A program made the position numbers and the translations under genes. This document shows, piece after piece, positions 1 to 64,000 of a stretch of 64,000 nt of DNA. Source of the DNA: a virus; the IMG/VR virus record IMGVR_UViG_3300045988_095709, positions 33,509 through 97,508 of that record, one strand, 5' to 3'. Below the pieces are notes generated by a model. It saw nothing but the letters and a program-made list of their open reading frames with translations. It made no database searches and had not been told where the DNA came from. How positions within the stretch are numbered: position 1 is the first letter of the stretch; the number at the start of each line of letters is the position of its first letter.

Positions 1-22
1 TTAAAATTTATTATTTCACAAA

Positions 23-64
23 GTGTATAGGGGATAGTTGAACGCTATTCCCTATACGCGTTTT
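23..64 (+). terminator. Stem-loop plus short T-run, probably the intrinsic terminator of the gene ending just upstream of the window
   Basis: GTGTATAGGGGATAG (23-37) pairs with CTATTCCCTATACGC (45-59) around a 7-nt loop, giving 15 bp including two G.U pairs. It is followed by G-TTTT (60-64) and lies in the non-coding gap before the first gene. Confidence 0.5.
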
Positions 65-118
65 AACTCATGTCAAGTATTAACTTCATATTTGGCTGTT
101 TTTCAAAAATATAAATTT

Positions 119-3100
119 ATGATAAATTCAAATTGTGCTTTAGATTGCATGAATGTCGCTACTGATATTAAAATAGCGGGTATGATGGGATAGTTAGTAC
201 AGCACGAATCTGACAATGACATTCATGTGACAAAAGAAGAAAAAGAAAAATTAAAAAGTATTACAAACGATTCTGAAGATAATTCTGATCTTACAGAAAT
301 AAAATTAACTTTGAACAATAAAGCCGATAAAGACGAAATACCGACAAAGTTGTCATAGTTAGAAAACGATACTAATTTTATTTCTTCTATTCCAGATTTC
401 TATACTACTGAAGAAGAGGTAAAATTATTAATCGAAGGTTATCTTGAGGGTTACGACGGATCTGGTGGATCTGGAGGTGCTTCTGATGAAGATATAAAAA
501 GATTAGAACAACTTATAAAAGATCTTACTACACTCGTAAACAACAATACTACAGATATAGAGAGTATAAAAAAGACACTTGAAGAACATTCTGAAAGTAT
601 AACTAATATAGAACAGTTAATAGATACTCTCGAATAGTCTATAAGTAACATAAATCAACAGATAGAATAGATAAATGTTAAAATAGACAACATCGAAGGC
701 GGTGGATCTGGCGGATCTTATGTTCTTCCGATAGCTTCTGCGACATAGCTTGGAGGAATAAAAGTAGGATTGGGATTGAGTATTGATGGTTCAGGAGTGT
801 TATCTACTACCGGAGAAGGTGGTGGCGGAGGTTCTGATTTATCTTAGATATTAGAACAGATAAAAGGAATGTTCATATCTAAAACACAAGAAGACAGTAC
901 TGATTACTTATTGACACTAAATGACGGTCTTGTAGTAAAAAAGAACGATATTGACGATTTTTGTGTGTAGACAGATATTGTAAGAGATGCTGGATTCTTT
1001 AGTGGACTCTTCGGATCAGGTTATTCACTTTCTAGTGATTCGTCAGATAGTCTTAGTAATTTTAGTTCTGATGGTTCTTTATTGGAAATAGATAATCTTC
1101 TTGTTAGAAGAAAAGCTATGTTCCAGGAATTAGAGATAAGAAAAGTATCAGCAATAGGTGGAACTCTTGTTTTATCTAACGCTAGTGGTACTATAATAAA
1201 TACTACAGATAAGGGTGGTGGTATAATAAGATGTTATTTAAAAGCCGATGACGGTACTACTAGAACTTAGAATTTATTCCAACCTCAAGATTATGTAAGA
1301 TGTCAGACGTTTAATATACAAGCTGGAATATATAGTGATGTAAAAAATAAATCATACTGCCTTGCTGTATAGGATGTTGGTTCCGACGAAGCTTTGGGAT
1401 CAAACGAACCTATGAACTATATAGATGTTATATATCAATCTGGAGATAAGCCGGAGGCTGGAGATGTAATCGTACAGTACGGATGTCAGCCTGGAGGTGA
1501 CGAATCTAGAAAGAATCTTATAGAGTTATCAACATCTGACGTAGATGCACCTTGTATGAAGATGTACACAGGAGTAGAAGGAATGCATAGTTTAGAGGAT
1601 CATGTTCAGTCTATAATAAGTCCGGAACTTGTAGAATTCACCACAGATGTGTTTAGAATAAGAAGCGGCGGTAATTCATATCCTATAGCAATAGACAGAG
1701 GAAAGTATGATCAGTATACTACATACTACTATTATGATCGCGTAAGCTACGAAGGAAGTTTGTGGTTGTGTATTTATCAGGGAGAAGAAGGCGTTACTGG
1801 AGTAGAACCATCTTTTGAAAATTCAGAATATTGGGAACTTTAGGTGTCTAAAGGAGACAAAGGAGATCAAGGAGAATCTCAAGACGGAAATGATATTTAT
1901 TCTATGTCATTAGATCAAGATGTATTCTTATCGTTATACGATTCTGAAACTAGAAAATGGTCTCCAGATATAAGGACATCTTCTATAAATATAAACGTAT
2001 ATAAAAACAACGAGCTTGTAACTACAAAAGACGTACCTTATACTGCAAGTATAATAGAAACAAACGGTGATTGGACTCCTAGTGCAAGTGTTACTGAAGA
2101 TGCTTCGTCTTATTATATAACAGCATCTGATGTTAGATTGACAAATGGAACAGCAGATTGTACTGTATAGGTATCTATTACTGATACTAATGTAAAACTT
2201 AAGAGAAAATTCACACTCATAGTATCAGAAAAGCCTACGTACGATTATGACGAAAACGGATATACTGTGTTTATATCTCCTTCTAATTTAGAATTACCTG
2301 TAAAATATGAAACAGAAGATAAATAGATAACGGTATCTAACGATCCTACACATCCTATAAAAATAACAGTACCTGTTGTAAAATCAATAACTACGGATTT
2401 ATCTAAGAAGATAAACGTTATGATATTCAAAGGAAGTAAAGTTATAACAAATCCCTAGATAAATATAAAAAGTTCTGTAAATTTAGATTCGATGGATTAT
2501 GAAGGATGGTTTGGAGTTGGCCATTTATATAAAACCACATATACAGAAAACGATACTTATTAGATAAGTATATACGAAGTCCCAACTTCTACTGTATATT
2601 GGCTTCCTGAAAACTTTACAGACGGAGAAGCAGTAGCGTTCCCAGTAACAAGTATGAACATAAACATTGCTCCCCAATACGACGGAGTTCCTTCTACTGA
2701 CGTACCAGTAAATGTAAATCTGGACGGAAATGGTAGTATATGGGAAGTTACTGGAACTAGATTTACAAGTACTTTCACTGCTATAAATAATATGAATATT
2801 AACTATTCATCTATAGAATAGACTGCTGATCATATACAATCTGTAGTTGGACAATATCTTGTAGACGAAAACGGTGATTATACTGAAACGTTTACACAAG
2901 CAATGTAGACTGCTACTAGTGTAGAAATTGGAGCATATCAGGACGGTTTGGCTGCATGTGGTCTTATAGTGTCTTTGGAAAGAGGAGGAGATGGAAATTA
3001 TACTTCTACAGATGGTGTTGTAAAAGTATACGGAAACAAATTCCAAGTATACGATAGAGATTTGCGTAATATAATGTTTACAGTAGACGACTCTGGTTAT

Positions 3101-3847
3101 ACTACTGTTAGAAATCTTAAAGCAGAAAATGCATATGTTTCTGGAGAAGTTATAGCAACAAAGGGATCTGTAGGAGCATTCTCTATACAAGATGATAATC
3201 TTACATCTAGTAAAAACGGAACTGTAGAATTAACATCCAATGGATTAAAGATTGTATCTCCAACACAATCTAGTGGAGTTGAAGATAGTTATATAGCATT
3301 TAATACTGTAAACTAGAAATAGGGAGAAAGTACACTATATAATTCTGCAGCTTATATTCACAATCACGGAAAAGAATCAGGATAGAATTATGCAGCATTA
3401 TACGTAAGCTGCGACGGTTTTGGAAAAAAATATGGAATATTTAACGAATCTACGACAAATACTAACGGACTGGTAAACAATGGTGTACTTGTAAACAACC
3501 TATGTCCAGTAACAACCACAATGAATTTGGATGCGTATCCATTTAGTAAATTCATACATTACGGTTCTTCTACGTGTACATTGAACTTACCAACAAATCC
3601 TGCAGACGGAATGGATATAGAATTTATAGTAACAAATCCTGACGGAAAATTAAACATAAATACTACAAACTCTAATACAATATTATATATAAAAGACAAT
3701 ATTGCAGGAAGTGTAAACAACGTGAATTCGTATACTACAGGTGGTGCTGGTATATGGAGATTGATATTCCTAGGACAGACACAACAATTAGGACCTAGTA
3801 CTTAGGCGTGGTTTGCATTTAGAATTACAGATAATTACACAGCATAA
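119..3847 (+). CDS. Long tail fibre protein (1242 codons, TAG read as sense)
   Basis: This frame is open to TAA 3845-3847. I checked it codon by codon and only TAG interrupts it, first at 191-193. The first ATG is 119, with alternatives at 149 and 182. A heptad-rich coiled-coil segment (~480-700) is flanked by GGSGGSGG-type linkers. The fibre motif SYVLPIASAT-x-LGGIKVG (716-769) is shared with the fibres at 21261 and 23288. There is also a short G-X-Y run, GDKGDQGES (1853-1879). Confidence 0.75.
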
Positions 3848-3849
3848 TA

Positions 3850-4368
3850 ATGTTCGATATAAAAGGAAACAAAATAGTATTGAGTACTGATGATCTTGCG
3901 ATACCTCCTTTTAAAGAATTTTACAATAACGCAAAAGATAAAGAACAAGCGAAAAAGGAAATAGAATATGTAATATGGAGATACAAATGGAATACTCCAT
4001 ACGAATCTTATCCAGAAAACGAAAGATCTCAAAGAGTATCGAAAGATTTATTTGGTACTACTACATACGAACCAGACGATAAAGTTAAAGAATTGATAAA
4101 AAGATTCAACGAGTTTCAGGAGACTCCTAGTACAAGATTACTAGGAGCTTCTAAAACCGCAGCTGAGGGAGTTATGTAGGCATTAAAAGAATATTCTACT
4201 GGTGAAGTTGATATAGATACTGCTATAAAGATAACTAGAATTCTGAAAGATGTAGGAGGTATAGTAAAATCATTAGACGTAGCTATGAAACAAGCCAAGG
4301 CAGAACAGTTAGAATCAGGAAGAGTAAAAGGTGGAGGAACTATCGGATTATACGAAGTTCCGAAATAA
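3850..4368 (+). CDS. Hypothetical protein; possibly the small terminase subunit, by position only
   Basis: ATG 3850 lies 2 nt after the fibre stop. There is one in-frame TAG (4177-4179) and the gene ends at TAA 4366-4368. It sits directly upstream of TerL. I recognised no diagnostic motif. Confidence 0.6.
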
Positions 4369-4378
4369 TATTTAAATT

Positions 4379-6442
4379 ATGGTAAACTTTAATTAGAAAT
4401 TTCATAATACAGATAAATTCAGACAAGCAGCTTTATATTTTATGGAGCACGGAACATATACTAGTGCGCCTCCTGGTACTACTGATTACGTAGCGTATTG
4501 GGATAGAGAAACAGAAAGATGTATTAATGGATTTACTGCAGAAGACGGGGAGTATATTACTGGATACCATTATTTTTATTTGAACTACTCCCCTATATAT
4601 ACAATAAAAGCTGAACAATATACAGATAGAGGAGGAAATAAAAGAACAAGACGTATTCGTTCTTTGTCGTTCCCTTCTTTTTGGGATTATGATGCGTACT
4701 ATTATTATACAATTGAAGCCGCCGAAGATGTTGGAAAACATTTAGCTGTACTCAAATGTAGAAAGAGAGGTTATAGTTTTAAAGGAGCTTCAATGTTAGT
4801 ACGTAATTATGAATTGATACCTGGATCAAAGAACTTCGCTGTAGCTTCTGAGCAGAAGTATTTGATCGGTGACGGATTACTTACTAAAGCGTGGGCTATC
4901 ATGGACTTTTGTGATAGAAACACGGCTTGGGCAAAACAGCGTCTAAAATCTACGAGTATGGAAAGAACATCCGGATTCAAAATAAAAGACGAATTCGGAA
5001 AAGAAACAGAAGATGGATACATGTCCAGTATAATAGGAATAACTCTTAAGAATGATGCAGAAAGAATAAGAGGTACTCGTGGAAAATTAATATTATGGGA
5101 AGAGGCTGGAAAATTTGCAGATATAAAAGAAGCATGGTCTATAGCAAGATCTTCTCTAGAATCGGATGATGGAGTGGCTTTCGGAACACAAATAGCATTT
5201 GGTACTGGTGGTACTGAAGGAGTTGACTTCGAAGGTTTGAAAGATATGTTTTTTCATCCGGATTCTTATAATATATATTCGTAGCCAAACATATGGGATG
5301 ATAACGCAGAAGAAACAAATTGTGGATTCTTCTGTCCGCAATGGTCTAATATGGAGGGTTTCGATGAAAAAGGAAATTAGATGTTTATGGATAAAGACGG
5401 AAACTCGTTGAGAGAACTATCCATAAAAGAATGTGTAAAACAAAGAAAAGAAGTACAAGACGGTAGAGGAGATCAATAGTTATTAGATAGATTTATAGCG
5501 GAAAGACCGCTAAAACCAGCAGAAGCTGTATTGGAACTTGGTGGAAATATATTCCCTAGAAAACAATTATTAGATCAACTTAATAGACTAAGAACAAATA
5601 TAAAACTATAGAATATGAAACATGTGGTTGATCTATCATGGGATGGAGACGGAAAAGTAAAAGCCACAGAGAAAAAATCTGGAGATATTACAACATATCC
5701 GCTAAAGTCTGGAGAAAAACCAGAAGGCTCTGTTGTAATATGGGAATATCCAATAATAAATCCACCATACGGATTATATATAGCAGGGTTAGACCCTTAC
5801 GATTAGAATGAATCTGGAACAAATTCTCTAGGATCTATAATAATATATAAAAGATTCAAAGCGGGAGAAGCTTGGACAGATACTATAGTTGCAGAATATT
5901 CCGGAAGACCCGGAACTGCAGATGAATATTACGAAAATGTTCGTAAGTTATTAATATTTTATAATGCGAGATGTTTGTATGAAAATGAAAAAATAGGAAT
6001 ATATCAACATTTCGTAAATAAACATTGTGATTATTTATTAGCCGATCAACCAGATAAAGTCATAGCTCAGATATTTAGAGATTCTAGAGTTAATAGAAAA
6101 AAAGGATGTCACATGACAAAACAGGTAAGATAGTTTGCCGAGGAAAAAATAAATGAATGGTTAAGAGAAGAATACGCTCCAGGACATCCTAATTTAGAAA
6201 GAATATATAGTGAACCGTTATTAGAAGAATTAATAATGACGAACGGAGAAAGAAACGTTGACCGAGTTATTGCTTTATGTATGGTAATGATATATAGAGA
6301 AGAATTATATCAATTAAAAGTATCTGAGGCTAAATAGTAGAATAAACAAGTCGAACTGTTCGATTTACCATTGTTTGGTACTTAGTGGTGGAATGACGAT
6401 AGTAAATCAGAAGACGACGGTATACCGATATTTCAATTTTAA
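4379..6442 (+). CDS. terL: Terminase large subunit
   Basis: One frame runs from ATG 4379 (alternative ATG 4442) to TAA 6440-6442 with 10 in-frame TAG, 9 of them downstream of 4442. Motifs seen are a P-loop-like KCRKRGYSFKGAS, a Walker-B-like KLILWEEAG, and an acidic nuclease-domain motif LYIAGLDPYD. The size is typical for TerL and the portal gene follows. Confidence 0.9.
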
Positions 6443-6444
6443 TT

Positions 6445-8940
6445 ATGATAGAAGATAATTTGTATAACTCCAGATTTCCATAGCAAAAATTACCATTATC
6501 TAAAAAGAACAAGAAATGGCAAACAGATTGCGTAAATTATATAATCGGAGAAGGAAATATAGTTTCTGGTGCACAATCAAAAACAGAATTTGGCGAATTA
6601 TAGACTTATTATAATCTTTACAATAGTATTTTCGACGAAAAAGATTTCAAGAAAATAACAAATCCGTTTAAAGTAGAAGATGGATTTCCTGCTACACCAC
6701 AAGATTTTAATATAATAAGACCTAAAATAGATTTGCTAATTGGAGAAGAAACAAAAAGACCATTCAACTTTACTGTTACTAGAACATCATAGGAATCAGC
6801 TTCAGAGTTGATGGATAAACAAAAATAGTTAGTGTTGCAGTATGCTATGTCTTTCTTTAATTCACAACTTGGTCCAGAAGAACAGCAATAGTTCCAAGAA
6901 CAAATAGCAAATGGAGAAGTAATGCCTCCTGAGCAAATTGCTAAGTATATGGACAAAGACTTTAAAGATGTTGTTGAAAACACAGCATATCATACTATAA
7001 TGTACTTAAGAAAAAAGTTATCTACGGATAACGAATTCATAAAAGGATGGAAAGACGCACTTATCGGTGGTAGAGAAATTTATTACGTAGGAGTATTAAA
7101 TTCTGAACCGTTTTTAGAGCGTGTAAATCCTATGTAGTTATCTTTCGACAAGAGTCCTGATCTAGAATACATAGAAGACGGATCTTGGTGTTGTAGGAAA
7201 ATGAGACTTCCTATAGCAGAAGTGTACGATAGATACTACGATAAATTAACAGAAAAAGATTTAAATAAATTAGAAGAAATGATGAATGCTGTACCTGCAA
7301 ACAATATTGGTGAGCATAATCCTGTTGACGACTTCAAAGGAATATAGTTTCATTTCTATGACAATCCTTTATATGATGAAAAAAATAGTCATTGTATAAA
7401 CGTATGGCATTGTTGTTGGAAGTCTTTTAAAAAGATATTCTATGTTACTACTGTTGACGAAACAGGACAGACTCAAATAGATATTGTAGACGAAACTTAT
7501 CAAAAGACTGGTACAGAAATAAGTGTTGAACCTGATTGGGTAATAGAAGTTTGGGAAGGATACAGAGCGTCTAACGATTTATATTTTGGAATATAGCCGT
7601 TAGAATATCAGCATATAAGTATAGATAATCCTAACAGTTAGAAATTACCTTATTGTGGCGCAATATATAGTAATACTAATAGTAAACCACGTTCATTGGT
7701 TAGCATATTAAAACCATTACAATATATGTATATTGTACTTTGGTACAGGTTAGAGTTAGCTTTAGCTAGAGATAAAGGAAAAGTCGTAAACATGGATATA
7801 ACATAGATACCTAAATCTATGAATATAACTCCCGATCGATGGCTTCATTATTTATCTAGTGTCGGTGTTAACTTCATAAATCCTTACGAAGAAGGTTGGA
7901 ATATAGCTGGTCGAGAAGGTGGAAAACCGGCAACTTATAATCAAATAACGGCATTGGATCTTACAATGAGTAATGTAATAGCTGAGTATATTCAACTCAT
8001 GGATAAGATAGAACAACTAGCCGGAACTATTTCAGGAATTACTGAACAAAGACAAGGAGCAATTTCTACTTCAGAATTAGTAGGAAATGTTGAACGAAGT
8101 GTTATACAATCTTCACATATAACTGAGCCTTTATTCTGGACTCACAATTAGGTAAAGAAACACGCGTTAACTATGCTTCTAAATACAGCAAAAGGTGTAT
8201 GGTAGGATTTAGGAAAAACAAAACTACAATACATATTTGACAACGGAGAAAGAGCTTTTATAAATATACCTGAAAAATTCTATTATGAAGATATAGATAT
8301 ATTTATGAGCGATACTTCAAAAGACGCAGAAAACATACAAAAACTACAAAGTCTTATACAGCCAGCTATGCAAAATGGTGCATCGTTGTTAGAGGCTGCA
8401 GAAGTTCTTACTAATGATAACTTTAATATAATCAAACAGAAACTTAAAGATATGCAAACTAGACAAGAACAGATGCAACAACAACAGCAGCAGGCAGAAA
8501 CTGAAAGAGCTGAAAAGATTCAACAAATGCAGAATCAAGCAAAAGAACAAGAACTTATGCTTAAAGAAGCAGAGATGGATCTGGAAAGATATAAGATCGA
8601 TTAGGATAATGCTACTAAAATAGCTGTAGCCGAAATTAGTACTTATAGAGGTAGTGAAGATAAGGATATAGATATGAATGGAATATCTGATCCTATAGAA
8701 ATAGCCAAAGATGCTACTGCTCAAATGAAAATACGTGAGGATCAGTATACTAAGAGATACGAAACCGAACAGAAGAAAGAAATAGAACAGTAGAAGATAA
8801 AATTAGCAAGAGAGCAAATGAATCACGAAACTGAGCTTTAGAAATTAAAAGATAAAGCAGCAATGGAACGTGAATAGTTAAAAGCAAGGACCGCATTAAA
8901 AAATAAAACAAATGCAGAAGCTGCTAAAAGTAAAAATTAA
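6445..8940 (+). CDS. Portal protein (831 codons)
   Basis: ATG 6445 lies 2 nt after the TerL stop. I read frame 1 line by line to TAA 8938-8940 and found 16 in-frame TAG and no TAA or TGA. The call rests on size, the position immediately after TerL, and a Q/E/K-rich coiled-coil C-terminus (8440-8930). Confidence 0.7.
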
Positions 8941-8965
8941 TTAATAATTTAAAAATTTTAGTATT

Positions 8966-9040
8966 ATGGCATGTGGAAACAAAAAGAGCTCATCTAAGAA
9001 GTCTTCTGGAAGCAAGACTAGCTCTGGAAAAAAGAAGTAA
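8966..9040 (+). CDS. 24-codon Lys/Ser-rich micro-ORF (MACGNKKSSSKKSSGSKTSSGKKK)
   Basis: It runs from ATG 8966 to TAA 9038-9040 in the 102-nt gap between the portal gene and the next gene. Six of its 8 Lys codons are AAG, the codon choice of the MCP-type high-expression genes and unlike the AAA-rich bulk of the block. Confidence 0.35.
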   Translation: MACGNKKSSSKKSSGSKTSSGKKK

Positions 9041-9042
9041 TT

Positions 9043-10485
9043 ATGAAAAAACCTAAAAGAAGGGGATATGTTCCTAGTAGAAATGTAAGGAATCATATCT
9101 ACAAATGGGAAGCTTCAGATATAAAAGCTCAAAATAAAAAATTTGGTGGAGACGCTATAAAAGCAAAAGCTGCAGAATTTAATGCTATGTTAGGAGATTA
9201 TGCTACTAGAATAGGATAGAATACTGCAGACGCTTTATTCTCTACTTATTATAATATTTCTCCTAATACATTTAAAGAACGAATACTCCCTTCTGTAATA
9301 GATTACGCTAAAAATTCTACTAAAGAGAATTATAATAAAGTACACGATATAATGATGAATCGTTATACGTGGGCTGATAAAAAATATCAACGTGGAATAA
9401 AAAAAAGAGCTGCAGCAGATGCGGCTTTATCGAAACCTATAATAGAAATAAACTACGATGACGTAGTTAATGACGCATTAGAACAACCTATAGATGTGTT
9501 AAGAGTTGAAACTCCTAAAATAATAAAACCTATAAAAATAAAAAGTACTCCTATAATACAATAGGAGCAAGAACAAGCTCCTATTTATTTATAGAAACCA
9601 GAAATATTACCTAATATAATAGACACTTGGAATAACGTACAAAAAGGAAATACATTATAGATTCCTCAATTTAAAGATGGTAAAGATTCTATAATTTTAG
9701 ATACTATAAATTATAATAAATATAAAGAAAGTTTACCTAAAAATTTAAGATCAGACAATATAGATTATAATTTATACGAAGCGTATAAAATAAATATGAA
9801 ACCAGAATTGTAGGAAGACGGAACATATCATTTAGGAAGTAGAAATCCGTATAATGGAAAAATATTGAAATCAACATTTCATCCTACTTTTAGTAAAGCT
9901 ATATACGAAGATATGAAGATGGGATATTATCCGCAATACAATAACGGAGATATATATACTCAAAAAATATTTTAGTATGAAGATGGTAAAGATTCTTTAT
10001 GGAATGAATATTCTAAATTTAACGACAGTGCTTTAAGTATACCAGTTAAGTTTTTAGATCCTACTGGAATATCTTCGTGGAAAGACGCATATGATGCGTG
10101 GACTAGTGAAAATTTAAACATTCCAGATGCTATATTTGAAACTGTAGGAGCAATACCTCTTATAGGAAAAATAGCAAAAATAGGAAAAGCTGCAAAATTA
10201 TTATCTAAAGATAAATAGTTATTTAAAACTCAAGATTATATATTAAGAGGTATAGGTACTTCTCATGATGTACAACAGCAGATAAAAAAGCACAATAACG
10301 GTAAAGATTCTGGAATACATATTAAAAAAGCAAATGTTGGTAAATTCACAAATGCTGCAAAACAACATGGAATGAGTGTTCAACAGTTTGCAAATAAGGT
10401 ACTAAAAGCGCCAAAAGGAAAGTATAGTTCAACACTTAGAAAAAGAGCAAATTTCGCAAGAAATGCTAAAAACTTTAATCATTAA
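9043..10485 (+). CDS. Hypothetical virion-module protein (480 codons)
   Basis: I read frame 1 line by line from ATG 9043 to TAA 10483-10485 and found 7 in-frame TAG. The motif (K/E/N)-(D)-G-K-D-S occurs three times (9673, 9979, 10297). The C-terminal tail is basic (...GKFTNAAKQHGMSVQQFANKVL...RKRANFARNAKNFNH). Confidence 0.7.
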
Positions 10486-10542
10486 TGCGTAAAAACATTT
10501 GTTTGTTTTTACAGGCACAAAAAACTAATTATAAATATAATT

Positions 10543-11694
10543 ATGGCAAGAAAAAAAGATAGTCTTTCTGTTTTCGAAGATACATTGAATAAATTAGGAT
10601 ATAGTAATCCTGAAATTAAAGAAAATGTAACAAGTCTAGACGACGTTTTAGACAACGAACAGGAAACAGATATAGATGATATAGATGATAATCCAGTAAA
10701 CAAAACTGAGGAAAATAAAGAAGTAGATCCTGAATTAAAAGAAGACAATACTGAAATACCAGAAGGTGTATTTCAAGGTAAAGATCAGGAAAATAAAGAC
10801 GGCGAAAAAAATGCTACAGAAGAACAGACAGAAGAAGAGGAAATAGAAGACATAACAGAAGAAGAATCTTCTCAGGTCGGAGCATTTTTTGACGCGTTCG
10901 CTGAGTCTTTAGGATGGGATGTTTCAGACGAAGAAAGACCTGATTCTATAGAAGGTCTTATAAGTTACATACAATAGATTGTAGAACAAAATTCAAAACC
11001 AGAATATGCTGACGAACGAATTCAGCATCTTGACGAATACGTCAAAAACGGTGGAAAGTTTGAAGACTTCTATAACAATATGTCTCAATCTATTTCGTAT
11101 GACGACTTAGACGTAGAGAACGAAACTGATCAGAAACTTGCAGTAAGAGACTACTTAAAGCTTCAAGGTTATACTGAAGAACAAATATCTAAAAAGATAC
11201 AAAGATACGAAGACGCTGATGTACTAGAAGACGAGGCTTCTGACGCAATAGAAAGACTGAAAGAAATAAAACAGTTGGAATTAGAAGAGACTCAGAGACA
11301 GCAGCAACAGTATGCAGAAAGACAAAGACAATCTGCAATACAATTCGTATCAGATCTGAATAATAAAATAAGCAATATAACATCTATAAGAGGTGTTTAG
11401 ATTCCAAAGCAGGACAGAAAACTTTTGTTTGATTATATTACAAAAGTAGATGCAAATGGAATGACACAGTATCAAAAAGATTTTAATAAGAATATGATAA
11501 ATAATCTTATAGAATCTGCTTATTTTACTATGAAGGGTGATCAATTAATAAATGAAGCTACAAAGACAGGTCAAACTAACGCAGTTAACAAACTAAGAAA
11601 AACATTAAAACATCAATTTAAAAATCATTCAACTTATAATACACAAGAAGAAAAACAACGTTCATTGATAGATTTAGCGTCAAAATGGATCTAA
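10543..11694 (+). CDS. Scaffolding-like protein (acidic, coiled-coil)
   Basis: It runs from ATG 10543 to TAA 11692-11694 with 2 in-frame TAG. The N-terminal half is very acidic (D/E runs at 10640-10900) and a predicted coiled coil follows (...LKEIKQLELEETQRQQQQYAERQRQ...). It lies immediately upstream of the capsid gene. Confidence 0.55.
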
Positions 11695-11722
11695 TGAACA
11701 TATTTAAAAAATCAATTAAAAT

Positions 11723-13243
11723 ATGAATACACTTTTAAACAATCTTCAACTTTATAGAGGACGTCGTTTCTCTGATCTGGTTGATGAAAACATGATTTCA
11801 AACGCACTATTAACAAAGCCTCATGAGGTTTCAGGTCTTCTTTCTCTTGTATTTGGTACAAAGGATGACGGAGTATCTACAGCTATTGACTTGATTACTG
11901 GAGGTCTTGGTAAAACAATGATTATCGAAAACCGCGAATATGAGTGGTCAGTAATGATCGACAGCGACCATGCGGTTAACATTCGTTATGCTAAGTATAA
12001 CGGAAAGGAGCTTACAGATTCAGATATCGATACAGTAACTCCTGGTATTAATGGTTCTCCTATTTATATAGGTCTCGAGGAGAAGTGGTTTGGACCTGGT
12101 GCAATTCTCTCATTCGACGATTATAATTTTCAGGTTCGTGTTAACGGAAAGCCCTATCAGGATGGAAGCACATGGGTATACGAGTGCTACGTTGCAGACG
12201 GATTTGCAAGCTCATATATTCCTGTTGAGTATCTTCTTCCTGGAAGACAGGTTAGCCGTATTGGTAGCGCATACGAAGAGTATAGCGACGAGGCAGATAT
12301 CATAAACTATCAGACACCGTTTAAGATGCGTAACAATCTTAACACACTCCGTCTGTCTTATGATATTACAGGTGACGCTTATTCTACAGTATTGGCTATC
12401 GCTCTGAAGGATCCTGAGACAGGTAAGACATCTTATCTGTGGGCAGATTACCAGTATTGGTTGGCTCTTCGTCAGTGGAAGAAGCGTGAGGAGACAATGC
12501 TTCTGTTCTCTCACTCTAACAGAAATGCTGACGGTACATACGCACTCAAGGGAACTAACGGACGTGTTGTTCCAATTAGCGCTGGTCTGTTTGAGCAGGT
12601 TTCTCCGGCAAATATTCGTTATTACACAACACTGACTGCAGAATTGCTCGAGGATTATCTGTTCGATCTCACATACAATCTTCTCGGAACACAGGAGCGC
12701 AAGTTTATGGCTCTTACTGGTGAGATGGGTATTCGTGAATTCGATCGCGTACTTCGCGAAAAGGCTGCTGGATTCCAGCTTATTGATACGAAATTTATTA
12801 CTGGCTCAGGTCAGGAATTGACACTCGGTGGTCAGTTTACAACATATAAGATGACAAACGGTATTGAGTTGACAGTTAAGCGTTGTGCTCTGTTCGACAA
12901 TATGGAACTGTTCCGTCAGCTCCATCCGATTTCTGGAAAACCGTTGATGTCATACACATTCTTGTTCGTAGATCTCGGACAGCGTGACGGACAGGCAAAC
13001 ATCGTTAAGGTTTGTCGTAAGGGTCGTGAGTTTGTACAGTGGGTTACTGGTGGTTCTGTAATTCCTAGCGGATATGCAAACAGCATCAATACTCTGCGTT
13101 CTAACTCTAGAGATGGTTATCAGGTTCACTTCCTCGGTGAATTCGGTATAATGCTTCGTAATCCTCTGTCTTGCGGTATTCTCTACTGCGATGCTGAAGA
13201 TACAGATATACGTAACGAGGGTAATGCTAACGTAACAGCGTAA
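11723..13243 (+). CDS. Major capsid protein (506 aa)
   Basis: This is an uninterrupted standard-code ORF with no TAG. It follows the scaffold-like gene and has a typical HK97-class MCP size. Its codon usage differs strongly from its neighbours: it favours AAG, CGT, CTT/CTC and GGT, 16 of its 17 Gln codons are CAG, and one sampled 60-nt line (12541-12600) has 31 G+C. A hairpin follows the stop. Confidence 0.7.
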   Translation: MNTLLNNLQLYRGRRFSDLVDENMISNALLTKPHEVSGLLSLVFGTKDDGVSTAIDLITGGLGKTMIIENREYEWSVMIDSDHAVNIRYAKYNGKELTDSDIDTVTPGINGSPIYIGLEEKWFGPGAILSFDDYNFQVRVNGKPYQDGSTWVYECYVADGFASSYIPVEYLLPGRQVSRIGSAYEEYSDEADIINYQTPFKMRNNLNTLRLSYDITGDAYSTVLAIALKDPETGKTSYLWADYQYWLALRQWKKREETMLLFSHSNRNADGTYALKGTNGRVVPISAGLFEQVSPANIRYYTTLTAELLEDYLFDLTYNLLGTQERKFMALTGEMGIREFDRVLREKAAGFQLIDTKFITGSGQELTLGGQFTTYKMTNGIELTVKRCALFDNMELFRQLHPISGKPLMSYTFLFVDLGQRDGQANIVKVCRKGREFVQWVTGGSVIPSGYANSINTLRSNSRDGYQVHFLGEFGIMLRNPLSCGILYCDAEDTDIRNEGNANVTA

Positions 13244-13269
13244 TATTTGTTTAAATGATAATGTTCGAC

Positions 13270-13286
13270 AGGGGCGTAAAGCCCCT
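13270..13286 (+). terminator. Hairpin after the capsid gene
   Basis: AGGGGC (13270-13275) pairs with GCCCCT (13281-13286) around a GTAAA loop, 27 nt after the MCP stop. There is no clear T-run. Confidence 0.4.
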
Positions 13287-13323
13287 ATGCCGACATTGCA
13301 ACATACTAATTTAAAAATAAATT

Positions 13324-14076
13324 ATGGTAGTTGAATTAAAGATTAAGAAGAAAAATCCCTGGGCTGGTTTGATAAAATATAAATCGTGTTTTGATTATAT
13401 AGCACCTTACTTTACCAGATCCGGGTCGATATATACAGGACTTACTCCTGAAGAAGAAAGAAGATTTGAAAAAGAGTTGGGGTATACAGAAGGAACATTA
13501 TCAAAAGAAAGTGACTTCTGGAAAACCTTTGTAGTAAAAGTTGGTGCCAGAGGTCTTTTGTTAGACGATCAGTATCCTAGATAGGAAATGATTATAAAGT
13601 TCTTAAGTAATCACAAGAGAGTAGCCACATCTTTAAACAAGTTGGATGCTGGAAAAGATTATCTTTTAATCAATAGACAGGCAGAAGCTATAGAGCAGAA
13701 TAGAATTAACAAACTTCGTAGAGATGCTATCAAAGAATTTGATAAGTTGTCTTTGGATCAGATGCGCAAATGTTTGCGTATTCTTGGTATCAAGTCTGAT
13801 AACTTATCTAACGAATTAGTAGAGTCTACTTTATTTAATATGGTAGATAAAAATCCTAAGTCGTTCTTTAACAAGTGGGTTAATAATAAACAGAAAGAAA
13901 CAGAATTCTTGCTCGAAGACGCTATTGCCAAAGGTATTATCAGAAAAGATAGAACTCAGTATTACTACGGATCTGAACTTATTGCTGATAGTCAGCAAGA
14001 TGCAATTTCTTATTTGGATGCTAAGAAAAATCAAGATTTGAAACTTTCGATAATGAATTAGATTTCAAATAAATAA
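13324..14076 (+). CDS. Hypothetical head-module protein (250 codons)
   Basis: It runs in frame 1 from ATG 13324 to TAA 14074-14076. The track ORFs 13324-13584 and 13588-14061 share this frame and are joined by TAG 13582-13584. A second TAG lies at 14059-14061. Confidence 0.7.
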
Positions 14077-14085
14077 TATTAAAAT

Positions 14086-14799
14086 ATGAAGCATAGTGAG
14101 ATTTATACAAAGTTTATGATATTGTACGACAAAGAAGAAACAATGTCGTCGTATCCTCCATTAACTGATTATGAAATCGCTACGCTGTTAAATAAAGCTT
14201 ATTTAGCATTAATTGCTTAGAAACTTACAGGAAACAATCCAAGACAGGTAGGTTTCGAAGCAGATATAAAAGCGATTGAAGATATAAGGCCGTTAATAAT
14301 TACGCAATCACTTACTTCAATCGAATCTTAGTAGGTTACCGCTAGTAATGAAATATAGTATAATACCCCTGACAACCCTAAGATGTTGTATTATATTCAA
14401 TCTAGTCTGTAGACAAACGACAATAAAGAATCTATAGACGATAAAAATCACAATATGATTCCTACGTTTTTGATTTCGCATGACGATTCAGAAAGATTTA
14501 AAAATTCAAATTACAATTTACCTTGGATAAAAAATCCAGTAGTGTATTTAGAAGGAGACGTTTTGCACGTATTATATGATTCTTACAAAATCAAAAACCC
14601 AGGAAATCTTATAATTACTTATATTAAAGAACCTATTAAGTTTGAAAAAGACGAAAATAATAATTCTGATAATCAGGTTTTTGAACTAAACGATAGTATG
14701 GCTGAAGAACTTATAAACTTAGCAATCATACTTTCGGCAGAAATAGTACAATCTCCTAGATTTACTAGTAAACTTCAAAGTAGACCATTAGAATCATGA
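14086..14799 (+). CDS. Hypothetical head-tail connector-region protein (237 codons)
   Basis: It runs in frame 1 from ATG 14086 to TGA 14797-14799 with 5 in-frame TAG. Its stop overlaps the next start (ATGA). Confidence 0.65.
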
Positions 14800-15542
14800 C
14801 AACAGAACAAACCAGATAGTTAGGTATAGAATTTGAAAGGAGATTACAACAAATATCTCCGGATTTTGAAATAACAAACAAATTAGATACCGATACTATA
14901 TATTCGTTTTTAAACGAGTATTAGTATAAATACATAAACGATTTATTTCTGTTGGAAGACCAAATAAATAATGGTTCAAAATCTGTAAACAAAATAAACG
15001 ATACTATTAAAAACTTAATAACACACAAGACAATATCTGTTCCAGATAGAAATCCAGATACAGATAAATATTGTGAAGTTTTTAAATTACCGAATGACTA
15101 TTATTTTTACATAAGATCTACTAGTATAATTGATAAACATTACAAAACTTCTCAAAAATTGGAGCATATGGTGTATGCCCCTAACGTTATGATAAAACAA
15201 TCAGAAGTAGCAAACGTTATCAATTCGTATTGTAATGATGGTGGTATCATAAGAAAACCATTAGTTGTATTAGAAAGTACGTAGAAAGGGTCTCCGTATA
15301 TAAAAGTGATACACGATAGATATACACATTTGGATGCTATCGATCTCGTTTATTGCAGATAGCCTTATAACTTTAACGTACTCAATTATGACGACGAAGA
15401 TAAGTCTGATGGTGCTACACATAGCTACTGTGAATTACCATATTCGTGTTTTAACGAATTGGTAGAAGGTGCTATACAATTATACATACAGTAGTATAAG
15501 TACGCGTTACAAAAATCAAATAAAACTGAATCGAAACAATGA
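14796..15542 (+). CDS. Hypothetical head-tail connector-region protein (248 codons)
   Basis: ATG 14796 overlaps the upstream TGA. The first TAG is at codon 8. The gene ends at TGA 15540-15542, which overlaps the next ATG 15539. Confidence 0.65.
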
Positions 15543-16234
15543 GATATATAGATATACTGGTTAATTACGAAAGAGAAATTAACAAATTAGATAGTACTAT
15601 AGATAAACCGTCTGTTGACGATTCTTTGTTTTGGTTAAATCAAGCAGTAGGAAAATTCATCAAACAACGCTTTAATGGTGATTTTATACATAAAACTTCT
15701 TACGAACAAACAGAAAAAAGAAGAGCAGATTTAATAAAACTATATAAAGAAAAAATATATAATAAACAAGATATAAAGTACGAAAACAAACAGCCTTTAT
15801 ATGATGAATATATTGTAGAATTTCCTGAAGATTTTTTATTTACTCTAAATGAAGACGTGATAATATCTGATAATAAAGGAAATAATACTATAGATACTTG
15901 TGTTTTTGAATGTACGCAAGATAGTTTTATGTATAGAATCAATAATAGTCTTACTGATTTTCATTATAGATTTCATAGAGCAAGACCTCTGAGAATCAGA
16001 AATACAGATGGTTGTAAATTATTAACAGACAAAAATTATAAAATATACTAGTATACGCTAGGATATTTAAAAAAACCAACAGAAATAACTCTTGAAAATC
16101 CTTTTATGGAATATGAGGATTTTGAAGATATAATAATGTCAGAAATAATAAAAATCGCCGCTCAGATGTATATAGAAAATACAAAAGACGAACGATATAA
16201 AACAATTTCTGAAGAAGTTAACACACAAGAATAA
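15539..16234 (+). CDS. Hypothetical head-tail connector-region protein (231 codons)
   Basis: It runs from ATG 15539 to TAA 16232-16234 with one TAG (16049-16051). It is the third gene of an ATGA-coupled trio. Confidence 0.65.
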
Positions 16235-16312
16235 TTTTAACGTGGAAAGCCCAGCTAGTTAGGTCTAGTATTAATATAAGAGGGTGAGTAGAAAAAATTA
16301 ATTTTAAAATAT

Positions 16313-17371
16313 ATGATAACATACGTAAACACAGTGCTTGTTGGAAAAGGAGCAAGCGCAATTGTAAGCACAGATACAGAACTCGTGCACGAAAGTAAAG
16401 ATCTTACCAACGCTGGTAAGTATGTAATAATGGATATCGATAACGGAAAGCTTTTGTCAGCAGATACTGCAAACACAGCAAATAGAATTAAGATCGGTAT
16501 CATTCGTCCTGAAAATACTGCTATTCATCTTTCTGATGGTACAGTTAAGTATCATGACGTAATCAAGTGGTCAAACATAATAAGCAAGGATTCTATCATT
16601 TCTATTAACAGCCTTAAGTATGGTGCTGAGAAGAATACTGAAGAGAAGGTTACTGTAGATTTTTCTAATGTAAACACTCAGGTTATGGCAGACTTCGCTA
16701 AGGGAGGAAAGAGAATCGTTCTTCGTATTACTTATAAGGATCTTCCTACTAGATATCGTAAGTGGACTGAGTCTTATGAGTATATTACAGCTCCTGAGGA
16801 TACTGCAGATACTATTGCAGAGAGTTTTGCTGCTCAGATTAACGGACAGTACAAGAGAGCTAGAGTTACAGCTTCTGCTGCTTCTGGAGTACTTACTCTT
16901 ACAGCAATGCCTTATACAGATGATGATTCTAACGATTCTATCAACTGGGCAGAGACTGTACGTTTCAGTGTAAACTGCTACTTTACAGATCCTACTGCTG
17001 CAGCATTTGCTTCTAAGAACAAGTATGCAATTCTCGGTCTTGAGATCGAAAAGACTCCTGGAAAGAGATATGCTGCTGACGCTAAGCTTGTACGTGATCG
17101 TGAAGCTAATGCTATGGGTTACGAAGGAATCCTTAACAAGGGATGCTGCACTTGGCCTATCATCAAGCCGGCAATGCAGGTAGATATTACTAAGAACTAC
17201 GATGCTATTACATTGGAGTTCGAAAGAATGTATCGTGCTGCAGACGATATTTTCCGTAAGACGAAGGAAAGTATTGAGATCTATGACGTTACTGGATCTT
17301 TGACAGACGTTGCTAAGGCTATTAAGAATTTCTCAGGAATGACTATAGCCGGAGACGATCTTACAGCGTAA
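16313..17371 (+). CDS. Abundant virion protein, candidate auxiliary capsid or decoration protein (352 aa)
   Basis: This ORF is uninterrupted and TAG-free. It has the same G/C-ending, AAG/ATC/CGT-rich codon style as the MCP. Its stop context, ACAGCGTAATATT, is identical to that of the MCP, and its own hairpin plus T-run follows. Confidence 0.55.
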   Translation: MITYVNTVLVGKGASAIVSTDTELVHESKDLTNAGKYVIMDIDNGKLLSADTANTANRIKIGIIRPENTAIHLSDGTVKYHDVIKWSNIISKDSIISINSLKYGAEKNTEEKVTVDFSNVNTQVMADFAKGGKRIVLRITYKDLPTRYRKWTESYEYITAPEDTADTIAESFAAQINGQYKRARVTASAASGVLTLTAMPYTDDDSNDSINWAETVRFSVNCYFTDPTAAAFASKNKYAILGLEIEKTPGKRYAADAKLVRDREANAMGYEGILNKGCCTWPIIKPAMQVDITKNYDAITLEFERMYRAADDIFRKTKESIEIYDVTGSLTDVAKAIKNFSGMTIAGDDLTA

Positions 17372-17401
17372 TATTAATTAATGTTTAATGTAGATGGGGT
17401 T

Positions 17402-17436
17402 GGGGTCTTTTGACCCCTATCCTATTTATTTTTTAA
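17402..17436 (+). terminator. Intrinsic terminator after 16313-17371
   Basis: GGGGTC (17402-17407) pairs with GACCCC (17412-17417) around a TTTT loop. A T-rich tract, CTATTTATTTTTT, follows. Confidence 0.55.
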
Positions 17437-17447
17437 TTACTATTGAT

Positions 17448-18683
17448 ATGAATATAAGAATTGGAAACGATATCAAATTAGAATTTACATTGAGGGGACC
17501 TGAAAATGTGGATTTTCTTAATGTTAAACAAATGCGCTGTTATTTGATAAATACATCTACAGATAATAAAAATTGCGCATGTGATATATTCAAAAGATTT
17601 CCAAGAGAACCATTCCCTCAATTCTATACCCCATCTAAATATACGTTACACGGTTGTGGAAGATTTGAGTATAATGTAAATCCTAGTTATACTAAATGTG
17701 GGTATGCATTATCTAGCGGATTTCACGACCCTCATTATTGGCCTTGTTATAACGGATTTGGCATAAATCCAGGTCACTTTATAGATTGTCATCACGGTCA
17801 TCATAATTATAAATCCCCTACATATCTAGCACACTCTGAACTATTAGAAGGAGAAAATAAAGCATGTGCATATTTTCCTGCGTGTGAATAGATAATGGCT
17901 GGTCCTTATAAATTCGTAGTGGTATTGGTATTATACCAAGACGGATGGGGAAAACATAATCTACATACGTATACTATAGATTACGGTACAGTATTTAATT
18001 TAGTATGTGACGATAGTGGTCAAGACGGAGATATAATTATAAATTTAGACGAAAATATAGAAGACAACAGTATTACCAGAATAGATATTGTAACCGATAC
18101 TTTATATTTAGAAGAAGGTTCTTCTTTGAGTATAGGGCAAAAAGATCTTATGGGAAATACATACGAAATAGATTTATATCTAAACAACGGTAGTAAGATA
18201 AAATATAACCCTTCGGATTCTAAATATATTTTAAATTTTGAATCTGACGACGAAATATTAACTGTTAATTCTAACGGCCAATTATAGGCTGGACAAGTAG
18301 ACGAAGAAAAAGTAGTAATCGTTACTATCACTAGTGACAATGATATTGTTTCTGAATTTACTGTTCATATTTAGAAAAAGCAATCTCAATATATAGGATT
18401 TGCAAATACGACAAATGCTCTTGAATTAGATTTCGAATCTGTAGATTCTGAAAGTAGAAAATTATTTACAGAAGTAGATAATATGGAAGGAGAGCATCAT
18501 GTTGAAAATTTCAATAGCGGTTATTATTTATGGATAATAAGTACTAAAGAAATAGCTAGTATTAGTTCTAGTTCGTTTAGTGTTCCTTTATCAGAACCGT
18601 AGAGATTAGATAATTATTATTGTTATTATTGTTTAAATTAGCTTATAAATACTGATTTTACTATAAATATAACATTAAAATAA
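17448..18683 (+). CDS. Cys/His-rich virion protein with an Ig-like (Big_2-like) middle segment (411 codons)
   Basis: I prefer ATG 17448 because the track start at 17394 lies inside the terminator hairpin. The frame continues through TAG 17889, 18285, 18370, 18600 and 18639 to TAA 18681-18683. The N-terminal ~145 residues contain 10 Cys and many His (…HFIDCHHGHHNYK…). Confidence 0.6.
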
Positions 18684-18689
18684 TAAATT

Positions 18690-20486
18690 ATGGAATTTAA
18701 TGATAATGATGTAAAAGTATTTGGTAAAATTGTATCTATAGCTTCGGAAGGTAAAATTGCAGACACACAATAGATATACGATAGTACATTTGAAAATGGA
18801 GACTTTCAATCTAATATAAATAAAAAATTATTAGATAAAATATAGGAAATAAGTCAAACTGTAACTAAGATTCAGGAAAACATAGAAAAGATATAGGAAG
18901 AAGGAATAAAAACAACAAAGAATTATTTTTATACTTCTATAAACAAAGACGAAACTGCTTCTAGTTCAGAAAGAAATAAAAGATCTGTACCTCGTGCATC
19001 TATGTAGGCGATAGTTAATCACATTGATAGTCTAGAAAGGAAATATCCAAGTTAGTATATTTTTACAGGAGATTATATTGTAAACGAACACGCTACTACA
19101 AATGATGAAAATTATATACATTATGATAAAATGTATATATATCACTTTGACAATATGTATAGAATGTATCTTAGTACTTAGGAAATAACTTTCGACAGAT
19201 TATCAGAAACAGGAAAAGCTAAAGTAAATCTCAAAGGTATATCTTTTGAATGTGATTCTTCAAATATATAGGAAGAAACTACAACTTGGGTAAAAGAGGT
19301 TTATTTAGACGCAATAAGTGTAAACGAACGTATATAGTCAGAAGACGGTGATATGATGTATAAAAATATATATCGAGTACTTACTGACGATGGTACGTAT
19401 AAAAAAATAGAAGATATACTAGGTGTAGATATTATAAATAACGGAGAAGGAAATAAATTTTTATCTGATAATGGACAATATATAGAAATAAATTCAGGTG
19501 AAATAGAACCCTAGATTTTTACACTTACAGTATAGGCAGATCCTTCTGATTCTATTATAAAATTAAACGATATAGAACAAAACACCATAAGTGTCGAAAA
19601 AGGTTCTAAAGTAAAAATAGAAGTTTCTAAAGAAGGATACATTACTTATTATTAGAGTATAACTGTTAACGAAAATAAAGATTTACAAATCAAACTCACA
19701 AAAGAAAGTGAGATAGTGATAGATAAAGAAGAACTGAATATGAATGTATATAAAGTATGGTTAAAATCGTCTAGTGGAGATCTAGATGAATCTGCAAACG
19801 CTATTATTAAAGAATATTTGGACGAAATAAATACAGGAAATATGGCATTATTGTATATCACTCCTGCGTTTCCTCAGTCTGAACCTGGAATAAAAGATTA
19901 TTCTTTAGTTAATTTGTAGTTTTCAAGTACTAGCGGTTTTACCGGATTTGGTTTTTATAAAGATATAGAAACAAGTGATAATGTTGGATATTTTAAATAG
20001 TTTTCTATTAAAATAACAACAAATTCTGAAACATAGAAATATAAAATATCATATTATGGAGAAATTTCAATGGACGCCACAATATTGAACGGATATTCTA
20101 CTGTAAACATACCCAAATAGTATATTTGTGGTATAAATAAAAATGAAGATTCGTATACATTTAGCGGATTCAATAAATCAGAACTTATAGAATATATGGA
20201 TTCTGCTAAAAATCAGGAGGATATAAATATGTACGGACAATCTTACATAACAGTTAGTAGAATATATAACGATGATAGTTGGGAAGTACCTTACGATATA
20301 TATCCAGATATAATAGATAAATCGAAAATAGGTAGTACTGGTACGGTATTGCACGGAGTATCTAAAAATGCAGATACAAACGGTCACAGATTGGAATTGG
20401 AAATAAGCGGATCTACAGATGGAGGAGATGGATATACTATAACAAAATGTCAATATGTAGATCAGAACGGTCAACCGTTAAGTTAA
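18690..20486 (+). CDS. Fibre-like or receptor-binding protein (598 codons)
   Basis: I checked frame 0 line by line from ATG 18690 to TAA 20484-20486 and only TAG interrupts it. The N-terminus MEFNDNDVKVFGKIVSIASEGK... is paralogous to that of 20530-20751. Confidence 0.65.
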
Positions 20487-20529
20487 TAATATGATATATT
20501 ATTACCAATACTTATAAATAATAATTATT

Positions 20530-20751
20530 ATGGAAATCAAAGAAAACGACGTAAAAGTATTTGGTAGAGTCGTATCTATAGCTATCGACAATAAAGTTGC
20601 TAGTTCCGAACAAGTTTATGACGACACATTTGAAGATGGAATGTTTCAGTCGGAAATAAATAAGAAATTAGTATAGAAAATAGACGAAATATCTATTTCT
20701 GGAGGTGTCGAATCTATTAGTAACGACGAAATAGATCAAATTTGTATATAA
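20530..20751 (+). CDS. Short paralogue of the 18690 N-terminal module (73 codons)
   Basis: The sequence MEIKENDVKVFGRVVSIAIDNKVASSEQVYDDTFEDGMFQSEINKKL aligns with the start of 18690-20486. It ends ...SNDEIDQICI, resembling the C-terminus ...SNGDIDAICVD of 20754-21833. Confidence 0.55.
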
Positions 20752-20801
20752 TTATGAATTTTTTAGATAAAACAGGTCTCCAATATTTTTGGGGAAAAAT
20801 A
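20750..20801 (+). repeat. Conserved fibre-gene junction, copy 1
   Basis: AATTATGAATTTTTTAGATAA (20750-20770) and TATTTTTGGGGAAAAATA (20784-20801) are identical to 21843-21863 and 21877-21894. Confidence 0.8.
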
Positions 20802-21833
20802 AAGACATAGATAAATAATAGTTTCGCAGCAAACGATGCGATGACTTTTAAGGGTACAATTGGTACTGGAGGTACAGTAACAGCACTTCCTGCTACACAT
20901 AAAGTTGGAGATACATACAAAGTATCTACGGCAGGAACATATGCTGGAGCTAAGTGTGAAATAGGAGACATGATAATCTGTGTAAAAGATGGATCTTCTG
21001 ATACAGCTTCTGATTGGACAATCGTTCAGTCTAACATTGACGGAGCTGTCACAGGTCCTACTAGTTCTACAGATGCTCATGTTGCAGTATTTAATGGAGC
21101 CACAGGAAAGATAATAAAAGACAGTGGTTTTACTATAGCAAAATCTGTACCATCTAATGCAGTATTTACTGATACTACATATTCTGTAGCTACTACATCT
21201 AAAGACGGATTAATGTCTGCAGAAGACAAGAAAAAATTAGAAGGAATAACCGGTAGTGGAGATTATGTACTTCCGGCAGCTACTTCTACTACACTCGGTG
21301 GAGTTAAGATAGGAAGTAATATTAGTAACTCTTCTGGTACGATCAGTATTACTAAACAGAATGTTACAGACGCGTTAGGATATACTCCATTGCAGACAGC
21401 TAGTGATACTAAAGTTACTTAGAATACTCCTGTTTCTACTTCTGGTGATTTTAATATGTTAATGGCAAAAACTGCAGGAAACGTAGCTAATGAAACAAGC
21501 GATGTAAACAAAGCAAGAGCTTTCACATATAACCCAGGAACACAGTGTGTAAAAGTATCTAGATCAGACGAAGGATAGAATACTGATACTGTAATTCTAT
21601 CTAGTTAGAACGATTACGAATTGAAATTATCTCCTGCTGGAATAATAATGAATACTGGAGATACTCCTAGATTGACTATCGATTCAGACGGAGGTACGTT
21701 CGATAGTGAATTTACAATAACTGCTGTAAAATTTGTTAAGTCTGGAGGAACATCTTCTCAGCTTTTGGTTGCAGACGGATCTGTTGCAACTGCGATATCT
21801 AACGGAGACATAGACGCTATTTGCGTAGATTAA
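20754..21833 (+). CDS. Tail fibre protein (359 codons)
   Basis: It runs from ATG 20754 to TAA 21831-21833 with 4 TAG. The N-terminus is MNFLDKTGLQYFWGKI. It carries the fibre motifs KDGLMSAEDKKKLEGI and DYVLPAATSTTLGGVKIG (21261-21314), plus ...GGTSSQLLVADGS... Confidence 0.8.
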
Positions 21834-21842
21834 AAATATTAC

Positions 21843-21894
21843 AATTATGAATTTTTTAGATAAGACCGGACTTTAGTATTTTTGGGGAAAAATA
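21843..21894 (+). repeat. Conserved fibre-gene junction, copy 2
   Basis: It contains the same 21-mer and 18-mer as copy 1, spanning the start codon and first 16 codons of the next fibre gene. Confidence 0.8.
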
Positions 21895-22959
21895 CAAACA
21901 TATGTTTTAAATCAACTAGAAGCCATTCCTTTAGCTGGAAAATTTAATAACGGATTAATGTACGCTGGAGATAAATAGTTGATAGATAAATATAAATCCA
22001 TGTGGTAGGATATGTACGGATCTGGTGAAGACGGAAATATGCCATTAAAAAGTATAAACATATCATAGAGTGGTGGAAAATTAGTAATATAGAGCGGGTC
22101 GTAGGATTATTCTACAAGTACAAGTAATATAAAAGAAACAAAAAACATACCGACAGCGACAACATCCGCAGACGGAGCTATGAGTTCTTCTGATAAATAG
22201 ACACTTGATAATTTAAATTCTAAATTATAGGATATAGATTTTAGTAAATATTTTAAAGAAGGAAATATATATACTACTGATGACGAAAGTGTATCTTTAG
22301 ATTTATAGTATCTTAGAGATGTAAAAATATGGTCTTATTCTGGAGGAGAGCAAAAAGCAGCTATATTGGGACATTTTCATTCTGATGTTCCCGGAAGTAA
22401 ATTTTCCGTAATATATTAGGACGATACAGCAAATTCCGGACATCCTTTGGTGATAGAAACAATTCCTTATTTTGGAATATTGCTAGGAATGTCTGAAGGA
22501 ACTAGTGTTGGTTATTATACAGCAACAAGAGGAACATATTCTACATACATAGGAAGAGGTAATGTTTCGGTATGCGATTCTTAGAGTTCTACAGGAATAT
22601 TAACAGGAAAAAGAGTACAACTCACTTCAAAAGGATATCGTCCTGTTGATAAATAGGGATCTGTAACAATAGACGACACGTGGGCTAAAAATAATATGAA
22701 CAATATAGCTACTTGTGATGCCACTATGGTTGACGCAAAAGTCATAGATATAGATTACGATCATAAAATAGCTACAGTTAGAATAACGATACAAGATACA
22801 GAGGGGTAGTTTTTTTACGTTAAGACTGGAGGAATCGTAATAGGAGGAACAGCATCTTCAGCGGTAAACGGAGAATATTATGCTAACGTTGTATTATAGG
22901 TTCCGTACGATAGTAGTGGAAAAGTTTCGTTATACGATAAATACGCAATAACTTGGTAA
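21847..22959 (+). CDS. Tail fibre protein, paralogous N-terminus (370 codons)
   Basis: I read frame 1 line by line from ATG 21847 to TAA 22957-22959. It has 14 in-frame TAG, so no standard-code ORF of 60 aa or more appears here in the track. The N-terminus is MNFLDKTGL(TAG)YFWGKI, and it has two (A/S)xDK-x-(L/T)(I/L)D motifs. Confidence 0.75.
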
Positions 22960-22960
22960 T

Positions 22961-25582
22961 ATGAAAAAATATAATACAAATTTATTTGGTTAGAAATTAA
23001 ATGTTTCTTAGGCTATTGACTCTAACGCAGAAGGAAAAGGTACTATTACTAGAAACATAGGAGAAAATGCTAATGGAACATTTAATGTTTCTAATACCGG
23101 ATCAGAAGATTCTAAAAAGACAATACATTCTATAGGAATTGGAACCAAAGATTCAGATAGAAGTAACGCATTAGAAATAATGCAGAATGGAGATGTATAT
23201 CTATACGGAGTCGGTGGATACGAAGGGGATAATGCTTCAGATTCTAAATCAGTACAATCTGTAATACAGGATTCACAATCTGGTGGAGATTATACTTTAC
23301 CGATAGCTTCTGCTGACACTCTTGGTGGAATTAAGGTTGGAGAAGGTCTTAATATAGACGGAGAAGGCGTTCTTAGTTCTACTAGTAGTGGAAGTGGTAG
23401 CGGTGTAGGTAAGGTTGATCCTAAATCAGATGGTACTGGAGAAATCTTTAACGATTATACAAACAACTCCGCTTCTGGAAAGTATTCTCATTCTGAGGGA
23501 TATGGAAATGTTGCAGAAGGAAATTATTCTCATGTTGAAGGAGTTGGTGCTGTCAAACTTACAATAAATCCGGAAAGCATAATGACAATGTGTGTTGTGA
23601 TGCAAACTCCGTAGATCAGCGAAGATAAGAAAACTGCTACAGGACAAATGATGAGATTCGACGGAAAACCTATAAACATAGAATCCGGAACTAAAATATA
23701 TACTGTAGAAATAGCTGAAGGCTTTTCTTTTTTGCAAACATTGACTGTAGTAGAATGCAATAATACTGATACTCTTGTAGTAGATACTCCTTTTGACGAT
23801 TCCGTTATAAATTCGAATTCAGGAGAAGGAATAGCTTTTATTACACAAGAAGTATATGATTTGTTGAATCCGGAAGATATAATTTTACCATTAAGATCGA
23901 AAGGAGAATGTTCTCATTCTGAAGGATATGGAAACGTAGCTTTCGGAAACTATTCACATGCAGAAGGACATGGTTATTCTTGTTCAGACATTGTACAAAT
24001 AACACAAATAAGTGAAGACGGTAAGAAGATTTATGGTGACTTTTCTAAATTAGGAGATTCGTCCATAACAGATAGTTCTTTAGTTAGAGATGTATCTTCT
24101 CCTGCGATAATAAAAGCAAATAATGGAAACCATATAAGAACTGTAAAGATACCAGGAGACGTTGGTGGTTACTAGGGATATATGGAATTAAACGAATCTA
24201 TAGGAACGATTGAAGAAGTAGGTTAGGAAATAGTCGTAATTATAGGTTTAAATTATTCTAAGGGATTAGGTTCTCATACCGAAGGTCGTATTACAGAGGC
24301 TTCTGGAGATTATTCTCATGCAGAAGGAATTTTTTCAACAGCTTCAGGAAAATCTTCTCATGCAGAAGGATCATTTAATGTTTCTTCAGGAGCGGATTCG
24401 CATTCTGAGGGAAAAGAAACAAAAGCTATTGGAATTGCTTCTCATGCAGAAGGATCAAATTGTGTATCAGAAGGATTATATTCTCATGCCGAAGGTGAAA
24501 TGGCAAACGCAAAAGGATCTAAATCTCACGCAGAAGGTACTAATACACAAGCAATAGGTGAATCTTCTCATGCTGAAGGAAACAGTACTATAGCGAACGG
24601 AAACGCTTCTCATGCTGAAGGATATCATACAAATACAAATAACGAATACGAGCATGCTTGTGGAAAATATAATTATTCCGATTCGTCTTCAGATTATGAT
24701 TCCTATAAGACTATATATTCTGTAGGAATAGGAACATCTGATAACGATAGAAAGAATGCGTTTGAAATTTCAAAAACAGGAAATGTATACGTAAAAGGTA
24801 TTGGTGGATATATCGGAAAAGAAAAAGAAGGAAAATAGACTCTATAGGATACAATAACAGATATAAAAAATAACGGATATTCTGTTACAAGCTTAAATGT
24901 AACAAACGAAAAAGAATATAATGTTTTATTATTAGAACCTTCTTCTGATAAAATAAACGGTACATCTTCGTTTAAATGTGTAGATCTATGTTTCAATCCA
25001 AATACGATAAATGATTGGAGGCACGGATTATTTCTGAAAGAAAGATCTACTGGTTATTATTCTAAAATAGGAAAAGATTCTGTAGAGATATACGGAAAAA
25101 TAGAAGACCAACCACACGTAATAAGTATTCGTAGAAGTAATACTGACATAGAACATAGTTCTAGCGAGTTAGGAAACACTGACGTTTTAATACAAAATGA
25201 AGGTTTAAAAATAGGTAAATACGTAACAGGAAGCGGATATGAACCGTCTTCAGACAATAGTAATTCTATTTTAAAGAAGAGTAGATTAGATATACAAAAC
25301 CTAACGACAGGTGGTTCTTCTAACACTTCAACTTACATTAGTTCTCAATTGTATGCAGACGATAATGGAAATGTCGATAAATCCGCAAAAATAGAAATAC
25401 AGGGAGAAACATCTAATATAGATCTTCACGGAACTACTGATTCTTATATAAAAATAAATAATAAATATGTTATTACAGGTGCAGAAGATGAAAAACGTAT
25501 AAAAATCTGGACCGGAACTCAAGATCAATACGATCAGATCGAAGTTAAGGACGAAAACACATTATATTTTATAACAGTATAA
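22961..25582 (+). CDS. Tail fibre or spike with YadA-head-like (Hep_Hag-type) repeats (873 codons)
   Basis: It runs from ATG 22961 to TAA 25580-25582. The track ORFs 23180, 23648, 24500 and 25349 all share this frame and are joined by TAG. It has 13 xSH(A/S/T/V)EG motifs, the fibre motif DYTLPIASADTLGGIKVG (23288-23341), and a duplicated module SIGIGTKDSDRSNALEIMQNGDVYLYGVGGYEG / SVGIGTSDNDRKNAFEISKTGNVYVKGIGGYIG. Confidence 0.8.
24269..24646 (+). repeat. Nine exact-period tandem coding repeats of 42 nt (14 aa)
   Basis: The x-S-H-x-E-G units start at 24269, 24311, 24353, 24395, 24437, 24479, 24521, 24563 and 24605. A 14-residue period is characteristic of YadA-like head beta-roll repeats. 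Confidence 0.85.
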
Positions 25583-25585
25583 TCT

Positions 25586-26434
25586 ATGAAAAATTTAAAA
25601 GTTAGTATAATAATGTCTGCATATAATTCTGAAAATACAATAGACACTGCAATACAATCTGTATTAGAACAAACTTATGATAATTATGAATTAATAATTG
25701 TAAACGATTGTTCTATAGATGGTACATTAGATAGAATAAAGAAATATAAATCTGATAAAATAATACTAATAAATCATGAATTTAATATGGGATGCGGATG
25801 TTCTAGAAAAACAGGAATAGAAAATTCAACAGGAGATTATATTTGTTTTTTAGACAGTGATGATTATTATGATGACAGATATGTGGAAACATTAATAAAC
25901 TATGCAATACAATATAATGCTGACAGTATACAATCTGGTAGAATAATAATAAAATATGGAGAACTTATAGAAAAAATTCCTGAATTTTATGATATATCTG
26001 GATCAGACAAATTGATAATAGAACCGTCTGAAAACTATAAGTTTTTAAATTCAGCCATGTTTAAAAAAGAATTATTCGACAAAGTTGAATATTCTGAAAA
26101 CAGATATAACGAAGACGGTCCGACGATTACCAAATTAAATATGATATGTAATCGTAGAATATTTATTCCGTATGCTGGATATTATTATAATAACGATAAT
26201 GCAAACAGTCTTACTAAAAATTCAGATAATATTAAAAATATAATATATCATTCTTTAGGAGTGTTTGATGTTATAGATTTTGCGAATAATAATAATATAA
26301 AATACGATTGGAATCAACTTATAATACATACGTTGAACAATTTAAAAAATATAGAATATACACAAGACGTAATTTAGAAATATAAAAATGAATTATTACG
26401 TTTGTATTTATATATTATAAAATTAAATATATAA
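25586..26434 (+). CDS. Family-2 (GT-A fold) glycosyltransferase
   Basis: The N-terminus VSIIMSAYNSENTIDTAIQSVLEQTYDNYELIIVNDCSIDGT and the DxD motif FLDSDDYY are classic GT2 signatures. There is no internal TAG. The standard-code ORF ends at TAG 26375-26377. If that TAG is decoded, 19 more codons follow to TAA 26432-26434. The gene is very AT-rich (12 G+C in its first 60 nt). Confidence 0.85.
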
Positions 26435-26435
26435 T

Positions 26436-26582
26436 ATGGGAATTATACTTGGACAATTACAAATTAAAGACATACGGTTGGGAACCAAATAGGTAATCAA
26501 AGTGTACAACGGAGAACAATAGATACATAGTAATACGTAGGAACAGTAGATATCAAAAGATCAGGTTGTAGATTTATAGTAA
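26436..26582 (+). CDS. Small hypothetical ORF (48 codons, 5 TAG)
   Basis: It runs from ATG 26436 to TAA 26580-26582 and encodes MGIILGQLQIKDIRLGTK(Q)VIKVYNGEQ(Q).... Coding status is uncertain. Confidence 0.3.
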
Positions 26583-26762
26583 AAGATAATTCTTAAATAT
26601 TCAAAAAATTTAATTTTTTATTGAAAAAAGTGACATTTTTTTGAAACCACTCATGTGGGGTTTATACGTTATATATAAGTAATTACATATATTTTTCGTG
26701 CGCACACGAGATTTTTATTTATAACTAACCTATTTTTAATTTATTTTTATTTATTTATTCTT
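26583..26762 (+). promoter_or_regulatory. Largest intergenic region of the block; probable promoter or regulatory region for 26763-27551
   Basis: This 180-nt AT-rich non-coding stretch contains a hairpin AAACCAC-TCAT-GTGGGGTTT (~26643-26663) and a GC-rich palindrome GTGCGCAC (26698-26705). I could not identify a clean Bacteroidetes-type -33/-7 promoter. Confidence 0.3.
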
Positions 26763-27551
26763 ATGGAAGATAAAATCACAGAAAAAGTTTATTGTTATGA
26801 CCATCCTAGCGCTTATAACAACAATAACGCTTGGGAGGCTATGGCTCTTATGAATGGTGGATCAAATTGGTAGAATAACCCATTCATTTATTTAGTATGG
26901 ATGATGTTTGCTAATCGTATGTGGGGAGGAGAAAGAGATTGTGCAGGAAATGCTCAGTATATGGCTCTTCAGAACCAGATTAGCGATAACCAGAATGCGA
27001 ATTTGGTAATGGACGGTATTAAGGGAACTACCGATGCCGTTCGTCAGTTAGCAGCTAATCTAAATTGCGATTTCAATACTTTGAATTCTGCAATTTGCGA
27101 CGTACGCTCTGGCATACAGCAAGTGGCTGGACAAATCGGTTTCAGCTCCGAAAGAGTAATCAATGCTGTGAATATGGGCGATTGCAATGTTATTCAGGCT
27201 ATCCAGAACTGCTGCTGCCAAACACAGCAGAGTATCTTAAAGATGGGATACGAGAATCAACTTGCAAATTGCAATCAGACGAATGTTCTCTCTAATGCTA
27301 TACAAGGTGTAAACGTAGGATTAGAGCGCGGTTTCTCTGCAGTTGCGTATGAGACCCAGAAACAGACGTGTGACTTGCTTAACGCCGGAAATTCTAATAC
27401 ACAAAGAATAATTGATGTATTGAATAACCATTGGAATAGTGAGTTGCAGCAGAAGTATGATGATGTAAGAACAGAACTTTCTCAGTACAGACAGAGTGCT
27501 TATCTGATCTCTCAATTGAAGCCCACTTCAACTACTACTGCGGCTGCGTAA
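26763..27551 (+). CDS. Cys/Gln/Asn-rich repeat protein of unknown function, probably highly expressed (262 codons)
   Basis: It runs from ATG 26763 (alternative ATG 26901) to TAA 27549-27551 with a single TAG at 26871-26873. Codon usage is the CAG/AAG/CGT-rich style of the MCP. A hydrophobic N-terminal segment (PFIYLVWMMFANRMW) is followed by about four helical Cys-containing repeats (NCDFNTLNSAICD / GDCNVIQAIQNCCC / ANCNQTNVLSNAI / QTCDLLNAGNSN). Confidence 0.7.
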
Positions 27552-27577
27552 TTTAAAATTTTAAAATACGTGCAATG

Positions 27578-27604
27578 AAGGGAGTGGAAACACTCCCTTT
27601 TTTG
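27578..27604 (+). terminator. Canonical intrinsic terminator
   Basis: AAGGGAGTG (27578-27586) pairs with CACTCCCTT (27591-27599) around a GAAA tetraloop, and the T-run continues to 27603. Confidence 0.8.
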
Positions 27605-27626
27605 TTATTATACAATTTGAAAGATT

Positions 27627-28142
27627 ATGACATTTAAAGATTTAAAAACAAATTATCCTGTGTACTTATTTGATAAGAACATAGTGAAGTTGTATGAAGG
27701 TAAAGTAACTAATATAAACGCTCCTCATATTGATATTAAAAATGCTGGAGCAGGTAGAGGAATGGTTGTAGATGTAACAGTACAGTATAATACAGAAAAT
27801 AATGGAAATTAGACGTGTACTTATACTTTTAAAGATTCTACCGAAATAGGATACATAAACAGTCTTGTTATATCTACCGATAAAGATTTAATATTGAAAG
27901 AGGTTGAAGCATTATGTAATCAGTCTAAATAGATATTACAATCTGTAGAAACAAATAAAAATATAGTAAATCGTTGTCAAGATATCTTATCAGAATATAA
28001 TCCCGCAATAAAAGAGAAAAAAGAATACGATGAAAGATTTTCAAATTTAGAAAATCAAGTAAAAGATATGAAAAGTATGATAGAAACATTAGTAAATAAA
28101 TTAAATAATACTTCTGAAAATGAGCAACGAACAGAAAAATAA
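27627..28142 (+). CDS. Hypothetical protein (171 codons)
   Basis: It runs from ATG 27627 to TAA 28140-28142 with 2 TAG. The C-terminus is coiled-coil-like. It overlaps the next gene by 23 nt. Confidence 0.6.
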
Positions 28143-28620
28143 AATAGATAAGATGTCGGCTTACATAAGCGAAGACATCAACGAAAAATAGATACAAAAA
28201 TCTATAATACAAAAATTAATAACCGAAGCAAACAAATACGATAGAGAGTTTGTAGATAGGATGTATGAATACTACGACGGAATGAAGTAGTATAATAATT
28301 ATTTAACAGAAGACGAAGCTTCTTAGATACTGAGTAATTTTGTAAATTACGATGGTACAAAAGGAGCTATGTTTAAAAATTCAATGTGGTTGTTTAACAG
28401 ACTTGCTGAATAGAATTTACATTGTGAATGCGCTCCTAATTATAACAAATGGGCATTATATGTTACTATGAATAAATTCGCTTCAGATCAGGGAAATGTT
28501 ATAAATAAGTGGATAGGAGAAGATAAAGATAAATTTATAATTGCTTGTTATGATTTATCTACTGCTCAACTCTCAGATGCAGACAGACCGCATTGGGTTA
28601 GATCTTATTTTAATTTATAA
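28120..28620 (+). CDS. Hypothetical protein (166 codons)
   Basis: I read frame 1 line by line from ATG 28120 to TAA 28618-28620 and found 4 TAG. Confidence 0.6.
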
Positions 28621-28621
28621 T

Positions 28622-29056
28622 ATGATATTTTAGGCAGATGATACATTAATATAGGCAATATGTAATTTTGAAGGTTTAAGAACCACAGCTTATAAATGTC
28701 CGGCTGGTGTTTATACTATAGGGTATGGACACACAAAAGGAGTAAAAAAAGGACAAAAAATAACTAAACAACAGTCTGTGGAATATTTATACTAGGATTT
28801 ATAGCCTATTGTGGACTACCTAAACAGTATAAATGTGTGTAGAACACAAGGTTAGTTTGATGCCCTTGCCGATTTCATATTTAATTTAGGTACTTCTGCA
28901 TTCAAAAGATCTACGTTATATAAATACATAAAAAATAGATATTCCGACGACGCTATATGTAATCAAATAATGAGGTGGGTATATGCCGGAGGAAAAAAAT
29001 TAAACGGTTTAATAAAACGTAGATAGTGGGAATGCGATATGTGGAAATCAAAATAA
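28622..29056 (+). CDS. Endolysin, GH24 (phage lysozyme / muramidase) family
   Basis: It runs from ATG 28622 to TAA 29054-29056. The translation ...FEGLRTTAYKCPAGVYTIGYGHT...(Q)FDALADFIFNLGTSAF...WVYAGGKKLNGLIKRR.. matches the GH24 signature (E-G ... TIGYGHT ... Q-F/Y-DAL ... G-L-x-x-RR). It has 6 in-frame TAG in 144 codons, including codons 4 and 11. Confidence 0.9.
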
Positions 29057-29060
29057 CACT

Positions 29061-29585
29061 ATGAACATATTAGCATCTATTGGAAATACATTTAATACGA
29101 TAAGCAACGGTACAGAAATAGGAAAATTAGCTGTTGCTGCATCGGCTATATTAGTCGCATATATATCTCCAATAGTTGGATTGTTAATCGCCTGTTTTGC
29201 ATGTTCTATCACAGACATGATTTATGGAATCAAAGTAGCAAAACGGCTAGGAAAGAAAATCACTAGTAAAAAGAACTGGAAAGGAACTCTTACTAAAATA
29301 AAAGACGAATTTACTTTAATACTATTGGCACACCTATTAGAGTATGTAATAGGATATGGTGATAATTTCATACTATCTGGAGGTATAGCTGTGATTATAT
29401 GTTTGACTGAAATACTTTCTATATTGGAAAATCTAAACACACTAAACCCAGAAGGACCGTGGAAACTGATAAGTAAATTCTTAAAGAAAAAGGGTTCTGA
29501 CATAATGGATATAGATGACAATATAATTTAGCAAAATGATGACGATAATAAATTGGTTAATAAACAACAAAAGAATCGCCATTGA
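29061..29585 (+). CDS. Holin (multi-TM; phage_holin_4-like SILENL motif)
   Basis: The 156-aa standard-code ORF 29061-29531 has three or more hydrophobic segments and TEILSILENLNTLNPEGP. It lies directly after the endolysin. Its first stop is TAG 29529-29531. If that is decoded, 18 charged codons (QQNDDDNKLVNKQQKNRH) are added up to TGA 29583-29585. Confidence 0.6.
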
Positions 29586-30183
29586 TGCCATTCTTTGCGC
29601 CTGTGCTGCGTTATTTCTCGGTTATGGTATAATTATGCATAATCAAAATAAAAAGCTCTCAGAAAGCCTAGAAATGGCTAATAATAACATAGAGGCCTAT
29701 TAGGGTGTTATTTCAGCATCCTAGTAGGCCAATAATGTTTTAAAGCTATAGATGGCTGATTTGAAACAATATAATGATGAAGCTATAAATAAATTAGATA
29801 GCGTAAGAGAAGAATATAAAATAAATGCTAAAGATTTAAACACCGCTGCAACTTAGACTCAAACTATAGACGTTAATAAGAGTAAGGGGGTAGGGGGTTA
29901 GATTGTTGTAGTAAATGATACTATATATAAAGATAGTATATAGTACAACGATCTTACTAAAGTATTTTATACTATAGGAAAAGATAGTGTAAATATAAGA
30001 TTAGATTTTAAAAATACTTAGTATTTATATATTTATAAAAAGAAAGAATATAAAAATAAGAAAAATTTTTTCCAACGCTTATTTACTTTAGATTTCAAAA
30101 AAGTAACTAGATATAAATATAGAATAATAAACACAAACAATTTGATTAAAGAAGATAGCGTTAGAGTAATAGAACAGAGTTGA
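29536..30183 (+). CDS. Spanin-like protein (N-terminal TM plus coiled coil), the third gene of the lysis cassette
   Basis: I read frame 1 line by line from ATG 29536 to TGA 30181-30183 and found 8 TAG. The TM segment AIDAILCACAALFLGYGIIM is followed by a helical region. The function is inferred from position and topology only. Confidence 0.4.
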
Positions 30184-30184
30184 T

Positions 30185-30859
30185 ATGAATATGTTTTCAC
30201 TTAAATCAATGATAGACGATATACTATTATTGGTACGCAATAATAATATTAGCGAAAGTGAAGACCTGTCGAGAGCATAGATTGCAACATGGGTACTTGC
30301 GTATAAATCGTACTTGATAAACAAAAAGAACGAAAAAAACGAAGACGACGGAGAAGATAAATCCGACGATAGTTTTTAGACTACAATAGGACCTGTAGAA
30401 CTAATCGAAGAAGAATCTCTCGATAATACGTGTCTTCACAGAAAAAGAACTAAAGAAAAAATACCAGAGTTATTAGGAGACAGTGACGCAAACATAATAA
30501 GTGTGTGTGATCAAGAAGGATGTGTCATACAAAAGATGAATGATAAACGTAGACATTATCATTATTTCAGAAAATACACATTCGGAGAAATGACATACTG
30601 GTATGAAAACGGGTACGTTTATGTACAAGGACTTACTGATTTAAACAGACTCAAATATATTTGGATTACAGGTAACTTTGTAGATACTACAGACGAAGAT
30701 GAAGATTCTATACAAATACCTGGATGGATGGTTCCAGATATTAAAAAATTAATATTTAACAATGAATTAGCGTTTATGTTAAGCCTACCTAGCGACGACG
30801 ATAATAATTCTACATTATCGGGAATAAAACCAAAGGGAGATTAGCAGAATGAAAAATAA
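30185..30859 (+). CDS. Hypothetical tail-module protein (224 codons)
   Basis: It runs from ATG 30185 to TAA 30857-30859 with 3 TAG, and overlaps the next gene by 11 nt. Confidence 0.6.
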
Positions 30860-31301
30860 TTCGTTTACTTATAGAGATTCTTATAAAGAATATACAAAAA
30901 CCAACGGTAAAAATATAGATTATTCTACTTATAAAAACATTTTATACGAATTTAGTAATGTTATACTTAATAATTTGTTATATAAATCAGAATGTATAAC
31001 GATGCCTTACGGATTTGGATATTTGTGTATAGTGAAATATAAACCTAAAACTTTAGATAAAAACAGATTGTCTATAGATTATAAATCTTCCAAAGAGTTT
31101 GGAAAGATAATATATCATCTTAATGAACATTCCGATGGATATAAATATAGATTATTCTGGTCTAAAATACCAAAAACATTTCCGGAAAGATATAAATATC
31201 AATTACAACTTGTAAGGAAAAATAAAAGACTGTTGGCAAAACTTATATTTAACAATCAAGATTATATAAACATAGATGATATACAAATATACAAAATGTG
31301 A
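30849..31301 (+). CDS. Hypothetical basic protein (150 aa, TAG-free)
   Basis: This uninterrupted ORF ends in TGA and is Lys/Tyr-rich. crAss-like tail modules often contain a small DNA-binding (IHF-like) protein, but I could not verify any motif. Confidence 0.55.
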   Translation: MKNNSFTYRDSYKEYTKTNGKNIDYSTYKNILYEFSNVILNNLLYKSECITMPYGFGYLCIVKYKPKTLDKNRLSIDYKSSKEFGKIIYHLNEHSDGYKYRLFWSKIPKTFPERYKYQLQLVRKNKRLLAKLIFNNQDYINIDDIQIYKM

Positions 31302-32208
31302 ATCTGTCATCGCTAAGATAATGGCTGATTCAGATATGCAAGAAAAAGATATAAGAATATCTGATATCAGGGAATGGATATTTGAAGCTGTTGAGAAAAT
31401 AGGCGCTCCTATGCAATATATATAGAAAGAATCCGGTTCAGACGGATTTCCGATATTAAAAGTATAGGATCATCAAGTTCCTATCCCAGAAGATCTACAG
31501 CATTTAAATGCTGTTGCATATTCTACAAATGAAGACGGACCGTGGGTTCCTGCTAGAACCGAAACAGGACAATTTAAAAGTAATCCTGTAAAATGCAGCG
31601 GACCAAAATTACCAATAGGTCCAATGTATGATTTAGATAATTTAGCAATAGATAGACCTGAAAATTGTATAGAATAGGAAGATCCGAAATAGCCAATGAG
31701 ATATAAACTTCCTACTACTCAAAGTTAGTTCTACGAGGTCAATCTTACTAAATACGCAGATAAAAATTTAGATGTTTTGAGAAAAGATGTTACGTTTTTT
31801 ACAAAACCCGGATGGATAGTATTGAATAGAAAAGACGGATATGTAAAATTATCTTATAAAGCAATAGCAGTAGATGAACGAGGATATCCATTAATACCCG
31901 ATTTAGCATCTTATCAGGAAGCAATATATTGGTACGTTATGATGAAATTATCATTTCCTAAATACTTATAGGGAAAATTAGGAGGAAGTATATCTGCTTC
32001 ACAGAAAGTATATTTTTATCTGCACCAACAATGGAATTTCTATAGGAATCAAGCATACGCAGAAGCTATGATGCCTACAGAAAGTGATATGAGAAGTATT
32101 AAAAACGAATGGAATAAATTAATTCCAGAATGGGATTCTGATGACACGTTCTTTAAAGGTGTTGGAAGAAGACAATTAAATTATAACGATTACTATTATG
32201 GGTACTGA
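31276..32208 (+). CDS. Hypothetical tail structural protein (310 codons; alternative start 31321)
   Basis: I read frame 1 line by line to TGA 32206-32208 and found 6 TAG downstream of 31321. It overlaps the next gene start by 11 nt. Confidence 0.6.
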
Positions 32209-35200
32209 AAATGCAATTAAAACACAAATAAATTCATTCATAAAAGGAATGGATACAGACACGTCATACGAGTTGGTAGATAGTAATAGTTATACATTTG
32301 CAGAAAACATAAGAGTTTTTTCTTTAAACGAAAGCGGAAAATCCTCGAATACCAATTCGTACGGACAAGTCAAATCTATGGAAGGTGTTGGTAATTCTGT
32401 AGATTGTAATTTGGATTCTTTCACTCATAATGATGAAAAAGTATTCAACAATCCAAAAGATATAAAAATAATATCAACAAATAATATAAGAAATTATGGT
32501 ATAATAATTATATCGTTTACTGAAAACGAAAATAAATGTTTTGCTGTAATAAGATTTGAAAATCCTGAAAATAACGGAGGAGATTATAATTTTACACTTG
32601 TGTGTAAAATAAATGAACCGTTGGGAGATCCTACAAAAGAATTAAATAAAGTAAGTACTGTCACTAGATACGAAAGTGATAAATATATAAAATTATATAT
32701 AGCTGACGGTTATCACAACATAATCGTCATAAATATAATGAATTCGTACGGAATACTTGATGATTTTTCATAGATAGAATCTATTAACAAGTCTATATTT
32801 GAATCTCCGATATTAAATGGATTTACAAGTGGAAATTTAAAAACAAGTCTGGTTCAATATTCTTATAGAATATACAATAAAAATGGAATATCTACTGATG
32901 TATCTGTTCCTACAAAATTAATACCGATAGTATTAAGACCAAATAACAAAGACGGAAAAAATATACAAGGTGACGATAAAGATAAAGATACAGGAACTGG
33001 TGTAAAATTAAAAATACATGTTCCGTAGGATGTTCGATTTATGAACAGAATAATTGTATATAGAATAAGTTATATAGAAAACGGACAGACGCCTTCTGTA
33101 GAAGTAATATATAACAATATTATAGATACAGAAGATGAATATATAGATATTGCAGATTACGGATAGGAACCTCTTTCTGAATTAACATTAGAAGAATATA
33201 ACAGTATAACAGGTATTCACATAATACCGAAAGTAATAGAATCTAAGAATGACTACATGTTTGCTGCAAACATAAAAGAAGAAGACTACAATCATTCTTT
33301 CGACGATTTTGATTCTAGATCTTATAGATTCAATCTTGCTGGCAATTCTTATCTATATGATTGTAATGATACTTCTAATGCAGAATACGTAATAAACAGT
33401 AGTAATCCTGATTGGGACAGCGTGTCAAAAGATGCTGATTGTTATAATTTGTACAATGACATGTCTTAGGAATTTGTGGATTATAGCGGAGAACTTGACG
33501 ATAAAAACTATTGTAGATTTGACACTAATGGATATTATGGAGGTAGCGGAAAATACATAAATTGGAGGTTTATAATAACCGAATTGGACGGAGATAGTTC
33601 AGAGTTCGTATCAGATAAAAATGACGGAACTGTTGGATGTTCTAGTAACATTATAAAGTTAGACAATACAAAACCTCTAGATTCTAATATCAAATGTTCT
33701 TACATAAAAGACACCGGTATAGATTATGATACTTAGAAAAATGTTGATTTTTCTAAAATGTATTCTTCTAATTGTTCAAATGGTTATAATTATTCAAATC
33801 CGGTAGTTTCTTATGCGTTAAAATCTTTAAAGAGAGACGAATTATATAGATACGGAATTGTACTGTACGGAAAAAACGGTAAAAAGTCTGCTGTAAAATG
33901 GATATGTGATATCAGAACACCAAATCAATCTACCAACGGATTTGAAACATTCTGTTCAAATAGGATGACTAGTTAGACTAACGGTATCGATCTGAAAGTT
34001 AGACCACTTGGTGTAGAATTTACAGTGGATATAAACAAATACAATGAAGGAAAATCTGCTGACGACTAGATAGAATATTATGAAATAGTAAGATGTAATA
34101 GAAACGATAACGATATTCATAATATAACACAAGGTGTTTTATCTAGACCTGTTCAAAGACAGTTTAATAAGAGTGCTACAAACGTAAACATAGTAGGACA
34201 ACCTTATGTACCGACAGGTACTATTACTACTGCAAACTATTGGGTAGGATAGAAATGGAGAGCTAGAAACGAATCTATATCTAATGAGGATTATGATGGA
34301 TACGAAGCGGATAATTATGAAAACAGATTTTTATACCAATTCATATCTCCTGAGATATTGTATCAAAAAGATTCTACATAGGATTTATTGTAGAAATCTA
34401 ATATATTTCTACATCCTGTAAATTATATATTCGGACAAAATAAAGATTTCGATTACGATAAATAGTTATATACAATATCAGTACCTACAGATCATTTTAA
34501 TGTAGGAATGAATATGTTAGAATCAAATACATACAAGTTCACATTTGCATCTACTGCATATTCTAACTTAAATAAACCATTAGGTGTATACACAGAAGAT
34601 GCAGACGGAGGATATCAAGTGTGTGTTGGAGAAAATACAGAATTACTTGGACAGATAGGATGTAAGAGTGTGTTTGATTACATAAAAACTACAATATCAC
34701 AATATTACGTAACCAATCCGTCTGAAACAACAATGAATAAAAATTTTGTTGCTACATGGTACGGAACAGGTACAGATTATTATAATAAAGACGACAACAA
34801 ACATTCATATCAAGTTTCAGATAGAAATTATAACAACGTATCCAAAGAAGTATTTTCATATTCTAAATTGTACGAACAAGGTTTGGATTTAGCGTTTAGA
34901 ATATATAATGAAGAATCTTATCACAATCGAGTAATAGGCAAACCGGATGAATATGAAAAATACAAACTAAACTATCAAAACGCAGACAGATATGAAATCG
35001 GTGATGTAAAAATGGCAGACGAAATAAAATGGGATGAATTTTTACAAATAACCGACGACGATAAGATACAATACAAATATACAGATTTCAGTACTTCAAT
35101 AGGAAGTTGTACTTTTTGTAACTTTTTCTGTGGTGGTATGTATGAAGAATAGACAATATTAGGTACTTCTGATTCTTCGAATAATATTGTAGGAAGCGGT

Positions 35201-37000
35201 TTGAATGATTTATCTAACGGAGGACTTTCTGACCAAATGTTTGGTCCTGGTGGAAGAACGATGTTGATATATTTAAAAGATACAGATAATATATTATACA
35301 AAACAATAGGTGCGATATCTATGAAATACTATTCTAAGAGAAAGAGTGGTAGTTTTTATGATATAATAAATAATTATTACGCGTTAAATAGGTATCAAGC
35401 AAATATCGGTACTATAATATCTAGATATGAAGATTTAATATCATCTTTAGATACAGACGTTATATATATGAATAGTATACTTGGAACATATATATGTAAC
35501 GTACAATAGGATACTGTTCCGTATAACGGTTACGATTATGTGTCTAGAACGTTAGATAGTTATTATAGTTATGGAAACTTATTCGAAGCTAATAATAATA
35601 GTCACGGTATATTTGACGGAGATTGTTTCATAATGCCTATGGAATATATATCTTTACATAAATATTATTTTCCAAAAATAAAATCTCCAACTACTACTAT
35701 GATAGCATATTCTATACCTGTAGAAACCAATATAAACTTAGCTTATACTTATGGTAACGAATATAGTAGAAACTATAAGGATAGCGGAATATCTAATCTA
35801 CAGATAGAACCTGCAAACGTAAATAATTATTACGCTTAGATAGATCCTTTGTATAATTATAATACTGTATATTCAAGTAACAATTATACTAAAGTATATT
35901 CTCACGAAAGTAATGTGAACGATGAGAATGTAAGCGAAATTGATTACAGATGTCATAATTCTAATGTAAAACTAAATAACGAAAATATAGATAGTTGGAC
36001 TAAGTTTCAACCTGCAGACTATATAGATGTCGATACGAGATACGGTCCTATTACTAATATGAGAAATTTTGAAAACAGATTGATGTTTTGGCAAGAAAAT
36101 GCTTTCGGACAATTAAGTGTGAAAGAACGATCTCAAATAATAGACAGTAACAATCAAAGTCTTATATTAGGAACCGGAGGAGTATTGGACAGATACGATT
36201 ATTACGATTAGACATCCGGAATGCATGAAGAACAATATTGTGATGCACAATCAGATAGTTAGTTATATTGGTATGACGATCACAACAAAGAATTGAAATC
36301 GTTTAATAGACAATCTGTAGTATAGCTGAACAAACAATATAAAACACAAAATGTAATGCACGATTTACATTCTGATATAGAAGAAGAGTAGACGTGTATG
36401 TTTTATGATAATTATTATAACGAATTAATATCAAAAGTATTATAGAATAACAATTCTATAATATATAGTGAATAGAATAGAATATTTACATCTGTATGTA
36501 CTATACCGTTTGACAATTATGTAAAATTCAAAAACGGTACGTTTGTTTTAAAAACAGGAGACGGAAATATAAAAGTAGCTCAATGGAATAAAAAATACAA
36601 TGAAAACGGAGAGTATAGTTGTAGAGATATAGATGGAAATATAATACACACATATATATAGTATGTAGTAAATGATCAGCCTTTATATACTAAGGTTTTT
36701 GATAACTAGGAATTAGTATCTGATAATTTAGATATACCTAAGGATTATTTTAAAAATGGTCATACATACGAATGGAAAACAGAATTAAATAATACAAAAA
36801 CAACAGATTTGTAGATTACAGATAGAGAAGGCAATTTTAGATATTCAATCCCTAGAGCTATTGATTCTGAAGGAAATATTAGTAAATTTGGAAATAGAAT
36901 CAGAGGAAAATATATGATTTGTAGTATATACAACGATAATACTGAGCACGATGCGTCTTTATCTTATATCTTAACTAAATATAGAATATCATGGGCTTAA
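32198..37000 (+). CDS. Large tail structural protein (1600 codons; tail hub or nozzle class by size and position)
   Basis: Eight track ORFs (32198, 33257, 33476, 33758, 34508, 35201, 35540, 35849) share one frame. I read every gap codon by codon and found only TAG. The gene ends at TAA 36998-37000. Confidence 0.75.
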
Positions 37001-38910
37001 AAGATAGAAAAAGAATATTAAATCGTTATCAGGCTGGAAAATCAATAACATTCCAGCCTAGAAGTATATACGATCCTATATATAACGGAGCCGGACCTAT
37101 GACTCCGTTCTTTGATTAGAATTCATTACTAAAAGAAACGAGTTAGGCTTTAACATCTAGTATACCTACTGTTACTAACATAAACAATAGTCCTATAACA
37201 AATACGAATAATAATACACAAACTAACAAATACGGAAATATTTTACAAAATATGAAAGGAGCGTTAGATACTACTATGAATTACGCTCCTCAATTGTTAC
37301 AGTTTGGAGGATAGATAGCAAACGCATTTGGCGGTGTAAAATCGTAGAATGAACTTTTAGGAGAAGCCGGATCTTCTACCGGTACTATTGATGGTATTTC
37401 TTACGAAAAACAAAATTCTGTAGACTCCGAAGGTAACATGAAACAATTAAAAGCAGAAAATACAAGTAATACATTAGGTTTGGCTGCATCTGGAGCGTCT
37501 ATTGGAAATTCTATAGGAGGTCCGATAGGAGCTGTCGCAGGAGGATTAATAGGAGGTATTGCTGGACTGTTTGGTGGAAGTTCTAGAGAAGAAAAATTAA
37601 AAAGAAGAATCAGAGAAGCTCAACAATATACAGGAAGATTGAATTAGTATAATAGATCTGGAGCATAGTCTGACGCATTATATAGAAATTATTATTTAAA
37701 TAACGATTCAAATTAGGACAAGATGATATACGCAAATAATGGAAAGGACAATAACGTATGGTCTCCGTACGGATATCATAAAGGTCCGACAAATAGTATG
37801 GTTGGAAAAGGAGAAAGTATATTGAATCTACAAGACGAAACAGCAACTTATGTATCTAAAGGAAAAAGAGGAGTAGATAACCAACCATCTTCTGTTAGAC
37901 AAGGCGACGATAATATAATATTAGGAAATGATATAGATTGGTCTAACGGAGTTAAATTTTCAGATTAGGCGGCACCTTATACAATGAAATTACAATACAT
38001 AAATAAGCTTAGAGATAAATCTGGAAGATATGATAAATTAAGTTCTCTCAGTCAAAAAACAAAAGATGTACAAAATAGAGAGATAGATAAATATAAACAA
38101 CCAATTATGGACAACCTAAGAAACATATCGAATAGACAGAAAATACAACACGAAATACAGAATAGATATGAAACGTACGGATACGATTCCGGAAAGAATT
38201 CTTATCTGTTTCCAGCTATAGCAGGAATAGGTGCTGCATTAAATCAGTATTCTACTTATAACAATCAACCGATACGTTACCACAATACATATCGTGAAAA
38301 TCCATATCAAGCTGAAGCTTTAGCAGGATTAGCTAGAAATAGATATAATATATATCCTGAATTGGATGCTATAAGAAGAATAAGTAGAATGGGACAATAT
38401 AGTATAAATAATTCTGGAGGATTAAGCGGAGCTTAGAGATATTTAGGAAGAATAGCAAACATTCTAGGAACGCAATAGAATATATCTAAGGTATACAATA
38501 CGGCACAAGAAGCAAATATGAACGCTAGACAAAATTATTATACTCAGTTGTTAAATGCTGGAGCTAAAGACCAGAGTAATAGAATGCAAGCTGCACAGCA
38601 CGATTGGGCTGATTACGTTGCTTCTCACGGTGCTAAATATAAGAATAGAGACATTGCGATATCTAACATGCTTAACCAGATTAATTCTGCTTATGCTAAC
38701 AAATTCAAATACGATACTTGGAAAGATACTGCTGATTTGTATAGACAAAGATTAAATGACGAACAGTTAGAAAAATTAGCACAATTAGAAGGTGCAAGAG
38801 GAGTTTCAACGAGAAATACAATGCCGACGTTTACTAAAACATATAGTTCTGAAACTTCACCGTTCGGTCTTGATTTAAGTTTTAAAAATCTTATTAAATT
38901 ATATAAATAA
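36991..38910 (+). CDS. Virion internal or ejection-type protein with a glycine-zipper membrane segment (639 codons)
   Basis: I read frame 1 line by line from ATG 36991 to TAA 38908-38910. The segment LGLAASGASIGNSIGGPIGAVAGGLIGGIAGLFGG lies at ~37474-37584. Confidence 0.65.
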
Positions 38911-38912
38911 TT

Positions 38913-40640
38913 ATGATATACGGAAGAGATGAAGCCGTTGTGTATCCGGTTGCCGATCTATACGATACCGGAATGATGAATGCATACATATCGGCTGTAA
39001 AAGATGAATACGAAAGAGGACTGAAAGCACAAGACGAATTCGTATCGAAATACGGAGATTTTATGAGTCCTTTTTCTAAAGATGTAGATACTTGGAACCA
39101 ACTCACAATGGACCGAGTAGAGAAAGCATATAACGATTTAGAGAAAATAGGAGTAGATCCGATAAGATCTCAAGAGGGCAGACAGTATTTATATAAAGTA
39201 ATAAGAAGTGTACCTAGAGAAACTCTTTCTAAATTGAAATAGTCTGCTAAAGCTGGAGAAGAATATCTTCAAAATAGATCTAAGTTACAATCGCAAGGAA
39301 GATGGAATCCGGAGTTTGAAAACTTTTTATTAGGTGGTAAGTCTTTTTAGGATTGGAGTACTGTAGATAGTGGAATGTGGGATAGAACTTCTCCTATGGA
39401 ATATAAAGATCTAAAAGAACTAACAAGTCCTTGGATGGCAGGTATAGACTCAGAATTCGATGAGGAATTGACAAAAAAGAAAAACGATGGATTTGATTAC
39501 TATACTACTTCTGAAAAGAAGATAAGAGGGGCAATAAACGATAACATCAACGAGTTCTTACTTAATGATTACGGAAAATTCTTCTACAACAAAGCTCTAA
39601 ACGACGCTAGATCTACAGCGTTGCCTGGAGAAACAGAAGACAGTATAAGATAGAGGGCTAATAAGTTATTAGAAGATTCCATATATAGTAGAAATAGCGT
39701 GCTTACTAGAAAGAAGAGAGAAGTTAATCCTTACTATATGGAAAGAATTAAATATAGTCACGATATAGCTCTTGAGAATTTAAGACACAAGCACGATATG
39801 GATAAACTTAAATGGAAAGCTAATAATTCTGGAACTCAAAAGAAACCAAATACTGTAAACTATAATCAGTCATTACTAGTAAGAGGAGCTTTGAGTTTGT
39901 CTGGTGGACAAAAAGCAGTAAATGCATATTATGGAAATCCGGATATGGGATTCAATTTTGCAACTACGCAAACAAAGAATTCGTTCTTAGGATGGAAGAA
40001 GAAAAATATGAAATTAGGAAGAACGTTTAACTTATCAGGAACAGCTTATAATAATTATAAGAATAGATTCTTAAATTATACAGGATAGATGACTGAAGAT
40101 AAGAAAATGCTTCCTGCAAGATTAGGAAGAAAATATAATACAGTAAGCTCGTTCAACAAGGGTAAAGTATTCTATCTATATCCAAGTGACCTAGACGATA
40201 TAGAAAGTACAGACGAGTTTGTAGTTAACAGTTTCGGAAACGTTAAACCTGTAAAATCAGGATACGTTAGAAAACTTAGAAACAGAATGGCTTACGATAA
40301 GTATCGTGATGACAAAGATGAATTAGTAGAAGATAAGAAATATGCTCCACACGTTTACGCACAACCTACAGGTAGAGTGTTTACTAAAGTTGGTACAAGC
40401 GGATAGATACAACAGTATAGTCAGATTAAGACTTACGATACCGACGGTAAATACATTGGAGAAGGTTATATGAAGATAAACGAAGGAGCTCCTTCTTATA
40501 ACGATCCTAGCGGAATGATGTCTATATATCCGGAAGGAACAAAGTGGACAAATAAACAGTCTGTAATGGATTATAACGTAGACGTAAAAACACTAGGAAG
40601 AAGACAAGTAACAAAAACACAATCCACAGGAGAAGATTGA
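38913..40640 (+). CDS. Hypothetical virion protein (575 codons)
   Basis: The track ORFs 38913, 39375, 39699 and 40089 share a frame, and the gaps contain only TAG. The gene ends at TGA 40638-40640, 1 nt before the giant ORF. Confidence 0.65.
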
Positions 40641-40641
40641 T

Positions 40642-43600
40642 ATGGATATAAAAAGAATGCAAGGCGTCGCTTCATAGATTGCAGTATAGAATGCAAATCA
40701 ATGGGAGTGGGACGTACTTAGACGAGAGCGTCTTAGAGAATTAAGCAAAAGAAGATAGTAGAATAATAATACGGGATCTTCTAATACTAAATAGAAGGAA
40801 CAACAGCAATAGAACGAGTAGGCTCAATAGTCGCAACAAGGCGGCTTTAAGCCTACTTATTCTGCTACATAGAGTTCTCAAAATAAAAACATAAATCTAC
40901 ATCCTTTCTTTCTGAATGACGACGATTCAAATACAGATCCTAATTAGTTTTTATAGCCTATAGAGGTTTAGAATATGGGCTGGAATACACAAACTAAGAA
41001 TTGGATAAACGAAGGATCTACTGGAAATCAACAAAGAAGAATAAATAACAGAAACGAAATATTAGCTAGATCTAAATATAATGTTGATTTATAGTTGCAA
41101 AGAAAGAGAAACATAGCAGAAAATAGTAGGAATGGAGATATGGATTTCTATTATGCTCCATACGAAGATGCTGTAAAAGAATACGAAAAAGAAAAGCAGT
41201 GGTATATAAATACAGATCCTAGAGTATTAGAAGCTAAAAGAAAATACGAATAGATAAAGTCAGGAGAACAGCCTGAAGGATATTTTGACAGAGCTTTGTA
41301 TGCGTTAGGTCAGATATCTACTCTCGATGTGCACGGTGTTGTTAACGGAATACAATCGATATTTGCTGGTAATAAAGCTAAAAAACAAGATTTACTAAAC
41401 GATGCGTACAACGTATGGATGTAGAGAAAAAATGAGACACAGATAGCTACATCTAATGGTAAACTACAAATAGCTGATTAGATATCTAACGTGTTAGACT
41501 CTTCTTCTATAGATAGATATGTAGATGTATGTAACCAATTAATAGCAGATACAGATAGAAGAAATAGTCTTATAGACAAATATACTAGTAGAACAGGATA
41601 GGGTATTACTAGAGAAGAGTCTTTGGAATTAGACATGTTGAAAAACAGAATAAATACACTTACTAAGGAAAAAGACGAATTTGAAAAAAACATAGAATCT
41701 GCAGGAACATACGAATCTAATACTTTGTTGGGAGCTGCAATATCTAATGCGCAAGAATATTTAACCAGTGGAGGAGGTTCTTTTAATTTTGATTTTGGAA
41801 CTGGACTTGGTGGATCTCTATTAGGATTTAGAGAGAACATAACCAAATTGTAGAAAGGATTGGCTACAAGAAATCCTCAGATGGTTGAAGAAGCAAGACA
41901 GAACCTTAAAAGAATAAGAGGTGCTTACGAGAATCAATCTTAGAAAATGAAAAATCTCTGGAGAAAAGATATCGAAAGAGATACTAAAGATTTGAATAGT
42001 TATACCAGCAAATATACAGTTAGTGATTACTTTTTAAATAAAGAACAAGAAGCAAATCAAATATTAAATCCGTTCAATCCTAAGAAGTTGTGGATGGCTC
42101 CTGGTCTTTTAGGAGCATCTTTGTCTGATACTAATAAAATGGCTGTTAGCACAGCTACTGGACTTCTTACTATGTTGCCGATAGGAAGAGCTGCACGAGT
42201 AGGATTACAAGCTGCAAACTATGTGTCGTAGGTAGCTCAGGGAGCAGACGAAAACTTTGCTAACGTAGATTAGGCATACAAAGAGATAGTAAGATCGTCT
42301 TTGACTGAACAAGGATAGTATAGAACGTTTTTATAGGACGGTAGAGAAGCTATCGGAAATCCTGCTGCTACTGACGAGGATATAATAAACGCTTATTTCA
42401 GAGGAGATTATATTCCCAAAGACATAAAAGTCAGAAAGACTTTAATGAATGCTACTACAGGTTCAATGAAGTAGTTCATGTAGGGACAGGGAGTTAATCT
42501 ATTAGACTCTTGGATAGACATGGCTATAGAAACTACACCTGTTGGTAAGTTTGCAAAACTGTCCAAAATAGAAGCTGTAAAGGGCGCAAAACAAGGTCTT
42601 GCGAACATTGGAGAATCGTTAGCTGGAACTAAAGCTGGTCAATTTGTAACAAGTGCTCTAAAGAATTCAAAAGGAAAAGCTACACAGCTTGTAGACAAGA
42701 TGGTAGAGTATGGAGTACGAAGAACAGCAAACGTTTCACAGATAGCCAAAGAGATGCCAAAAAGACTTCTACAGACTAGATATAATCTTGGAGTAGCAAA
42801 TAGAGCAGTAAAAGATATAGCTAAGAGATCTGTGATAGGAGCCTACTCTGAAGCAGTAGAAGAAGGTTTGCAGCAAGAACAGCAATACGAAAGAATGCAC
42901 AATCCTTCTGATTAGTACTATGATGTCTATAAATAGATTCCTAATACTATACTGGGAGGTCCTAGATTGTGGTATTCTTTATTGTTCAAAGATCCAGACA
43001 AGGCTTCGTAGGAAGAATAGGAAATATGGCAAAGCATGGCTGGTGGTATATTAGGATCTTTTGTACAAGGAGGTTCAATGAATATTGTTCGTACTGGAGT
43101 AGACGCTGTACAACAGATGAAGGATGGAGATATCATACTCAACAATATAATAGCTGATAAAATAAACGGTGACACTCAAATCGAAAAGGCAAAGTTGTAT
43201 TCTAAAAAACTAAGAACATAGAGGGGAAAACAAAACCTGATAGATGTATTAGATTAGTATTAGCAATATAATGATAAACTAAATCAATCATATAAAGAAG
43301 GTGGTGTAAAATAGGGAATACCAGAAGAGTGGATAGCTGAAGATAAAGCTATGGTGTAGGATATAGAAAACATTCGATATTCACAAAAAACACAACAGTT
43401 AGCTAATAGATTGGGAATCAAAAATAAAAAGTTCAATCTTATAGACAACGACGATTACGATCTACTTGTAGCGATGCTATATAGAAATCAACAGCAAATA
43501 AAAGAAGACAACGATTCTTTAAGTGAGGTTGTACGTAATCAAGAAAAACAAACTCCTATTACTTTTAACCAGTTCTTAGAAAATCAAGTAAGTGCTGGAA

Positions 43601-46600
43601 ATTTAGATTAGAATTTCTTATAGAGTTATATCGGAGAGCAAAACGGAATAACAAGTTTGGTAAATACTGAAAATTTATCAGAAGAAGAGTTAAACAATGT
43701 TTAGAAAAAATATCAAGAATTACAAAATAGATATAATAATTACATTTCTAACATAGATACGATAGCTAAGCTTGCTGCTAATATGAAAACTCTTCAAGAG
43801 ATAAAAGCTCTTGATAGACTTAACGGTAGACAGTCTTTTATACAAAAACGCGTAGAAAGAGAAGTCAATAAAATAAAACAAAATATAAATAAAATATACG
43901 AACAGCAAGGAAAGCAAGCTCATAAGATGGATACTCTTTCTGACGTAGAAGATTTTTATAAGAAAGCAGGTCTTCCTATAAGTGAGGATTATATAAATAA
44001 CATAAAAACTATAGATGAATACAAATTACAACGAGATTTATCTATAGAAAAAGCTTATAAATTTATAACAGATCCCAAATACGCTAAAAAACAACTGTCT
44101 CAATACAAAGAAACTAAAAAACAAGACGAGTATTTACAACAACAAGTTGAGTCTGACTACTATGATAAAGTTCTACACGATTATGCCGTACAAGACGCTG
44201 AAATAAACGACAGTAATAATATATATGTCGGAGAAGATGGAAAAACTTATGCGGTAAGACTGAATGTAGCAAAAGACGAAAATGGAGAAGACGTTGAGTA
44301 TTATTCTAAACATCTATATGATCCAAAAACTGACGTAATGGACAGAAGTGAACTTCCTTTCGATAAAGAAGAATGGTTCGACGGAAGAGATCAGATAGAT
44401 GATATGACGCAAATAAAATCTCCTCAACTTAGAGAAAACGACGGATCTGAAGAACGTGTAGAAGAATTTTCTAAAAGACGAGATGTAAACGAATAGAAAC
44501 AAAAATATACTCAAGATCTATTAAACGATAAGAGTAGAAATGGTTATACAAGTAGAGCGAATCGTATAGAATCTTTTGTAGATGAAAATTATTCTCCGTA
44601 CAAAAGAGGAAAACAGTATTTCTTAAAGAACGGAGAAGAAGAATTAGAGATAACAAAGACGGAATATAATTACGCTAAATGGTATAAGAAAAACTATTAT
44701 ACAGAACAACAAGAGGAAACACAAGACGATGTTCAAACCGAATAGGAAAATATAGACGGACAGCGTGATAACGTTGAACCACAGGTTTAGAAAGAAGAGA
44801 AACCTTCTGGACCAGAAGAATCTCAGAACACTGAACAAGAACAACCGATAACAAATAAAGAAGTAGAACAACCTGCGAGCGAACCTGAACAGAATCAATA
44901 GGAACAACAAGATTAGGAAGAAGATCAGAAGGTTCCAGATATAAAAATGACAGACGCTCAGAAAAATGTTATATAGGATCTTTCTCAGTTTAAGGTAGAA
45001 GGTAATAAAAAAATAAGATACGATTTGCGTTCTCCTATGGATTATTTTATAGAAGACGAAGATGGAAATATACAAGCGTATCCTAGAGTACATAGTAAAC
45101 TTAAGAAGATGTTCGAATTAGACCATACTGTATATGACAATATGAATTCTATATTCGAAGAACTTGAGAAATACAGACTTGATTTTATCGATGCATTCAA
45201 ACATAGAAATGACAATCAAGATGCCGCAGATAAATATAAAAAGTCTAAAATTTCATACATAAATAAAATAAAACAGTTACAATAGGAATACAACGAGTCA
45301 TTATTGAAAACTGTAAAAAATAATGAAAACTTGTACGATTTCTATAATGTTATTTTGGATGGATATTATTCTAACGATAATATACTAATGAGCAAATCCA
45401 CTACCGATCATATATCTAAAATAGTAGGAAATAGGATTGGTGATAAGGTACAGTTACCTGCTACTTCTGTAATATCTGGTACAATAGTTGACGAAATATG
45501 TAGAAGATGTTTTAGTGGAGAAGATGTTAAAAACGAACCGAGATTCAAAATGGACGATTCTACATTCGAACAACTTAAACAAGACATAATAGATGTAAAG
45601 TCTGACTTCGAAAGCAAAGGTTGGATACTACTTCCGCAACAATATTGTTGGTATACTGAATTAGAAGGAATAGGAAGAATCGCAGGAGAAACAGATATGT
45701 TGGCTGTTGATACTGACGGTTCTGTATATCTTATCGACTTTAAAACAAGTAAGAGATCTTATAAATACGGAACTCAAGTTAAAATTAGTGGGGATAAGTT
45801 AATCACACAACCTTCTAATTACGTAGAAGCTATAGACTGGAGTTTTGCAAAATCTAACTTTTCAGCAAGAGACGAATATAGAACACAGTTTACTTTGTAC
45901 TCTATGATGATACAACAGTGTACTATGTAGAGGCAGAAAGTAAAAACAATAAATATATTAGGATTTACCGTAAAAGCTTCTGTTTCAGATAATGATCTTG
46001 TACAAATTAAATCAATAGAAAAACCTAATTTTATAGAGTTAGAAATACAGGATGATTTGAATACTTATTTGATTTTTGACGAAGATTCTTAGAACACAAT
46101 AAGAAAAGAAAAAGAAAATTATTTAATTCTCATAAATCATATAGAAAATCAGTTACAATCTGATAAAAACTATTTAAATCAGCATTTCGATGAAATAAAT
46201 AAGAGTTCAAACTTATATAGAGAGTTAGAACAACTTTCTACTAGAACTAAAGATATAAAATCTAGAATAAATAAAATAGATATAAACAAAGATCCTGTAT
46301 CTGAATTGAAAAACATTCACGATCAATATCTGTAGTTATCTACTGATTACAGTAATGCTGTACAAAAAGTATAGGATTACTTATCTTAGAAAGCTGAACA
46401 ATATCAACAAGAACAAACACCTACAGTATCTACACAAAGTATACCTGTAGATATACAGTGGGACTTTAAAGAAATAGAAAAATACGATCGTGTATGGTAT
46501 ATAAACGTATCTAGGCAGAACGAAAAGCTTAGACAATTCAGAAGGATTACTACAAATAAAGATTTTATCGAAAACACTACTTTCTATTTGGATACAAACA

Positions 46601-49600
46601 TTAAAACGTTGATGAATCATGATTACATGATAACGTTTGAAAAAATAGTATATCACACTAAGGATCAAAACGGAAACGACGTATAGTTTGTATTAGAAGG
46701 AGATGACGCTAGAAGTGTATCTATTTACTTTGCAAAATACGATTAGGACAGAAGACCGTACGGATACGGATAGAATCCTTTAGTAAAACAAATAAAGGAA
46801 GCGTTACAACAAAACGAAGAAAACATAAAAAACAAAAACTTCCAATTAGTTTTGACAGGATTATCCAGAACAAATGGAGTCATAATAAGTCTTAAAGAAA
46901 ACAAAAATGTAAAAGACACGTTCGATTTTACAGAAGAATAGATAGAACACCTGTTAGAAAATGGTACAGACCGAGTAGGTGTTACTGATAAAATGGGTGT
47001 TGTAAAAACTATAGATAAAGCAAACAAAACTATATACGGAGACGGTATATATGCAAACTCAGGAGAACGTAGATTATCTCCTGGACAAGTAGTACTGATA
47101 CACGATTTAAAATATAACGAGGATAAAGGTAACGGCAACCATAAAATACCAATCGTACTCTTACCGAAAAAGATAACAAATGCCGATGCTGATCTTATTA
47201 TAAACCTACTGAAAGACACAAGTAAGTAGGAATTGGCTGTTACAAATTCTGGTATTGTTGGACCTATAACAAAATATTAGTTGTTATCTACACTCGTAAG
47301 ATTCGGTCGTGGTGCACAAAATACAGGAAACGATTTCGTATTTAGATACAAAGAAATAGACGGTGTTGCACAAAGAGACATTGTAGAACTACAAATCAGA
47401 GATGAAGAAGGTCAATTAATTACTACAGAATATGACTTGAATAATCCTGTATCTGTAGGTCAATTAAAACGACGTTTAGTAGAAGATGTATACTTATATA
47501 CAAATAATATATCTGTATTAAACAAGGCTACAAATAAGGCAAGAAACACAGATAAAAACAACATATTCTCACAGTTACAAGAATTCTTCGAAAACAATCC
47601 TAATATAAACTAGATAAGTTATGGAGAGAGTATGGTGTTCAATCGTGCAGACGTAGATCCTGACGGAGATGGTTCGTACAAAGGAATAACAGGATTACAC
47701 TGGATGATAAGACACGGTTGGCTTACTACTAACTACGGTGGTGTTACAGATTCTATTTTCTCGGCTACAGGAGTTTAGGGAATAATACCGAACAAACAGT
47801 AGTAGAATATAGAACAACATCCTGAACCAGAAAAAGTAGAAAATATAGACGTATAGCCAGAATAGAATGTCGGCGGAAACATAGGATACGAGAAAGAAGA
47901 TGTTGAAGATGTTAGTATAGACGACGTTAACGAACTTCTTGGTGGAGACTTTGTGGCAGACAACGAAGGTCTTTTCCATAAGCAAAAAGGAAAAGCTAAT
48001 GTAAAGATAGAAGAGAATGTAGCAAGAAGAACTATAAAACGAATTGTTGGAGACTCTATACCTTTACAGATGATAGACGATATTATATCGGTAATGTATG
48101 ATGGAGATGTTGTCGGTATGTGTACTGCAGCTAGTATATATATTTCTAGACAAGCTGAAGCCGGTACTGATTACCACGAGTCTTTCCATGCTGTTGTCGA
48201 ACTTCTTATGGATAAAAATAAGCGTGAGAGTTTGTATAAATTTACTAAGAATAAATTTAACATGCAAAACGCTACAGACGAAGAAGTTGCGGAAGCTTTA
48301 GCAGATTTATTCTTCTTATATAGTAAAGATGCTATACATTTTGAGGGAAGAATTGGAAGACTGTTCTCTTATGTAAAAGACTGGATAAATGCATTTAAAG
48401 TTACAAAAAGTTTAAGGCTTGCTAATTTGTTTGTGAATGCAGATTTTGGAAAATTCGCAAATAAAACTATAAGCAAAGAACAGGTTAACGATTTTAAAAA
48501 TAGATTCCCAAAAGGTCTTAACTTGAAAATAAAAGGTAAGAACGGAAATGGTGTAGAATTTAAACACATATACACATCTACTCAATTAGACGACGCAATT
48601 AATTATTTAGTATATCTGATAATAAAGAATGAAGGTATAAGTAGTATTGGTTCTAATCTAGACAAGTTAGATATTTCTAAGGAGCATCTTACTAATACGA
48701 AACTTGACGAAAACAACAAACCGATTTCTAATTTCGGAAAAACTTATAGAATAGTAACAATGAGCGGTAAGTCTGAATAGGAATTGGATGATTTAGTAAA
48801 AGAAGGAAAGATAACGCCTCTCGTTAAAAACAACGTGTTAATAATGAGAGAAATATTTAACAATTACGAAGACATCAAACCTATGATACTCGCAAAGTTG
48901 AAGAGCATGGGTGTTAACTCTAGACTAGACTAGGAATAGACAGAAAGAGAAAACAAAGAGGGAGACGATGTTAGTCAAATATCACGAGATGTAGATTCTC
49001 ACGCAGACGAATTCTACACACATTCGATGTCTGACGATTTATCTTCTAATATGATATTCTTCTTAAGTACTAGACCTGCATTAAGATATGCTACATAGGA
49101 GGATGTTGATAATGGAATTGTACAATCTTTGTATAAGAAAGATAGAAACGGAAACGAACAGAGAGTTTTAGTATCTTCTTCTAAAAATTCTATGGGAATG
49201 ACTACTTTCCTAGATTACAAACAAGTACACTAGTTATTATTATCAAATCTTCATGATGTGAAAGACGTTGAAGATTTATATAACAAACTTAAAAAACTAG
49301 GAAAGAACGATTATCTTTATGAAAATATAGCAAGAAGTTTATATCAATTTAGATTCCAATCTTATAAGAGATATACCAACAGAAAAGACGGAATGGATAA
49401 CGTACCTATGGTAATGTATAAAGGAAAATTATTAGATCCTAAACATTATATTTCTAATAAAAACAAATTATCATAGGAAGATCTGTATCCTAAGTTTGTA
49501 AGATGGTCTCATGATGTACTCGACAAGAACGGAAAAATAATATTCAAAGCCGGAGATGTGATACAGGGTGCAAGTATTGTGATGAATTACGATATGGAAA

Positions 49601-52600
49601 ATCTTACTACATAGTTGTTCCAATCTATAAAATCTCAAAAGTTAGATTATAACTTCTTGTATATAAGATCTGTAGTTGACGATAACGGAAAAGTTATAAA
49701 CGGAAATTATTTATATTCTTACCATCCTACCAACTACGATAGATCGCAGCAACAATATCCAATACAATGGTTTGATAACTTACGTTCTTCTTTCAGCGGA
49801 TTATTTACTAAGTCTGGAGATCTTAATAAGAATTTTACAAACTTTAAAGACTCTAAAAAATATCTTTCTGAATTGTATAACGCGTTAACGTTGGCGAAAG
49901 CTAATAACGGAAAGATTACAATAAACAAAGTAAATTACGACTTGACAAAAGGATCTGACTTAAGCGTTGTTATATCGTAGTTTGTAAAAAGTATGAGAAA
50001 CATAGGCGTAGATATAGATACCAATATGGTTCAATATTTACTACAACAGATGAACCCTGATGAACCTATGTTATACTTGGCATTCGTAGATTTAATAACT
50101 AAGGGAGGAAATAATAGTGTATACAGTATATTATAGCTTATAAAAGATAACGGTATTCTAGACTTAATGCAAAATAGGCTAGAGGCTGGAGACATATCTT
50201 TCTTTACAAAAGATCAACCTAAAAACAATAGAATACACGATAGTATAAATACCGGATCGTATGTTTATACTAAGAGTGGCTTCTTAACGTTATTGGCAAT
50301 GTGGCAAGGAAAATTTAGAACATCTACTACAGAACTTATGACAATAGGTCCTGAAAACACAAAGATGTATACTTTTGCTCAAAACCATACAGCTTCGGAT
50401 ACTATATACGATCTTAATAATTCTTATGACGAAAACGGAAATCTTGTAAAAGGATGTACACTTGAAGAGTTAAGTTAGGTGGATTATGTATTAGCTAGAG
50501 ATCAGCAAGGTAATAGAATAGGATCTATTATAGGAAAAACTCTTATGAATAAATATTGGAATCCTAATCATAATAAATTACAACTGAGAACTTCTGCTGG
50601 AACTAAATCTTCTACTTATTCTGACGAAGGATCTAAGTATTCTAAGACTACTTCTAGAGAAGACTATATGGCTAAAGTACAGATGTTGTTATAGGGAGAT
50701 ATAATATTCCCGGCATTGTCTGATAAATCTACATATTTCTCTATAAGCGGAATAAAACTTCCAGGACTTAATTTCGATAACAGTTCTTCATCGATAGGAA
50801 GTCTTCCGGTATTTAACTCAAACACTGGAACAATGATGTTTATACACAATGTGATGGAGAATTCTGATGATAAGATAAGAAGTATTGAGGATAATCCGAA
50901 AAGCGGATATAGATATAACGACGTTCTTGATTAGTTTATAGAATATTTTACTTGTGAAAATATAAATGTAAACAAAACTATAAACGACTTAGGATTGTAG
51001 GAATAGAACGCAACAAATACTCCGATATCAGAAAATCAGAAAATTACAAACTATCACAAAGGAAGTATAAATGGTGCAAGATATTTGAGTTTGATGGGAA
51101 TATACGCATTAGAAGATATGGAAATAAAGATAAACGGAAAAACTAAATCTTATAAAAAGGGAGATTATATACCGTTTAACTTTAAAGCAAATACTCCTAG
51201 TGAAGGTATACTTGAAGGAAGAAATCTTGCTCAGTCTCTTTTCTTTGACCAACCTATAGAAAAACAAAGAGTGATAGTAGCTGAAATATTAAGAAGAAGA
51301 CTTGATGATACGTTGAACGACTTGTTAGAAATGGGAATAATAAGCAAAAACGACAATGCTTCTAAAGCAAAAGGTATTGTTACTCATGATTATTATTCTT
51401 ATAAAAATAATTATTTTGACGTAGATAAGATAAACAGATTAGCTAGGTGTTATTCTAACATAGAAGGAATACAAACTTTCGGAAATTCTGCATTAGAGTC
51501 TTTAGGTGTAGTAGCGATGGCGTACGATATAATGTGTAAGAGTATGATGTCTATGGAAGAAACAAGACGTTTCTTTACGGGAATGCCTCAGTTCTTTAAA
51601 ACAAAATATTCTTCAGAAGGAAATTTAGTAGATTATGGAACAGACGAAACTAAACGTTACGGAGGTGAAGGTTCTACTGGTTCTAATAACCGTGAAGACA
51701 TGGCTAATATACCAGAAGAGTATACTTGTGCAGAGCTAAAAGATTGGGAAATTTCGTCTGCTATAAGCGAATCTTTGGAACAGGCTTTCAAAGAAGGAGA
51801 ATATAGAGAGTCGTTATCTGTATACTATAGCGAAAATCCATCGTTAGGTAAACCTTCCGACGCTTATAATATGTCTATAGAAGACGTAGAAAAAGAATTA
51901 GAAAAAACAGGAATGTTAGAAATGATTGACATGAAGATAAAAAAAGAATCTAATTCTTATAAAAGCGAAATAAACGTTACAGACGGTACTGCTTACATAA
52001 CAGATACTATGGCAGAAAATCTGTTAAGAATGCGAGGAGCGTTTAATAACGAAATAGCAGAAGCGTTTGAAAGACTGAGAGGCGATAAAGGATACCTAAA
52101 TAGTGCACAAGATTATAAACTTATACACGAAGCACTTATAAGTACATAGAAATATTCTGCTTTCGGATACAGAATGCAAAACGGAATACCGGTACACTTC
52201 TACGATAAGTTCGCATTGTTCCCAATGTTCAAAGGAATATCTTTCGGATTTAGTAGAGATCTTTATGATAAGATGCGTAAAGAGGGTGTAGATATGGTAA
52301 TGTTTAATTCTGCTGTAAAATCTGGATCTTAGGGTGCGTAGAAGTTCTCTCCTGATATGACAAAAGAAGATTTATAGAAGTTTACATTTAAAAACAATAT
52401 CTATAAACAAAAGTATAAGTACATAAGAAGGCAGTTGAATACAGATCCTAGAACTGATGAAGTAATGGCTGCAGGAACACAGGCTATGAAGGTTTCTCTC
52501 AGTGTACTTAGAGATTGGCAAACATATTCTATACAAAATCCTGACGGAACGGAACAAACTTTGAATAAAAACGAAGTATTGAGTGCTATAATGGACAGGA

Positions 52601-55600
52601 TGAACAGAATGGCTGAAATAGGAAGTCAGTAGATAAAAGAAGAATTCTTTACCAACGGAAAGCTAGATTACGCAAAATTAAAAGATTTCATAGTAAGAGA
52701 ACTTTCTAGTAGAAATGCCGATAAGAATATACTTGAAGCTGTCAATTTGGATTATCTTACTGACGAGAACGGAAATATAATTCCGGAAAGCGTACATTTT
52801 GTTACTGACATAAACGTAGTTTCTAATATGGCATGGATAGAAAGTATATTGATATCACATATAAATAAAAAAGTAATAGATATTAATTTTAAAGGAAATG
52901 CTTTCTATCAGAGATCCGTGTTTGGTCTTGATAGCCCTACTGTATTAAACGACGATTAGGTAAAATACGAAATGAATGGTGGTAAACCTCTGCAGATGAT
53001 AAATGAAGAGGGAAGTATGGACGCAGTAATAAGTATAGACTACTTTATGGATATTATACCTAAGAAATATAGATATAATTTCAAAAAAGCAAAACAATGG
53101 TTGATTGACAACGATATTATATCTGGTATAAAAACAGGAACAAAAGAGTGGAATAATGCTAAAGCTAGTGTGTTATCATACCGTATTCCTACTCAGGCGG
53201 CATCTTCTATTCACGCGTTAAGATTTGTAGACGTATTACCAATCGTTAGAGATACTATAATACTACCTAGAGAGTTTACTAAGATTACTGGTTCTGACTT
53301 CGATATTGATAAATTGTATTTATCGTCTTTCTATTATAATGTAAACAAAGAAACCGGAAAGTCATCTTTGATAATGGACGACGAATATGAAAATACAGCA
53401 AATCAACTTCTTTCTATATATCTTTCTTTGATTAAAGATGCTGGAAAACAAGTTACAGACGGAAAAATATCTAAGTCTAGATACATGCATATATTGAACA
53501 GATCTATTGATAACGATACAGAGTTGATAACCAATGTTCTTTCTGATATAGAATCTGGAAAAACTAAAAAGACCGTAGAGCCATATCAATTTGAAAATCT
53601 AACCAATCAAGTAAAGATAAAACAATCATTTGCTACAGGTAAACTCGGAATAGGACCGTTTGCGTTGAATAACAACAATCAGGTACTTACTATGTTGTAC
53701 AACGTTTCTTTCAAAGATTTTGGAGACAACGATAAAAGTTTATTAACTTATATCGGAATGAACAGGTTAGATAGGATTACAGATATAAACGGAAACCATA
53801 TATTATCGTGGATATCTGCGATGATAAACGCACACGTGGACGTTGCGAAGGATCCGTATATATTAAGATTAAATGTAAATAAATTTACATATAATCTAGT
53901 AAATCTACTTATACGTTGTGGTCTAGGAGATAGAGCTTTATATTTCATCAACAACCCTATAATAAAAGATTTAGCTAGAATAAGTGAAGAAACGCAAGGA
54001 AGAATAGTTGATGAACCGGAAATAAGCGTAAGAAAAAGGTTTGAAAACGCTTAGGAACAGTATATACGTGACTGTAAGTTTAGAGATGAGTCTTTTTCTA
54101 AGTTGTATATGAAAGCTAAGGACGAAGAAAAAAGAGCTGCTGAAAAGAAAGATTTTGATAAAATCGCAGAAATAATGGGAATGGATAGAGACGGTCTTCC
54201 AATAAATAGTATTAAAATATTTAAAGACGGTCAGTATTATACTGTTGATGGTACATATATAATGAGAGACATTTTAAAAAATAAAGACGTACTCATAGAT
54301 GAAAACAAACCGTTAAGTATGGATAATCTTAGAGACGACGATCAGTTTTATTACGTGTTGGAAGGTGATAGAAGAGTTACTCCAAAAGAAGTTTAGATGT
54401 ATATATTCTTAGCTATGCAAAATTTAAACATAAATGCAGCGGCTCTTTCTGCAGTAGTACAGGCTACTAAAGTAGACACTAAAAAGCACGGTAAAACTGT
54501 AAGAGAACAATCAGAATATAATGCTAAATACGAATAGTTATTAAGAGGTGGTATATCTAACATGTTTGAAAATTTGGATAACATGTTGACAAAATCTTAT
54601 ATAAACGTTAAAACTAATCTCGGAATAGGTATTCCTAAGAAAATTCTTTAGGAGTTTTCTATAACAGCTACAGACAATTTTAGATACGTAGTGGATTCTA
54701 TATGCTCTATGTACTTAAACAACTAGACTTCTAAAACTAAAACATCGATACAGAATGCTGTTCTCGCATACGTTAAACAGATTGCTATGAATAAAGCTAT
54801 GGAAGATAACGGAATAACTAGCGAAAAGTGGATGGAGATGATACAAGGAAGAAAAACGTTAGCACAGAGAATAACAAACCTTCAGAACATATTGATTTCG
54901 GATGTAGATGGTAAATATAAATCTTTAGCTACTAACGGAACAATAATAAATCCATTACTTGCTAATTTGCGAAGAATTCCATATCAACCACAATACGGAC
55001 AGGTTCACTACGATCTTATAGGGTTAGAAAACAAAGGAGCTGACGATAGTGAATTGAGTAATAACTATATTGATGCATGGTAGCAACTTTTAGATTATGA
55101 TGATCCTCAATATCCAAAAGAGTCTGAAGCTATAAGGAAGCTAGCTAGCGATCTTGCTGTTTATGCGTTTGTGACATCTTCTGATACTAAAGGAACAAAT
55201 AAATTTTTCAAATATGTTCCTGTTTCTTGGAGAAATGATTTTGGGTATTCAGAGTATATAAGATAGGCTTTTTAGTACTTTAAAGACGGAAACGTAAAAG
55301 TACAAGAAGATGCTGAAGATGGATTTTTAACTATAGATCCGTACGAATTAATAATGAATAACTATATGGATCCTAATATTCTACCTACACATAAGATGAA
55401 TAAGTTTATGGGATCTTCTTATCAGTATAGTGAAACGGATTTCTAGGGAAAGATTATAACAAGTAATATATACACAATGATTGCAGGTCTTGTTAACGAT
55501 AGACCTACAATGTATAAATCTGAATACATTACACAATATCCTCCTTTTGTCAGAATACAAAGACCAAATACCAATAGATTTTCTGCAGATTAGTATTTGT

Positions 55601-56760
55601 TGTATAGACTTGCTGCTTACGGTACTAAAACGTTATCTGACGGTAAACAGGTATCTTATCCTGTATATATACTTTTAAATCCTAAAGGTCAGAGAGTTAA
55701 AATAGGTGCTCAAAATTATGATTTCTATTCTGTAGGAAGAGACGATAATTATCAGCACGATTTCTTAAAAGGTGAAACTCCAAACTTCTTAGAAAAAGTA
55801 AAATGGATATAGAAAAACATAGAAAAAATACAGGAGTTGAGAGCAGCTAAAACAGCAACAGTAGGAGACGTGAGATAGTTGTTCGACATACCGGCAGGAG
55901 ATAGTTATTCTATACAAACGTTCGGAAATATATAGAGAACAGTATATCAAAATGAAAAATACGGAAATATAGGAGAAGCTGAAATACAACACGACTAGTT
56001 ACAATTAGAGCTCGGACCATATGGTGAATGGGAAATAAAAGGCGATAATACTTCTAAATTTGATACAAACAAAGCATTAGATACATACACATTGCATTCT
56101 GGTGGAGCAAAAGGTTCAGACTCTTACTGGGGAACAGCAGGAGAGAAATACGGCTTATTGTACGACGATAAACACCAAAGACACTATTATCACCAAGAAA
56201 AAACTCCTGTAGGAAATGTAGAAATATCTAATTAGGATTACGAAGAAGGAAGATACAAGGCAGCATAGGCTGCTTCAGCAAGATGGGGATATAACTTGAA
56301 AACAATGAAAGATAATAGATTGATTAGAAATTGGGCTCAGGTTAAATATTCAGATGCAATATTTGCAATAGGAACTCTTGTTAAACCCGGACAACCGATA
56401 GATCCAAACAACAATAAAGAAACAAGAATTGCTAAGAAAGTAATAGTTTCTGGAGGTACCGGATATGCTGTAGAGATGGCTATACAAGCTGGTAAACCTG
56501 TATACGTATTCGATTAGAGGAGAAACAGATGGTATAAGAACATAGACGGAAAATGGTCTAAATCAGATATTCCTGTACTTACTAAAAATTTCGCAGGTAT
56601 CGGAACTAGAGAGTTATAGGATAACGGAAAATAGGCTATAGAAGACGTATATAAAAAGACTATAGAATAGATGTAGAAGAACTCTACTAATTAGGATATC
56701 GATATCAATATAGAAGATTTCAGTAATCTAAACGAATAGAGACATGAACAATGTGATTAA
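40642..56760 (+). CDS. Giant multidomain virion protein (5372 codons) containing an RNA-polymerase-type DxDxD motif
   Basis: I read frame 1 codon by codon across every gap between 25 same-frame track ORFs, from ATG 40642 to TAA 56758-56760. TAG was the only stop. The last upstream in-frame stop is TAA 40609-40611. Embedded signatures are annotated separately below. Confidence 0.8.
45304..45930 (+). other. PD-(D/E)XK (RecB/Cas4-type) nuclease domain inside the giant protein
   Basis: The sequence ...GETDMLAVDTDGSVYLIDFKTSK... (D-F-K at 45736-45744) is followed by ...RTQFTLYSMM..., which fits the QxxxY motif typical of RecB-family nucleases. Confidence 0.55.
48100..48310 (+). other. Candidate zincin metallopeptidase motif inside the giant protein
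   Basis: HESFH (48175-48189) fits HExxH. It is followed 35 residues later by EALAD, which fits the ExxxD third-ligand motif of gluzincins. Confidence 0.4.
52972..54054 (+). other. Putative catalytic region of a crAss-type virion RNA polymerase
   Basis: The motif ..TKITGSDFDIDKLY.. places DFDID at 53296-53310. This DxDxD metal-binding motif is analogous to NADFDGD of multisubunit RNAP beta-prime, and lies within a very large virion-module protein as in crAss-like phages. Confidence 0.55.
56092..56514 (+). other. SLOG / DprA / DUF2493-like Rossmannoid domain at the C-terminus of the giant protein
   Basis: The signatures are LHSGGAKGSDSYWG ... NRLIRNWAQVKYSDAIFAIG ... VSGGTGYAVEMAIQAGKPVYVFD. 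These fit the GGAxGxD and GGTxxxxxxA..GKPV pattern. Confidence 0.45.
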
Positions 56761-56772
56761 AATTATTAAATT

Positions 56773-59700
56773 ATGGTATGTATAATAGAGAGTAAATATT
56801 AGAAAGAAATAGAAGATCTTACTGGTATAATTGGAGACAGGGAGACTGCTATATCACTATTATGCGCAAATAACGGGTTCACCTTAGACAAAACACCCTA
56901 GGGTGAACCGTCAGATTTGTATCAATAGTTATTAGGACAGTTCTCAAACGACGAAGCAGGAAGAAGACGTGCTATTATATACAAAGCTAGAACGTTCGGA
57001 AGTTCTTTCGTTAATAAGTATGGAAAATGGTTTGAATAGGACGCATAGTCGTAGAATAACAATTTTGACTCTAACGGTGAACCTGTTTTAAGTATAGTAC
57101 TTGGTGATAAAAATTTGTTTCAAAATAGTACGGAGTAGGATTTTTCACAACTTAAGAGAGAGTATGTCAGTCGTTTAGTAAACGAACTTCTTTTTGAAAA
57201 CCCAAACGCTAGTCAAATAGAAATACTAAACAAAGAAATAGAAGCACAGCAAGAGTGGGCTAATCAATAGGCTAATCAGTTGGACGAAGATGTTGAAATG
57301 TCCAGAATAGACGCAGAAGATACAAAAAGACTATTGAAAAACGAGAACATATTGATTGGGAAGGCTAGTAAATCTGTAATATAGATGTTTAGAAAAGCAA
57401 AAGAAAGAGCTAAAAAACTTAGAGAAAATCTAAACATAAAAAGTCTAAATCTGAAAGATGACTTATCAAACAAAATAGACGAGACAGCCAACCAGATAAT
57501 ATCTGCAACTATAAGTAAGGAAAAGGCTTATAAATCTAAAAACTTCTCTTCTTCTACTTCTTATGGAGATATAAACTAGTAGATATAGAACTAGGAAAAT
57601 TCTAGAAAAATACGTGGATATAGAAAAAGTATAATAGAAGCACAAAATAGTAAAAATGCAAAGAAAGAATTAGATGCAAAACTTGAAATGTTCTTGTATT
57701 TTATAGAAAATGCATCTGACGAAATAAATAAAATATTATCAATGCTTCTTAATGCTGAGGCTAATGAGTATAAAAAGATATATTATAAAGTAGATAGCGT
57801 TGGAAATATAATATACAACGATGAAAACAATAAATATTACACCGAACAAAACGAAAAAGAAGGTGTACAATACGGTACGTTTGATTTTAACGACCTTCAG
57901 TATATAAACACTGATGTTATTGGATTTTACGACGGTGTACTACATAATATATTATTGATATTAGACTAGCTTGACGAAAATGATCCGAAAGTTAAATTGC
58001 TTAAAGACTCCATAAGAATTTCAGATGTATGCAATAATATATTTTCAGCTAAAAGAAAGTATCAGATAGCTCTAGAAAATAAAGTAATGGATATGGTCAG
58101 AGAAGGTCTTGACGAAATTCCAGAAGAAAGACTAGACTCTGAAATGAAAGCAAGATTGATAGTAAGAACTAAAAAATGGCTTAGAAATCAGTACGATTTT
58201 GGTGATGTTACTGTATTCGAAAGAGTTATAGGAATAGGAAGTAGATCTAAAAGTTCACTGATAAGACTTATTCAGGAAGTAATAAACTAGATAGAAAACG
58301 AAATACGTATAGAAACAAGTAAGAAAGGTTTTAAATTAAATGATCTATACAGAAAAGCGTTAAATAAAAACAAAAAATATATGCTTCCCGGTATGAGTTT
58401 GCAGTAGTTACTGATGGGTAAAGACAGAAACGGTTTACCAAACGGAGATTTCGTAAGACCTATAAATTACAGACAGTATCAACAAGATTTAGAGAACATT
58501 TAGGCTGAATTACTATTTGGAAAAGATGGTATTAGAGACCGAATTGCAAATCTAAAAGACGATAGTGGTAATTATATATTCAGATATCCAGATACGAACA
58601 CTTACGAAATAGAATTTGATGAACACGGAGAACCAATATTACCAAATCATCCAAAACTAGAACAAGCATATAAGAATTACTATAAGAAACTGGAGTCTTG
58701 GAAATGCGATCATTCTGAAAGACCGTATACTAAAAAATATTATATTGAAAGGTTGGATCATTTGTCTATATCTACTATACAAATGATGAATAAGTTGTAT
58801 AGTGGAAGAAACGAGATAATACAAGCTGCTACAGTAGACGGATAGTTCAGACCTGATAAACTTTCTGATTTCTAGTTAGACGAGCTGAATAGATACAATC
58901 AAGAAATACAACAGTTGTCCAGTCCTTTTTATATTGACGGAACAGAAAAAGATCCTTACACTCCAGAAGGAATTGCAGCTAGAGAGATAAGTAGTTGGCA
59001 AAATACAATATCTGACCACATAAAATATAAGACTAGTATTGAAAAGTACAATCAAGCATTATCTTTTGCGAAAGATAAGAAAAAATTTGCTAGATTGTTC
59101 AGTAAGTGGATAATAAATCCTAAATTATACGAATGGTTGGATGATGATTTTCAGATGAATAATTCGTACGTCAAATCTCTTAAAAAGACCATTAATAAAC
59201 TTATGGCTCCGTACAAAACAGATAAAATCGGAGAAGTCAAATGGGATATGCTTTTTGATTTTGAAACTGGAAAAATCAAAAATGAGAAATGGTTTGAAAG
59301 TATGATTGAAGTTTCTAAAAGATATAGTGAAGAAATATCTTTATAGTATAAAGATTATTCTAACGAAGATGATAACGGTGGTACAAAATATAATGAACTA
59401 ATAGACGAGGTGTATGTACCAAAACCAGGATTTCAGTACGATTTTTCATATACTTATGAAAACTCTATGCTTAAATACATGAAAGATGCGTATTAGAATT
59501 ACTTGGTAGAAAACAAAGGTTATAGTACACAACAGGCTAGTTCTATCGCTGCGAATACATTTTCGTATACTTATATGACAGCAAAGGGTAAACTTATAAG
59601 TAAACCTATTTCAATATTTATGATGCGCGTTCCTAAAGAAAAGAAACAATTTAAAGGTATAGATGGAAATTATTACAAATCTTTTATAAGAACGCCTTCT

Positions 59701-62073
59701 TCTATGTTTTCAGAGATAGATTTAGAAAACTCTTCTAGTGATTATATAAATAAAAATTACGATAGACAGTCAGATTAGACTTTACAACCAAAAGAGTCTA
59801 TATATAGAGATGAAAACTATTATAAATATATAGAAGGAAAGAAAGAGATGAAAGAATTGTACGATGAATTAATTAGTACAATGGAACAATCTTTTTAGAA
59901 CTATCCTTTTGTGAAGAAATATGATTATAGATTGCCACAGAGAGGAGAAACAAGAAATTCATCTATACTTTCTAGAAATCTATTGACAAGATTGGGTGTA
60001 AACGTAGGAGAAGTTTTAGATAGAACTCTGTCTGTAAACGAAAACGATTTGGATATAAATTTCCAAGAATAGGTATTACGACCAGATGGAACACCTATTA
60101 AAAATATACCAATAAGGTGGATAAGAAGACTTAGTAAACCTGAGTATATATCTTCAGATATAATAGGTTCTGTTACTTTAATGTATGGAATGTCTGTAAA
60201 CTATAAATTAAAAAATCAAAAAGTTTCTCAAGTAGAGTCTATTTTAAACTATATAAGAAGTAACGATCCTAGTAGTTCTTCAAAATAGGCAGAAGCTATA
60301 CAAGGAATGATAGATAGACAATTCTATGAAGAACAGACATCTGGACTGAAAGTAAATCCGACGCCAGAATAGTGGAAACATGCTGATTGGTTTAGAAGAT
60401 ATTTCTGGAGTGCTAAATCATGGTTGAAAAAAGTAGGACAAATAAGAGGTATCGCATAGTTAGGTATGTTGGCATTCAACTTAGGTTCTGGTATAGTTTC
60501 GTCTTTAGACGCTACTACTAGTATGGTTATAGACGTTCTTACTGGAAAATATATAAACTATAAAGACTTATCTTATGCATTCAGCCAGTTAATGTTTGAT
60601 TTACCTAAAGCTATAAACAGCTTAGGTAAAATAAAAACCGATAGTGATATATGCGCTCAGATGTAGTATTTTGGACTAGCAAAAGGAAACGCTCAGACGT
60701 TTAGAAACACCGATTATAGTAAACTGAGAAGATTTTTATCTGACGGATTACTTATGAAACAATTTGCAATAGGCGATTATACAATCAACGCTTTAAATAT
60801 GACATCTGTACTATATAATTATAGATTGTATGTAGATTAGGATGGAAAACGTCAACTATTAAATAAACCTGACTTCATAAGAAAGGCTATAAACGACGGA
60901 ATGACATATAAACAAGCCAAAAGTGCTTATAATTCCGCAAAGATAGCAAAACGTTTCCTTAAACGTGGAAAAGACGGCATGATTACTGTAGATAAAGAGT
61001 TTGAAAAGGATATGTACAGAATAGGACAGTAGATAAGAAGTAGATCGTCAATATACAACGGTGTTATAAATGATGCTGAACGTACATATTTCCAATCTAA
61101 TGTGTGGTTGTCTTTGATATCAATGCTTCGTAATTTCTTTATAGTAGGTATTTGGGAAAGATTTTAGACTTATCGAGATTTTCAAATGAGTGTCGAATAG
61201 ACTTTTGATCCTGAAACAGGAGAGATACTAAACGAATACGGAGGAGAAAATTTAAATCCTCAACAAGCTGCCAATATAAAGAAAGAATAGAGATATTATG
61301 CAGGAGGGTACAACTTCGATACCGGACAGATAGAAAACGGAACAACATTATCGTTCTTTAGATACTTATCTAAACTATATCCTTATCTTAAGTATTCAAC
61401 AGACGTAATATTCTCAGGAATGAGTAAGTACGATCCACAAAGAGAGTAGTACTTAAAAAATAACAATCTAAACGCGTAGGAAATATACGGAGCTTAGAAA
61501 ATAACTATGGAATTTACAGCAGCGATGTTATTTATATTAGCCAGTGCAAGTATATATAGAATAGCTAAAACAAAAGATCCAGATGACGATGATGCTTATT
61601 TGTGGTATCTTATCAACTATGTTATGGTTCGTCTCCCTATCGAAAGATTTACGTGGATGTCGTTAGATACAGTGAATGACCTTATAAATTCTATCACAGC
61701 AGCTTCTTCTGATTTAAAACGAAAAGGACATTTGATAGATATGGTTATGGAAGCGTTAGGATTAAGTAAGCACAAACTCACTGACGAAATGCCTTCAAAC
61801 AGTCAATATGCAGGTCAACAGCGATGGTTTTATCATCTTTGCAACATCGGTTCTAGTTTTGGTTTGCATAACTACTATGTTAATATGCCTAAAGCGTTAG
61901 GTGGAGGAGGAGCTAAACCTTTGATGCGTAAAGCATATTTCTATTATGATAAATTACCATTTGGTAATTATATTTACGATAGAGGTAAAAAGACAGACAA
62001 AGTAGATAAAAGAAAAAAGAATGTCGGAGTTTCTGTTATTAGCGATGACAGTAATGACGGATTTGATAGATGA
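56773..62073 (+). CDS. Second giant virion protein (1766 codons), function unknown
   Basis: I read frame 1 codon by codon from ATG 56773 to TGA 62071-62073 and only TAG interrupts it, first at codon 10. The C-terminal third has hydrophobic segments (60466-60560, 61507-61575). Confidence 0.75.
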
Positions 62074-62133
62074 CAAAAATATAACAATAGTATTTTGGTC
62101 GTATTTTAGCGGGACGCGAATATTATAAAAAAC

Positions 62134-62182
62134 AAAGGAGACTATAATTCCGATTTTTTCGGAACTATAATCTCCTTTTTTT
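62134..62182. terminator. Bidirectional intrinsic terminator at the convergence of the plus and minus transcription units
   Basis: AAAGGAGACTATAATTCCG (62134-62152) pairs with CGGAACTATAATCTCCTTT (60160-62178 region, 62160-62178), giving 19 bp with 2 mismatches. A T-run lies downstream on the plus strand and an A-run upstream, which is a T-run on the minus strand. It overlaps the last codons of the minus-strand gene 62142-62660. Confidence 0.7.
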
Positions 62183-62660
62183 GTAATCTATGCGAATCGC
62201 TTATCGTGTATTGAAAATCTATTTCAGGCACGGATTCAACTTCAAAATTATATTTGTTTTCAGAAGGATTCAATACGTATTTAGTAAAATTAATATCCGA
62301 TGTTCCCCAGAATTTTAATATAATTTCTGGTTTATAAATCATCGGATACACACTTTTTATCATGCGTTTTACTAAATGATCGACAGTTTGAATCGCATAG
62401 ATTGTATAGGATTTTCCATTTATCATGTATACTTTTGAACTTCTTAGATTTTTAAGCTTTAAGAATTTAAAGTATCTTTCCTGACTATCTATTGTTTTTA
62501 TAGAATTATCGTACATTAAAAAGATACAATCAAAAATAGCCGGTCTGTTGATATCGTAATTATACGCATTAACAAAACCGGCTGAATAGCTAAAATCCTT
62601 TTGTGAAATTGCAGTACTACTAAATAATAAAGGAATTATAGCTTTTATTTTAACAGACAT
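62142..62660 (-). CDS. Hypothetical protein (172 aa), standard code, TAG stop
   Basis: The ORF is uninterrupted and its stop codon is TAG (complement of 62142-62144). The N-terminus is hydrophobic and signal-like (MSVKIKAIIPLLFSSTAISQ). Confidence 0.7.
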   Translation of the reverse strand: MSVKIKAIIPLLFSSTAISQKDFSYSAGFVNAYNYDINRPAIFDCIFLMYDNSIKTIDSQERYFKFLKLKNLRSSKVYMINGKSYTIYAIQTVDHLVKRMIKSVYPMIYKPEIILKFWGTSDINFTKYVLNPSENKYNFEVESVPEIDFQYTISDSHRLQKKEIIVPKKSEL

Positions 62661-62667
62661 ATTGATT

Positions 62668-63699
62668 CTAAGATTCTAATGTTTCAAACCCGTTATTGTT
62701 ATAATATTCTAAATGATGATCCCACTTATTATTAGCATAATGCCAACAAATTTGTGATAACGAGTCATTTACTGTTTTTTCTCTACTTTGTATTTGTTCT
62801 TTAGTGATTTTAAATACACGTATTTCTGGTAATACGGATGTACTTATGCAAATAATATTACAGTCGAATTTCCATTCTTCTGCGTTTTCACCAAGAATGT
62901 TTTCTAAAAACCATTTTGTAGCTTTTATGTAAAAACAAATTTGTCTGAAATAATCGTATTCTTTAACACTATCTTCAAAATGACCTATTTTATTAGTAGT
63001 TTTCAAATCAGAAATTGTACAAATTTTATTTTTAAAATTAAAATTTATACTGTCAAGTAACGATTTACAGTTTATTACTCCGTATTCTGTTTTAAACTCC
63101 CAATCGATTCGGAATTCATGATATGTTACTCCTTCTGTAGGATATAATATCTTATTTGCAGCTTTATGCTGTTTTACTAAATATTCTAAAAGTAATAGAT
63201 TCGTTTTAGAATTTTTAGTTATGAGTTCTACTTTAGGATATTTGGTCTTAATATCTATGTAATTCTTTAGCTTATTGGCTATTTCCTTTGCTTTAGACAG
63301 TATCAAATCGTTCGAGCTTCCAGTTGTCTTATACGATGATTTATAAGCGCTTAGAAGCGATTTATCAGGCATTATTTCTACGCTATTAATTAGCATACTA
63401 CAAAACTTTTCCTGATTTACTGATTGCGGTTTTTCACCGTTGAACACCATATAATTCTTATCAAACTCTTCTGGTTGTAATAAAAACATATGTATCATTG
63501 TTCCTTTTGATAAATACTCAGTAGATATAGTATCGAAAGTTCTATCATTTAATTTTTTATATAAATACGCAGGACCATTTTTCAAAAAATAACCAACATC
63601 ACTATTACTTATCTTGCAACTAGAATAATATTCTGTTTCAGTATTAAGATTAGTAATGTATTGATTTATCTTTTCTATTTGTAATTCTTCGTTATTCAT
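62668..63699 (-). CDS. PD-(D/E)XK exonuclease (RecB/Cas4/YqaJ-like), replication/recombination module
   Basis: This uninterrupted 343-aa ORF contains ...CTISDLKTTNK... (D-x-K core) followed by ...YFRQICFYIKA (QxxxY). Its stop codon is TAG (complement of 62668-62670). Confidence 0.65.
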   Translation of the reverse strand: MNNEELQIEKINQYITNLNTETEYYSSCKISNSDVGYFLKNGPAYLYKKLNDRTFDTISTEYLSKGTMIHMFLLQPEEFDKNYMVFNGEKPQSVNQEKFCSMLINSVEIMPDKSLLSAYKSSYKTTGSSNDLILSKAKEIANKLKNYIDIKTKYPKVELITKNSKTNLLLLEYLVKQHKAANKILYPTEGVTYHEFRIDWEFKTEYGVINCKSLLDSINFNFKNKICTISDLKTTNKIGHFEDSVKEYDYFRQICFYIKATKWFLENILGENAEEWKFDCNIICISTSVLPEIRVFKITKEQIQSREKTVNDSLSQICWHYANNKWDHHLEYYNNNGFETLES

Positions 63700-63707
63700 A
63701 TAAAAAA

Positions 63708-64000
63708 TTAATTCTGAATTTCAATATTCAAATCGTTTAGAAGATCTAACTCCTTAGAATCTGGATATAACTGTACTTCGTATAAAAAGTTAATAATATT
63801 ATCAAAACTTTTAACTTTGAATTTGTTAATTAAATCCAAACATCTTATTTGTTTCTTTTCATCGTCCTTTATTATTTCGTTTATGAGATTTGATATACTA
63901 TTGTTATCCAATCCTTCAAACTTCTTATAATATCGAATACGAGAACAACGATCTATCAGATTTTCATTAGCAAAATTTTCATCGTTACAAGTAAATAATA
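63708..64000 (-). CDS. Hypothetical protein, 5' end outside the window
   Basis: The frame stays open upstream of the track's TTG start (63911) to the window edge. The stop is TAA (complement of 63708-63710). Confidence 0.55.
   Translation of the reverse strand, partial: LFTCNDENFANENLIDRCSRIRYYKKFEGLDNNSISNLINEIIKDDEKKQIRCLDLINKFKVKSFDNIINFLYEVQLYPDSKELDLLNDLNIEIQN

What the first reader, a model, noticed from the sequence alone, without database searches (positions are those of the whole stretch)
28622..30183. Lysis cassette with asymmetric recoding: a TAG-free holin beside a TAG-dense endolysin and spanin-like gene
The endolysin has 6 TAG in 144 codons and the spanin-like gene has 8 in 215. 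The holin between them has none until its terminal TAG (29529-29531). In the standard code the holin is a complete 156-aa protein. With TAG decoded it gains an 18-residue, highly charged tail (QQNDDDNKLVNKQQKNRH) ending at TGA 29583-29585, which overlaps the spanin-like start. Charged C-terminal tails are known to tune holin triggering. Suppressor level could therefore both unlock the muralytic enzyme and switch the holin isoform, tying lysis timing to the code switch.
Basis: inference. Interest (0 to 1): 0.75.

Follow-up and report, generated by a model that had tools for sequence, protein, structure and literature searches.

The report
Ordinary recoded crAss-like phage lysis cassette
This is a normal endolysin-holin-spanin lysis cassette of a gut crAss-like phage that reads TAG as glutamine; the holin's "terminal" TAG is most likely one more glutamine codon inside its conserved tail, not a switch.

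Summary
The endolysin (28622-29056) has 6 TAG, the spanin-like gene (29536-30183) has 8, and the holin has none before 29529-29531. Reading through gives 18 more residues up to TGA 29583-29585.

The interpretation mostly fails. Sixty distinct holin homologues from related TAG-recoded crAss-like phages are all 170-182 aa. All end in TAA or TGA 38-53 nt inside the downstream gene, and all carry a 23-29-residue hydrophilic tail. The 174-aa read-through form fits this pattern; the 156-aa form does not. A "TAG then extension" arrangement is not conserved: 30 homologues have no TAG, 19 have TAGs in the body, and 6 have one only in the tail, at varying positions.

The holin looks TAG-free because its first 156 codons contain no glutamine codon at all. 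Twelve of the 33 late genes in the window have a TAG within their last 20 codons.

The TAG-dense lysozyme and spanin are real and clade-wide. Borges et al. already published this for crAss-like phages, and Peters et al. confirmed TAG=Gln by mass spectrometry. A suppression-dependent pair of holin isoforms is not excluded, but nothing here supports it. Low interest.

The parts
28622..29056 (+). Endolysin, GH24 phage lysozyme, 144 aa, 6 in-frame TAG (Gln); soluble, with no N-terminal SAR or TM segment visible
   Evidence: Pfam PF00959 E=2.4e-40 and PHROG 7 endolysin E=9e-53. PDB GH24 lysozymes match at E=4e-21. TAG codon 78 aligns with the conserved Q of the 'TQNQFDAL' motif. The motif E17-x8-C26-x5-T32 was read directly from the sequence. 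The start is confirmed by 143-aa homologues in relatives.
29061..29585 (+). Holin, full-length form of 174 aa (Phage_holin_4_1). Predicted to have four TM segments, a basic cytoplasmic loop, and a cytoplasmic C-terminal tail.
   Evidence: Pfam PF05105 E=1.3e-12 (48.3 bits against a cutoff of 22.2) and PHROG 199 holin. Hydropathy and charge analysis. The length, tail and overlap match 60 homologues.
29529..29531 (+). TAG, codon 157 of the holin. Most likely a Gln sense codon within the tail. In the standard code it would end a 156-aa C-terminally truncated product.
   Evidence: It lies at tail position 12 of 29. Relatives have ordinary sense codons here and continue for 11-17 more codons. The +4 base is C, whereas 23 of 33 true stops in the window are followed by T. 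It is identical in strains L004 and L065.
29496..29582 (+). Holin C-terminal hydrophilic tail, residues 146-174 (SDIMDIDDNIIQQNDDDNKLVNKQQKNRH, net charge -3), following the conserved KFLKKKG motif
   Evidence: Alignment of 34 homologues. Tail lengths are 23-29 in all complete homologues. Charges.
29583..29585 (+). TGA, the most likely true stop codon of the holin
   Evidence: It is followed by T, the usual context of true stops here. All 33 late genes in the window end in TAA (25) or TGA (8).
29536..30183 (+). Spanin-like gene, 215 aa, 8 in-frame TAG. It has an N-terminal TM segment, a coiled-coil region with weak Rz-like similarity, and a conserved C-terminal domain of about 115 aa with unknown function.
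   Evidence: PHROG 739 Rz-like spanin E=8e-5. Six of 14 family members hit it. TM segment at about residues 14-32. The N-terminus is conserved from the first residues in 31 relatives, so the start and the overlap are real.
29536..29585 (+). 50-nt overlap between the holin tail (frame 0) and the spanin-like start (frame +1)
   Evidence: An overlap of 38-53 nt is present in every relative that has both genes.
29701..29727 (+). Three TAG codons of the spanin-like gene (29701-29703, 29722-29724, 29725-29727; motif AYq..Sqq), conserved as TAG across the clade
   Evidence: TAG at each of the three positions in 36 of 41 distinct DNA versions. Synonymous CAA occurs in only 2 of 41 at the first position and never at the other two.
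62142..64000 (-). Start of the standard-code early module on the opposite strand. Two of its three ORFs end in TAG as a real stop.
   Evidence: ORFs are intact in the standard code. Stop codons. The sister-strain contig continues with DNA polymerase and other early genes in the standard code.

Best explanation
The region is the lysis cassette of a TAG-to-glutamine (code 15) recoded crAss-like phage, in the order Crassvirales and near Suoliviridae/Oafivirinae. It encodes a soluble GH24 endolysin, a four-TM PF05105 holin and an Rz-like spanin-like membrane protein, all inside the recoded late module.

The real holin is the 174-aa product ending at TGA 29583-29585. TAG 29529-29531 is an ordinary recoded Gln codon in the poorly constrained, hydrophilic, predicted-cytoplasmic C-terminal tail.

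The holin is otherwise TAG-free simply because a small membrane protein has almost no glutamine. The endolysin and, above all, the spanin-like gene are Gln-rich and prefer TAG. Their full-length yield therefore falls as roughly the 6th and 8th power of the per-codon suppression efficiency. This makes them steeply dependent on the late code switch, which is the already published 'recoding gates lysis' model.

Shown here: gene identities, TAG=Gln, conservation of the long holin form, conservation of the overlap, and the composition argument. Inferred: membrane topology, the power-law gating, and the claim that the long form predominates at the time of lysis.
For: 1. Recoding. ORF content triples with TAG as sense. 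TAG columns are 6-9-fold enriched for Gln in homologues. An endolysin TAG aligns with an invariant Q in solved GH24 lysozymes. TAG=Gln in crAss-like phages is validated by MS (PMC9523058). The relative cr131_1 carries a tRNA with anticodon CTA just upstream of its late module.

2. The long holin form is the family norm. Sixty distinct homologues are 170-182 aa, with a 23-29-aa tail after KFLKKKG, a TAA/TGA stop, and a 38-53-nt overlap with the next gene. The window's long form has 174 aa, a 29-aa tail and a 50-nt overlap.

3. Holin TAG placement varies. Of the 60, 30 have no TAG, 19 have one in the body, 6 have one only in the tail and 5 have one only at the N-terminus. Tail TAGs fall at positions 148, 157, 158, 162, 165 and 181.

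4. Composition. The holin body has 0 Gln codons. The long form has 1 TAG among 4 Gln codons, against a window share of 0.31. The pooled clade TAG share of Gln codons is 0.29 for holins, 0.54 for the spanin-like gene, 0.35 for the endolysin slot and 0.20 for other genes.

5. A TAG within the last 20 codons occurs in 12 of 33 late genes. One example is 25586-26434, whose only TAG lies 18 codons before its stop.

6. Stop context. True stops are followed by T in 23 of 33 cases. The holin TAG is followed by C and the holin TGA by T.

7. Yield model. If the endolysin needs at least 10% full-length yield, per-codon suppression must be at least 0.68, so at least 68% of the holin would be the long form (inference).

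8. Borges et al. report the lysozyme and spanin families, but not the holin, as preferentially TAG-recoded in crAss-like phages.
Against: - No suppressor tRNA was found in the window or in about 25 kb beyond its right end on a sister-strain contig. The decoding agent for this particular phage is therefore not shown. The unsampled stretch upstream of window position 1 is where cr131_1 has its tRNA.
- TAG is a genuine stop in this phage's early genes, so it is not excluded as a terminator in principle.
- With TAG as the stop, the holin would end 4 nt before the spanin ATG, which is a typical compact junction. The 50-nt overlap is the largest in the window.
- The 17-codon open frame after the TAG would occur by chance with P about 0.32.
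- The tail's sequence similarity to relatives ('DDNKLV') lies in DNA that also encodes the conserved spanin N-terminus 'TIINWL'. That similarity is therefore not independent evidence.
- No expression data exist.
Confidence: 0.85

Rival explanations
1. TAG157 is a suppression-dependent switch. Before or at low suppressor level, a complete 156-aa holin is made. As suppression rises, an 18-residue charged tail is added, changing the holin's triggering time and coupling lysis timing to the code switch.
For: - The 156-aa product keeps all four predicted TM segments and the basic juxtamembrane KFLKKKG motif.
- In this lineage, and in L011 and L117, the only holin TAG lies in the tail, so unsuppressed translation would not destroy the protein.
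- RF1 competition should give some truncated product at any TAG (established knowledge).
- Cytoplasmic C-terminal tails tune lambda S timing (Blasi et al. 1999, J Bacteriol 181:2922, seen only as a reference in PMC7312051; content from my own knowledge).
Against: - The arrangement is not conserved. Thirty of 60 homologues have no TAG and 19 have TAGs that would truncate the holin mid-protein. Tail TAGs sit at scattered positions.
- The same 'TAG near the end' pattern occurs in 12 of 33 late genes.
- There is no TAG avoidance or enrichment in holins once Gln content is accounted for.
- Any cell able to make the 6-TAG endolysin must read the single holin TAG efficiently.
Confidence: 0.07
2. In this lineage the TAG has become the real terminator. 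The holin is a shortened 156-aa protein, and the downstream 54 nt are just the 5' end of the spanin-like gene that happens to stay open in the holin frame.
For: - There are 4 nt between the TAG and the spanin ATG, like other compact junctions in the window.
- Early genes of this phage terminate at TAG.
- The chance of an open 17-codon frame is 0.32.
Against: - The gene sits between genes with 6 and 8 sense TAGs on the same strand, 4 nt and -50 nt away, so it is translated when TAG is being decoded.
- All 33 late genes end in TAA/TGA.
- The TAG lacks the +4 T typical of stops here.
- All homologues keep a 23-29-aa tail.
Confidence: 0.05
3. The TAG is a sequencing or assembly error in the window.
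For: None.
Against: The same TAG and an identical tail are present in two independent assemblies: IMGVR_UViG_3300045988_119203 (L004) and ERZ857521 NODE-215 (L065). These differ from the window elsewhere in the cassette.
Confidence: 0.01

Closest known systems
Preferentially TAG-recoded lysis cassette of crAss-like phages (Borges et al., bioRxiv 10.1101/2021.08.26.457843; published in Nat Microbiol 2022)
   Same: - TAG-to-Gln recoding of a contiguous late structural and lysis module.
- A standard-code early module.
- A lysozyme family and a spanin family that prefer TAG over CAA/CAG.
- The proposal that suppression gates lysis.
- Here the endolysin TAG share is 0.55 and the spanin-like share is 0.62, against a window share of 0.31. 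The spanin-like share clade-wide is 0.54.
   Different: This particular genome is not in the GenBank phage collection; the best MCP identity is 89%. I did not check whether it belongs to their data set. No suppressor tRNA was found in the sequence available.
Lambda S holin C-terminal cytoplasmic regulatory tail (Blasi et al. 1999)
   Same: A small multi-TM holin with a charged, predicted-cytoplasmic C-terminal tail following the last TM segment.
   Different: It belongs to a different holin family (PF05105, not lambda S) and has four predicted TM segments rather than three. The tail here is net acidic (-3, and -7 or so in relatives). No functional data exist. Resemblance only.
Lambda S105/S107 dual-start holin/antiholin
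   Same: One gene could in principle give two products that differ by a short charged terminal segment.
   Different: In lambda the difference is N-terminal, produced by two start codons, and conserved in lambdoid phages. Here the difference would be C-terminal, produced by incomplete TAG suppression, and it is not conserved among relatives.
Rz/Rz1 two-component spanins
   Same: An N-terminal TM anchor followed by a coiled-coil region, located immediately downstream of the holin. Weak hits to Rz-like spanin PHROGs.
   Different: No o-spanin lipoprotein gene was found embedded or adjacent. The protein has an extra conserved C-terminal domain of about 115 aa that is absent from Rz. E-values are weak (8e-5 at best).

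Membership tests
Code-15 (TAG=Gln) recoded crAss-like phage late module | In-frame TAGs break genes in the standard code, and reading TAG as sense restores long ORFs | tested here: met
   ORFs of at least 100 aa total 7,789 aa in the standard code and 22,700 aa with TAG as sense. There are 326 in-frame TAGs in 33 genes.
Code-15 (TAG=Gln) recoded crAss-like phage late module | TAG positions correspond to glutamine in homologues | tested here: met
   Gln is enriched 6-9-fold at TAG columns. Endolysin TAG78 aligns with the conserved Q in PDB lysozymes 9kbq, 9kbs and 9kbt. MS validation in other crAss-like phages is in PMC9523058.
Code-15 (TAG=Gln) recoded crAss-like phage late module | Phage-encoded suppressor tRNA with anticodon CUA | tested here: inconclusive
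   None in the window or in about 25 kb of a sister contig beyond it. It is present in the relative cr131_1 at 9258-9330, upstream of the late module. The equivalent region of this phage was not available.
Code-15 (TAG=Gln) recoded crAss-like phage late module | Early/replication genes remain in the standard code | tested here: met
   Minus-strand ORFs at 62142-64000 are intact in the standard code and two of them stop at TAG. The sister contig's early genes are likewise intact.
Crassvirales | Homologous major capsid and tail-ring proteins | tested here: met
   The MCP (11723-13243) is 82-89% identical to Suoliviridae/Oafivirinae members and Dulem virus 42. Pfam CrAss_Ring_2 hits 30185-30859 with E=3e-52.
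Holin, Pfam PF05105 Phage_holin_4_1 | Profile match above the curated cutoff | tested here: met
   48.3 bits against a cutoff of 22.2, E=1.3e-12, residues 34-139.
Holin, Pfam PF05105 Phage_holin_4_1 | Small membrane protein with TM segments and a hydrophilic charged C-terminus, encoded next to an endolysin | tested here: met
   Hydrophobic stretches at 22-55, 84-97 and 102-122, a basic loop with net charge +8, and a charged tail. The endolysin ends 4 nt upstream.
Holin, Pfam PF05105 Phage_holin_4_1 | Membrane-permeabilising activity that releases endolysin | not testable with these tools
   Needs expression in a host.
GH24 phage lysozyme (PF00959) | Profile match and the catalytic Glu-x8-Asp/Cys-x5-Thr motif | tested here: met
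   138 bits against a cutoff of 22.3. E17-x8-C26-x5-T32 was read from the translation.
Two-component spanin, i-spanin (Rz-like) | N-terminal TM anchor plus periplasmic coiled coil | tested here: met
   TM segment at about residues 14-32. PHROG Rz-like spanin hits cover residues 18-99. Coiled-coil-type matches to PDB appear.
Two-component spanin, i-spanin (Rz-like) | Partner o-spanin lipoprotein gene, embedded, overlapping or adjacent | tested here: not met
   No ORF with a signal peptide and lipobox was found in any + frame of 28000-31500. The protein is therefore called 'spanin-like', not a proven i-spanin.
Programmed dual-isoform holin (regulated read-through) | Conservation of the recoding signal (TAG followed by a short extension) among relatives | tested here: not met
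   Only 6 of 60 distinct homologues have a tail-only TAG, at positions 157 (three sequences, all this lineage), 162, 165 and 181. Thirty have none.
Programmed dual-isoform holin (regulated read-through) | Two protein products with different lysis timing | not testable with these tools
   Needs proteomics and lysis assays.

The most novel reading that the evidence does not exclude
In this lineage, and independently in L011 and L117, the holin carries its only TAG in the C-terminal tail. Incomplete suppression would then yield a mixture of a 156-aa tail-truncated holin and the 174-aa full-length holin, with the ratio tracking suppressor activity. If the tail modulates triggering, as in lambda S, this would be a C-terminal holin isoform pair set by the state of the genetic code. 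That would be a new way to time lysis.
Probability: 0.07. Interest if true: 0.6.

Novelty: new member of a known kind. Interest (0 to 1): 0.15.

Why it matters
It matters mainly as a caution. In TAG-recoded phages, a gene that looks complete in the standard code and 'ends' in TAG can simply be a Gln-poor gene with a late sense TAG. Comparison with relatives settles its true 3' end.

The cassette is one more instance of the published pattern in which lysozyme and spanin genes of crAss-like phages are loaded with TAG, while the holin is not. That pattern suggests that any code-based lysis lock acts on the endolysin and spanin rather than on the holin.

The three spanin TAGs, kept as TAG in 36 of 41 divergent sequences, are a clean site for testing that lock experimentally.

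Tried and rejected
- **Suppressor tRNA of this phage.** ARAGORN on the window found none. I walked about 25 kb past the right end on sister contig IMGVR_UViG_3300045988_119203 in three steps. That gave only tRNA-Leu(TAA) and a permuted tmRNA.
- **Region upstream of the window.** An exact 31-mer from the window's left end has no match in IMG/VR. A look-up of the standard-code product 3850-4179 returned only a 531-bp contig. The region upstream of window position 1 therefore stayed out of reach.
- **Megablast of the cassette** against GenBank phages gave only short matches of 71-76% identity. Relatives had to be found by protein search.
- **o-spanin search.** A lipobox scan of all + frames of 28000-31500 found nothing credible.
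- **Profile of the spanin-like family against PDB sequences** gave only coiled-coil noise, with E of at least 0.08.
- **Structure prediction** of the spanin-like protein was not attempted. Alignments built from fetched loci are not accepted by that tool, and single-sequence models are unreliable.
- **Blasi et al. 1999** could not be read because it is not held. Its content is cited from my own knowledge.
- **Tail TAGs clustering at one homologous position** was considered and rejected. The positions are 148, 157, 158, 162, 165 and 181, and body TAGs likewise cluster in the hydrophilic loop (residues 63-79). TAGs sit where Gln is tolerated.
- **The 'DDNKLV' match** between the window tail and L031 was rejected as independent evidence. 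The same DNA encodes the conserved spanin N-terminus TIINWL in the +1 frame.

Full report
**What is there.** The window is 32% GC and almost entirely one + strand block of genes that make sense only if TAG is a sense codon. ORFs of at least 100 aa total 7,789 aa in the standard code and 22,700 aa with TAG read through. TGA or TAA as sense gives no comparable gain. Thirty-three late genes carry 326 in-frame TAGs, which is 1.6% of codons and 31% of all Gln codons. All 33 end in TAA (25) or TGA (8).

The phage belongs to Crassvirales. Its major capsid protein (11723-13243) is 82-89% identical to Dulem virus 42, cr272_1, cr131_1 and cr130_1, of which cr131_1 and cr130_1 are classified in Suoliviridae, Oafivirinae. 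The gene after the cassette matches Pfam CrAss_Ring_2. At 62142-64000 the strand flips to ORFs that are intact in the standard code, and two of these three end in TAG as a true stop. This is the layout described for TAG-recoded crAss-like phages: a recoded late module and a standard-code early module.

**The observation.**
- Endolysin 28622-29056: 144 codons, 6 TAG.
- Holin from 29061: first in-frame TAG at 29529-29531.
- Read-through: QQNDDDNKLVNKQQKNRH up to TGA 29583-29585.
- Spanin-like gene 29536-30183: 215 codons, 8 TAG, overlapping the read-through by 50 nt.

The gene identities also hold.
- The endolysin matches PF00959 (E=2e-40) and solved GH24 lysozymes.
- The holin matches PF05105 Phage_holin_4_1 (48 bits against a cutoff of 22).
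- The third gene gives weak but repeated hits to Rz-like spanin PHROGs over its TM and coiled-coil part.

Two other assemblies of near-identical strains (L004, L065) have the same TAG and tail, so it is not an error.

**Is the TAG the end of the holin?** I collected holin homologues from GenBank phages, IMG/VR and metagenomes. Each was translated from its start to the first TAA or TGA. Sixty distinct sequences are complete.
- All are 170-182 aa, apart from one 206-aa call caused by an upstream ATG.
- All end in TAA or TGA.
- All have a hydrophilic tail of 23-29 residues after the conserved KFLKKKG motif.
- Wherever the downstream gene is present, the holin runs 38-53 nt into it.

The N-terminus of the downstream protein is conserved from its first residues, so the overlap is real. 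The window's read-through form (174 aa, 29-residue tail, 50-nt overlap) fits this family exactly. The 156-aa form, with an 11-residue tail and no overlap, would be unique. So the 'extension' is the normal tail, and TAG157 lies inside the gene.

Two smaller points agree with this.
- True stops in the window are followed by T in 23 of 33 cases. The holin TGA is followed by T, and the TAG by C.
- The gene lies 4 nt after a 6-TAG gene and overlaps an 8-TAG gene, so it is translated when TAG is being decoded.

**Is 'TAG then short extension' conserved?** No. The 60 homologues fall into four groups.
- No TAG at all: 30.
- TAG in the body (loop 63-79, 102-103, 145), which would cut the holin mid-protein in the standard code: 19.
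- TAG only within the first 10 codons: 5.
- TAG only in the tail: 6.

Three of the six tail-only sequences are this same lineage. The others have the TAG at positions 162, 165 and 181. Tail TAGs also occur alongside body TAGs, at positions 148 and 158. TAGs sit where a hydrophilic residue is tolerated and show no fixed position.

Within the window, 12 of 33 late genes have a TAG in their last 20 codons. One is 25586-26434, whose single TAG lies 18 codons before the stop. That is the same picture as the holin.

**Is the recoding asymmetric?** Per codon it looks so: 0/156 against 14/359, Fisher p=0.007. But the first 156 holin codons contain no glutamine codon of any kind.
- In the long form, 1 of 4 Gln codons is TAG. 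This does not differ from the window share of 0.31 or from the neighbours at 14 of 24 (p=0.31).
- Pooled over the relatives, holins have 1.5% Gln and a TAG share of 0.29. Flanking 'other' genes have 3.7% Gln and a share of 0.20.

Holins do not avoid TAG. They are Gln-poor membrane proteins. Other genes in the window are also TAG-free, including the 506-aa capsid protein, the 352-aa gene at 16313-17371 and the 150-aa gene at 30849-31301.

What is real is the TAG preference of the neighbours.
- Endolysin: share 0.55.
- Spanin-like gene: share 0.62 here and 0.54 clade-wide.
- The GH24 endolysins of relatives carry 5-6 TAGs, some at fixed positions.
- Three spanin TAGs (29701-29703, 29722-29727) are TAG in 36 of 41 distinct DNA versions despite about 55-63% protein identity.

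This is the published finding of Borges et al.: in crAss-like phages a lysozyme family and a spanin family are among only four families that prefer TAG. They interpret this as a translational lock on lysis. TAG=Gln in crAss-like phages has MS support. It is also supported here by Gln enrichment at TAG columns and by a TAG aligned with an invariant Q in solved lysozymes.

**Mechanism.** Shown: the gene identities, the code, the long holin form and the clade-wide TAG bias.

Inferred:
- The holin has a TM1-TM2 hairpin (22-55), a strongly basic cytoplasmic loop (56-83, net +8), TM3 (84-97), TM4 (102-122) and a cytoplasmic C-terminus with a basic cluster followed by an acidic tail.
- If each TAG is read with efficiency s, full-length endolysin scales as s^6 and the spanin-like protein as s^8, but the holin only as s. 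For 10% endolysin yield, s must be about 0.68, at which point two thirds of the holin is already the long form.
- Any code-based gate therefore acts on the endolysin and spanin, and the long holin dominates when lysis can occur.

A minor truncated 156-aa product is likely, as at any suppressed stop. Nothing indicates that it is used.

**What remains open.** I could not find the suppressor tRNA of this phage.
- There is none in the window.
- There is none in about 25 kb beyond it on a sister contig.
- The relative cr131_1 has a tRNA(CTA) upstream of its late module, in a region I could not reach for this phage.

The 'spanin' label is weak. No o-spanin lipoprotein partner was found, and the conserved C-terminal half has no known relative.

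**Verdict.** The cassette is an ordinary member of a known and published kind. The specific new idea, a holin isoform switch, fails its own conservation test and keeps only a small residual probability.

Noticed in passing
L062 7736-8036 (sister-strain contig IMGVR_UViG_3300045988_119203, outside the window); also L041, L049, L054, L056, L058 and L064 30572-30935: These TAG-recoded crAss-like phages encode a permuted tmRNA in the early region. ARAGORN tag peptides are conserved (GTKNVIDYSCVA*, GNVNNIVDYTHVA*, GNYNVVDYTHVA* and others). Rfam RF04321 tmRNA_permuted scores 47.6 bits against a gathering score of 47. It is annotated as tmRNA in RefSeq for cr131_1. Whether it relates to the code switch is unknown.
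   Followed up: partly
window 29701-29703 and 29722-29727: Three TAG codons of the spanin-like gene (motif NNIEAYq.....Sqq) are kept as TAG in 36 of 41 distinct DNA versions from relatives. Almost no synonymous CAA/CAG appears, which suggests selection for TAG itself at these sites.
   Followed up: yes
window 28613-28975 compared with L004: The sister strain is about 97% identical from 28613 rightwards, but 67 of the 79 differences in the cassette fall within the first 354 nt of the endolysin. Upstream of 28613 the two strains are not homologous. This looks like a mosaic or recombination boundary at the endolysin. More distant relatives have an unrelated gene in this slot; in cr131_1 and cr130_1 it is annotated as a 142-aa putative transpeptidase.
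   Followed up: partly
window 11723-13243 and 21847-22959: The two genes show opposite extremes of TAG use. The major capsid gene has 0 TAG, and 16 of its 17 Gln codons are CAG. Gene 21847-22959 uses TAG for 14 of 19 Gln codons (share 0.74), the highest in the window.
   Followed up: no
window 62142-62660 and 62668-63699 (minus strand): These early-module genes, intact in the standard code, terminate at TAG. The 343-aa gene has a TAA 6 codons further on. The same phage therefore uses TAG as a stop in early genes and as Gln in late genes.
   Followed up: partly
window-wide, late genes: True stop codons (TAA/TGA) are followed by T in 23 of 33 genes, against a background of 22%. In-frame sense TAGs are followed by the ordinary mix of first-codon bases (A 43%, G 29%, T 23%, C 5%).
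   Followed up: partly
window 40642-56760: A single 5,372-codon ORF with 104 in-frame TAGs, followed by a 1,766-codon ORF with 36. The corresponding region of cr131_1 also holds a giant annotated CDS (record 47198-60316). These ORFs were not analysed.
   Followed up: no
H16 (Dulem virus 42, 7596-10811) and H21 (cr131_1, 27412-29755): In these relatives the major capsid gene matches in two or three pieces interrupted by annotated HNH or other endonuclease genes. The window's capsid gene is uninterrupted.
   Followed up: no

Follow-up and report, generated by a model that had tools for sequence, protein, structure and literature searches.

The giant late gene and its genetic code

The plus strand of the window, by which we mean the whole 64-kb stretch of viral DNA analyzed, carried a giant late gene at positions 40642..56760. 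The gene comprised 5,372 codons followed by TAA and encoded a protein of 616.9 kDa with a pI of 5.6. The frame opened with ATG at 40642 and closed with TAA at 56758-56760; a frame count gave 104 in-frame TAG codons and no in-frame TAA or TGA. Given the base composition of the window, 5,372 codons free of TAA and TGA would arise with a probability of 7e-158, which bears out the single 16.1-kb frame (TAG read through) described in the first-pass annotation. When the gene was searched by megablast in the phages collection, the only match was 167 nt long; in DNA sequence it is therefore without a close relative among those catalogued. The Rfam scan of the 64-kb window gave no match, and the tandem-repeat scan gave nothing relevant.

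With TAG read through, 32 genes followed one another without gaps on the plus strand from 119 to 62073, each of them terminated by TAA or TGA. These late genes contained 325 internal TAG codons, and none of them ended in TAG. An apparent chain of ORFs of about 200 aa (23012-25582), split by TAG, was rejected as an artefact of stop-to-stop listing. The giant gene was located late in the operon, after TerL, portal, the major capsid protein (MCP) and structural genes. It was followed on the same strand by a gene of 1,766 aa with 36 TAG codons (56773..62073), a homolog of cr124_1 gp02 and cr130_1 gp80. This gene, which comes second in the terminal cargo/transcription block, had one TM-like helix (aa 1577-1595). 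The MCP was 82-89% identical to those of Oafivirinae, and on sequence grounds the phage is a member of the Suoliviridae (Crassvirales).

A second IMG/VR strain, 96.9% identical in nucleotides over the shared 31.9 kb, carried the same ORF with 5,375 codons and 102 TAG. The two ORFs differed by three indels of 4, 4 and 5 codons, all in frame. The dN/dS ratio between them was 0.062 for the whole ORF and 0.02-0.09 per segment, and low values also spanned module junctions and linkers. In a third relative, 57% identical, the frame stayed open for 4,790 codons or more and contained 71 TAG. These comparisons show the giant ORF to be genuine: independent strains keep it unbroken, and strong purifying selection acts along its whole length. 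They also speak against the in-frame stop or assembly chimera that the first-pass annotation had named as grounds for refuting it.

The codons that differed between strains at TAG positions were exchanges with CAG or CAA in 11/14 and 10/12 cases. Together with the dN/dS of 0.06, these swaps indicate that TAG is read as glutamine. Moreover, in the homolog alignment, residues aligned to TAG positions matched the spectrum seen at canonical Gln codons. Judged from these sequence comparisons, the late genes use genetic code 15 (TAG = Gln). For crAss-like phages, metaproteomics has proven that late proteins carry Gln at TAG codons (PMC9523058). We found no tRNA, including an amber-suppressor tRNA(CUA), in the 64-kb window, which is part of the genome. 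Other recoded Suoliviridae have been reported without a suppressor tRNA too, and the tRNA-Gln of cr130_1 has the anticodon UUG. With 104 TAG codons, a per-codon read-through of 99% would give a computed full-length yield of 0.35, and one of 95% a yield of 0.005; by this arithmetic, near-complete reassignment of TAG must be assumed. The 104 sense TAG codons thereby set a quantitative requirement for how efficiently the code is switched.

Modules of the giant protein

The four motifs located by the first-pass annotation (nuclease, HExxH, DFDID and DprA-like) were all at the correct coordinates. In a Pfam search with the whole protein nothing was significant (vRNAP_plug at best, E = 0.066). In PHROGs, ten tiles of the protein gave matches limited to the nuclease and the DprA-like module, and the RNA polymerase (RNAP) and zincin regions were left unrecognized.

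The N-terminus (aa 1-372, 40642..41757, plus strand) was a Gln/Asn-rich low-complexity segment with 23 Gln in the first 130 aa and a dN/dS of 0.055; a search for homologs of aa 1-372 detected none. The following region (aa 373-1352, 41758..44697, plus strand; dN/dS 0.02-0.07) was kept over aa 373-1000 in 11 of 102 giant homologs and in cr124_1 and cr50_1. Its only tblastn match (aa 373-1355) was a weak, collinear one to the cr50_1 giant gene, and its similarity to gp67 of phage phi14:2 was marginal (iE 1e-3). Next came an E/Q/P-rich acidic linker (aa 1353-1430, 44698..44931, plus strand), in which 19 E, 19 Q, 6 D and 6 P were counted among 78 residues. The Gln-rich N-terminus and the acidic tract at 44700-44930 noticed earlier were both present by composition.

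The segment of aa ~1560-1800 (45319..46041, plus strand) is well supported, by profile and motif evidence, as a PD-(D/E)xK nuclease domain of the RecB/Cas4/lambda-exo type. Its motifs lay at aa 1685-1753 (45700-45930), and residues G1613, D1617 and R1621 were invariant, as were D1685, D1699-F-K1701, Q1749 and Y1753 in 13 giants. The domain matched phrog_298 (E = 1e-6) and PDB 9iab (E = 0.014). Pfam PDDEXK_1 was found in 12 of 13 members (best 2.4e-7), with the window's own copy scoring 20.3 bits, slightly below the 22-bit cut-off. The RecB-type signature proposed at first pass is therefore well founded. Between the nuclease and the HExxH module, homology defined a conserved region (aa 1831-2400, 46132..47841, plus strand), which a single-sequence search found in 8 of 102 giants.

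The HExxH...E module (aa 2449-2623, 47986..48510, plus strand) was delimited by its conserved motif and predicted topology. The HESFH motif started at aa 2512 and was followed by E2551xxxD (48175-48310). H2512, E2513, H2516 and E2551 were kept in at least 90% of 35 sequences. Of the 102 giants, 100 contained HExxH, and it preceded the RNAP tile in 91 of 91. The core of the AF2 model (pLDDT 85-97) consisted of a helix, a mixed five-stranded sheet, the HExxH helix and the Glu helix. An exhaustive HMMER search with the HExxH segment retrieved 431 relatives, where a prior homolog search with it had retrieved none. No significant match to the module was obtained in the Pfam, PHROGs or PDB profile search, Foldseek of the model against PDB gave noise, and hhalign to the HExxH region of phi14:2 gp65 was weak (E = 0.024). 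The zincin-like label of the crassvirus domain was itself derived from HHpred (bioRxiv 10.1101/2020.03.07.982082). Of the zincin signature claimed earlier, the near-invariant HExxH...E and the zincin-like topology of the model stand, whereas a significant database match was not obtained. The module is probably a zincin-like protease, as motif conservation and the predicted model suggest.

Homology further identifies aa ~2750-5050 (48889..55791, plus strand) as an apparently complete gp66-type virion RNAP module, collinear with nearly the whole of phi14:2 gp66 (residues 195-2101). BLASTP against gp66 gave E = 6e-27, and four collinear family profiles gave 6e-5, 9e-28, 2e-127 (1.6e-127) and 6e-21. 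The catalytic metal-binding motif DFDID (aa 4219-4223, 53296..53310, plus strand), the DxDxD (DFDxD) signature of the beta'-like double-psi beta-barrel, was in register with TGSDFDIDK of gp66. A region matching gp66 603-965 was also present by profile comparison (E = 9e-28) and may hold the second, beta-like barrel. The structure of gp66 is presumably PDB 6VR4; a phmmer search of PDB sequences with aa 1801-5372 gave 0 matches. By tblastn, the RNAP region had 93 matches, Bacteroides crAss001-type phages included. The RNAP motif called at first pass, and the comparison with cultured phages proposed alongside it, thus led to very strong gp66 homology, with the motif aligned residue for residue. 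Virion RNAP activity has been reported for phi14:2 gp66 (bioRxiv 10.1101/2020.03.07.982082).

The protein ended with a mobile module (aa 5147-5340, 56080..56661, plus strand) that appears distantly DprA/SLOG-like and carries SGGAxGxD ... GGTGYA. Its dN/dS between the two strains was 0.29. The DprA-like match covered aa 5147-5293 (56092-56514), with E = 7e-10 to phrog_768 ('DprA-like'). Among 32 members, Pfam DNA_processg_A was hit in 3 (2.2e-4) and cpYpsA in 4 (0.056); TIGR00732 (1/32, 0.054) and the Shosta antitoxin ShosA (16/32, 0.0016) gave sub-threshold signals. The structure was modeled from homolog P0010, 64% identical to the window copy, with a pLDDT of 96.8. Foldseek of this model against PDB found no significant neighbor (best E = 0.058, TM 0.19), and in BFVD it was weakly linked to a MoCo carrier (0.02) and a DprA-like protein (0.15). 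We do not take the Foldseek noise for this model and the HExxH model as a sign of new folds. The family, absent from Pfam, comprised 929 homologs, in phages. Elsewhere, its relatives stood alone beside HD/NUDIX genes or were fused to ART-PolyVal (PF18760), helicase, NADAR and Zeta-toxin domains. For the SLOG/DprA-like C-terminus of the first-pass annotation, the coordinates and one PHROGs match hold, while the remaining signals were sub-threshold; the label is a weak one.

Relation to known crassvirus cargo proteins

The overall reading given at first pass, a giant crAss-like ORF with TAG = Gln that joins an RNAP to a nuclease, an HExxH module and a DprA/SLOG-like one and looks like a polyprotein or polyvalent protein, was supported. 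The description 'exceptionally large' was not, given that 36 of the 150 top family representatives had at least 5,000 aa (maximum 6,939) and a RefSeq homolog had 5,801 aa. Homology places the ORF in a large family of fused proteins of 3,000-6,900 aa. The nuclease occurred in 17/102 giants (~17%), the C-terminal module in 10-11/102 (~10%), and both together in two other clusters. As judged by these sequences, the family is modular: its HExxH-RNAP core stays constant, and accessory modules can be exchanged around it. [quoted passage not shown] The locus therefore adds one more member to a kind already known.

The nearest systems were cr130_1 gp79 (YP_010113266.1, 5,801 aa) and the cr124_1 giant (~5,190 aa), both from Suoliviridae/Oafivirinae (genomes of Yutin et al. 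2021). In both, as here, the giant gene ends the late operon and is followed by a gene of ~2,000 aa and then by a minus-strand replication module. Both are also TAG-recoded (74 and ~100 TAG, respectively), with HExxH upstream of RNAP. The cr130_1 protein was collinear with aa 2279-4910 and the DprA-like end, whereas the N-terminal ~2,280 aa were unalignable by BLAST; cr124_1 was collinear over nearly the full length. Identity in BLASTP HSPs to cr130_1 and cr124_1 was only ~22-32%, rising to 53% and 47% in the DFDID region. The DprA-like C-terminal module appears to be missing from cr124_1, and module content varies among lineages.

In the Cellulophaga phage phi14:2, gp66 (2,180 aa) is likewise encoded in a late/structural operon and is a virion protein by MS. 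However, gp65, gp66 and gp67 are three separate genes in the standard code, in contrast to the one TAG-recoded ORF described here. The HExxH gene of phi14:2 (gp65) follows the RNAP gene, whereas our HExxH module precedes the RNAP inside a single ORF, and gp65-gp67 have neither the nuclease nor the DprA-like module. Family profiles of the downstream gene and the N-terminal tiles matched gp65 and gp67 marginally at best.

In crAss001, the RNAP-associated cargo found in virions comprises gp47, gp49 and gp50 (262, 154 and 277 kDa; PMC10172136). The RNAP region is homologous in crAss001-type phages, but the crAss001 cargo consists of three polypeptides, compared with one 617-kDa ORF and its 1,766-aa neighbor here. 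Polyvalent proteins of phages and conjugative elements, as defined by Iyer et al. 2017 (PMC5512222), join many effector domains in a single injected polypeptide around a zincin-like HExxH domain, the probable processing peptidase, and some bring a polymerase that gets transcription started. The giant protein may be similar, with several predicted domains and an HExxH module as its hub. The polyvalent N4-type vRNAP is, however, T7-like and single-subunit, whereas the RNAP here is predicted from sequence to be of the two-DPBB, multisubunit-like type. No diagnostic polyvalent-protein Pfam domains were detected in the giant ORF, and crAss-like phages are mentioned 0 times in PMC5512222.

Proposed role and competing explanations

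The locus is very probably a late gene of a Suoliviridae phage that encodes fused crassvirus RNAP-associated cargo proteins. The giant gene would be translated only once the phage has switched TAG from stop to glutamine. By analogy with cultured relatives, we infer that the ~617-kDa product would be packed in the capsid, extruded through the tail partly unfolded, before or with the DNA, and refolded in the host; packaged crAss001 cargo is expected to leave the virion partly unfolded (PMC10172136). The gp66-type two-barrel RNAP module with DFDID may then transcribe early phage genes without the host RNAP. The HExxH...E module is, judged from its motif, the leading candidate to cleave the polyprotein, to activate the polymerase, or to do both. 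The nuclease and the DprA/SLOG-like module could be accessory, lineage-variable effectors delivered along with it, plausibly acting on nucleotides or on DNA, whether from the host or from competitors. The steps from packaging through ejection to cleavage, and the accessory roles, are all drawn from such analogies, and our literature search found no cultured Suoliviridae phage or virion proteome. As a clean, validated example of a Suoliviridae giant fused RNAP cargo gene, the locus is of modest importance; studies of expression and processing, and correct code-15 annotation, may take it as a template.

A rather unlikely alternative is that the product is one chain, packaged and working uncleaved like the 3,500-aa N4 vRNAP, with HExxH acting on host targets such as peptidoglycan or host proteins. 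Drobysheva et al. named peptidoglycan digestion or RNAP activation as alternative roles for the zincin (bioRxiv 10.1101/2020.03.07.982082), and N4-like vRNAPs are giant single chains with fused zincin-like domains (PMC5512222; PMC13434306). Moreover, the giant protein has no recognizable cleavage sites. Nevertheless, the analysis of polyvalent proteins favors zincins as processing peptidases (PMC5512222), and a tail channel of <50 Å (PMC10172136) would be easier for pieces to pass, although an unfolded 617-kDa chain could still do so.

Less probable still, and to be considered doubtful, is the proposal that the nuclease and above all the C-terminal module are an injected counter-defence, hitting host DNA or nucleotide second messengers at entry. 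If so, work on the C-terminal module would establish a novel enzyme family with which phages counter host defences.

It is very unlikely that partial or context-dependent TAG read-through, or internal starts, yield nested separate proteins and no 617-kDa chain. For such an outcome speak the 81 TAG codons ahead of the RNAP catalytic motif, which at less than ~99% read-through each would leave little full-length product, the coincidence of the catalytic modules with the longest TAG-free stretches, the separate genes for homologous functions in phi14:2 and crAss001, and the window's lack of a detected suppressor tRNA. However, the TAG codons inside the 32 late genes, none of them a terminator, include those of TerL, portal and structural genes, whose products are needed at full length, and between strains TAG exchanges with CAG/CAA like a synonymous Gln codon. 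The inter-strain indels are all multiples of three, with low dN/dS over junctions and linkers. In addition, at least 36 family clusters have single ORFs of at least 5,000 aa, HExxH always being upstream of RNAP, and metaproteomics of related phages recovered peptides across TAG-encoded Gln (PMC9523058).

An assembly chimera or a decaying pseudogene with a fortuitous frame, which the metagenomic origin of the sequence and the lack of detectable homologs beyond close relatives for most of the N-terminal 1,450 aa might suggest, is effectively refuted by the ~1e-157 probability of the open frame, by the independent contig that carries the same ORF intact at 96.9% identity with a dN/dS of 0.06 (0.02-0.07 in the orphan N-terminal segments), and by collinear homologs in cr124_1, cr130_1, L012 and dozens of database giants.

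The reading frame and its amber codons

The giant gene (window 40642–56760, + strand) starts with ATG, ends with TAA and comprises 5,372 sense codons. The codon count (104 TAG, no TAA and no TGA inside) confirmed the uninterrupted TAG-read-through frame proposed in the first-pass annotation. Given the base composition of the window, the probability of a TAA/TGA-free run of this length is ~7e-158. Relatives of the window are present in two IMG/VR contigs. The first, IMGVR_UViG_3300045988_119203, matched window 32140–64000 with 96.9% nucleotide identity (954 mismatches, 12 gap openings). Its copy of the gene spans 5,375 codons, 102 of them TAG, and closes with TAA; the two giant proteins are 97.7% identical, with just three indels (4, 4 and 5 codons). 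The second shares 57% identity in the catalytic region, and its frame runs unbroken for at least 4,790 codons, 71 of which are TAG. Between the window and IMGVR_UViG_3300045988_119203, dN/dS (Nei-Gojobori) was 0.062 for the whole gene and 0.02–0.09 by segment, including the N-terminal 1,450 aa, which mostly lack recognisable homologs. The sole more relaxed segment was the C-terminal module (0.29, a value underlain by few substitutions). Since related contigs contain the same ORF and dN/dS is low, we can for practical purposes rule out that the ORF is a pseudogene, a sequencing artefact or an assembly chimera; both contigs keep the frame open, and neither an in-frame TAA or TGA nor a chimeric join was found. 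The first-pass annotation had placed all four motifs correctly, and likewise the Gln-rich N-terminus and the acidic tract.

With TAG read through, ORFs of 150 aa or more summed to 23,245 aa over both strands, up from 7,780 aa, and the + strand between 119 and 62073 resolved into an array of 32 genes without gaps. These late genes terminate in TAA (24) or TGA (8) and contain 325 internal TAGs in total, TAG making up 31% of their Gln codons. Replacement of TAG between strains, a test free of any assumption about the genetic code, gave CAG or CAA as the partner codon in 11 of 14 cases in one direction and 10 of 12 in the other. Residues of homologous giants (family members with 3,000 aa or more) at TAG positions were led by Q (20%), followed by E, K and N, in a comparison slightly biased because the alignment had Q at TAG sites. 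The residues at canonical CAA/CAG codons were similarly Q (24%), then K, E and N, while L, K, D and I were foremost in the background.

Two minus-strand ORFs of the replication module (62142–62675 and 62668–63720) lack internal TAGs and are both terminated by TAG. TAG is used in two ways in one genome, as sense in 119–62073 (+) and as stop in 62142–63720 (−); thus, the genome displays the known late code switch of crAss-like phages, which was validated by metaproteomics (PMC9523058). In the 64-kb window, ARAGORN detected no tRNA and Rfam no family, and the tRNA-Gln of the crAss-like relative cr130_1 (L003 32361–32432) carries UUG instead of CUA as its anticodon. No agent of amber suppression is thus apparent here, as has likewise been reported for other recoded Suoliviridae. 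Of the TAGs in the giant gene, 81 lie before the catalytic Asp triad and 104 before the stop, which would cut the computed full-length yield to 35% at 99% read-through per codon and to 0.5% at 95%; hence, read-through must approach completeness. TAG density drops along the protein, from 17–19 TAGs in 500 aa N-terminally to 2–7 in the RNA polymerase (RNAP) core. The longest TAG-free stretches are 51007–52149 and 52960–54054 (both RNAP), 47866–48780 (HExxH module) and 45286–45930 (nuclease). They coincide with the catalytic modules, which may be due to nothing more than a low Gln content and strong conservation there.

The RNA polymerase and the accessory modules

The earlier assignment of the DFDID region to an RNA polymerase was upheld by comparison with gp66 of the cultured Cellulophaga phage phi14:2, a virion RNAP that has been characterised both biochemically and structurally. 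Residues 2701–5044 aligned to gp66 by BLASTP with E=6e-27 over 856 columns, with TGSDFDIDK in exact register. Profiles for four consecutive tiles, made from giant members of the family, were strongly homologous to gp66 and collinear along it, at residues 195–327 (6e-5), 603–965 (9e-28), 954–1701 (1.6e-127) and 1689–2101 (6e-21). Judged by this collinear homology, ~aa 2750–5050 therefore correspond to an entire gp66-type polymerase.

Directly upstream of the polymerase lies the HExxH module. With the TAG-free query aa 2409–2712, exhaustive HMMER searching returned 431 representative relatives; HExxH was found in 100 of 102 giants, and His2512, Glu2513, His2516 and Glu2551 were at least 90% conserved in 35 aligned sequences. 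In the AF2 model (mean pLDDT 74.9, core 85–97), a helix and a five-strand sheet are accompanied by the helix with HExxH and by another bearing the Glu. The conserved HExxH...E and the predicted topology thus agree with the zincin proposed previously, but no significant zincin match was obtained in the PDB profile search, Foldseek against PDB, Pfam or PHROGs, and therefore we hold the zincin label as probable. It is consistent with a published HHpred-based call (bioRxiv 10.1101/2020.03.07.982082). The module profile matched the HExxH of phi14:2 gp65 only weakly (E=0.024). The gp65 gene of phi14:2 (L010 10998–27201) follows that of the RNAP, whereas the HExxH module precedes the RNAP in the window ORF (segment 47986–55791) and in 91 of 91 giants, suggesting that the families differ in module order or that their HExxH domains are non-orthologous.

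The RecB-type nuclease recognised in the first pass was substantiated by phrog_298 ‘exonuclease’ (E=1e-6, PHROGs), by motifs invariant across 13 giants and by Pfam PDDEXK_1, which matched 12 of these 13 members (best 2.4e-7). The window copy itself scored 20.3 bits against the cut-off of 22 bits. The invariant residues (Gly1613, Asp1617, Arg1621, Asp1685, Asp1699, Lys1701, Thr1702, Gln1749 and Tyr1753) form the D...(D/E)xK...QxxxY sequence signature of the RecB/Cas4/lambda-exonuclease branch. The nuclease is probably active, because all catalytic residues are kept.

The C-terminal module (56080–56661), annotated earlier as SLOG/DprA-like, matched phrog_768 ‘DprA-like’ with E=7e-10 (PHROGs). 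Sub-threshold profile signals pointed in the same direction (Pfam DNA_processg_A and cpYpsA; TIGR00732), and ShosA, a component of Shosta, was a weak but recurrent sub-threshold match in 16 of 32 members; the family has no Pfam model. The model of homolog P0010 (64% identical; pLDDT 96.8) had no significant structural neighbour in the PDB. In the viral structure library it matched helicase-fused phage proteins and the equivalent parts of the giants of cr130_1 and cr272_1, and weakly a MoCo-carrier (0.02) and DprA-like proteins (0.15). A distant relationship to DprA/SLOG is plausible. Many of the 929 homologs are stand-alone proteins of ~205 aa with up to 66% identity, located in small-gene arrays of other phage contigs and adjoining HD/AAA_33 and NUDIX genes; others are fused to helicase, ART-PolyVal, NADAR, DUF4326 or Zeta-toxin domains. 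Two homologs lie in other phage contigs at L005 7493–8251 and L006 6001–6618.

No function was assigned to the Q/N-rich N-terminus (aa 1–372), the N-terminal region (aa 373–1352), the E/Q-rich linker (aa 1353–1430) or the region between the nuclease and the HExxH module (aa 1831–2400). The segment aa 373–1000 recurs in 11 giants as well as in cr124_1 and cr50_1, and is marginally similar to phi14:2 gp67 (iE 1e-3). The giant protein has no strong transmembrane segment.

Size, precedent and proposed role

The interpretation of the first-pass annotation was essentially right, except for its claim of exceptional size. The best 150 representatives of clusters at 50% identity include 36 of at least 5,000 aa and 44 between 4,000 and 5,000 aa, with a maximum of 6,939 aa. 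The RefSeq protein cr130_1 gp79, named after its DprA-like domain, has 5,801 aa (CDS 17,406 nt, 74 TAGs), and the cr124_1 homolog, spanning the ends of its record, has ~5,190 aa. The 102 giants include 93 with the RNAP catalytic tile, 17 with the nuclease and 10–11 with the C-terminal module; two of them, P0213 and P0149, have both accessory modules, like the window ORF. Neither the size nor the fusion architecture is exceptional for Suoliviridae. [quoted passage not shown] Hallmark status has been given to RNAP genes of ‘up to ~6000 aa’ (PMC10136315), and a transcription block made up of giant proteins with several domains, TAG being reassigned in the delta group, has been reported (PMC7886860). 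In the polyvalent-protein concept of Iyer et al. 2017 (PMC5512222), zincins are processing peptidases and N4 vRNAP is among the examples.

By analogy with phi14:2 and crAss001, the giant product would be made late, kept in the capsid cargo zone and extruded through the tail partly unfolded; after refolding in the host, its RNAP module would transcribe the early genes. The invariant HExxH...E module, sitting right before the polymerase, would be the natural candidate for a role in cis-processing or activation. Because the nuclease and the C-terminal module vary between lineages, a function as effectors in host takeover or counter-defence is more likely for them than one in the transcription machinery. 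The remaining interest lies in these modular accessory domains, above all the uncharacterised DprA/SLOG-like family, and in the question of polyprotein processing.

Genomic setting

The crAss-like origin was corroborated by the capsid protein, 82–89% identical to those of Suoliviridae/Oafivirinae (Dulem virus 42, cr272_1, cr7_1, cr124_1 and cr130_1), and by the gene order. The giant gene is followed by a gene of the ~2,000-aa class and then by the minus-strand exonuclease/ATPase/primase module, an order that is the same in cr130_1 and cr124_1. GC skew changes sign at ~62 kb, at the gene-strand switch. The downstream gene (56773–62073, +; 1,766 aa, 36 TAGs) is homologous to cr124_1 gp02 and cr130_1 gp80; its product had no PHROGs or Pfam assignment, contains one TM-like helix near the C-terminus and is probably a further ejected cargo protein. 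Upstream of the giant gene, all on the + strand, PHROGs identified TerL (4379–6442), the portal (6445–8940), the major head protein (11723–13243) and a large virion structural protein (32198–37000). The major capsid gene is unbroken in the window, whereas in several relatives it is split by HNH or intron insertions. Unlike other late genes, it has no TAG over its 506 codons, and its 2-kb bin has a GC content of 0.40, unique in the window (~0.29–0.32 in the neighbouring bins).

What the first reader, a model, noticed from the sequence alone, without database searches (positions are those of the whole stretch)
52972..54054. DFDID motif marks the probable catalytic centre of a virion RNA polymerase
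The sequence ...REFTKITGSDFDIDKLYLSSF... (DFDID at 53296-53310) is a DxDxD triad in a context resembling the Mg-binding NADFDGD loop of double-psi beta-barrel RNAPs. It is the kind of motif described for crAss-like phage RNAPs. It lies in a well-conserved-looking, low-TAG stretch of 360 codons that is uninterrupted in the standard code.
Basis: partly seen in the sequence, partly recalled or inferred. Interest (0 to 1): 0.7.

Follow-up and report, generated by a model that had tools for sequence, protein, structure and literature searches.

The report
crAss-like phage virion RNA polymerase
The DFDID motif is the magnesium-binding catalytic loop of the RNA polymerase that crAss-like gut phages are thought to carry in their particles; it is a correct call, but it is an ordinary new member of a family that has already been described structurally and biochemically.

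Summary
DFDID sits at 53296-53310 inside a standard-code ORF, 52972-54054. That ORF is only a TAG-free piece of a 5,372-codon gene (40642-56760, + strand) in which TAG is read as an amino acid, almost certainly Gln.

The gene aligns by BLASTP with the crystallised virion RNA polymerase gp66 of Cellulophaga phage phi14:2 (E=3e-17 and 9e-14). TGSDFDIDKLYL lies exactly on gp66 TGSDFDIDKMYV, whose 1361-DFDID-1365 aspartates are each essential for RNA synthesis. A family profile hits PDB 6VR4 at E=1.7e-159. AlphaFold models of the window ORF and of a two-barrel homologue both retrieve 6VR4 first (E=1e-10 and 2e-27).

The three aspartates are invariant in 57 aligned homologues and in 80 of 80 IMG/VR loci. 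Two invariant lysines (K3847, K3903) mark the second barrel.

Gene order (TerL, portal, MCP, then this gene, then the replication block on the opposite strand) and the best matches place the window in Suoliviridae, the delta group of Crassvirales. Giant TAG-recoded RNAP fusion genes of 4,300-6,400 codons are already annotated in that family.

Verdict: new member of a known kind, low interest. Side notes are a conserved C-terminal cysteine, an HExxH module and a DprA-like tail.

The parts
40642..56760 (+). Giant TAG-recoded gene (5,372 codons from the first ATG, about 615 kDa) that contains the RNAP module. It is the orthologue of the single 4,328-6,386-aa CDSs of Suoliviridae phages.
   Evidence: The frame is open with only TAA/TGA as stops and holds 104 in-frame TAG. 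The ATG lies 2 nt after the upstream stop. Codon changes against a 96.5%-identical strain are 380 synonymous to 107 non-synonymous. Orthologues are cr130_1 (5,801 aa), cr272_1 (6,386 aa), cr118_1 (4,946 aa), cr60_1 (4,494 aa) and cr109_1 (4,328 aa).
48580..55959 (+). RNAP module equivalent to phi14:2 gp66 residues 108-2176 (aa 2657-5116 of the frame numbered from 40612).
   Evidence: An HMM of six Suoliviridae orthologues matches gp66 at E=3.9e-76. hmmalign gives the residue mapping. Profile A1 hits PDB 6VR4_A at E=1.7e-159.
51949..52416 (+). Predicted DPBB-B (beta-like barrel), aa about 3780-3935. It carries the invariant lysines K3847 (52150-52152) and K3903 (52318-52320).
   Evidence: K3847 is conserved in 27 of 27 sequences and K3903 in 34 of 34. 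They align with gp66 K1012 and K1065, just N-terminal of the gp66 connector (residues 1095-1238) (bioRxiv 10.1101/2020.03.07.982082). Beta strands are present at the equivalent place in the model of homologue P0002.
52417..52902 (+). Connector between the two barrels (aa about 3936-4097). It includes the conserved RxQ (R3939, Q3941) and GTQ (3955-3957) elements.
   Evidence: It maps to the gp66 connector 1095-1238.
52903..53346 (+). Predicted DPBB-A (beta'-like barrel), aa about 4098-4245. It includes YRIPTQ (53179-53196).
   Evidence: R4191, I4192, P4193, Q4195 and S4199 are invariant. They align with gp66 1321-YRIPNQ. The model of the window ORF matches 6VR4.
53296..53310 (+). DFDID, the predicted Mg2+-binding catalytic loop (D4229, D4231, D4233).
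   Evidence: It aligns exactly with gp66 D1361, D1363 and D1365. Each of those aspartates is essential for RNA synthesis (bioRxiv 10.1101/2020.03.07.982082). The aspartates are invariant in A2, and 80 of 80 IMG/VR loci carry GSDFDID.
53563..54234 (+). Conserved helical region after DPBB-A (aa 4318-4541), including ...ILSWISAMINAHVDVAKDPYI.... It is homologous to gp66 1518-1730. It probably holds the bridge helix and trigger loop, but that assignment is inferred.
   Evidence: BLASTP E=9e-14. V4409, D4410 and K4413 are invariant or nearly so. This part of the model is helical.
48175..48189 (+). HExxH motif (YHESFH) with a conserved acidic residue about 40 aa downstream. It lies just N-terminal of the gp66-equivalent part and is a possible zincin-like module.
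   Evidence: Exactly one HExxH is present in each of six Suoliviridae orthologues, about 1,470-1,700 aa before DFDID, in an alignable block. There is no HMM hit.
56080..56520 (+). C-terminal DprA-like (Rossmann/SLOG-type) domain fused after the RNAP module.
   Evidence: PHROG 768 matches at E=1.5e-8. It aligns with the C-terminal region of cr130_1 gp79 (E=2e-19). RefSeq names the cr130_1 and cr109_1 orthologues after this domain.
56770..62073 (+). Second giant TAG-recoded gene of the transcription block (1,767 codons). It is the homologue of cr130_1 gp80.
   Evidence: E=6e-32. Codon changes against the close strain are 119 synonymous to 31 non-synonymous.

Best explanation
DFDID (53296-53310) is the metal-binding catalytic loop of the beta'-like double-psi beta-barrel of a single-chain 'two-barrel' DNA-dependent RNA polymerase. 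The polymerase belongs to the family defined by gp66 of crAss-like phage phi14:2.

In this phage, a member or close relative of Suoliviridae (the delta group of Crassvirales), the polymerase module is aa about 2657-5116 of a 5,372-residue late protein. That protein is translated with TAG read as Gln.

The inferred mechanism is as follows. D4229, D4231 and D4233 coordinate the catalytic Mg2+. They face the beta-like barrel, which carries K3847 and K3903, across the active-site cleft. The protein is made late, packaged into the capsid as cargo and ejected with the DNA. It then transcribes the early genes, which are presumably the opposite-strand replication block that starts at about 62.1 kb.

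Shown here: homology, motif identity and conservation, predicted fold, recoding and purifying selection, and gene context. Inferred from gp66 and PhiCrAss001 work: Mg2+ catalysis, DNA dependence, packaging, ejection and early-gene specificity.
For: Homology to gp66: BLASTP gives E=3e-17 (aa 3628-4237 against gp66 851-1369) and E=9e-14 (4318-4541 against 1518-1730), with TGSDFDIDKLYL on TGSDFDIDKMYV. tblastn of the 360-aa ORF hits 84 phage records, the 75 listed all crAss-like, including phi14:2 g066, annotated 'Catalytic RNA polymerase subunit'. A family profile hits 6VR4_A at E=1.7e-159.

Fold: AlphaFold models retrieve 6VR4 first at E=1.1e-10 (window ORF) and E=2.4e-27 (two-barrel homologue).

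Conservation: the aspartates are invariant. K3847 and K3903 are invariant and map to gp66 K1012 and K1065.

Expression and recoding: codon changes are 380 synonymous to 107 non-synonymous across the in-frame TAGs. Of 28 changes involving TAG, 23 exchange it with CAG or CAA.

Context: TerL, portal and MCP lie upstream and an exonuclease lies on the opposite strand downstream. This is the same order as in cr130_1.

Literature: each gp66 aspartate is essential, and the enzyme is packaged and transcribes early genes (bioRxiv 10.1101/2020.03.07.982082). The delta group uses TAG recoding and has a transcription block of large multidomain proteins with DxDxD (PMC7886860). RNAP-associated proteins are cargo in PhiCrAss001 virions (PMC10172136).
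Against: There is no direct evidence of activity, packaging or timing for this protein.

Single-sequence phmmer against the PDB, Pfam, PHROGs and NCBIfam all failed to recognise the RNAP part. Identification therefore depends on BLAST to gp66, a family profile and predicted structure.

Identity to gp66 is only about 21%.

The barrel boundaries and the bridge-helix assignment come from alignment to gp66 and from secondary structure, not from inspection of coordinates. The two-barrel model is of a 40%-identical homologue, because the tool would not accept the TAG-to-Q translation of the window.

No suppressor tRNA lies in the window.

A 615-kDa polypeptide may have to be processed before it works, and that was not tested.
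Confidence: 0.93

Rival explanations
1. The RNAP module does not act as part of a 615-kDa chain. The giant product is a polyprotein that is cleaved, possibly by its own HExxH module just upstream of the gp66-equivalent part. Cleavage would release a gp66-sized polymerase plus separate N-terminal and DprA-like pieces. The catalytic role of DFDID is unchanged; only the mature form differs.
For: In phi14:2 and PhiCrAss001 the equivalent functions are separate proteins: gp67, gp66 and gp65 in phi14:2, and gp47, gp49 and gp50 in PhiCrAss001. A single conserved HExxH with a downstream acidic residue sits at the N-terminal edge of the gp66-equivalent region in all six Suoliviridae orthologues examined.
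Against: No protease family matches the HExxH region. No cleavage site is known. Fusion as one ORF is conserved across Suoliviridae, which fits function as one chain equally well.
Confidence: 0.2
2. The enzyme is a non-virion polymerase. It is made and used inside the cell for middle or late transcription rather than packaged and ejected.
For: Nothing in the sequence proves packaging. Some phages, such as PhiKZ and P23-45, encode both virion and non-virion two-barrel RNAPs (PMC10770324). The second-best Foldseek hit is the PhiKZ non-virion RNAP (E=0.04).
Against: The gene lies at the end of the structural/late block and uses late-gene TAG recoding. Its orthologues gp66 and the PhiCrAss001 RNAP-associated proteins were found in virions by mass spectrometry. 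A late, recoded gene cannot supply early transcription unless its product is carried in from the previous infection cycle.
Confidence: 0.04
3. DFDID is a chance DxDxD in a structural or cargo protein, or the region is a decayed pseudogene broken by stop codons.
For: DxDxD occurs 3 times in the protein against 2.3 expected. Under the standard code the region is broken into short ORFs. Pfam and PHROGs give no RNAP hit.
Against: The motif context is identical to the gp66 catalytic loop, and homology extends over about 2,000 residues. The aspartates are invariant. Purifying selection acts across the TAGs, and TAG exchanges with CAG.
Confidence: 0.01

Closest known systems
gp66 of Cellulophaga phage phi14:2 (PDB 6VR4), the virion-packaged DNA-dependent RNAP of a crAss-like phage
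   Same: The catalytic loop is the same, TGSDFDIDK[LM]Y, with Ile rather than Gly at position 4. The upstream YRIP[TN]Q motif, the DPBB-B lysines, the connector and the post-barrel helices are shared. Homology covers gp66 108-2176. It is the top and only significant structural match. Its position in the genome is the same.
   Different: Identity is only about 21%. gp66 is a separate 2,180-aa protein. Here the module is embedded in a 5,372-aa chain, with about 2,650 extra N-terminal residues that include an HExxH block and a DprA-like C-terminal domain. This gene is TAG-recoded (104 in-frame TAG), whereas the phi14:2 g066 coding sequence translates under the standard bacterial code with no internal stop. 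gp67 and gp65 of phi14:2 show no BLAST similarity to the extra parts.
Giant transcription-block genes of Suoliviridae (delta-group Crassvirales), e.g. cr130_1 YP_010113266 (5,801 aa), cr272_1 (6,386 aa), cr118_1 (4,946 aa), cr60_1 (4,494 aa), cr109_1 (4,328 aa)
   Same: The architecture is the same: HExxH, then about 1,500-1,700 aa, then GSDFDID. There is a DprA-like tail in cr130_1 and cr109_1. The neighbours are the same, and four of the five are TAG-recoded.
   Different: Identity to the best GenBank record is only 30% over the RNAP module and 49% in the core. The N-terminal 2,290 residues or so have no BLAST match to cr130_1. The window lacks the group I intron that splits the DFDID codons in cr131_1 and several metagenomic relatives. 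RefSeq names these proteins after minor domains ('DprA-like', 'exonuclease V', 'DNA helicase', 'nuclear pore complex protein-like') and not as RNAP.
Multisubunit cellular RNAP beta' / Rpb1 (DPBB with NADFDGD) and Neurospora QDE-1 (RNAi RdRP/DdRP)
   Same: The principle is the same: a two-barrel active site with an aspartate triad on one barrel and basic residues on the other. Weak Foldseek hits are almost all beta'/Rpb1-type chains. The gp66 paper reports QDE-1 as the closest structure to gp66.
   Different: There is no sequence-level signal. Foldseek E-values are 0.04-2, and QDE-1 scores E=1.8. Position 4 of the motif is Ile, not Gly. Both barrels lie in one chain, unlike in cellular RNAPs.
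N4-like (Schitoviridae) giant virion RNAP
   Same: The biological logic is the same: a giant polymerase of several thousand residues is packaged in the capsid and ejected to transcribe early genes (PMC13434306 abstract).
   Different: By my own knowledge, the N4 enzyme is a T7-like right-hand polymerase and not a two-barrel enzyme. No similarity to it was found in any search here.

Membership tests
crAss-like (Crassvirales) two-barrel virion RNAP, gp66 family | Significant sequence homology to phi14:2 gp66 across the catalytic core | tested here: met
   BLASTP gives E=3e-17 and 9e-14. Profile A1 hits 6VR4_A at E=1.7e-159. The orthologue HMM matches gp66 at E=3.9e-76, covering gp66 108-1791, and the match extends to residue 2176 with A1.
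crAss-like (Crassvirales) two-barrel virion RNAP, gp66 family | DFDxD motif with Ile or Val at position 4 and three conserved aspartates | tested here: met
   DFDID lies at 53296-53310 and aligns with gp66 1361-1365. D109, D111 and D113 of the ORF are invariant in 57 sequences. Of 98 homologues, 85 carry DFD[IV]D and the rest are fragments that end at or before the motif. In IMG/VR, 80 of 80 loci carry it.
crAss-like (Crassvirales) two-barrel virion RNAP, gp66 family | Two DPBB domains in one polypeptide joined by a connector of about 140 residues, with conserved basic residues on the beta-like barrel | tested here: met
   Residue mapping places K3847 and K3903 (invariant) on gp66 K1012 and K1065 before the connector (1095-1238), and DFDID after it. 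The model of two-barrel homologue P0002 aligns to 6VR4 over 1,109 columns at E=2.4e-27. Caveat: the full two-barrel model is of a 40%-identical homologue, not of the window protein.
crAss-like (Crassvirales) two-barrel virion RNAP, gp66 family | Predicted fold around the motif matches the gp66 structure | tested here: met
   The model of the window ORF has pLDDT 85.5 and pTM 0.77. Foldseek returns 6vr4_A at E=1.1e-10, probability 1.00 and TM 0.69, and it is the only hit with E<=0.001.
crAss-like (Crassvirales) two-barrel virion RNAP, gp66 family | Location in the 'transcription block' of giant genes at the end of the structural/late module of a crAss-like genome | tested here: met
   TerL (4376-6442), portal (6406-8940) and MCP (11720-13243) lie on the same strand. 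The giant gene comes next, then a second giant gene, then an opposite-strand exonuclease. The order is syntenic with cr130_1, cr272_1 and cr109_1.
crAss-like (Crassvirales) two-barrel virion RNAP, gp66 family | Protein is packaged in the virion and ejected into the host | not testable with these tools
   Known for gp66 (mass spectrometry annotation in NC_021806) and for the PhiCrAss001 cargo proteins. For this protein it is inferred only.
crAss-like (Crassvirales) two-barrel virion RNAP, gp66 family | Mg2+- and DNA-template-dependent RNA synthesis that needs each aspartate | not testable with these tools
   Shown for gp66 (bioRxiv 10.1101/2020.03.07.982082).
Cellular multisubunit RNAP beta'/Rpb1 | NADFDGD motif with Gly at position 4, and detectable similarity to the beta'/Rpb1 DPBB | tested here: not met
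   Position 4 is Ile. There is no sequence hit. Only weak Foldseek hits appear, at E=0.04-2. It works like beta' but is not a member of that family.
Eukaryotic RNAi-type RdRP (QDE-1 family) | Detectable sequence or structural similarity to QDE-1 | tested here: inconclusive
   Foldseek gives 7y7t_A at E=1.8 and probability 0.02 with the 360-aa model. QDE-1 is absent from the top 50 hits with the two-barrel model. The relationship is reported for gp66 by structural superposition but was not reproduced here.

The most novel reading that the evidence does not exclude
In this lineage the virion RNAP may not be a stand-alone enzyme. It would be the core of a single ejected machine of about 615 kDa that also carries a zincin-like HExxH module and a DprA-like DNA-binding domain. 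The machine would end in a cysteine within the last few residues. That cysteine is conserved from phi14:2 gp66 and gp67 to all Suoliviridae orthologues examined, although Cys makes up only 0.28% of the protein.

The terminal Cys could be an undescribed packaging, anchoring or ejection determinant. The HExxH and DprA-like modules could mediate self-processing and loading onto single-stranded or melted template; gp66 prefers single-stranded or denatured DNA in vitro.
Probability: 0.12. Interest if true: 0.5.

Novelty: new member of a known kind. Interest (0 to 1): 0.15.

Why it matters
The result correctly labels the catalytic centre of a protein that public annotation of related genomes names after minor domains: 'DprA-like', 'exonuclease V', 'DNA helicase' or 'nuclear pore complex protein-like'. 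Pfam, PHROGs and NCBIfam do not recognise the polymerase part at all. Stop-codon recoding also hides the gene from standard gene callers. The practical value is therefore in annotation: a delta-group crassvirus vRNAP with mapped catalytic residues.

Biologically it adds nothing new. The DFDxD motif, the two-barrel fold, virion packaging and TAG recoding in this phage group are all published. The side observations are cheap leads for people who work on crassvirus cargo proteins. These are the conserved C-terminal Cys, the HExxH module at the edge of the RNAP part and the DprA-like fusion.

Tried and rejected
- Single-sequence phmmer of 2,330 aa against PDB sequences found nothing.
- Pfam on all six 1,000-aa chunks found nothing. 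PHROGs found only the C-terminal DprA-like domain. NCBIfam and PDB searches with the C-terminal, PD-(D/E)xK-like and HExxH regions gave only noise.
I used the window's TAG-free ORF and the homologue P0002 instead.
- A PD-(D/E)xK nuclease reading of aa about 1690-1716 (ETDMLAVD...LIDFK) was considered. The Lys is not conserved in cr130_1 or cr272_1, the block is absent from three other orthologues, and no HMM supports it. I do not claim it.
- BLAST of the giant protein and its neighbours against phi14:2 gp65 and gp67-gp70 found no similarity. The idea that the N-terminal part is a fused gp67 therefore rests on position only.
- No tRNA was found in the window. In cr130_1 the nearby tRNA-Gln has anticodon UUG, not CUA, so no suppressor tRNA was identified.
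- An exact-sequence look-up of the 360-aa ORF in the assemblies index found no record.
- An Rfam scan of the window found nothing, so the window has no intron.
- Special avoidance of TAG in the catalytic core was rejected. The core is poor in Gln codons in general.
Full report
**Observation.**
The + strand encodes ...LPREFTKITGSDFDIDKLYLSSFYYN..., with DFDID at 53296-53310. This lies inside the standard-code ORF 52972-54054, which is 360 aa long.

That ORF is not a gene. In its frame, every stop between 40609 and 56758 is a TAG. When only TAA and TGA are treated as stops, the + strand of the whole window becomes a tight array of long ORFs. One of these is 40612-56760 (5,382 codons) and another is 56770-62073 (1,767 codons). 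The first ATG of the giant frame (40642) lies two bases after the stop of the upstream ORF. The gene is therefore 40642-56760, which gives 5,372 codons and about 615 kDa. I number residues from 40612, so DFDID is aa 4229-4233.

**Is the recoded ORF real?**
An IMG/VR contig, IMGVR_UViG_3300045988_119203 (locus L012), is 96.5% identical at the nucleotide level over window 42972-64000. The comparison shows three things.
- In the giant ORF there are 380 synonymous and 107 non-synonymous codon differences, counted with TAG read as Gln. In the next ORF the counts are 119 and 31. Selection therefore reads straight through the TAGs.
- Of 28 differences that involve a TAG, 23 exchange it with CAG or CAA. 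None exchanges it with TAA, TGA or TGG. This is direct support for TAG read as Gln.

Homologues also show Gln at TAG-aligned columns three times more often than background, 13% against 4%. No tRNA lies in the window, so the suppressor must lie elsewhere in the genome.

**How special are the motif and the TAG-free run?**
A bare DxDxD is not significant: three occur in this protein against 2.3 expected. A TAG-free run of at least 364 codons arises in 6% of random placements of the 104 TAGs. The conserved core is simply poor in Gln codons of every kind. The weight of the finding rests on homology.

**Identity.**
- tblastn of the 360-aa ORF against 50,697 phage records hits 84 records; the 75 listed are all crAss-like phages. 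The best is cr130_1 (Suoliviridae, Oafivirinae) at 48.7% identity. The list includes phi14:2 g066, annotated 'Catalytic RNA polymerase subunit', at E=1e-12, and the 'putative RNA polymerase' genes of PhiCrAss001 and crAss002.
- BLASTP of the giant protein against gp66 gives two collinear segments. The first is aa 3628-4237 against gp66 851-1369 (E=3e-17). The second is aa 4318-4541 against gp66 1518-1730 (E=9e-14). TGSDFDIDKLYL lies on gp66 1358-TGSDFDIDKMYV-1369.
- The gp66 paper shows that 1361-DFDID-1365 is the catalytic motif. Alanine substitution of any one aspartate abolishes RNA synthesis. crAss-like RNAPs carry Ile or Val, not Gly, at position 4. The enzyme is virion-packaged and transcribes early genes (bioRxiv 10.1101/2020.03.07.982082).
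- A profile built from the window segment plus 65 metagenomic homologues hits PDB 6VR4_A at E=1.7e-159. Everything else is noise.
- Local HMMs map gp66 108-2176 onto aa 2657-5116, which is window 48580-55959.

1. Conservation. The database search returned 98 homologues. Of these, 85 contain DFD[IV]D. The other 13 are fragments that stop at or before the motif. In a 57-sequence alignment that reaches down to 23% identity, R71, I72, P73, Q75, S79, G107, D109, F110, D111 and D113 of the ORF are invariant. All 80 IMG/VR loci retrieved encode GSDFDID.
2. Fold. The AlphaFold2 model of the window's own ORF has pLDDT 85.5 and pTM 0.77. Its only significant Foldseek match in the PDB is 6VR4_A (E=1.1e-10, TM 0.69). 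Weak hits follow to the PhiKZ non-virion RNAP and to many Pol II, Pol III and other Rpb1-type chains, which are the beta'-type subunits.

I therefore modelled the 40%-identical homologue P0002, which spans both barrels. It has pLDDT 79.2 and matches 6VR4_A at E=2.4e-27 over 1,109 columns.

**Second barrel.**
Upstream of the connector, which is gp66 1095-1238, the family has invariant K3847 (27 of 27 sequences) and K3903 (34 of 34). R3939, Q3941, G3955-T-Q3957 and K3960 are conserved nearby. These align with gp66 K1012, K1065, K1098, Q1100, G1114-S-Q1116 and K1119. I assign aa about 3780-3935 to DPBB-B, 3936-4097 to the connector and 4098-4245 to DPBB-A. These boundaries are inferred from the alignment and from secondary structure, not from coordinates.

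From memory and not tested: the YRIPTQ...(33 aa)...DFDID arrangement resembles the NRAPTLH...NADFDGD arrangement of bacterial beta'.

**Context and taxonomy.**
TerL (4376-6442), portal (6406-8940) and MCP (11720-13243) lie on the same strand. An exonuclease lies on the opposite strand at 62668-63699. The order is the one seen in cr130_1, cr272_1 and cr109_1.

In all of those genomes the orthologue is a single giant CDS: 5,801, 6,386, 4,946, 4,494 and 4,328 aa in cr130_1, cr272_1, cr118_1, cr60_1 and cr109_1. Four of the five are TAG-recoded. Yutin et al. 2021 already described TAG recoding of late genes in the delta group. [quoted passage not shown] PhiCrAss001 virions contain three RNAP-associated cargo proteins (PMC10172136).

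The window's protein is divergent. It shares 30% identity with cr130_1 over the RNAP module, and its first 2,290 residues or so have no BLAST match there. Its architecture is nevertheless ordinary for the family.

**Mechanism.**
The best-supported reading is a late-expressed, TAG-recoded, capsid-packaged two-barrel DNA-dependent RNAP. D4229, D4231 and D4233 bind the catalytic Mg2+ opposite the lysines of DPBB-B. After ejection the enzyme transcribes the early genes, presumably the opposite-strand replication block. The steps beyond homology, conservation, fold and context are inferred from gp66 and PhiCrAss001. The main open point is whether the 615-kDa chain works intact or is processed.

**Verdict.**
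This is a new, divergent member of a known and experimentally characterised family, with low novelty and low interest. Its value is in annotation, because HMM libraries miss it and RefSeq names the orthologues after side domains.

Noticed in passing
window 56752-56754 (Cys, second-to-last codon of the giant gene); also the C-termini in L002/L003 (phi14:2 gp66, gp67), L001, L008-L011, and P0015, P0037, P0045, P0055, P0078, P0088, P0090, P0091, P0094-P0096, P0098: A cysteine lies within the last 1-6 residues of the RNAP-containing protein in very divergent crAss-like phages. Examples are the window (...RHEQCD), gp66 (...KQECK), gp67 (...NTIC), cr130 (...HCKGGK), cr118 (...HCKGE), cr60 (...HCKKS), cr272 (...HCKN) and cr109 (...FICNL). 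Cys makes up only 0.28% of the window protein. It is not mentioned in the gp66 preprint or the PhiCrAss001 atlas. It could be a packaging or ejection determinant.
   Followed up: partly
window 48172-48189 (YHESFH) and about 120 nt downstream: A single HExxH motif with a conserved acidic residue about 40 aa later is present in all six Suoliviridae orthologues examined. It lies about 1,470-1,700 aa before DFDID, just N-terminal of where homology to gp66 begins. No Pfam, NCBIfam or PDB sequence hit was found. It may be a zincin-like peptidase module.
   Followed up: partly
window 56080-56520: A DprA-like (phrog_768, E=1.5e-8) domain is fused to the C-terminus of the RNAP protein. The same fusion is seen in cr130_1 and cr109_1, whose whole giant proteins RefSeq names 'DprA-like DNA recombination-mediator protein'. 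A PDB sequence search gave nothing.
   Followed up: partly
L007 (cr131_1, NC_055902) 1775-2700; P0019, P0024, P0025, P0032, P0035, P0038, P0040, P0051, P0057, P0058: In several relatives the RNAP gene is interrupted inside the DFDID codons, after GSD, GSDF or GSDFD. In cr131_1 the insert of about 800 nt gives two sub-threshold Rfam group I intron hits (44.9 and 33.4 bits) and encodes a LAGLIDADG-type ORF. The exons join as GSD|FDIDH. The window has no such insert.
   Followed up: yes
window 42972-64000 against L012 (IMGVR_UViG_3300045988_119203): A strain that is 96.5% identical allows a direct test of the genetic code. Of 28 substitutions involving TAG, 23 are exchanges with CAG or CAA and none is with another stop codon. 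Codon changes are 499 synonymous to 138 non-synonymous over the two giant genes.
   Followed up: yes
window 11720-13243 (MCP); also 62142-63699 on the - strand: The major capsid protein gene contains no TAG codon at all, although the neighbouring late genes are heavily recoded. The opposite-strand genes at the window end also read without TAG as a sense codon. The first point suggests avoidance of the recoded codon in the most highly expressed gene; the second fits early genes using the standard code.
   Followed up: no
window 45679-45759 (aa about 1690-1716): ETDMLAVD...LIDFK looks like a PD-(D/E)xK nuclease motif, and RefSeq calls the cr118_1 orthologue 'exonuclease V'. However, the Lys is not conserved in cr130_1 or cr272_1, the block is missing from three other orthologues, and no HMM hits it. 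It remains unverified.
   Followed up: partly

Follow-up and report, generated by a model that had tools for sequence, protein, structure and literature searches.

A giant virion protein of a gut phage that contains a crAss-type RNA polymerase (RNAP) carries, as its last folded domain, a conserved module with SLOG-type glycine-rich loops. The protein is encoded in the window, by which we mean the whole 64,000-nucleotide stretch of viral DNA analysed (positions 33,509 to 97,508 of IMG/VR record IMGVR_UViG_3300045988_095709). The fusion is widespread and found more than once. The module has been picked up repeatedly by two unrelated kinds of injected phage polymerase, and in our reading it is an accessory payload and no part of the polymerase machinery. 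Our preferred explanation, to which we give as much doubt as belief, is that of a SLOG payload similar to circularly permuted YpsA (cpYpsA), carried on a virion RNAP and serving NAD+/ADP-ribose counter-defence on entry.

The Crassvirales dominate among the phages of the human gut, and to our knowledge almost nothing is known about their evasion of Bacteroidota defences. The module is among the commonest accessory domains on the injected polymerase proteins of this group. Its capture by N4-like phages, which have an unrelated polymerase fold, and its pairing with NADAR domains point to a general strategy in which counter-defence enzymes are loaded on the protein that is first to enter along with the DNA. 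The module is also a compact and well-folded target of ~200 residues for biochemistry, through which a function could be assigned to a family that exceeds 2,000 clusters and has no Pfam model.

The carrier protein and its recoded reading frame

The giant ORF (5,382 codons, counted from the start of the open frame at 40612) is continuous once TAG is taken as a sense codon. Over 16 kb it harbours 104 in-frame TAG codons, no TGA and a single TAA, the terminal one. The carrier contains a two-barrel RNAP core that bears the DFDxD catalytic motif and is a homologue of gp66 of phage phi14:2 (PDB 6VR4, E=1.4e-22; TGSDFDIDK aligned). An earlier note, made from the DNA alone, had reported a SLOG/DprA/DUF2493-like domain fused to the C-terminus of the RNAP-containing protein at 56092-56514. 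The fusion was confirmed, as both parts lie in one ORF, and frame 1 of this region on the plus strand translates to LHSGGAKGSDSYWG ... RNWAQVKYSDAIFAIG ... VSGGTGYAVEMAIQAGKPVYVFD, exactly as claimed. The region is real, but its extent was set too short, since the module with its AGIGTRE motif covers 56062-56670. The C-terminal placement holds in that the module lies near the end of the ORF, although a tail of 29 residues follows it (Table 1). Apart from RNAP and module, this carrier showed no more than weak HExxH and PD-(D/E)xK motifs. When the giant ORF was compared with deposited phages by megablast, a 167-nt match was the only one returned.

Under the standard code the TAGs at 56233 and 56266 break frame 1 of 56092-56514, and a suppressor tRNA gene was not found within the window. 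Both observations would fit an artefact, in which the TAGs are true stops and the motifs lie in small separate ORFs or are matched by chance. The codon usage of the giant ORF speaks against this, as does the TAG at 56515, which falls in an alignment column occupied by Gln in 237 of the 256 other sequences. The continuous ORF and this TAG at a near-invariant Gln argue that TAG is read as Gln and that the fusion is real, and the TAG within the module provides, at the level of the alignment, direct evidence of the predicted read-through. The same arrangement is shared by 36 TAG-recoded and 27 standard-code relatives in IMG/VR, the ORF being uninterrupted in the latter, and the layout is repeated in RefSeq crAss-like giants. 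The artefact is already effectively refuted, and we consider its probability negligible.

Table 1 Features of the giant ORF and its module (window coordinates)
Feature	Position	Strand	Remarks
Giant TAG-recoded ORF, module carrier	40642..56760	+	open frame from 40612; first ATG 40642
crAss-type two-barrel virion RNA polymerase core	52429..54066	+	aa 3940-4485
Catalytic DFDID motif of RNAP core	53296-53310	+	
Module, ~200-aa cpYpsA-like SLOG-type Rossmannoid domain (putative)	56062..56670	+	aa 5151-5353; core = 56092-56514
Motif 1 HSGGAKGSD, Gly-rich loop behind first strand	56095..56121	+	S, G, G, A, G, D invariant in family
DYEEG	56236..56250	+	E-G pair invariant in family
RNWAQVK helix motif	56326..56346	+	R, Q invariant; N, W, V, K near-invariant
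Motif 2 SGGTGYA, second Gly-rich loop	56449..56469	+	GGTG invariant
In-frame TAG at near-invariant family Gln	56515..56517	+	directly past the end coordinate of the earlier note
AGIGTRE, fifth invariant motif, C-terminal strand	56593..56613	+	G, G, R invariant
Further in-module TAGs	56233, 56266, 56617, 56632, 56668	+	
Polar C-terminal tail of 29 residues behind module	56671..56757	+	
TAA stop of giant ORF	56758-56760	+	

A module family on injected polymerases

The module family counts 1,208 matches in a database clustered at 90% and comprises 2,304 clusters at the 50% identity level, with 19 invariant positions. PHROG 768 labels it "DprA-like". Both SLOG-type loops, HSGGAxGxD and GGTGYA, are family-wide invariants, in agreement with the conserved Rossmann-like module proposed originally. 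A chance match is excluded, as the motifs coincide with invariant positions of this large family. The survey of crAss-like RNAP genes that the earlier note had advised was based on lists of 80 IMG/VR loci and the top 150 database sequences, ranked by similarity to the module of the window and thus covering the nearest part of the family. Polymerase giants of the crAss type carry the module at 63 of the 80 best-ranked IMG/VR loci and N4-type ones at 2, while among the 95 long database representatives at least 62 have it within crAss-type giants. Relative to the RNAP core it is C-terminal in 33 representatives and N-terminal in 26, and its distance to the core differs widely among giants. Several N4-like virion polymerases, with a fold unrelated to the crAss type, bear the module as well. 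Among the Schitoviridae it is contained in the vRNAPs of Klebsiella phage Pylas and of phage PT15-A5; the Pylas copy takes the position of the flexible linker between NTD and RNAP of N4, and the copy of the N4-like Alteromonas phage PT15-A5 has lost all Gly-rich motifs. Standalone copies of ~200 amino acids are common. In deposited genomes the module was not found in other crAss-like phages, nor in N4-like phages beyond these two, and the model phages phi14:2 and N4 lack it; tblastn of plasmids gave no match. The earlier note had named two outcomes as fatal to its call, namely absence from all related genomes and lack of similarity to SLOG/DprA/LOG-type folds. A conserved SLOG-type module, present in many related genomes, was found instead, its evidence for membership being borderline. 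The giants themselves show a mosaic, fast-shuffled architecture.

The fusion had been thought undescribed. Indeed, no paper was found in the literature searched that discusses it or joins DprA or SLOG with crAss-like phages, Crassvirales, N4-like phages or vRNAP, but RefSeq already names such giants "DprA-like DNA recombination-mediator protein". This is an annotation problem, as polymerase proteins of 4,000-5,800 residues receive their title from one small domain. The viral YpsA-like SLOG domains of Iyer, Burroughs, Anantharaman and Aravind (2021, 2022) come close to the module in the portions devoted to them: they are phage-borne and mostly standalone, have NADAR, DUF4326, SF1 helicase, 3'-5' exonuclease and kinase partners, co-occur with Nudix and have a predicted role in the sensing or processing of ADP-ribose derivatives. 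These portions call viral SLOG domains 'typically standalone', whereas the module is fused to a virion RNAP; neither crAss-like phages nor fusions to virion RNA polymerases come up in them, and SLOG is not listed among virion-packaged domains. Giant virion proteins with varied accessory enzyme domains, as seen in relatives of the carrier, are also reminiscent of polyvalent proteins and T4 Alt, and the module adjoins ART-PolyVal in some members. However, a virion RNA polymerase serves as the scaffold here, in place of one of the MuF or relaxase type. SLOG is not mentioned by Iyer et al. 2017, where DprA occurs in another context only.

Proposed affinity to the SLOG superfamily

Structure models of two homologues, ~65% and ~45% identical to the module of the window, were made with AF2 (pLDDT 96.9 and 93.9). 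Alternating beta-alpha units with five main strands form a pattern in these models that agrees with the Rossmannoid fold of SLOG domains, in which three alpha/beta layers surround a parallel sheet. Foldseek of the PDB placed 3IMK, which we take to be a member of Pfam cpYpsA, on top for the second model (E=3.1e-3, probability 1.00, TM 0.59), well apart from the rest; the best E-value for the first model (P0003) was 0.41. PDB sequences searched by single-sequence and profile HMM yielded Hsp90 and carbonyl reductases, which were dismissed as spurious.

Membership of SLOG, as proposed in the earlier note, is supported as a remote one by convergent evidence of which each piece is borderline. A bridge is formed by PHROG 768, matched by the module with E=2.6e-10 (up to 5.7e-14) and by genuine DprA with E=4.6e-8, the two overlapping at profile positions ~33-77; the Pylas copy matches the true-DprA PHROG with E=0.003. 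The best Pfam match is cpYpsA (PF12694; E=5.8e-4, module residues 13-171, profile 3-134 of 145), although its best score of 20.1 bits stays under the gathering cut-off of 26.2. It is the commonest sub-threshold match across members and was obtained for 6 of 60 members and 4 of 10 divergent copies. SLOG cluster4 (LDcluster4, E=0.0047), DprA (0.0024-0.07) and Nuc_deoxyrib_tr recur below threshold. Pfam matched no family in the C-terminal 250 amino acids of the window's protein even at E<=10, and NCBIfam gave nothing relevant for the module.

DprA or DUF2493 as nearest family, the other part of that proposal, could not be upheld. YAcAr/DUF2493 (PF10686) was matched by 1 of 60 members (E=0.032) and by none of 10 divergent copies. 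DprA/Smf proper was rejected because PF02481 (best E=0.0024) and TIGR00732 (E=0.11) are below threshold and the alignment of 257 module sequences with 96 DprA sequences by hhalign is non-significant (P=0.16, probability 0.4%; score 15.8, reversed control 12.6). In addition, the module opens at the HSGG strand and has its GxGTR strand C-terminally, not first, and the C-terminal 250 amino acids gave no Pfam match to the domains that flank DprA (SAM, winged-helix). Hhalign of the module with one E. coli Smf sequence was without power. The SGxAxGID, RNR, SGSxxT and VVGSR motifs of DprA/Smf (PF02481) do resemble HSGGAxGxD, RNW, GGTGYA and AGIGTR, and RNWAQVK pairs with the RRNR motif of DprA under relaxed alignment settings. 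The topology of the module, however, appears circularly permuted, and no sign of a recombination role was seen. In sub-threshold Pfam matches the AGIGTRE segment maps to positions 44-72 of the 212 of the DprA profile, its N-terminal part, a signature of circular permutation. A permuted module profile aligned all four motifs with DprA while the score was not raised; the coordinates of the Pfam matches later backed the permutation. The LOG family (cytokinin riboside 5'-monophosphate phosphoribohydrolase) carries the motif PGGxGTxxE, of which the Glu is conserved and catalytic. It was rejected as well: the consensus of the module is GGTGYAVxMAI, the E of AVEMA in the window varies across the family, and PF03641 gave no match.

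The nearest family is probably cpYpsA (formerly 'putative molybdenum carrier'), on borderline profile matches, the module itself being a separate family. The match is collinear over nearly the full length. Like cpYpsA, the module appears to open at the Gly-rich-loop strand and to close with a strand-helix unit that corresponds to the first third of the DprA model, which is the same permuted order. It differs from cpYpsA in its larger size (~200 versus ~145-158 amino acids), in an inserted loop and a beta-hairpin, and in having invariant motifs of its own (EEG, RNWxQVK, AGIGTR). We know of no biochemical function of cpYpsA.

Possible roles of the module during entry

The vRNAP of phage N4 is ejected along with the genome. 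For gp66 of phi14:2 both virion packaging and ejection into the host were shown (10.1101/2020.03.07.982082), and homology and gene order suggest the same for the carrier of this phage. Packaged and ejected together with the genome, the carrier would bring the module into the cytoplasm as soon as infection begins. There a nucleotide or an ADP-ribose-containing substrate would most likely be bound by the invariant Asp, Glu and Arg residues and the two Gly-rich loops, and the module would probably cleave it. Candidates for this substrate are a small immune signal or toxin derived from NAD+, and an ADP-ribose adduct carried by the entering DNA. NAD+/ADP-ribose-based host defence would be blunted ahead of any phage gene expression. 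We infer the ligand, the catalysis and the counter-defence role, and the functions suggested in the earlier note, sequestering or processing of signals or handling of the DNA end, stand on the same footing.

The context in relatives is consistent with such chemistry. In two sets of module-bearing giants, 19 of 95 and 19 of 69 contain NADAR (20-28%), which lies immediately beside the module in 9 and 13 cases, respectively. Fusions within the family join the module to NADAR, DUF4326, ART-PolyVal and a kinase; standalone copies often adjoin NUDIX genes (sought by HMM), and the order module-X-NUDIX recurs at divergent standalone loci. The protein of the window holds no NADAR and a NUDIX gene was not found in the window, so that its ADP-ribose context is borrowed from relatives. 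The giants of relatives combine RNAP and module with NADAR, SF1 helicase, AlkB-like, RNase H and GHKL ATPase domains. For viral SLOG domains with the same partners, the part of Iyer et al. 2022 (PMC9503650) concerned with them predicts an action on ADP-ribose derivatives. Phage NADARs are experimentally proven anti-DarTG1 enzymes, which strip ADP-ribose from phage DNA and so defeat an ssDNA-modifying defence (PMC11825919). The tie to the anti-DarTG1 factor AdfN, an orphan phage NADAR, is that a NADAR domain abuts the module in many giants; the module itself is no NADAR.

The partner domains SF1 helicase, ExoX, RNase H and AlkB-like suggest work on nucleic acids over small molecules. It is conceivable, though we think it improbable, that the module is a new enzyme that removes an ADP-ribose or ribosyl adduct from the entering ssDNA template, alone or with NADAR. 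Such a polymerase-borne 'template cleaner' would act against DarT-type DNA ADP-ribosyltransferase defences, and its acquisition by Crassvirales and Schitoviridae would have been independent, both groups having to transcribe exposed ssDNA ahead of any phage gene expression. Single-stranded templates are used by both polymerase types that bear the module: the promoters of N4 vRNAP are ssDNA hairpins, gp66 of phi14:2 transcribes ssDNA or denatured DNA and not dsDNA, and its homologue QDE-1 requires RPA and a helicase. The module may alternatively bind ssDNA as the Rossmann domain of DprA does and aid the polymerase in engaging or protecting single-stranded template stretches of the entering genome, or recruit RecA- or SSB-type factors. 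The PHROG label with its bridge to DprA, the motif-by-motif collinearity with DprA under relaxed settings and the fusions to SF1 helicase and ExoX-like exonuclease in relatives agree with this, and still we regard this DprA-like role as unlikely. Profile similarity to DprA is non-significant, the best fold and Pfam matches are to cpYpsA, and the flanking domains of DprA gave no match. The module sits at no fixed place relative to the RNAP core, which speaks against its integration with the polymerase; phi14:2, N4 and most other deposited relatives do without the module, and the NADAR, NUDIX and DUF4326 context better suits nucleotide chemistry.

A nucleotide, NAD+ or an ADP-ribose derivative could also be bound without catalysis, the module switching its carrier by relieving auto-inhibition of the polymerase or by activating neighbouring effector domains on entry. 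Virion RNAPs are auto-inhibited while in the particle, SLOG domains are described as sensors in the account of Thoeris ThsA (PMC11204291), and the pages of Iyer et al. 2022 (PMC9503650) on SLOG fusions to nucleic-acid enzymes propose such a role. A sensor is nevertheless unlikely in our opinion, as placement on either side of the core at variable distance is hard to square with a conserved allosteric interface, standalone copies are common, and the presence of invariant acidic and basic residues hints at catalysis. The degenerate copy of PT15-A5 and the shuffled make-up of the giants could instead indicate a remnant of gene capture without current activity, tolerated as a bead on a string passing through the tail. 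This we hold to be very unlikely, since the copy of the window retains all five invariant motifs, fused copies keep their motifs at rates near those of standalone copies, and omega of the module is 0.20 against a 96.5%-identical relative, a value based on just 18 substitutions.

The module in a TAG-recoded giant ORF

The G+C content of the window is 32% and long ORFs are almost absent under the standard code; with TAG as a sense codon a series of long + strand ORFs appears across the window. The giant ORF contains 104 in-frame TAG codons, no TGA and one TAA, at its end. An earlier note on this DNA had proposed a SLOG/DprA/DUF2493-like domain at nt 56092-56514. Its translation (+ strand, frame 1) was reproduced exactly; under the standard code this frame has two in-frame TAG codons. 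A further TAG at 56515, directly past the end of that region, lies in a column occupied by Gln in 237 of the 256 other aligned module sequences. The family alignment thus directly shows that TAG is read as Gln, and that the region belongs to the giant ORF. No tRNA genes, and hence no suppressor tRNA, were found within the 64-kb window; the suppressor must be encoded outside it. Code use is split, with the long + strand ORFs of 1-62073 requiring TAG = Gln versus the - strand at 62142-63699. An artefact as explanation of the module or its fusion was excluded.

The earlier note was right to place the region at the C-terminus of the RNAP-containing protein: residues ~3940-4485 of the giant ORF match gp66, the virion RNA polymerase of crAss-like phage phi14:2 (PDB 6VR4, E=1.4e-22), and the catalytic TGSDFDIDK is among the aligned residues. 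Alignment of 60 members defined a family unit of ~200 residues with 19 invariant positions and five motifs (HSGGAxGxD, EG, RNWxQVK, GGTG and AGIGTR), of which the original coordinates cover ~70% but miss the last motif. Homologues are numerous (1,208 matches at E<=1e-3 in a 90%-clustered database; 2,304 clusters at 50% identity in an exhaustive search). Many of the nearest relatives, 62-67% identical, are free-standing phage proteins of ~200-250 aa that start just ahead of the first motif. Two members, ~65% and 45% identical to the window copy, were modelled with AlphaFold2; both models are confident (pLDDT 96.9 and 93.9, pTM 0.90) and have an alternating beta-alpha fold. If the HExxH motif of the giant protein marks a built-in peptidase, this could release domains, the module included, by proteolysis. 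The placement of the next ORF matches the Suoliviridae references, and it presumably encodes a further large virion or ejection protein.

Features of the window and of genomes carrying the module
Feature	Position	Strand	Remarks
Giant ORF	40612-56760	+	5,382 codons when TAG is read as sense
PD-(D/E)xK-like motif, DMLAVD...LIDFKTSK	45694-45753		N-terminal half of giant ORF; PDDEXK_1 E=0.064
HExxH motif, TDYHESFH	48175-48189		N-terminal half of giant ORF; Pfam Peptidase_M41 only E=0.05
Module	56062-56670 (aa 5151-5353)	+	Alignment of 60 members
Next ORF	56770-62073	+	1,767 codons, TAG-recoded, 9-nt gap after giant ORF
Intact + strand ORFs	11720-13243, 16292-17371	+	Standard code
Minus-strand ORFs	62142-62660, 62668-63699	-	Both intact, standard code
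Buchavirus cr113_1, cr109_1			Module-bearing giant, 4,328 aa in cr113_1
Chuhaivirus cr130_1			Module-bearing giant, 5,801 aa
Buhlduvirus cr272_1			Module-bearing giant, 6,386 aa; weaker match
Pylas module	aa 985-1157 of 3,819		Low-complexity flanks
Module-X-NUDIX, phage locus L008	7001-8786
Module-X-NUDIX, phage locus L011	7001-8445
Module-X-NUDIX, phage locus L015	3866-5546

Relationship to SLOG, cpYpsA and DprA

In profile and structure searches, as the earlier note had proposed, direct tests of SLOG/DprA membership were weaker than the motifs suggest. A Pfam search of the window copy gave no match, and the best PDB neighbour of a first homologue model was no better than E=0.41. In PHROGs the window copy matched phrog_768, "DprA-like DNA recombination-mediator protein" (E=2.6e-10); taken alone, this does no more than name the same family. 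A profile-profile comparison set 257 module sequences against a DprA Rossmann-domain alignment of 96 sequences and scored 15.8 (P=0.16; reversed control 12.6). Under relaxed settings the module motifs HSGGAxGxD, RNW and GGTGYA...KPVYVF were paired with SGLAxGID, RRNR and SGSLIT...REVFAL of DprA.

Four results converge on the SLOG superfamily. A genuine DprA, bearing PF02481, matches phrog_768 at profile positions 3-77 (E=4.6e-8), and module members match positions ~33-185 (E down to 5.7e-14); the copy of Klebsiella phage Pylas also matched the true-DprA PHROG (E=0.003). Among 70 scanned members, sub-threshold Pfam matches to cpYpsA, DprA, SLOG cluster4 and nucleoside 2-deoxyribosyltransferase recurred, the strongest being cpYpsA (E=5.8e-4), aligned almost end to end. 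For a second homologue model one PDB neighbour stood out, 3IMK (E=3.1e-3, probability 1.00, TM 0.59), a "putative molybdenum carrier protein"; the remaining neighbours were generic Rossmann folds (probability <=0.41). We take 3IMK to be the solved structure for Pfam PF12694, a family once named MoCo_carrier and now called cpYpsA. In sub-threshold matches the C-terminal NFAGIGTRE strand of the module maps to positions 44-72 of the 212 of the DprA profile, a signature of circular permutation, which explains the poor performance of sequential aligners.

The module forms a family of its own, for which Pfam has no model, and is most probably a remote member of the SLOG superfamily with cpYpsA as its closest relative. 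The SLOG part of the original assignment rests on this convergent evidence, each line of which is borderline; DprA proper was rejected, as was DUF2493 (Pfam scans of members). LOG was rejected on the grounds that family members do not conserve the Glu expected from a GGxGTxxE-type motif.

Spread of the fusion

A survey of other crAss-like RNAP genes, likewise proposed earlier, revealed the module in the C-terminal part of giants from three genera of deposited Suoliviridae (see table), and in database and IMG/VR relatives. The window shares its gene order with the Suoliviridae genomes carrying module giants. RefSeq names two giants (L002, NC_055896.1 gp38, 4,328 aa; L005, NC_055901.1 gp79, 5,801 aa) "DprA-like DNA recombination-mediator protein" after the ~200-aa module, leaving their polymerase identity unannotated.

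Among 95 representatives of >=1,000 aa, taken from the best 150 by similarity to the window module, 62 have a crAss-type RNAP core (DFDxD present in most) and 8 an N4-type core; most of the other 25 share other regions with one of these classes. Relative to the crAss-type core, the module is on the C-terminal side in 33 and on the N-terminal side in 26. The best 80 IMG/VR loci comprise 63 crAss-type giants (36 TAG-recoded, 27 standard code), 2 N4-type, 8 other long or truncated ORFs and 7 standalone copies; both lists being ranked by similarity to the window module, the fused fraction is not that of the whole family. In N4-like phages the module resides inside the virion RNAP of two cultured Schitoviridae, Pylas and Alteromonas phage PT15-A5, in Pylas at the position of the flexible linker described between NTD and RNAP of N4 vRNAP. 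Occurrence in both crAss-type and N4-type virion RNAPs means repeated capture of one module, at differing positions, by two unrelated polymerase folds. The only property common to both is ejection with the genome.

Neither the superfamily of the domain nor the idea that effector domains are injected is new. A literature search found no paper pairing DprA or SLOG with crAss-like phages, Crassvirales, N4-like phages or virion RNAP. To this extent the earlier note, which knew of no description of the fusion, holds, although annotation pipelines already tag the giants "DprA-like". Three things appear to be undescribed: that two unrelated virion polymerases have recurrently captured the module, in shuffled positions; the pairing of module and NADAR as a cassette; and the placement of the family as a permuted, cpYpsA-like branch of SLOG.

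Partner domains, conservation and possible function

Fusion partners of the family are NADAR, DUF4326, ART-PolyVal, AAA_33/zeta-type kinase, SF1 helicase and ExoX-like exonuclease domains. NADAR is present in module-bearing giants (19 of 95 representatives, 19 of 69 IMG/VR ORFs) and adjoins the module, on either side with a gap of ~9-25 aa, in 9 representatives and 13 IMG/VR ORFs (examples are homologues P0182, P0233, P0184 and P0126, and loci L060-L081). N4-type carriers are among the NADAR-bearing giants, with NADAR close to the module in P0181, P0190 and P0206; none was found in the giant protein of the window. Further accessory domains of these giants are SF1 helicase, AlkB-like 2OG-Fe(II) oxygenase, DUF1848, GHKL ATPase and RNase H; these proteins are mosaic, polyvalent-like carriers. 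The standalone gene order module, uncharacterised gene, NUDIX occurs in at least two divergent phage lineages; its middle gene (240 aa in L008, 131 aa in L011) has no Pfam or PHROG family. An HD+AAA_33 polynucleotide-kinase-like gene lies upstream of the module in L008, and a metallophosphoesterase, an RNA ligase and a second NUDIX lie nearby in L011. Such loci may represent small operons for processing nucleotides or ADPr. In the accessible parts of Iyer et al. (PMC7824862; PMC9503650) viral YpsA-like SLOG domains have the same partners and are predicted to sense or cleave ADP-ribose-derived signals; there, however, they are "typically standalone", and crAss-like phages and virion polymerases are unmentioned.

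The function of the module is, throughout, what we infer. The best-supported reading, held with moderate confidence, is that of an accessory payload: the ejected polymerase protein would carry the module into the cell, and there its role would be counter-defence, through binding and probably also processing of a substrate that is a nucleotide or contains ADP-ribose. The main rival, itself doubtful, is DprA-like ssDNA handling for polymerases needing single-stranded templates. N4 vRNAP promoters are single-stranded hairpins, and in vitro transcription by the crAss-like virion polymerase worked on single-stranded DNA, not on double-stranded DNA. Both ideas are combined in a more speculative proposal, in which the module, alone or with NADAR, would be a polymerase-tethered enzyme cleaning the single-stranded template of ADP-ribose adducts against DarT-type defences. 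Phage NADARs strip ADP-ribose from phage DNA, defeating DarTG1, whose toxins modify single-stranded DNA (PMC11825919). A ligand-sensing regulatory role is less likely than DprA-like ssDNA handling.

That the module is an inert passenger is very unlikely. Motifs are retained in most of the 62 crAss-type fusions (HSGGAxGxD in 52, GGTG in 60, GxGxR in 58), and dN/dS of the module is ~0.2, from only 18 substitutions, against the 96.5%-identical relative L014. In the PT15-A5 vRNAP copy (L003, OP481051.1, aa ~1084-1250) every Gly-rich motif is lost, with YTNRTTSPN for HSGGAxGxD, KGSEGYP for GGTGYA and AGVAGKN for AGIGTRE, while the overall sequence frame is kept; this copy is probably inactivated or repurposed.

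L014 (IMGVR_UViG_3300045988_119203) is a 64,876-bp contig with 96.5% nucleotide identity to window 46041-64000; it comes from a phage very closely related to that of the window and is useful for population-level analysis. Its dS to the window is 0.34 in the RNAP core and 0.08-0.16 in the flanking parts, and this markedly higher synonymous divergence of the core hints at recombination.

What the first reader, a model, noticed from the sequence alone, without database searches (positions are those of the whole stretch)
62074..64000. Genetic-code boundary: convergent minus-strand genes use TAG as a stop and contain no internal TAG
The three minus-strand genes visible here (172 aa, 343 aa, and a partial gene of at least 97 aa) are uninterrupted under the standard code. 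Two of them terminate with TAG (complement of 62142-62144 and of 62668-62670). Across the bidirectional terminator, plus-strand genes carry TAG roughly once per 25-85 codons. This pattern is what a temporal code switch would produce. Early replication and recombination genes would be read with the host code. Late virion and lysis genes would become translatable only once TAG suppression is established. The sample of three genes is small.
Basis: partly seen in the sequence, partly recalled or inferred. Interest (0 to 1): 0.8.

Follow-up and report, generated by a model that had tools for sequence, protein, structure and literature searches.

The report
Genetic-code boundary in a crAss-like phage
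The window is most of a crAss-like gut phage genome. Its virion genes read TAG as glutamine, while the replication genes at the right end still use TAG as a stop; this two-code layout is real but already well described for this phage group.

Summary
Minus-strand genes 62142-62660 (172 aa) and 62668-63699 (343 aa) end in TAG. With the partial gene 63708-64000 they hold 611 codons, no in-frame TAG and 30 off-frame TAG.

The plus strand (119-62073) is a 33-gene late module with 326 in-frame TAG in 20,397 codons. It is 98.7% coding only if TAG is read as sense. TAG aligns with Gln in homologues.

The window is a Crassvirales phage (Suoliviridae/Oafivirinae-like). The 343-aa protein is a PD-(D/E)xK exonuclease. 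Six homologues end at exactly the column of its TAG, so the TAG is a true stop.

Two 96-97% identical assemblies complete the circle at about 97.4 kb. The rest of the replication module there has no in-frame TAG in 7,922 codons.

It is supported but not new.

Two refinements came out. The boundary is not purely by strand. And this lineage's apparently missing suppressor exists, just outside the window in a relative. It is a tRNA(CUA) gene split in the anticodon by a ~1-kb HNH-encoding group-I-like intron. I rebuilt the same split gene in 26 IMG/VR contigs and found no report of it in the searchable library.

The parts
119..62073 (+). Late (virion, packaging, lysis, virion-RNAP) module read with TAG as Gln. 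It holds 33 genes, including TerL 4379-6442, portal 6445-8940, MCP 11723-13243 and a 5,372-aa giant protein 40642-56760.
   Evidence: Coding coverage is 98.7% with TAG as sense and 45.9% under the standard code. There are 326 in-frame TAG in 20,397 codons, and every gene ends in TAA or TGA. Gln lies opposite TAG at 22 of 70 well-aligned sites, against a 3.9% background. MCP is 83-89% identical to Oafivirinae phages.
56773..62073 (+). Last late gene (1,766 aa, 36 in-frame TAG, TGA stop). It converges on the replication module.
   Evidence: The syntenic gene in cr272_1 is gp22.
62134..62178 (.). Bidirectional intrinsic-terminator hairpin of up to 20 bp, flanked by an A-run and a T-run. It overlaps the 3' end of the 172-aa gene.
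   Evidence: Terminator scan. Folds at -25.1 and -30.4 kcal/mol, z = -8.3 and -9.4.
62142..62660 (-). 172-aa conserved hypothetical protein with a hydrophobic N-terminus. It has a true TAG stop at 62142-62144 and a back-up TAA at 62106-62108.
   Evidence: Homologues in cr124_1 (168 aa), cr130_1 (164 aa) and cr272_1 (160 aa) end within 1-2 residues of the TAG.
62668..63699 (-). 343-aa PD-(D/E)xK exonuclease (DUF3799, RecE/exonuclease VIII-like). It has a true TAG stop at 62668-62670 and a back-up TAA at 62650-62652.
   Evidence: Pfam PF12684, E = 5e-8, above the curated cut-off; phrog_412, E = 4e-18. All 34 phage tblastn hits end at query residues 341-343. Six annotated homologues end in the same alignment column with TGA or TAA.
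63708..64000 (-). 3' part (96 aa) of an ATPase gene with a TAA stop. It is 257 aa in the 96.5%-identical relative.
   Evidence: phrog_2376 ATPase, E = 9e-9. The synteny ATPase-exonuclease-hypothetical is the same in cr272_1, cr7_1, cr124_1, cr130_1 and Dulem virus 42.
23..58 (+). 16-bp hairpin between the tRNA cluster (just upstream of the window in the relative L028) and the first TAG-containing gene. It may be a terminator or attenuator separating the TAG-free leader block from the late block.
   Evidence: Fold at -24.1 kcal/mol, z = -5.7. Context is from L028.

Best explanation
Positions 62074-64000 are the convergence point of the two expression modules of a TAG-recoded crAss-like phage (order Crassvirales, close to Suoliviridae/Oafivirinae).

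The plus-strand module (119-62073) encodes virion, packaging, lysis and cargo proteins. It can be translated only if UAG is read as glutamine.

The minus-strand genes are the tail end of the replication/recombination module: ATPase, PD-(D/E)xK exonuclease and a small conserved protein. They are written so that the host's standard code reads them correctly. They have no in-frame TAG, and TAG is used as an ordinary stop.

Because each TAG stop is followed within 5 and 11 codons by TAA, these genes give nearly the same protein once suppression is on. This is the 'dual-coded', soft-switch arrangement.

The two modules end at a shared bidirectional hairpin terminator.

The inferred mechanism is as follows. 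After infection, the TAG-free genes are translated by the unmodified host apparatus. A phage tRNA(CUA) gene lies at the 5' end of the plus-strand block. In this lineage it is interrupted by a group-I-like intron that must be spliced out. The mature tRNA is charged with Gln and out-competes RF1. Only then can the TAG-rich late genes be translated.

Shown here: the code partition, the TAG-to-Gln signal, the true TAG stops, the gene functions, the terminator, and the position and structure of the suppressor gene in 96-97% identical relatives.

Inferred: the timing, the splicing, the charging, and the presence of the same tRNA in the window's own genome.
For: - Code partition.
- Gln opposite TAG.
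- Crassvirales identity and synteny.
- Exonuclease and ATPase family hits.
- The C-termini of homologues coincide with the TAG stops.
- Relatives at 96.5% nt identity (IMG/VR contig) and 96.9% nt identity (ENA contig) close the circle at about 97.4 kb. The rest of the minus-strand module has 45 standard-code ORFs and 0 in-frame TAG in the 7,922 codons tallied. It has 331 off-frame TAG, and its stops are TAA 27, TGA 11, TAG 7.
- Functions there include DNA polymerase, primase and helicase by synteny with cr272_1, and ThyX.
- A suppressor tRNA(CUA) lies at the head of the plus-strand block. It is intact in cr272_1 and cr124_1 and split in the close relative L028.
- The published model and data are identical in kind: PMC7886860, Borges et al., Mgcod, metaproteomics PMC9523058.
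Against: - No expression data exist for this phage, so 'early' and 'late' are taken from crAss001 and phi14:2 through the review PMC10136315.
- The window itself contains no tRNA. The suppressor is seen only in relatives.
- The partition is not strictly by strand. A conserved minus-strand gene has 7 in-frame TAG (L028 4378-4896). A ~4-kb plus-strand leader block has none.
- Three late genes, MCP among them, have no TAG.
- The back-up stops 5 and 11 codons downstream are about what an AT-rich sequence gives by chance. My own estimate is a mean of about 21 codons. They are therefore not evidence of design.
Confidence: 0.85

Rival explanations
1. There is no switch. The whole phage is always read in code 15, because the suppressor is constitutive or supplied by the host. 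The replication genes simply happen to lack TAG, and the two 'TAG stops' are always read as Gln, with the downstream TAA as the real stop.
For: Both TAG stops have an in-frame TAA within 5 and 11 codons. The RefSeq annotation of cr272_1 treats every TAG as sense.
Against: - Six exonuclease homologues and three homologues of the 172-aa protein end at the TAG column with TGA or TAA.
- There are 0 in-frame TAG in 7,922 codons, against 1.6% in late genes and 331 off-frame TAG. This is strong purifying avoidance, which makes sense only if TAG is read as stop at some time.
- The extensions NQYVC and SPLFFIIFASR have no conserved counterpart.
Confidence: 0.07
2. The asymmetry is a by-product of strand-specific base composition, or of calling ORFs with the standard code. 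It would then not be a coding-rule difference.
For: The window has a strong A-over-T excess on the plus strand (25,093 A against 18,420 T). An ORF called in code 11 cannot contain TAG by definition.
Against: - Off-frame TAG is common in the minus-strand genes: 30 in the three window genes and 331 in the module.
- Standard-code ORFs cover 77% of the minus-strand module but only 46% of the plus-strand block.
- TAG positions align with Gln in homologues.
- Gene ends are fixed by homology.
Confidence: 0.02
3. The window is a chimeric assembly of a recoded phage and a standard-code phage, joined near 62.1 kb.
For: None beyond the abruptness of the change.
Against: The same junction, with the same genes on both sides, is present in an IMG/VR contig (96.5% identical across window 52668-64000). 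It is also present in the reference genomes cr272_1, cr7_1, cr124_1, cr130_1, Bohxovirus and Dulem virus 42.
Confidence: 0.01

Closest known systems
TAG-to-Gln (code 15) recoded crAss-like phages with late-gene-restricted recoding: delta group / Suoliviridae, e.g. cr272_1, cr7_1, cr124_1 (Yutin et al. 2021, PMC7886860; Borges et al. 2021/2022; Peters et al. 2022)
   Same: - Same gene order, hallmark proteins and convergent module architecture.
- TAG is in-frame only in the structural/lysis block.
- The replication block is standard-code compatible.
- Gln lies at TAG positions.
- The suppressor tRNA(CUA) sits at the head of the recoded block.
   Different: - TAG density is about three times that of cr272_1 (1.6% against 0.56% of codons).
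- There is no megablast match in INPHARED.
- Exonuclease identity is only 42-45%.
- In this lineage the suppressor gene is intron-split rather than intact.
'Dual-coded' early block with a soft switch of genetic code (Pfennig et al., Mgcod, bioRxiv 10.1101/2022.06.29.495998)
   Same: - The code switch coincides with the switch of coding strand.
- Early genes give almost the same protein in code 11 and code 15. [quoted passage not shown]
   Different: That paper reports 78 of 303 complete code-11/15 genomes without a detectable Sup-CTA tRNA. Here the 'missing' tRNA is found as a split gene. One TAG-rich gene sits inside the early strand.
Bacterial group I introns in tRNA anticodon loops: cyanobacterial tRNA-Leu(UAA), and tRNA-fMet with its intron-encoded endonuclease (Hausner et al. 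2014, PMC3984707)
   Same: - Insertion is in the anticodon loop.
- The last exon nucleotide is U, and the last intron nucleotide is G in most copies.
- The core has the order P3, P4-P6, P7, P3', P8, P7', including the P3/P7 pseudoknot.
- Intron-less alleles exist in relatives.
   Different: - The host gene is a phage amber-suppressor tRNA.
- The intron carries a ~300-aa HNH endonuclease ORF.
- It lies between anticodon nucleotides 35 and 36.
- The Rfam group I model does not score it.
- About a quarter of copies have A instead of G as the last intron base.
- That review states that all phage group I introns known by 2014 were in protein-coding genes.

Membership tests
Code-15 (TAG to Gln) recoded Crassvirales with block-wise code use | Crassvirales hallmark genes and synteny (MCP, TerL, portal, giant virion RNAP-like protein, PD-(D/E)xK nuclease) | tested here: met
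   MCP tblastn matches 149 crAss-like records, the best at 83-89% identity. The exonuclease matches 34 records. Synteny with cr272_1 is shown.
Code-15 (TAG to Gln) recoded Crassvirales with block-wise code use | Low coding density under code 11 that is restored when TAG is read as sense, in one block only | tested here: met
   The plus-strand block goes from 45.9% to 98.7% coverage. The minus-strand module is already 77% covered by standard-code ORFs.
Code-15 (TAG to Gln) recoded Crassvirales with block-wise code use | In-frame TAG aligns with glutamine in homologues | tested here: met
   Gln at 22 of 70 well-aligned sites, against a 3.9% background. TAG is shared with cr272_1 at 5 further sites.
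Code-15 (TAG to Gln) recoded Crassvirales with block-wise code use | The replication/early block is free of in-frame TAG and may use TAG as a stop | tested here: met
   0 of 611 codons in the window. 0 of 7,922 codons in the composite, with 7 of 45 stops being TAG. Gene ends are confirmed by homologues. One exception gene has 7 TAG.
Code-15 (TAG to Gln) recoded Crassvirales with block-wise code use | Phage-encoded suppressor tRNA(CUA) at the 5' end of the recoded strand | tested here: inconclusive
   There is no tRNA in the window. In the 97%-identical relative L028 no intact tRNA(CUA) is found. A split gene is found there, with exons 8086-8120 and 9093-9129, which gives a canonical tRNA(CUA) after removal of 972 nt. 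It occupies the slot held by the intact gene in cr272_1 and cr124_1.
Code-15 (TAG to Gln) recoded Crassvirales with block-wise code use | Temporal separation: the TAG-free genes are expressed first and the TAG-containing genes later | not testable with these tools
   This needs time-resolved transcriptomics, Ribo-seq or proteomics. It is supported only by analogy with crAss001 and phi14:2 and by metaproteomics of other recoded crAss-like phages.
Group I intron (the insert in the tRNA(CUA) gene of relatives) | Conserved core helices in the order P3, P4-P6, P7, P3', P8, P7', with the P3/P7 pseudoknot | tested here: met
   In 16 diverse copies, 98.7% of cells are paired. 22 of 44 pairs show changes on both sides. 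Slid controls give 35-48% paired and at most 5 such pairs. P7 pair 121/155 is AU in 9 copies and GC in 7. The helix names are my assignment, from general knowledge of group I architecture.
Group I intron (the insert in the tRNA(CUA) gene of relatives) | U as the last exon nucleotide and G as the last intron nucleotide | tested here: inconclusive
   The exon ends in ...CTCT (TTCT in one) in all rebuilt copies. By my reading, the last intron base is G in about 19 IMG/VR copies plus L028 and L031, and A in about 7 plus Bohxovirus L030. A P1/internal guide pairing could not be identified.
Group I intron (the insert in the tRNA(CUA) gene of relatives) | Match to the curated Rfam group I model (RF00028) | tested here: not met
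   No hit at E <= 1 on L028 7900-9900, nor at E <= 10 on the 256-nt core.
Group I intron (the insert in the tRNA(CUA) gene of relatives) | Self-splicing that yields a ligated, functional tRNA | not testable with these tools
   The in-silico spliced product is a canonical cloverleaf. Exon stems covary between copies, e.g. the anticodon stem GGAGG/CCTCT against GTGGG/CCCAC. An in vitro splicing assay or junction-spanning RNA reads are needed.
PD-(D/E)xK exonuclease, DUF3799 / RecE-like (gene 62668-63699) | Pfam PF12684 hit above the gathering score across the domain | tested here: met
   33.4 bits against a cut-off of 26, covering residues 40-329. phrog_412 'exonuclease VIII', E = 3.6e-18.
Bidirectional intrinsic terminator (62134-62178) | A stable hairpin followed by a U-run on both transcripts | tested here: met
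   Termination activity itself was not tested.

The most novel reading that the evidence does not exclude
In this lineage the code switch depends on an amber-suppressor tRNA(CUA) whose gene is interrupted. A ~1-kb group-I-like intron that encodes an HNH homing endonuclease lies between anticodon nucleotides 35 and 36. The suppressor would then exist only after RNA splicing.

Three consequences would follow.
1. It would explain a share of the 'recoded phage without suppressor tRNA' cases reported for Suoliviridae and other crAss-like phages. Standard tRNA finders miss the split gene.
2. It would be a group I intron in a phage tRNA gene, a class stated to be unknown in 2014.
3. It could add a splicing-dependent delay to the switch.

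The element lies just outside the window, about 0.75-1.8 kb upstream of window position 1 in the 97%-identical contig ERZ857521 NODE_215.
Probability: 0.5. Interest if true: 0.6.

Novelty: new member of a known kind. Interest (0 to 1): 0.3.

Why it matters
For the finding as given, the result is a clean, well-controlled example of the two-code architecture of recoded crAss-like phages. It is useful for annotation: these 64 kb must be called with code 15 on the plus strand and with code 11 at the right end. It does not change understanding.

The by-product may matter more. Several papers list recoded Suoliviridae and crAss-like genomes with no detectable suppressor tRNA. They invoke host suppressors or undetectable tRNAs (PMC7886860; Mgcod preprint; bioRxiv 10.64898/2026.08.21.746148). 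An intron-split tRNA(CUA), rebuilt in 26 IMG/VR contigs, gives a concrete and testable answer for part of that gap. It also shows that tRNA surveys of phages need intron-aware searches.

Tried and rejected
**Searches that found nothing**
- Megablast of window 60000-64000 against INPHARED gave no match.
- An exact-protein look-up of the exonuclease was not on record.
- An exact 39-nt pattern from the window start was absent from IMG/VR.
- The tail-fibre protein had no relative in IMG/VR. It was found in ENA metagenome contigs instead.

**Search for an intact suppressor tRNA in the composite genome**
- Default ARAGORN, relaxed ARAGORN, Rfam and a hand-made anticodon-loop scan all found no intact tRNA(CUA).

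**Other candidates for the decoder, considered and rejected**
- A weak tRNA-like sequence with a 6-nt anticodon loop UUUUUA (L001 256-324; Rfam 30.8 bits). It has no CUA, and it would read UAA if anything.
- tRNA-Met(CAU) and tRNA-Gly(UCC), next to the window start.
- A permuted-tmRNA-like hit.
- A host-supplied suppressor. This is not needed once the split gene is seen.

**Details of the split tRNA and its intron**
- ARAGORN's own intron call gave the anticodon CGA or CTT, because it places the intron one base off. The boundary after ...CTCT is the only one that gives the same anticodon in all copies and matches the intron-less alleles.
- The Rfam group I model does not detect the intron.
- I could not identify P1 or the internal guide sequence by eye.

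**Other checks**
- The 5- and 11-codon distances to the back-up TAA are not shorter than chance in this AT-rich genome. I do not count them as evidence.
- Pfam and PHROGs give nothing for the 172-aa protein.
Full report
**1. What the window is**

GC content is 32%. With the standard code, ORFs of at least 100 aa cover 31 kb of the plus strand. With TAG read as sense they cover 63 kb. Reading TAG as sense turns positions 119-62073 into 33 tightly packed plus-strand genes. They cover 98.7% of the stretch, against 45.9% under the standard code. They contain 326 in-frame TAG in 20,397 codons, and all end in TAA or TGA.

The 506-aa protein at 11723-13243 is a crAss-like major capsid protein. It is 83-89% identical to cr272_1, cr7_1, Bohxovirus and Dulem virus 42, which are Crassvirales of the family Suoliviridae, subfamily Oafivirinae. 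TerL, portal and a 5,372-aa giant protein follow in the usual order.

At positions where the window has TAG and cr272_1 has a sense codon, Gln is by far the commonest residue. It occurs at 22 of 70 well-aligned sites, against a 3.9% background. TAG supplies 31% of the Gln codons in this block. The plus strand is therefore a code-15 late module.

**2. The observation**

- 62142-62660(-) encodes 172 aa and ends in TAG.
- 62668-63699(-) encodes 343 aa and ends in TAG.
- 63708-64000(-) is open to the window edge.
- The 611 codons hold no in-frame TAG but 30 off-frame TAG.
- At the late-block rate, the probability of no TAG is 5e-5.

An ORF defined under code 11 cannot contain TAG, so I looked for independent support.
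- The 343-aa protein is a PD-(D/E)xK exonuclease (Pfam DUF3799 above its cut-off; phrog_412, E = 4e-18). The partial gene is an ATPase (phrog_2376).
- All 34 phage tblastn hits to the exonuclease stop at query residues 341-343.
- In an alignment with the annotated homologues of cr7_1, cr124_1, Bohxovirus, Dulem virus 42, cr130_1 and cr272_1, every protein ends in the same column as the window's TAG (...ETLNL* against ...ETLES*). Their stops are TGA or TAA.
- Homologues of the 172-aa protein (160-168 aa) end within one or two residues of its TAG.

The TAGs are real stops.

The hairpin at 62134-62178 is very stable on both strands (z = -8 and -9) and has U-runs on both sides. It overlaps the last 12 codons of the 172-aa gene.

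**3. Extending to the whole genome**

No near-identical record exists in INPHARED. Two assemblies do exist.
- An IMG/VR contig is 96.5% identical over window 52668-64000 and continues 25 kb beyond the window end.
- An ENA contig (ERZ857521 NODE_215) is 96.9% identical over window 3-9057. It bridges back to the IMG/VR contig.

Together they give a collinear circle of about 97.4 kb.

The minus-strand module (composite 62142-93113) has 45 standard-code ORFs covering 77% of the stretch. In the 7,922 codons tallied there are no in-frame TAG and 331 off-frame TAG. The stops are TAA 27, TGA 11 and TAG 7. By synteny with cr272_1 it holds DNA polymerase, helicase, primase and a RecA-like ATPase. It also holds ThyX.

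A 171-aa minus-strand ORF (L028 4378-4896) has 7 in-frame TAG. It is a real gene, conserved in 8 related genomes over 84-96% of its length in single tblastn pieces.

Conversely, the first ~4 kb of plus-strand genes upstream of the window are TAG-free. They include a DUF7399 protein, an HU-like protein, an HNH endonuclease and dUTPase. Within the late block, MCP (P = 3e-4) and two other genes have no TAG.

The boundary at 62.1 kb is genuine, but the rule is by gene or expression class, not by strand.

**4. Mechanism and what is known**

Late-gene-restricted TAG-to-Gln recoding in crAss-like phages was described by Yutin et al. 2021. [quoted passage not shown]

Replication machinery is in the standard code and structural and lysis genes are recoded. 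The suppressor tRNA is made first and late genes are translated afterwards.

Pfennig et al. (Mgcod) showed three relevant things.
- The code switch follows the switch of coding strand.
- The early block is 'dual-coded'.
- The Sup-CTA tRNA sits at the 5' end of the recoded strand.

Peters et al. gave metaproteomic proof of TAG as Gln, and found no recoding in early-region peptides.

The window is thus a new member of a well-described kind. The two TAG-terminated genes would gain only 5 and 11 residues under suppression. That fits the soft-switch picture, although such short distances to the next stop are expected by chance in this AT-rich DNA. Timing, charging with Gln and competition with RF1 are inferences from that literature, not from this sequence.

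**5. The suppressor tRNA**

The window has no tRNA. In the composite genome, ARAGORN and Rfam find only tRNA-Leu(UAA), tRNA-Met(CAU), tRNA-Gly(UCC) and a weak tRNA-like sequence. The Met and Gly genes end 25 nt before window position 1. No tRNA(CUA) is found.

cr272_1, cr124_1 and cr7_1 carry an intact tRNA(CUA) immediately upstream of dUTPase. At that slot, L028 has a 298-aa HNH endonuclease ORF flanked by two tRNA halves.
- Exon 1 is 8086-8120 and ends ...GGAGG-CTCT.
- Exon 2 is 9093-9129 and starts AAC-CCTCT.
- Removing the 972 nt between them gives a canonical cloverleaf with anticodon CUA. It is nearly identical to the intron-less cr124_1 gene.
- The exon ends in U and the insert ends in G.

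A 24-nt degenerate pattern from the insert's core hits 47 IMG/VR contigs. In 26 of them the same operation rebuilds a tRNA(CUA) across an insert of about 970-1,003 nt at the same position. Several more show the 3' tRNA half but lack upstream sequence.

An alignment of 16 diverse cores supports seven helices in the order expected for a group I intron, including the P3/P7 pseudoknot.
- 98.7% of cells are paired.
- 22 of 44 pairs show compensatory changes.
- Slid controls give 35-48% paired and at most 5 such pairs.

Points against or unresolved:
- The Rfam group I model gives no hit.
- I could not find P1.
- In a Bohxovirus-like subgroup the last intron base is A, not G.

No paper in the searchable library describes an intron-split suppressor tRNA in phages. 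A 2014 review states that all phage group I introns then known were in protein-coding genes. Three papers list missing suppressors in recoded crAss-like phages as unexplained.

This element lies outside the window and outside the finding. I report it as the most novel reading and as something noticed in passing, not as the verdict on the finding.

**6. Verdict**

The phenomenon is already established, and this genome is a new member of it. Interest in the finding as submitted is low to moderate.

Noticed in passing
L028 8086-9129 (ERZ857521 NODE_215; about 0.75-1.8 kb upstream of window position 1). Also L030, L031 and 26 of the IMG/VR loci L037-L083.: The amber-suppressor tRNA(CUA) gene is split between anticodon nucleotides 35 and 36 by a ~970-1,000-nt insert. 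The insert carries an HNH endonuclease ORF and a covarying group-I-like core. Intron-less alleles exist in cr124_1, cr7_1 and cr272_1. Default tRNA finders miss the split gene.
   Followed up: yes
L030 (Bohxovirus PV686213.1) 868-1916; L037, L045, L053, L054, L060, L069, L078: In this subgroup of the split tRNA(CUA) genes, the base before the 3' exon is A rather than the G expected for a group I intron. No alternative boundary restores both a G and the CUA anticodon. It is unexplained.
   Followed up: partly
L028 4378-4896, minus strand (composite 91917-92432): This is a conserved 171-aa gene on the 'early' strand, the second gene from the divergent region. It has 7 in-frame TAG (4% of codons). 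Homologues occur in 8 related genomes, including cr272_1 gp63, which has 1 TAG. It is an exception to the rule that strand equals code.
   Followed up: partly
L028 5515-9860 and window 1-118: A ~4-kb plus-strand leader block has no in-frame TAG. It holds a DUF7399 protein, an HU-like protein, the HNH/split tRNA and dUTPase. tRNA-Met(CAU), tRNA-Gly(UCC) and a 16-bp hairpin (window 23-58) follow, just before the first TAG-rich gene. The hairpin may separate middle from late transcription.
   Followed up: partly
window 11723-13243, 16313-17371, 30849-31301: The major capsid protein (506 codons) and two other late genes contain no TAG, although they lie inside the recoded block. For MCP, P = 3e-4 at the block's rate. 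cr272_1 MCP and the five genes after it are also TAG-free.
   Followed up: partly
L024 7767-7945 (= L002 2173-2351; early module of the 96.5% relative); cr272_1 193-562: There is a permuted-tmRNA hit (Rfam RF04321) at 47.6 bits, just above its gathering score of 47. ARAGORN also calls a permuted tmRNA there, and RefSeq annotates one in cr272_1. It could be a real structured RNA or a false positive.
   Followed up: no
L001 256-324 (= L002 9914-9982): A tRNA-like sequence scores 30.8 bits in Rfam. Its acceptor and T arms are good, but its anticodon loop has 6 nt (UUUUUA). Default ARAGORN misses it. It is not an amber suppressor, and its function is unknown.
   Followed up: partly
Composite 74690-76663 (about L002 6700-8650) and 87874-88631 (about L028 340-890): Two stretches of about 2.0 and 0.76 kb inside the replication module have no convincing ORF on either strand in either code and no Rfam hit. 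GC content is 34% and 39%, against 32% overall.
   Followed up: no
window 62134-62178: The shared terminator hairpin is partly coding. Its 5' arm, loop and half of its 3' arm (minus-strand sense) encode the last 12 codons of the 172-aa protein, and its TAG stop lies in the 3' arm.
   Followed up: yes
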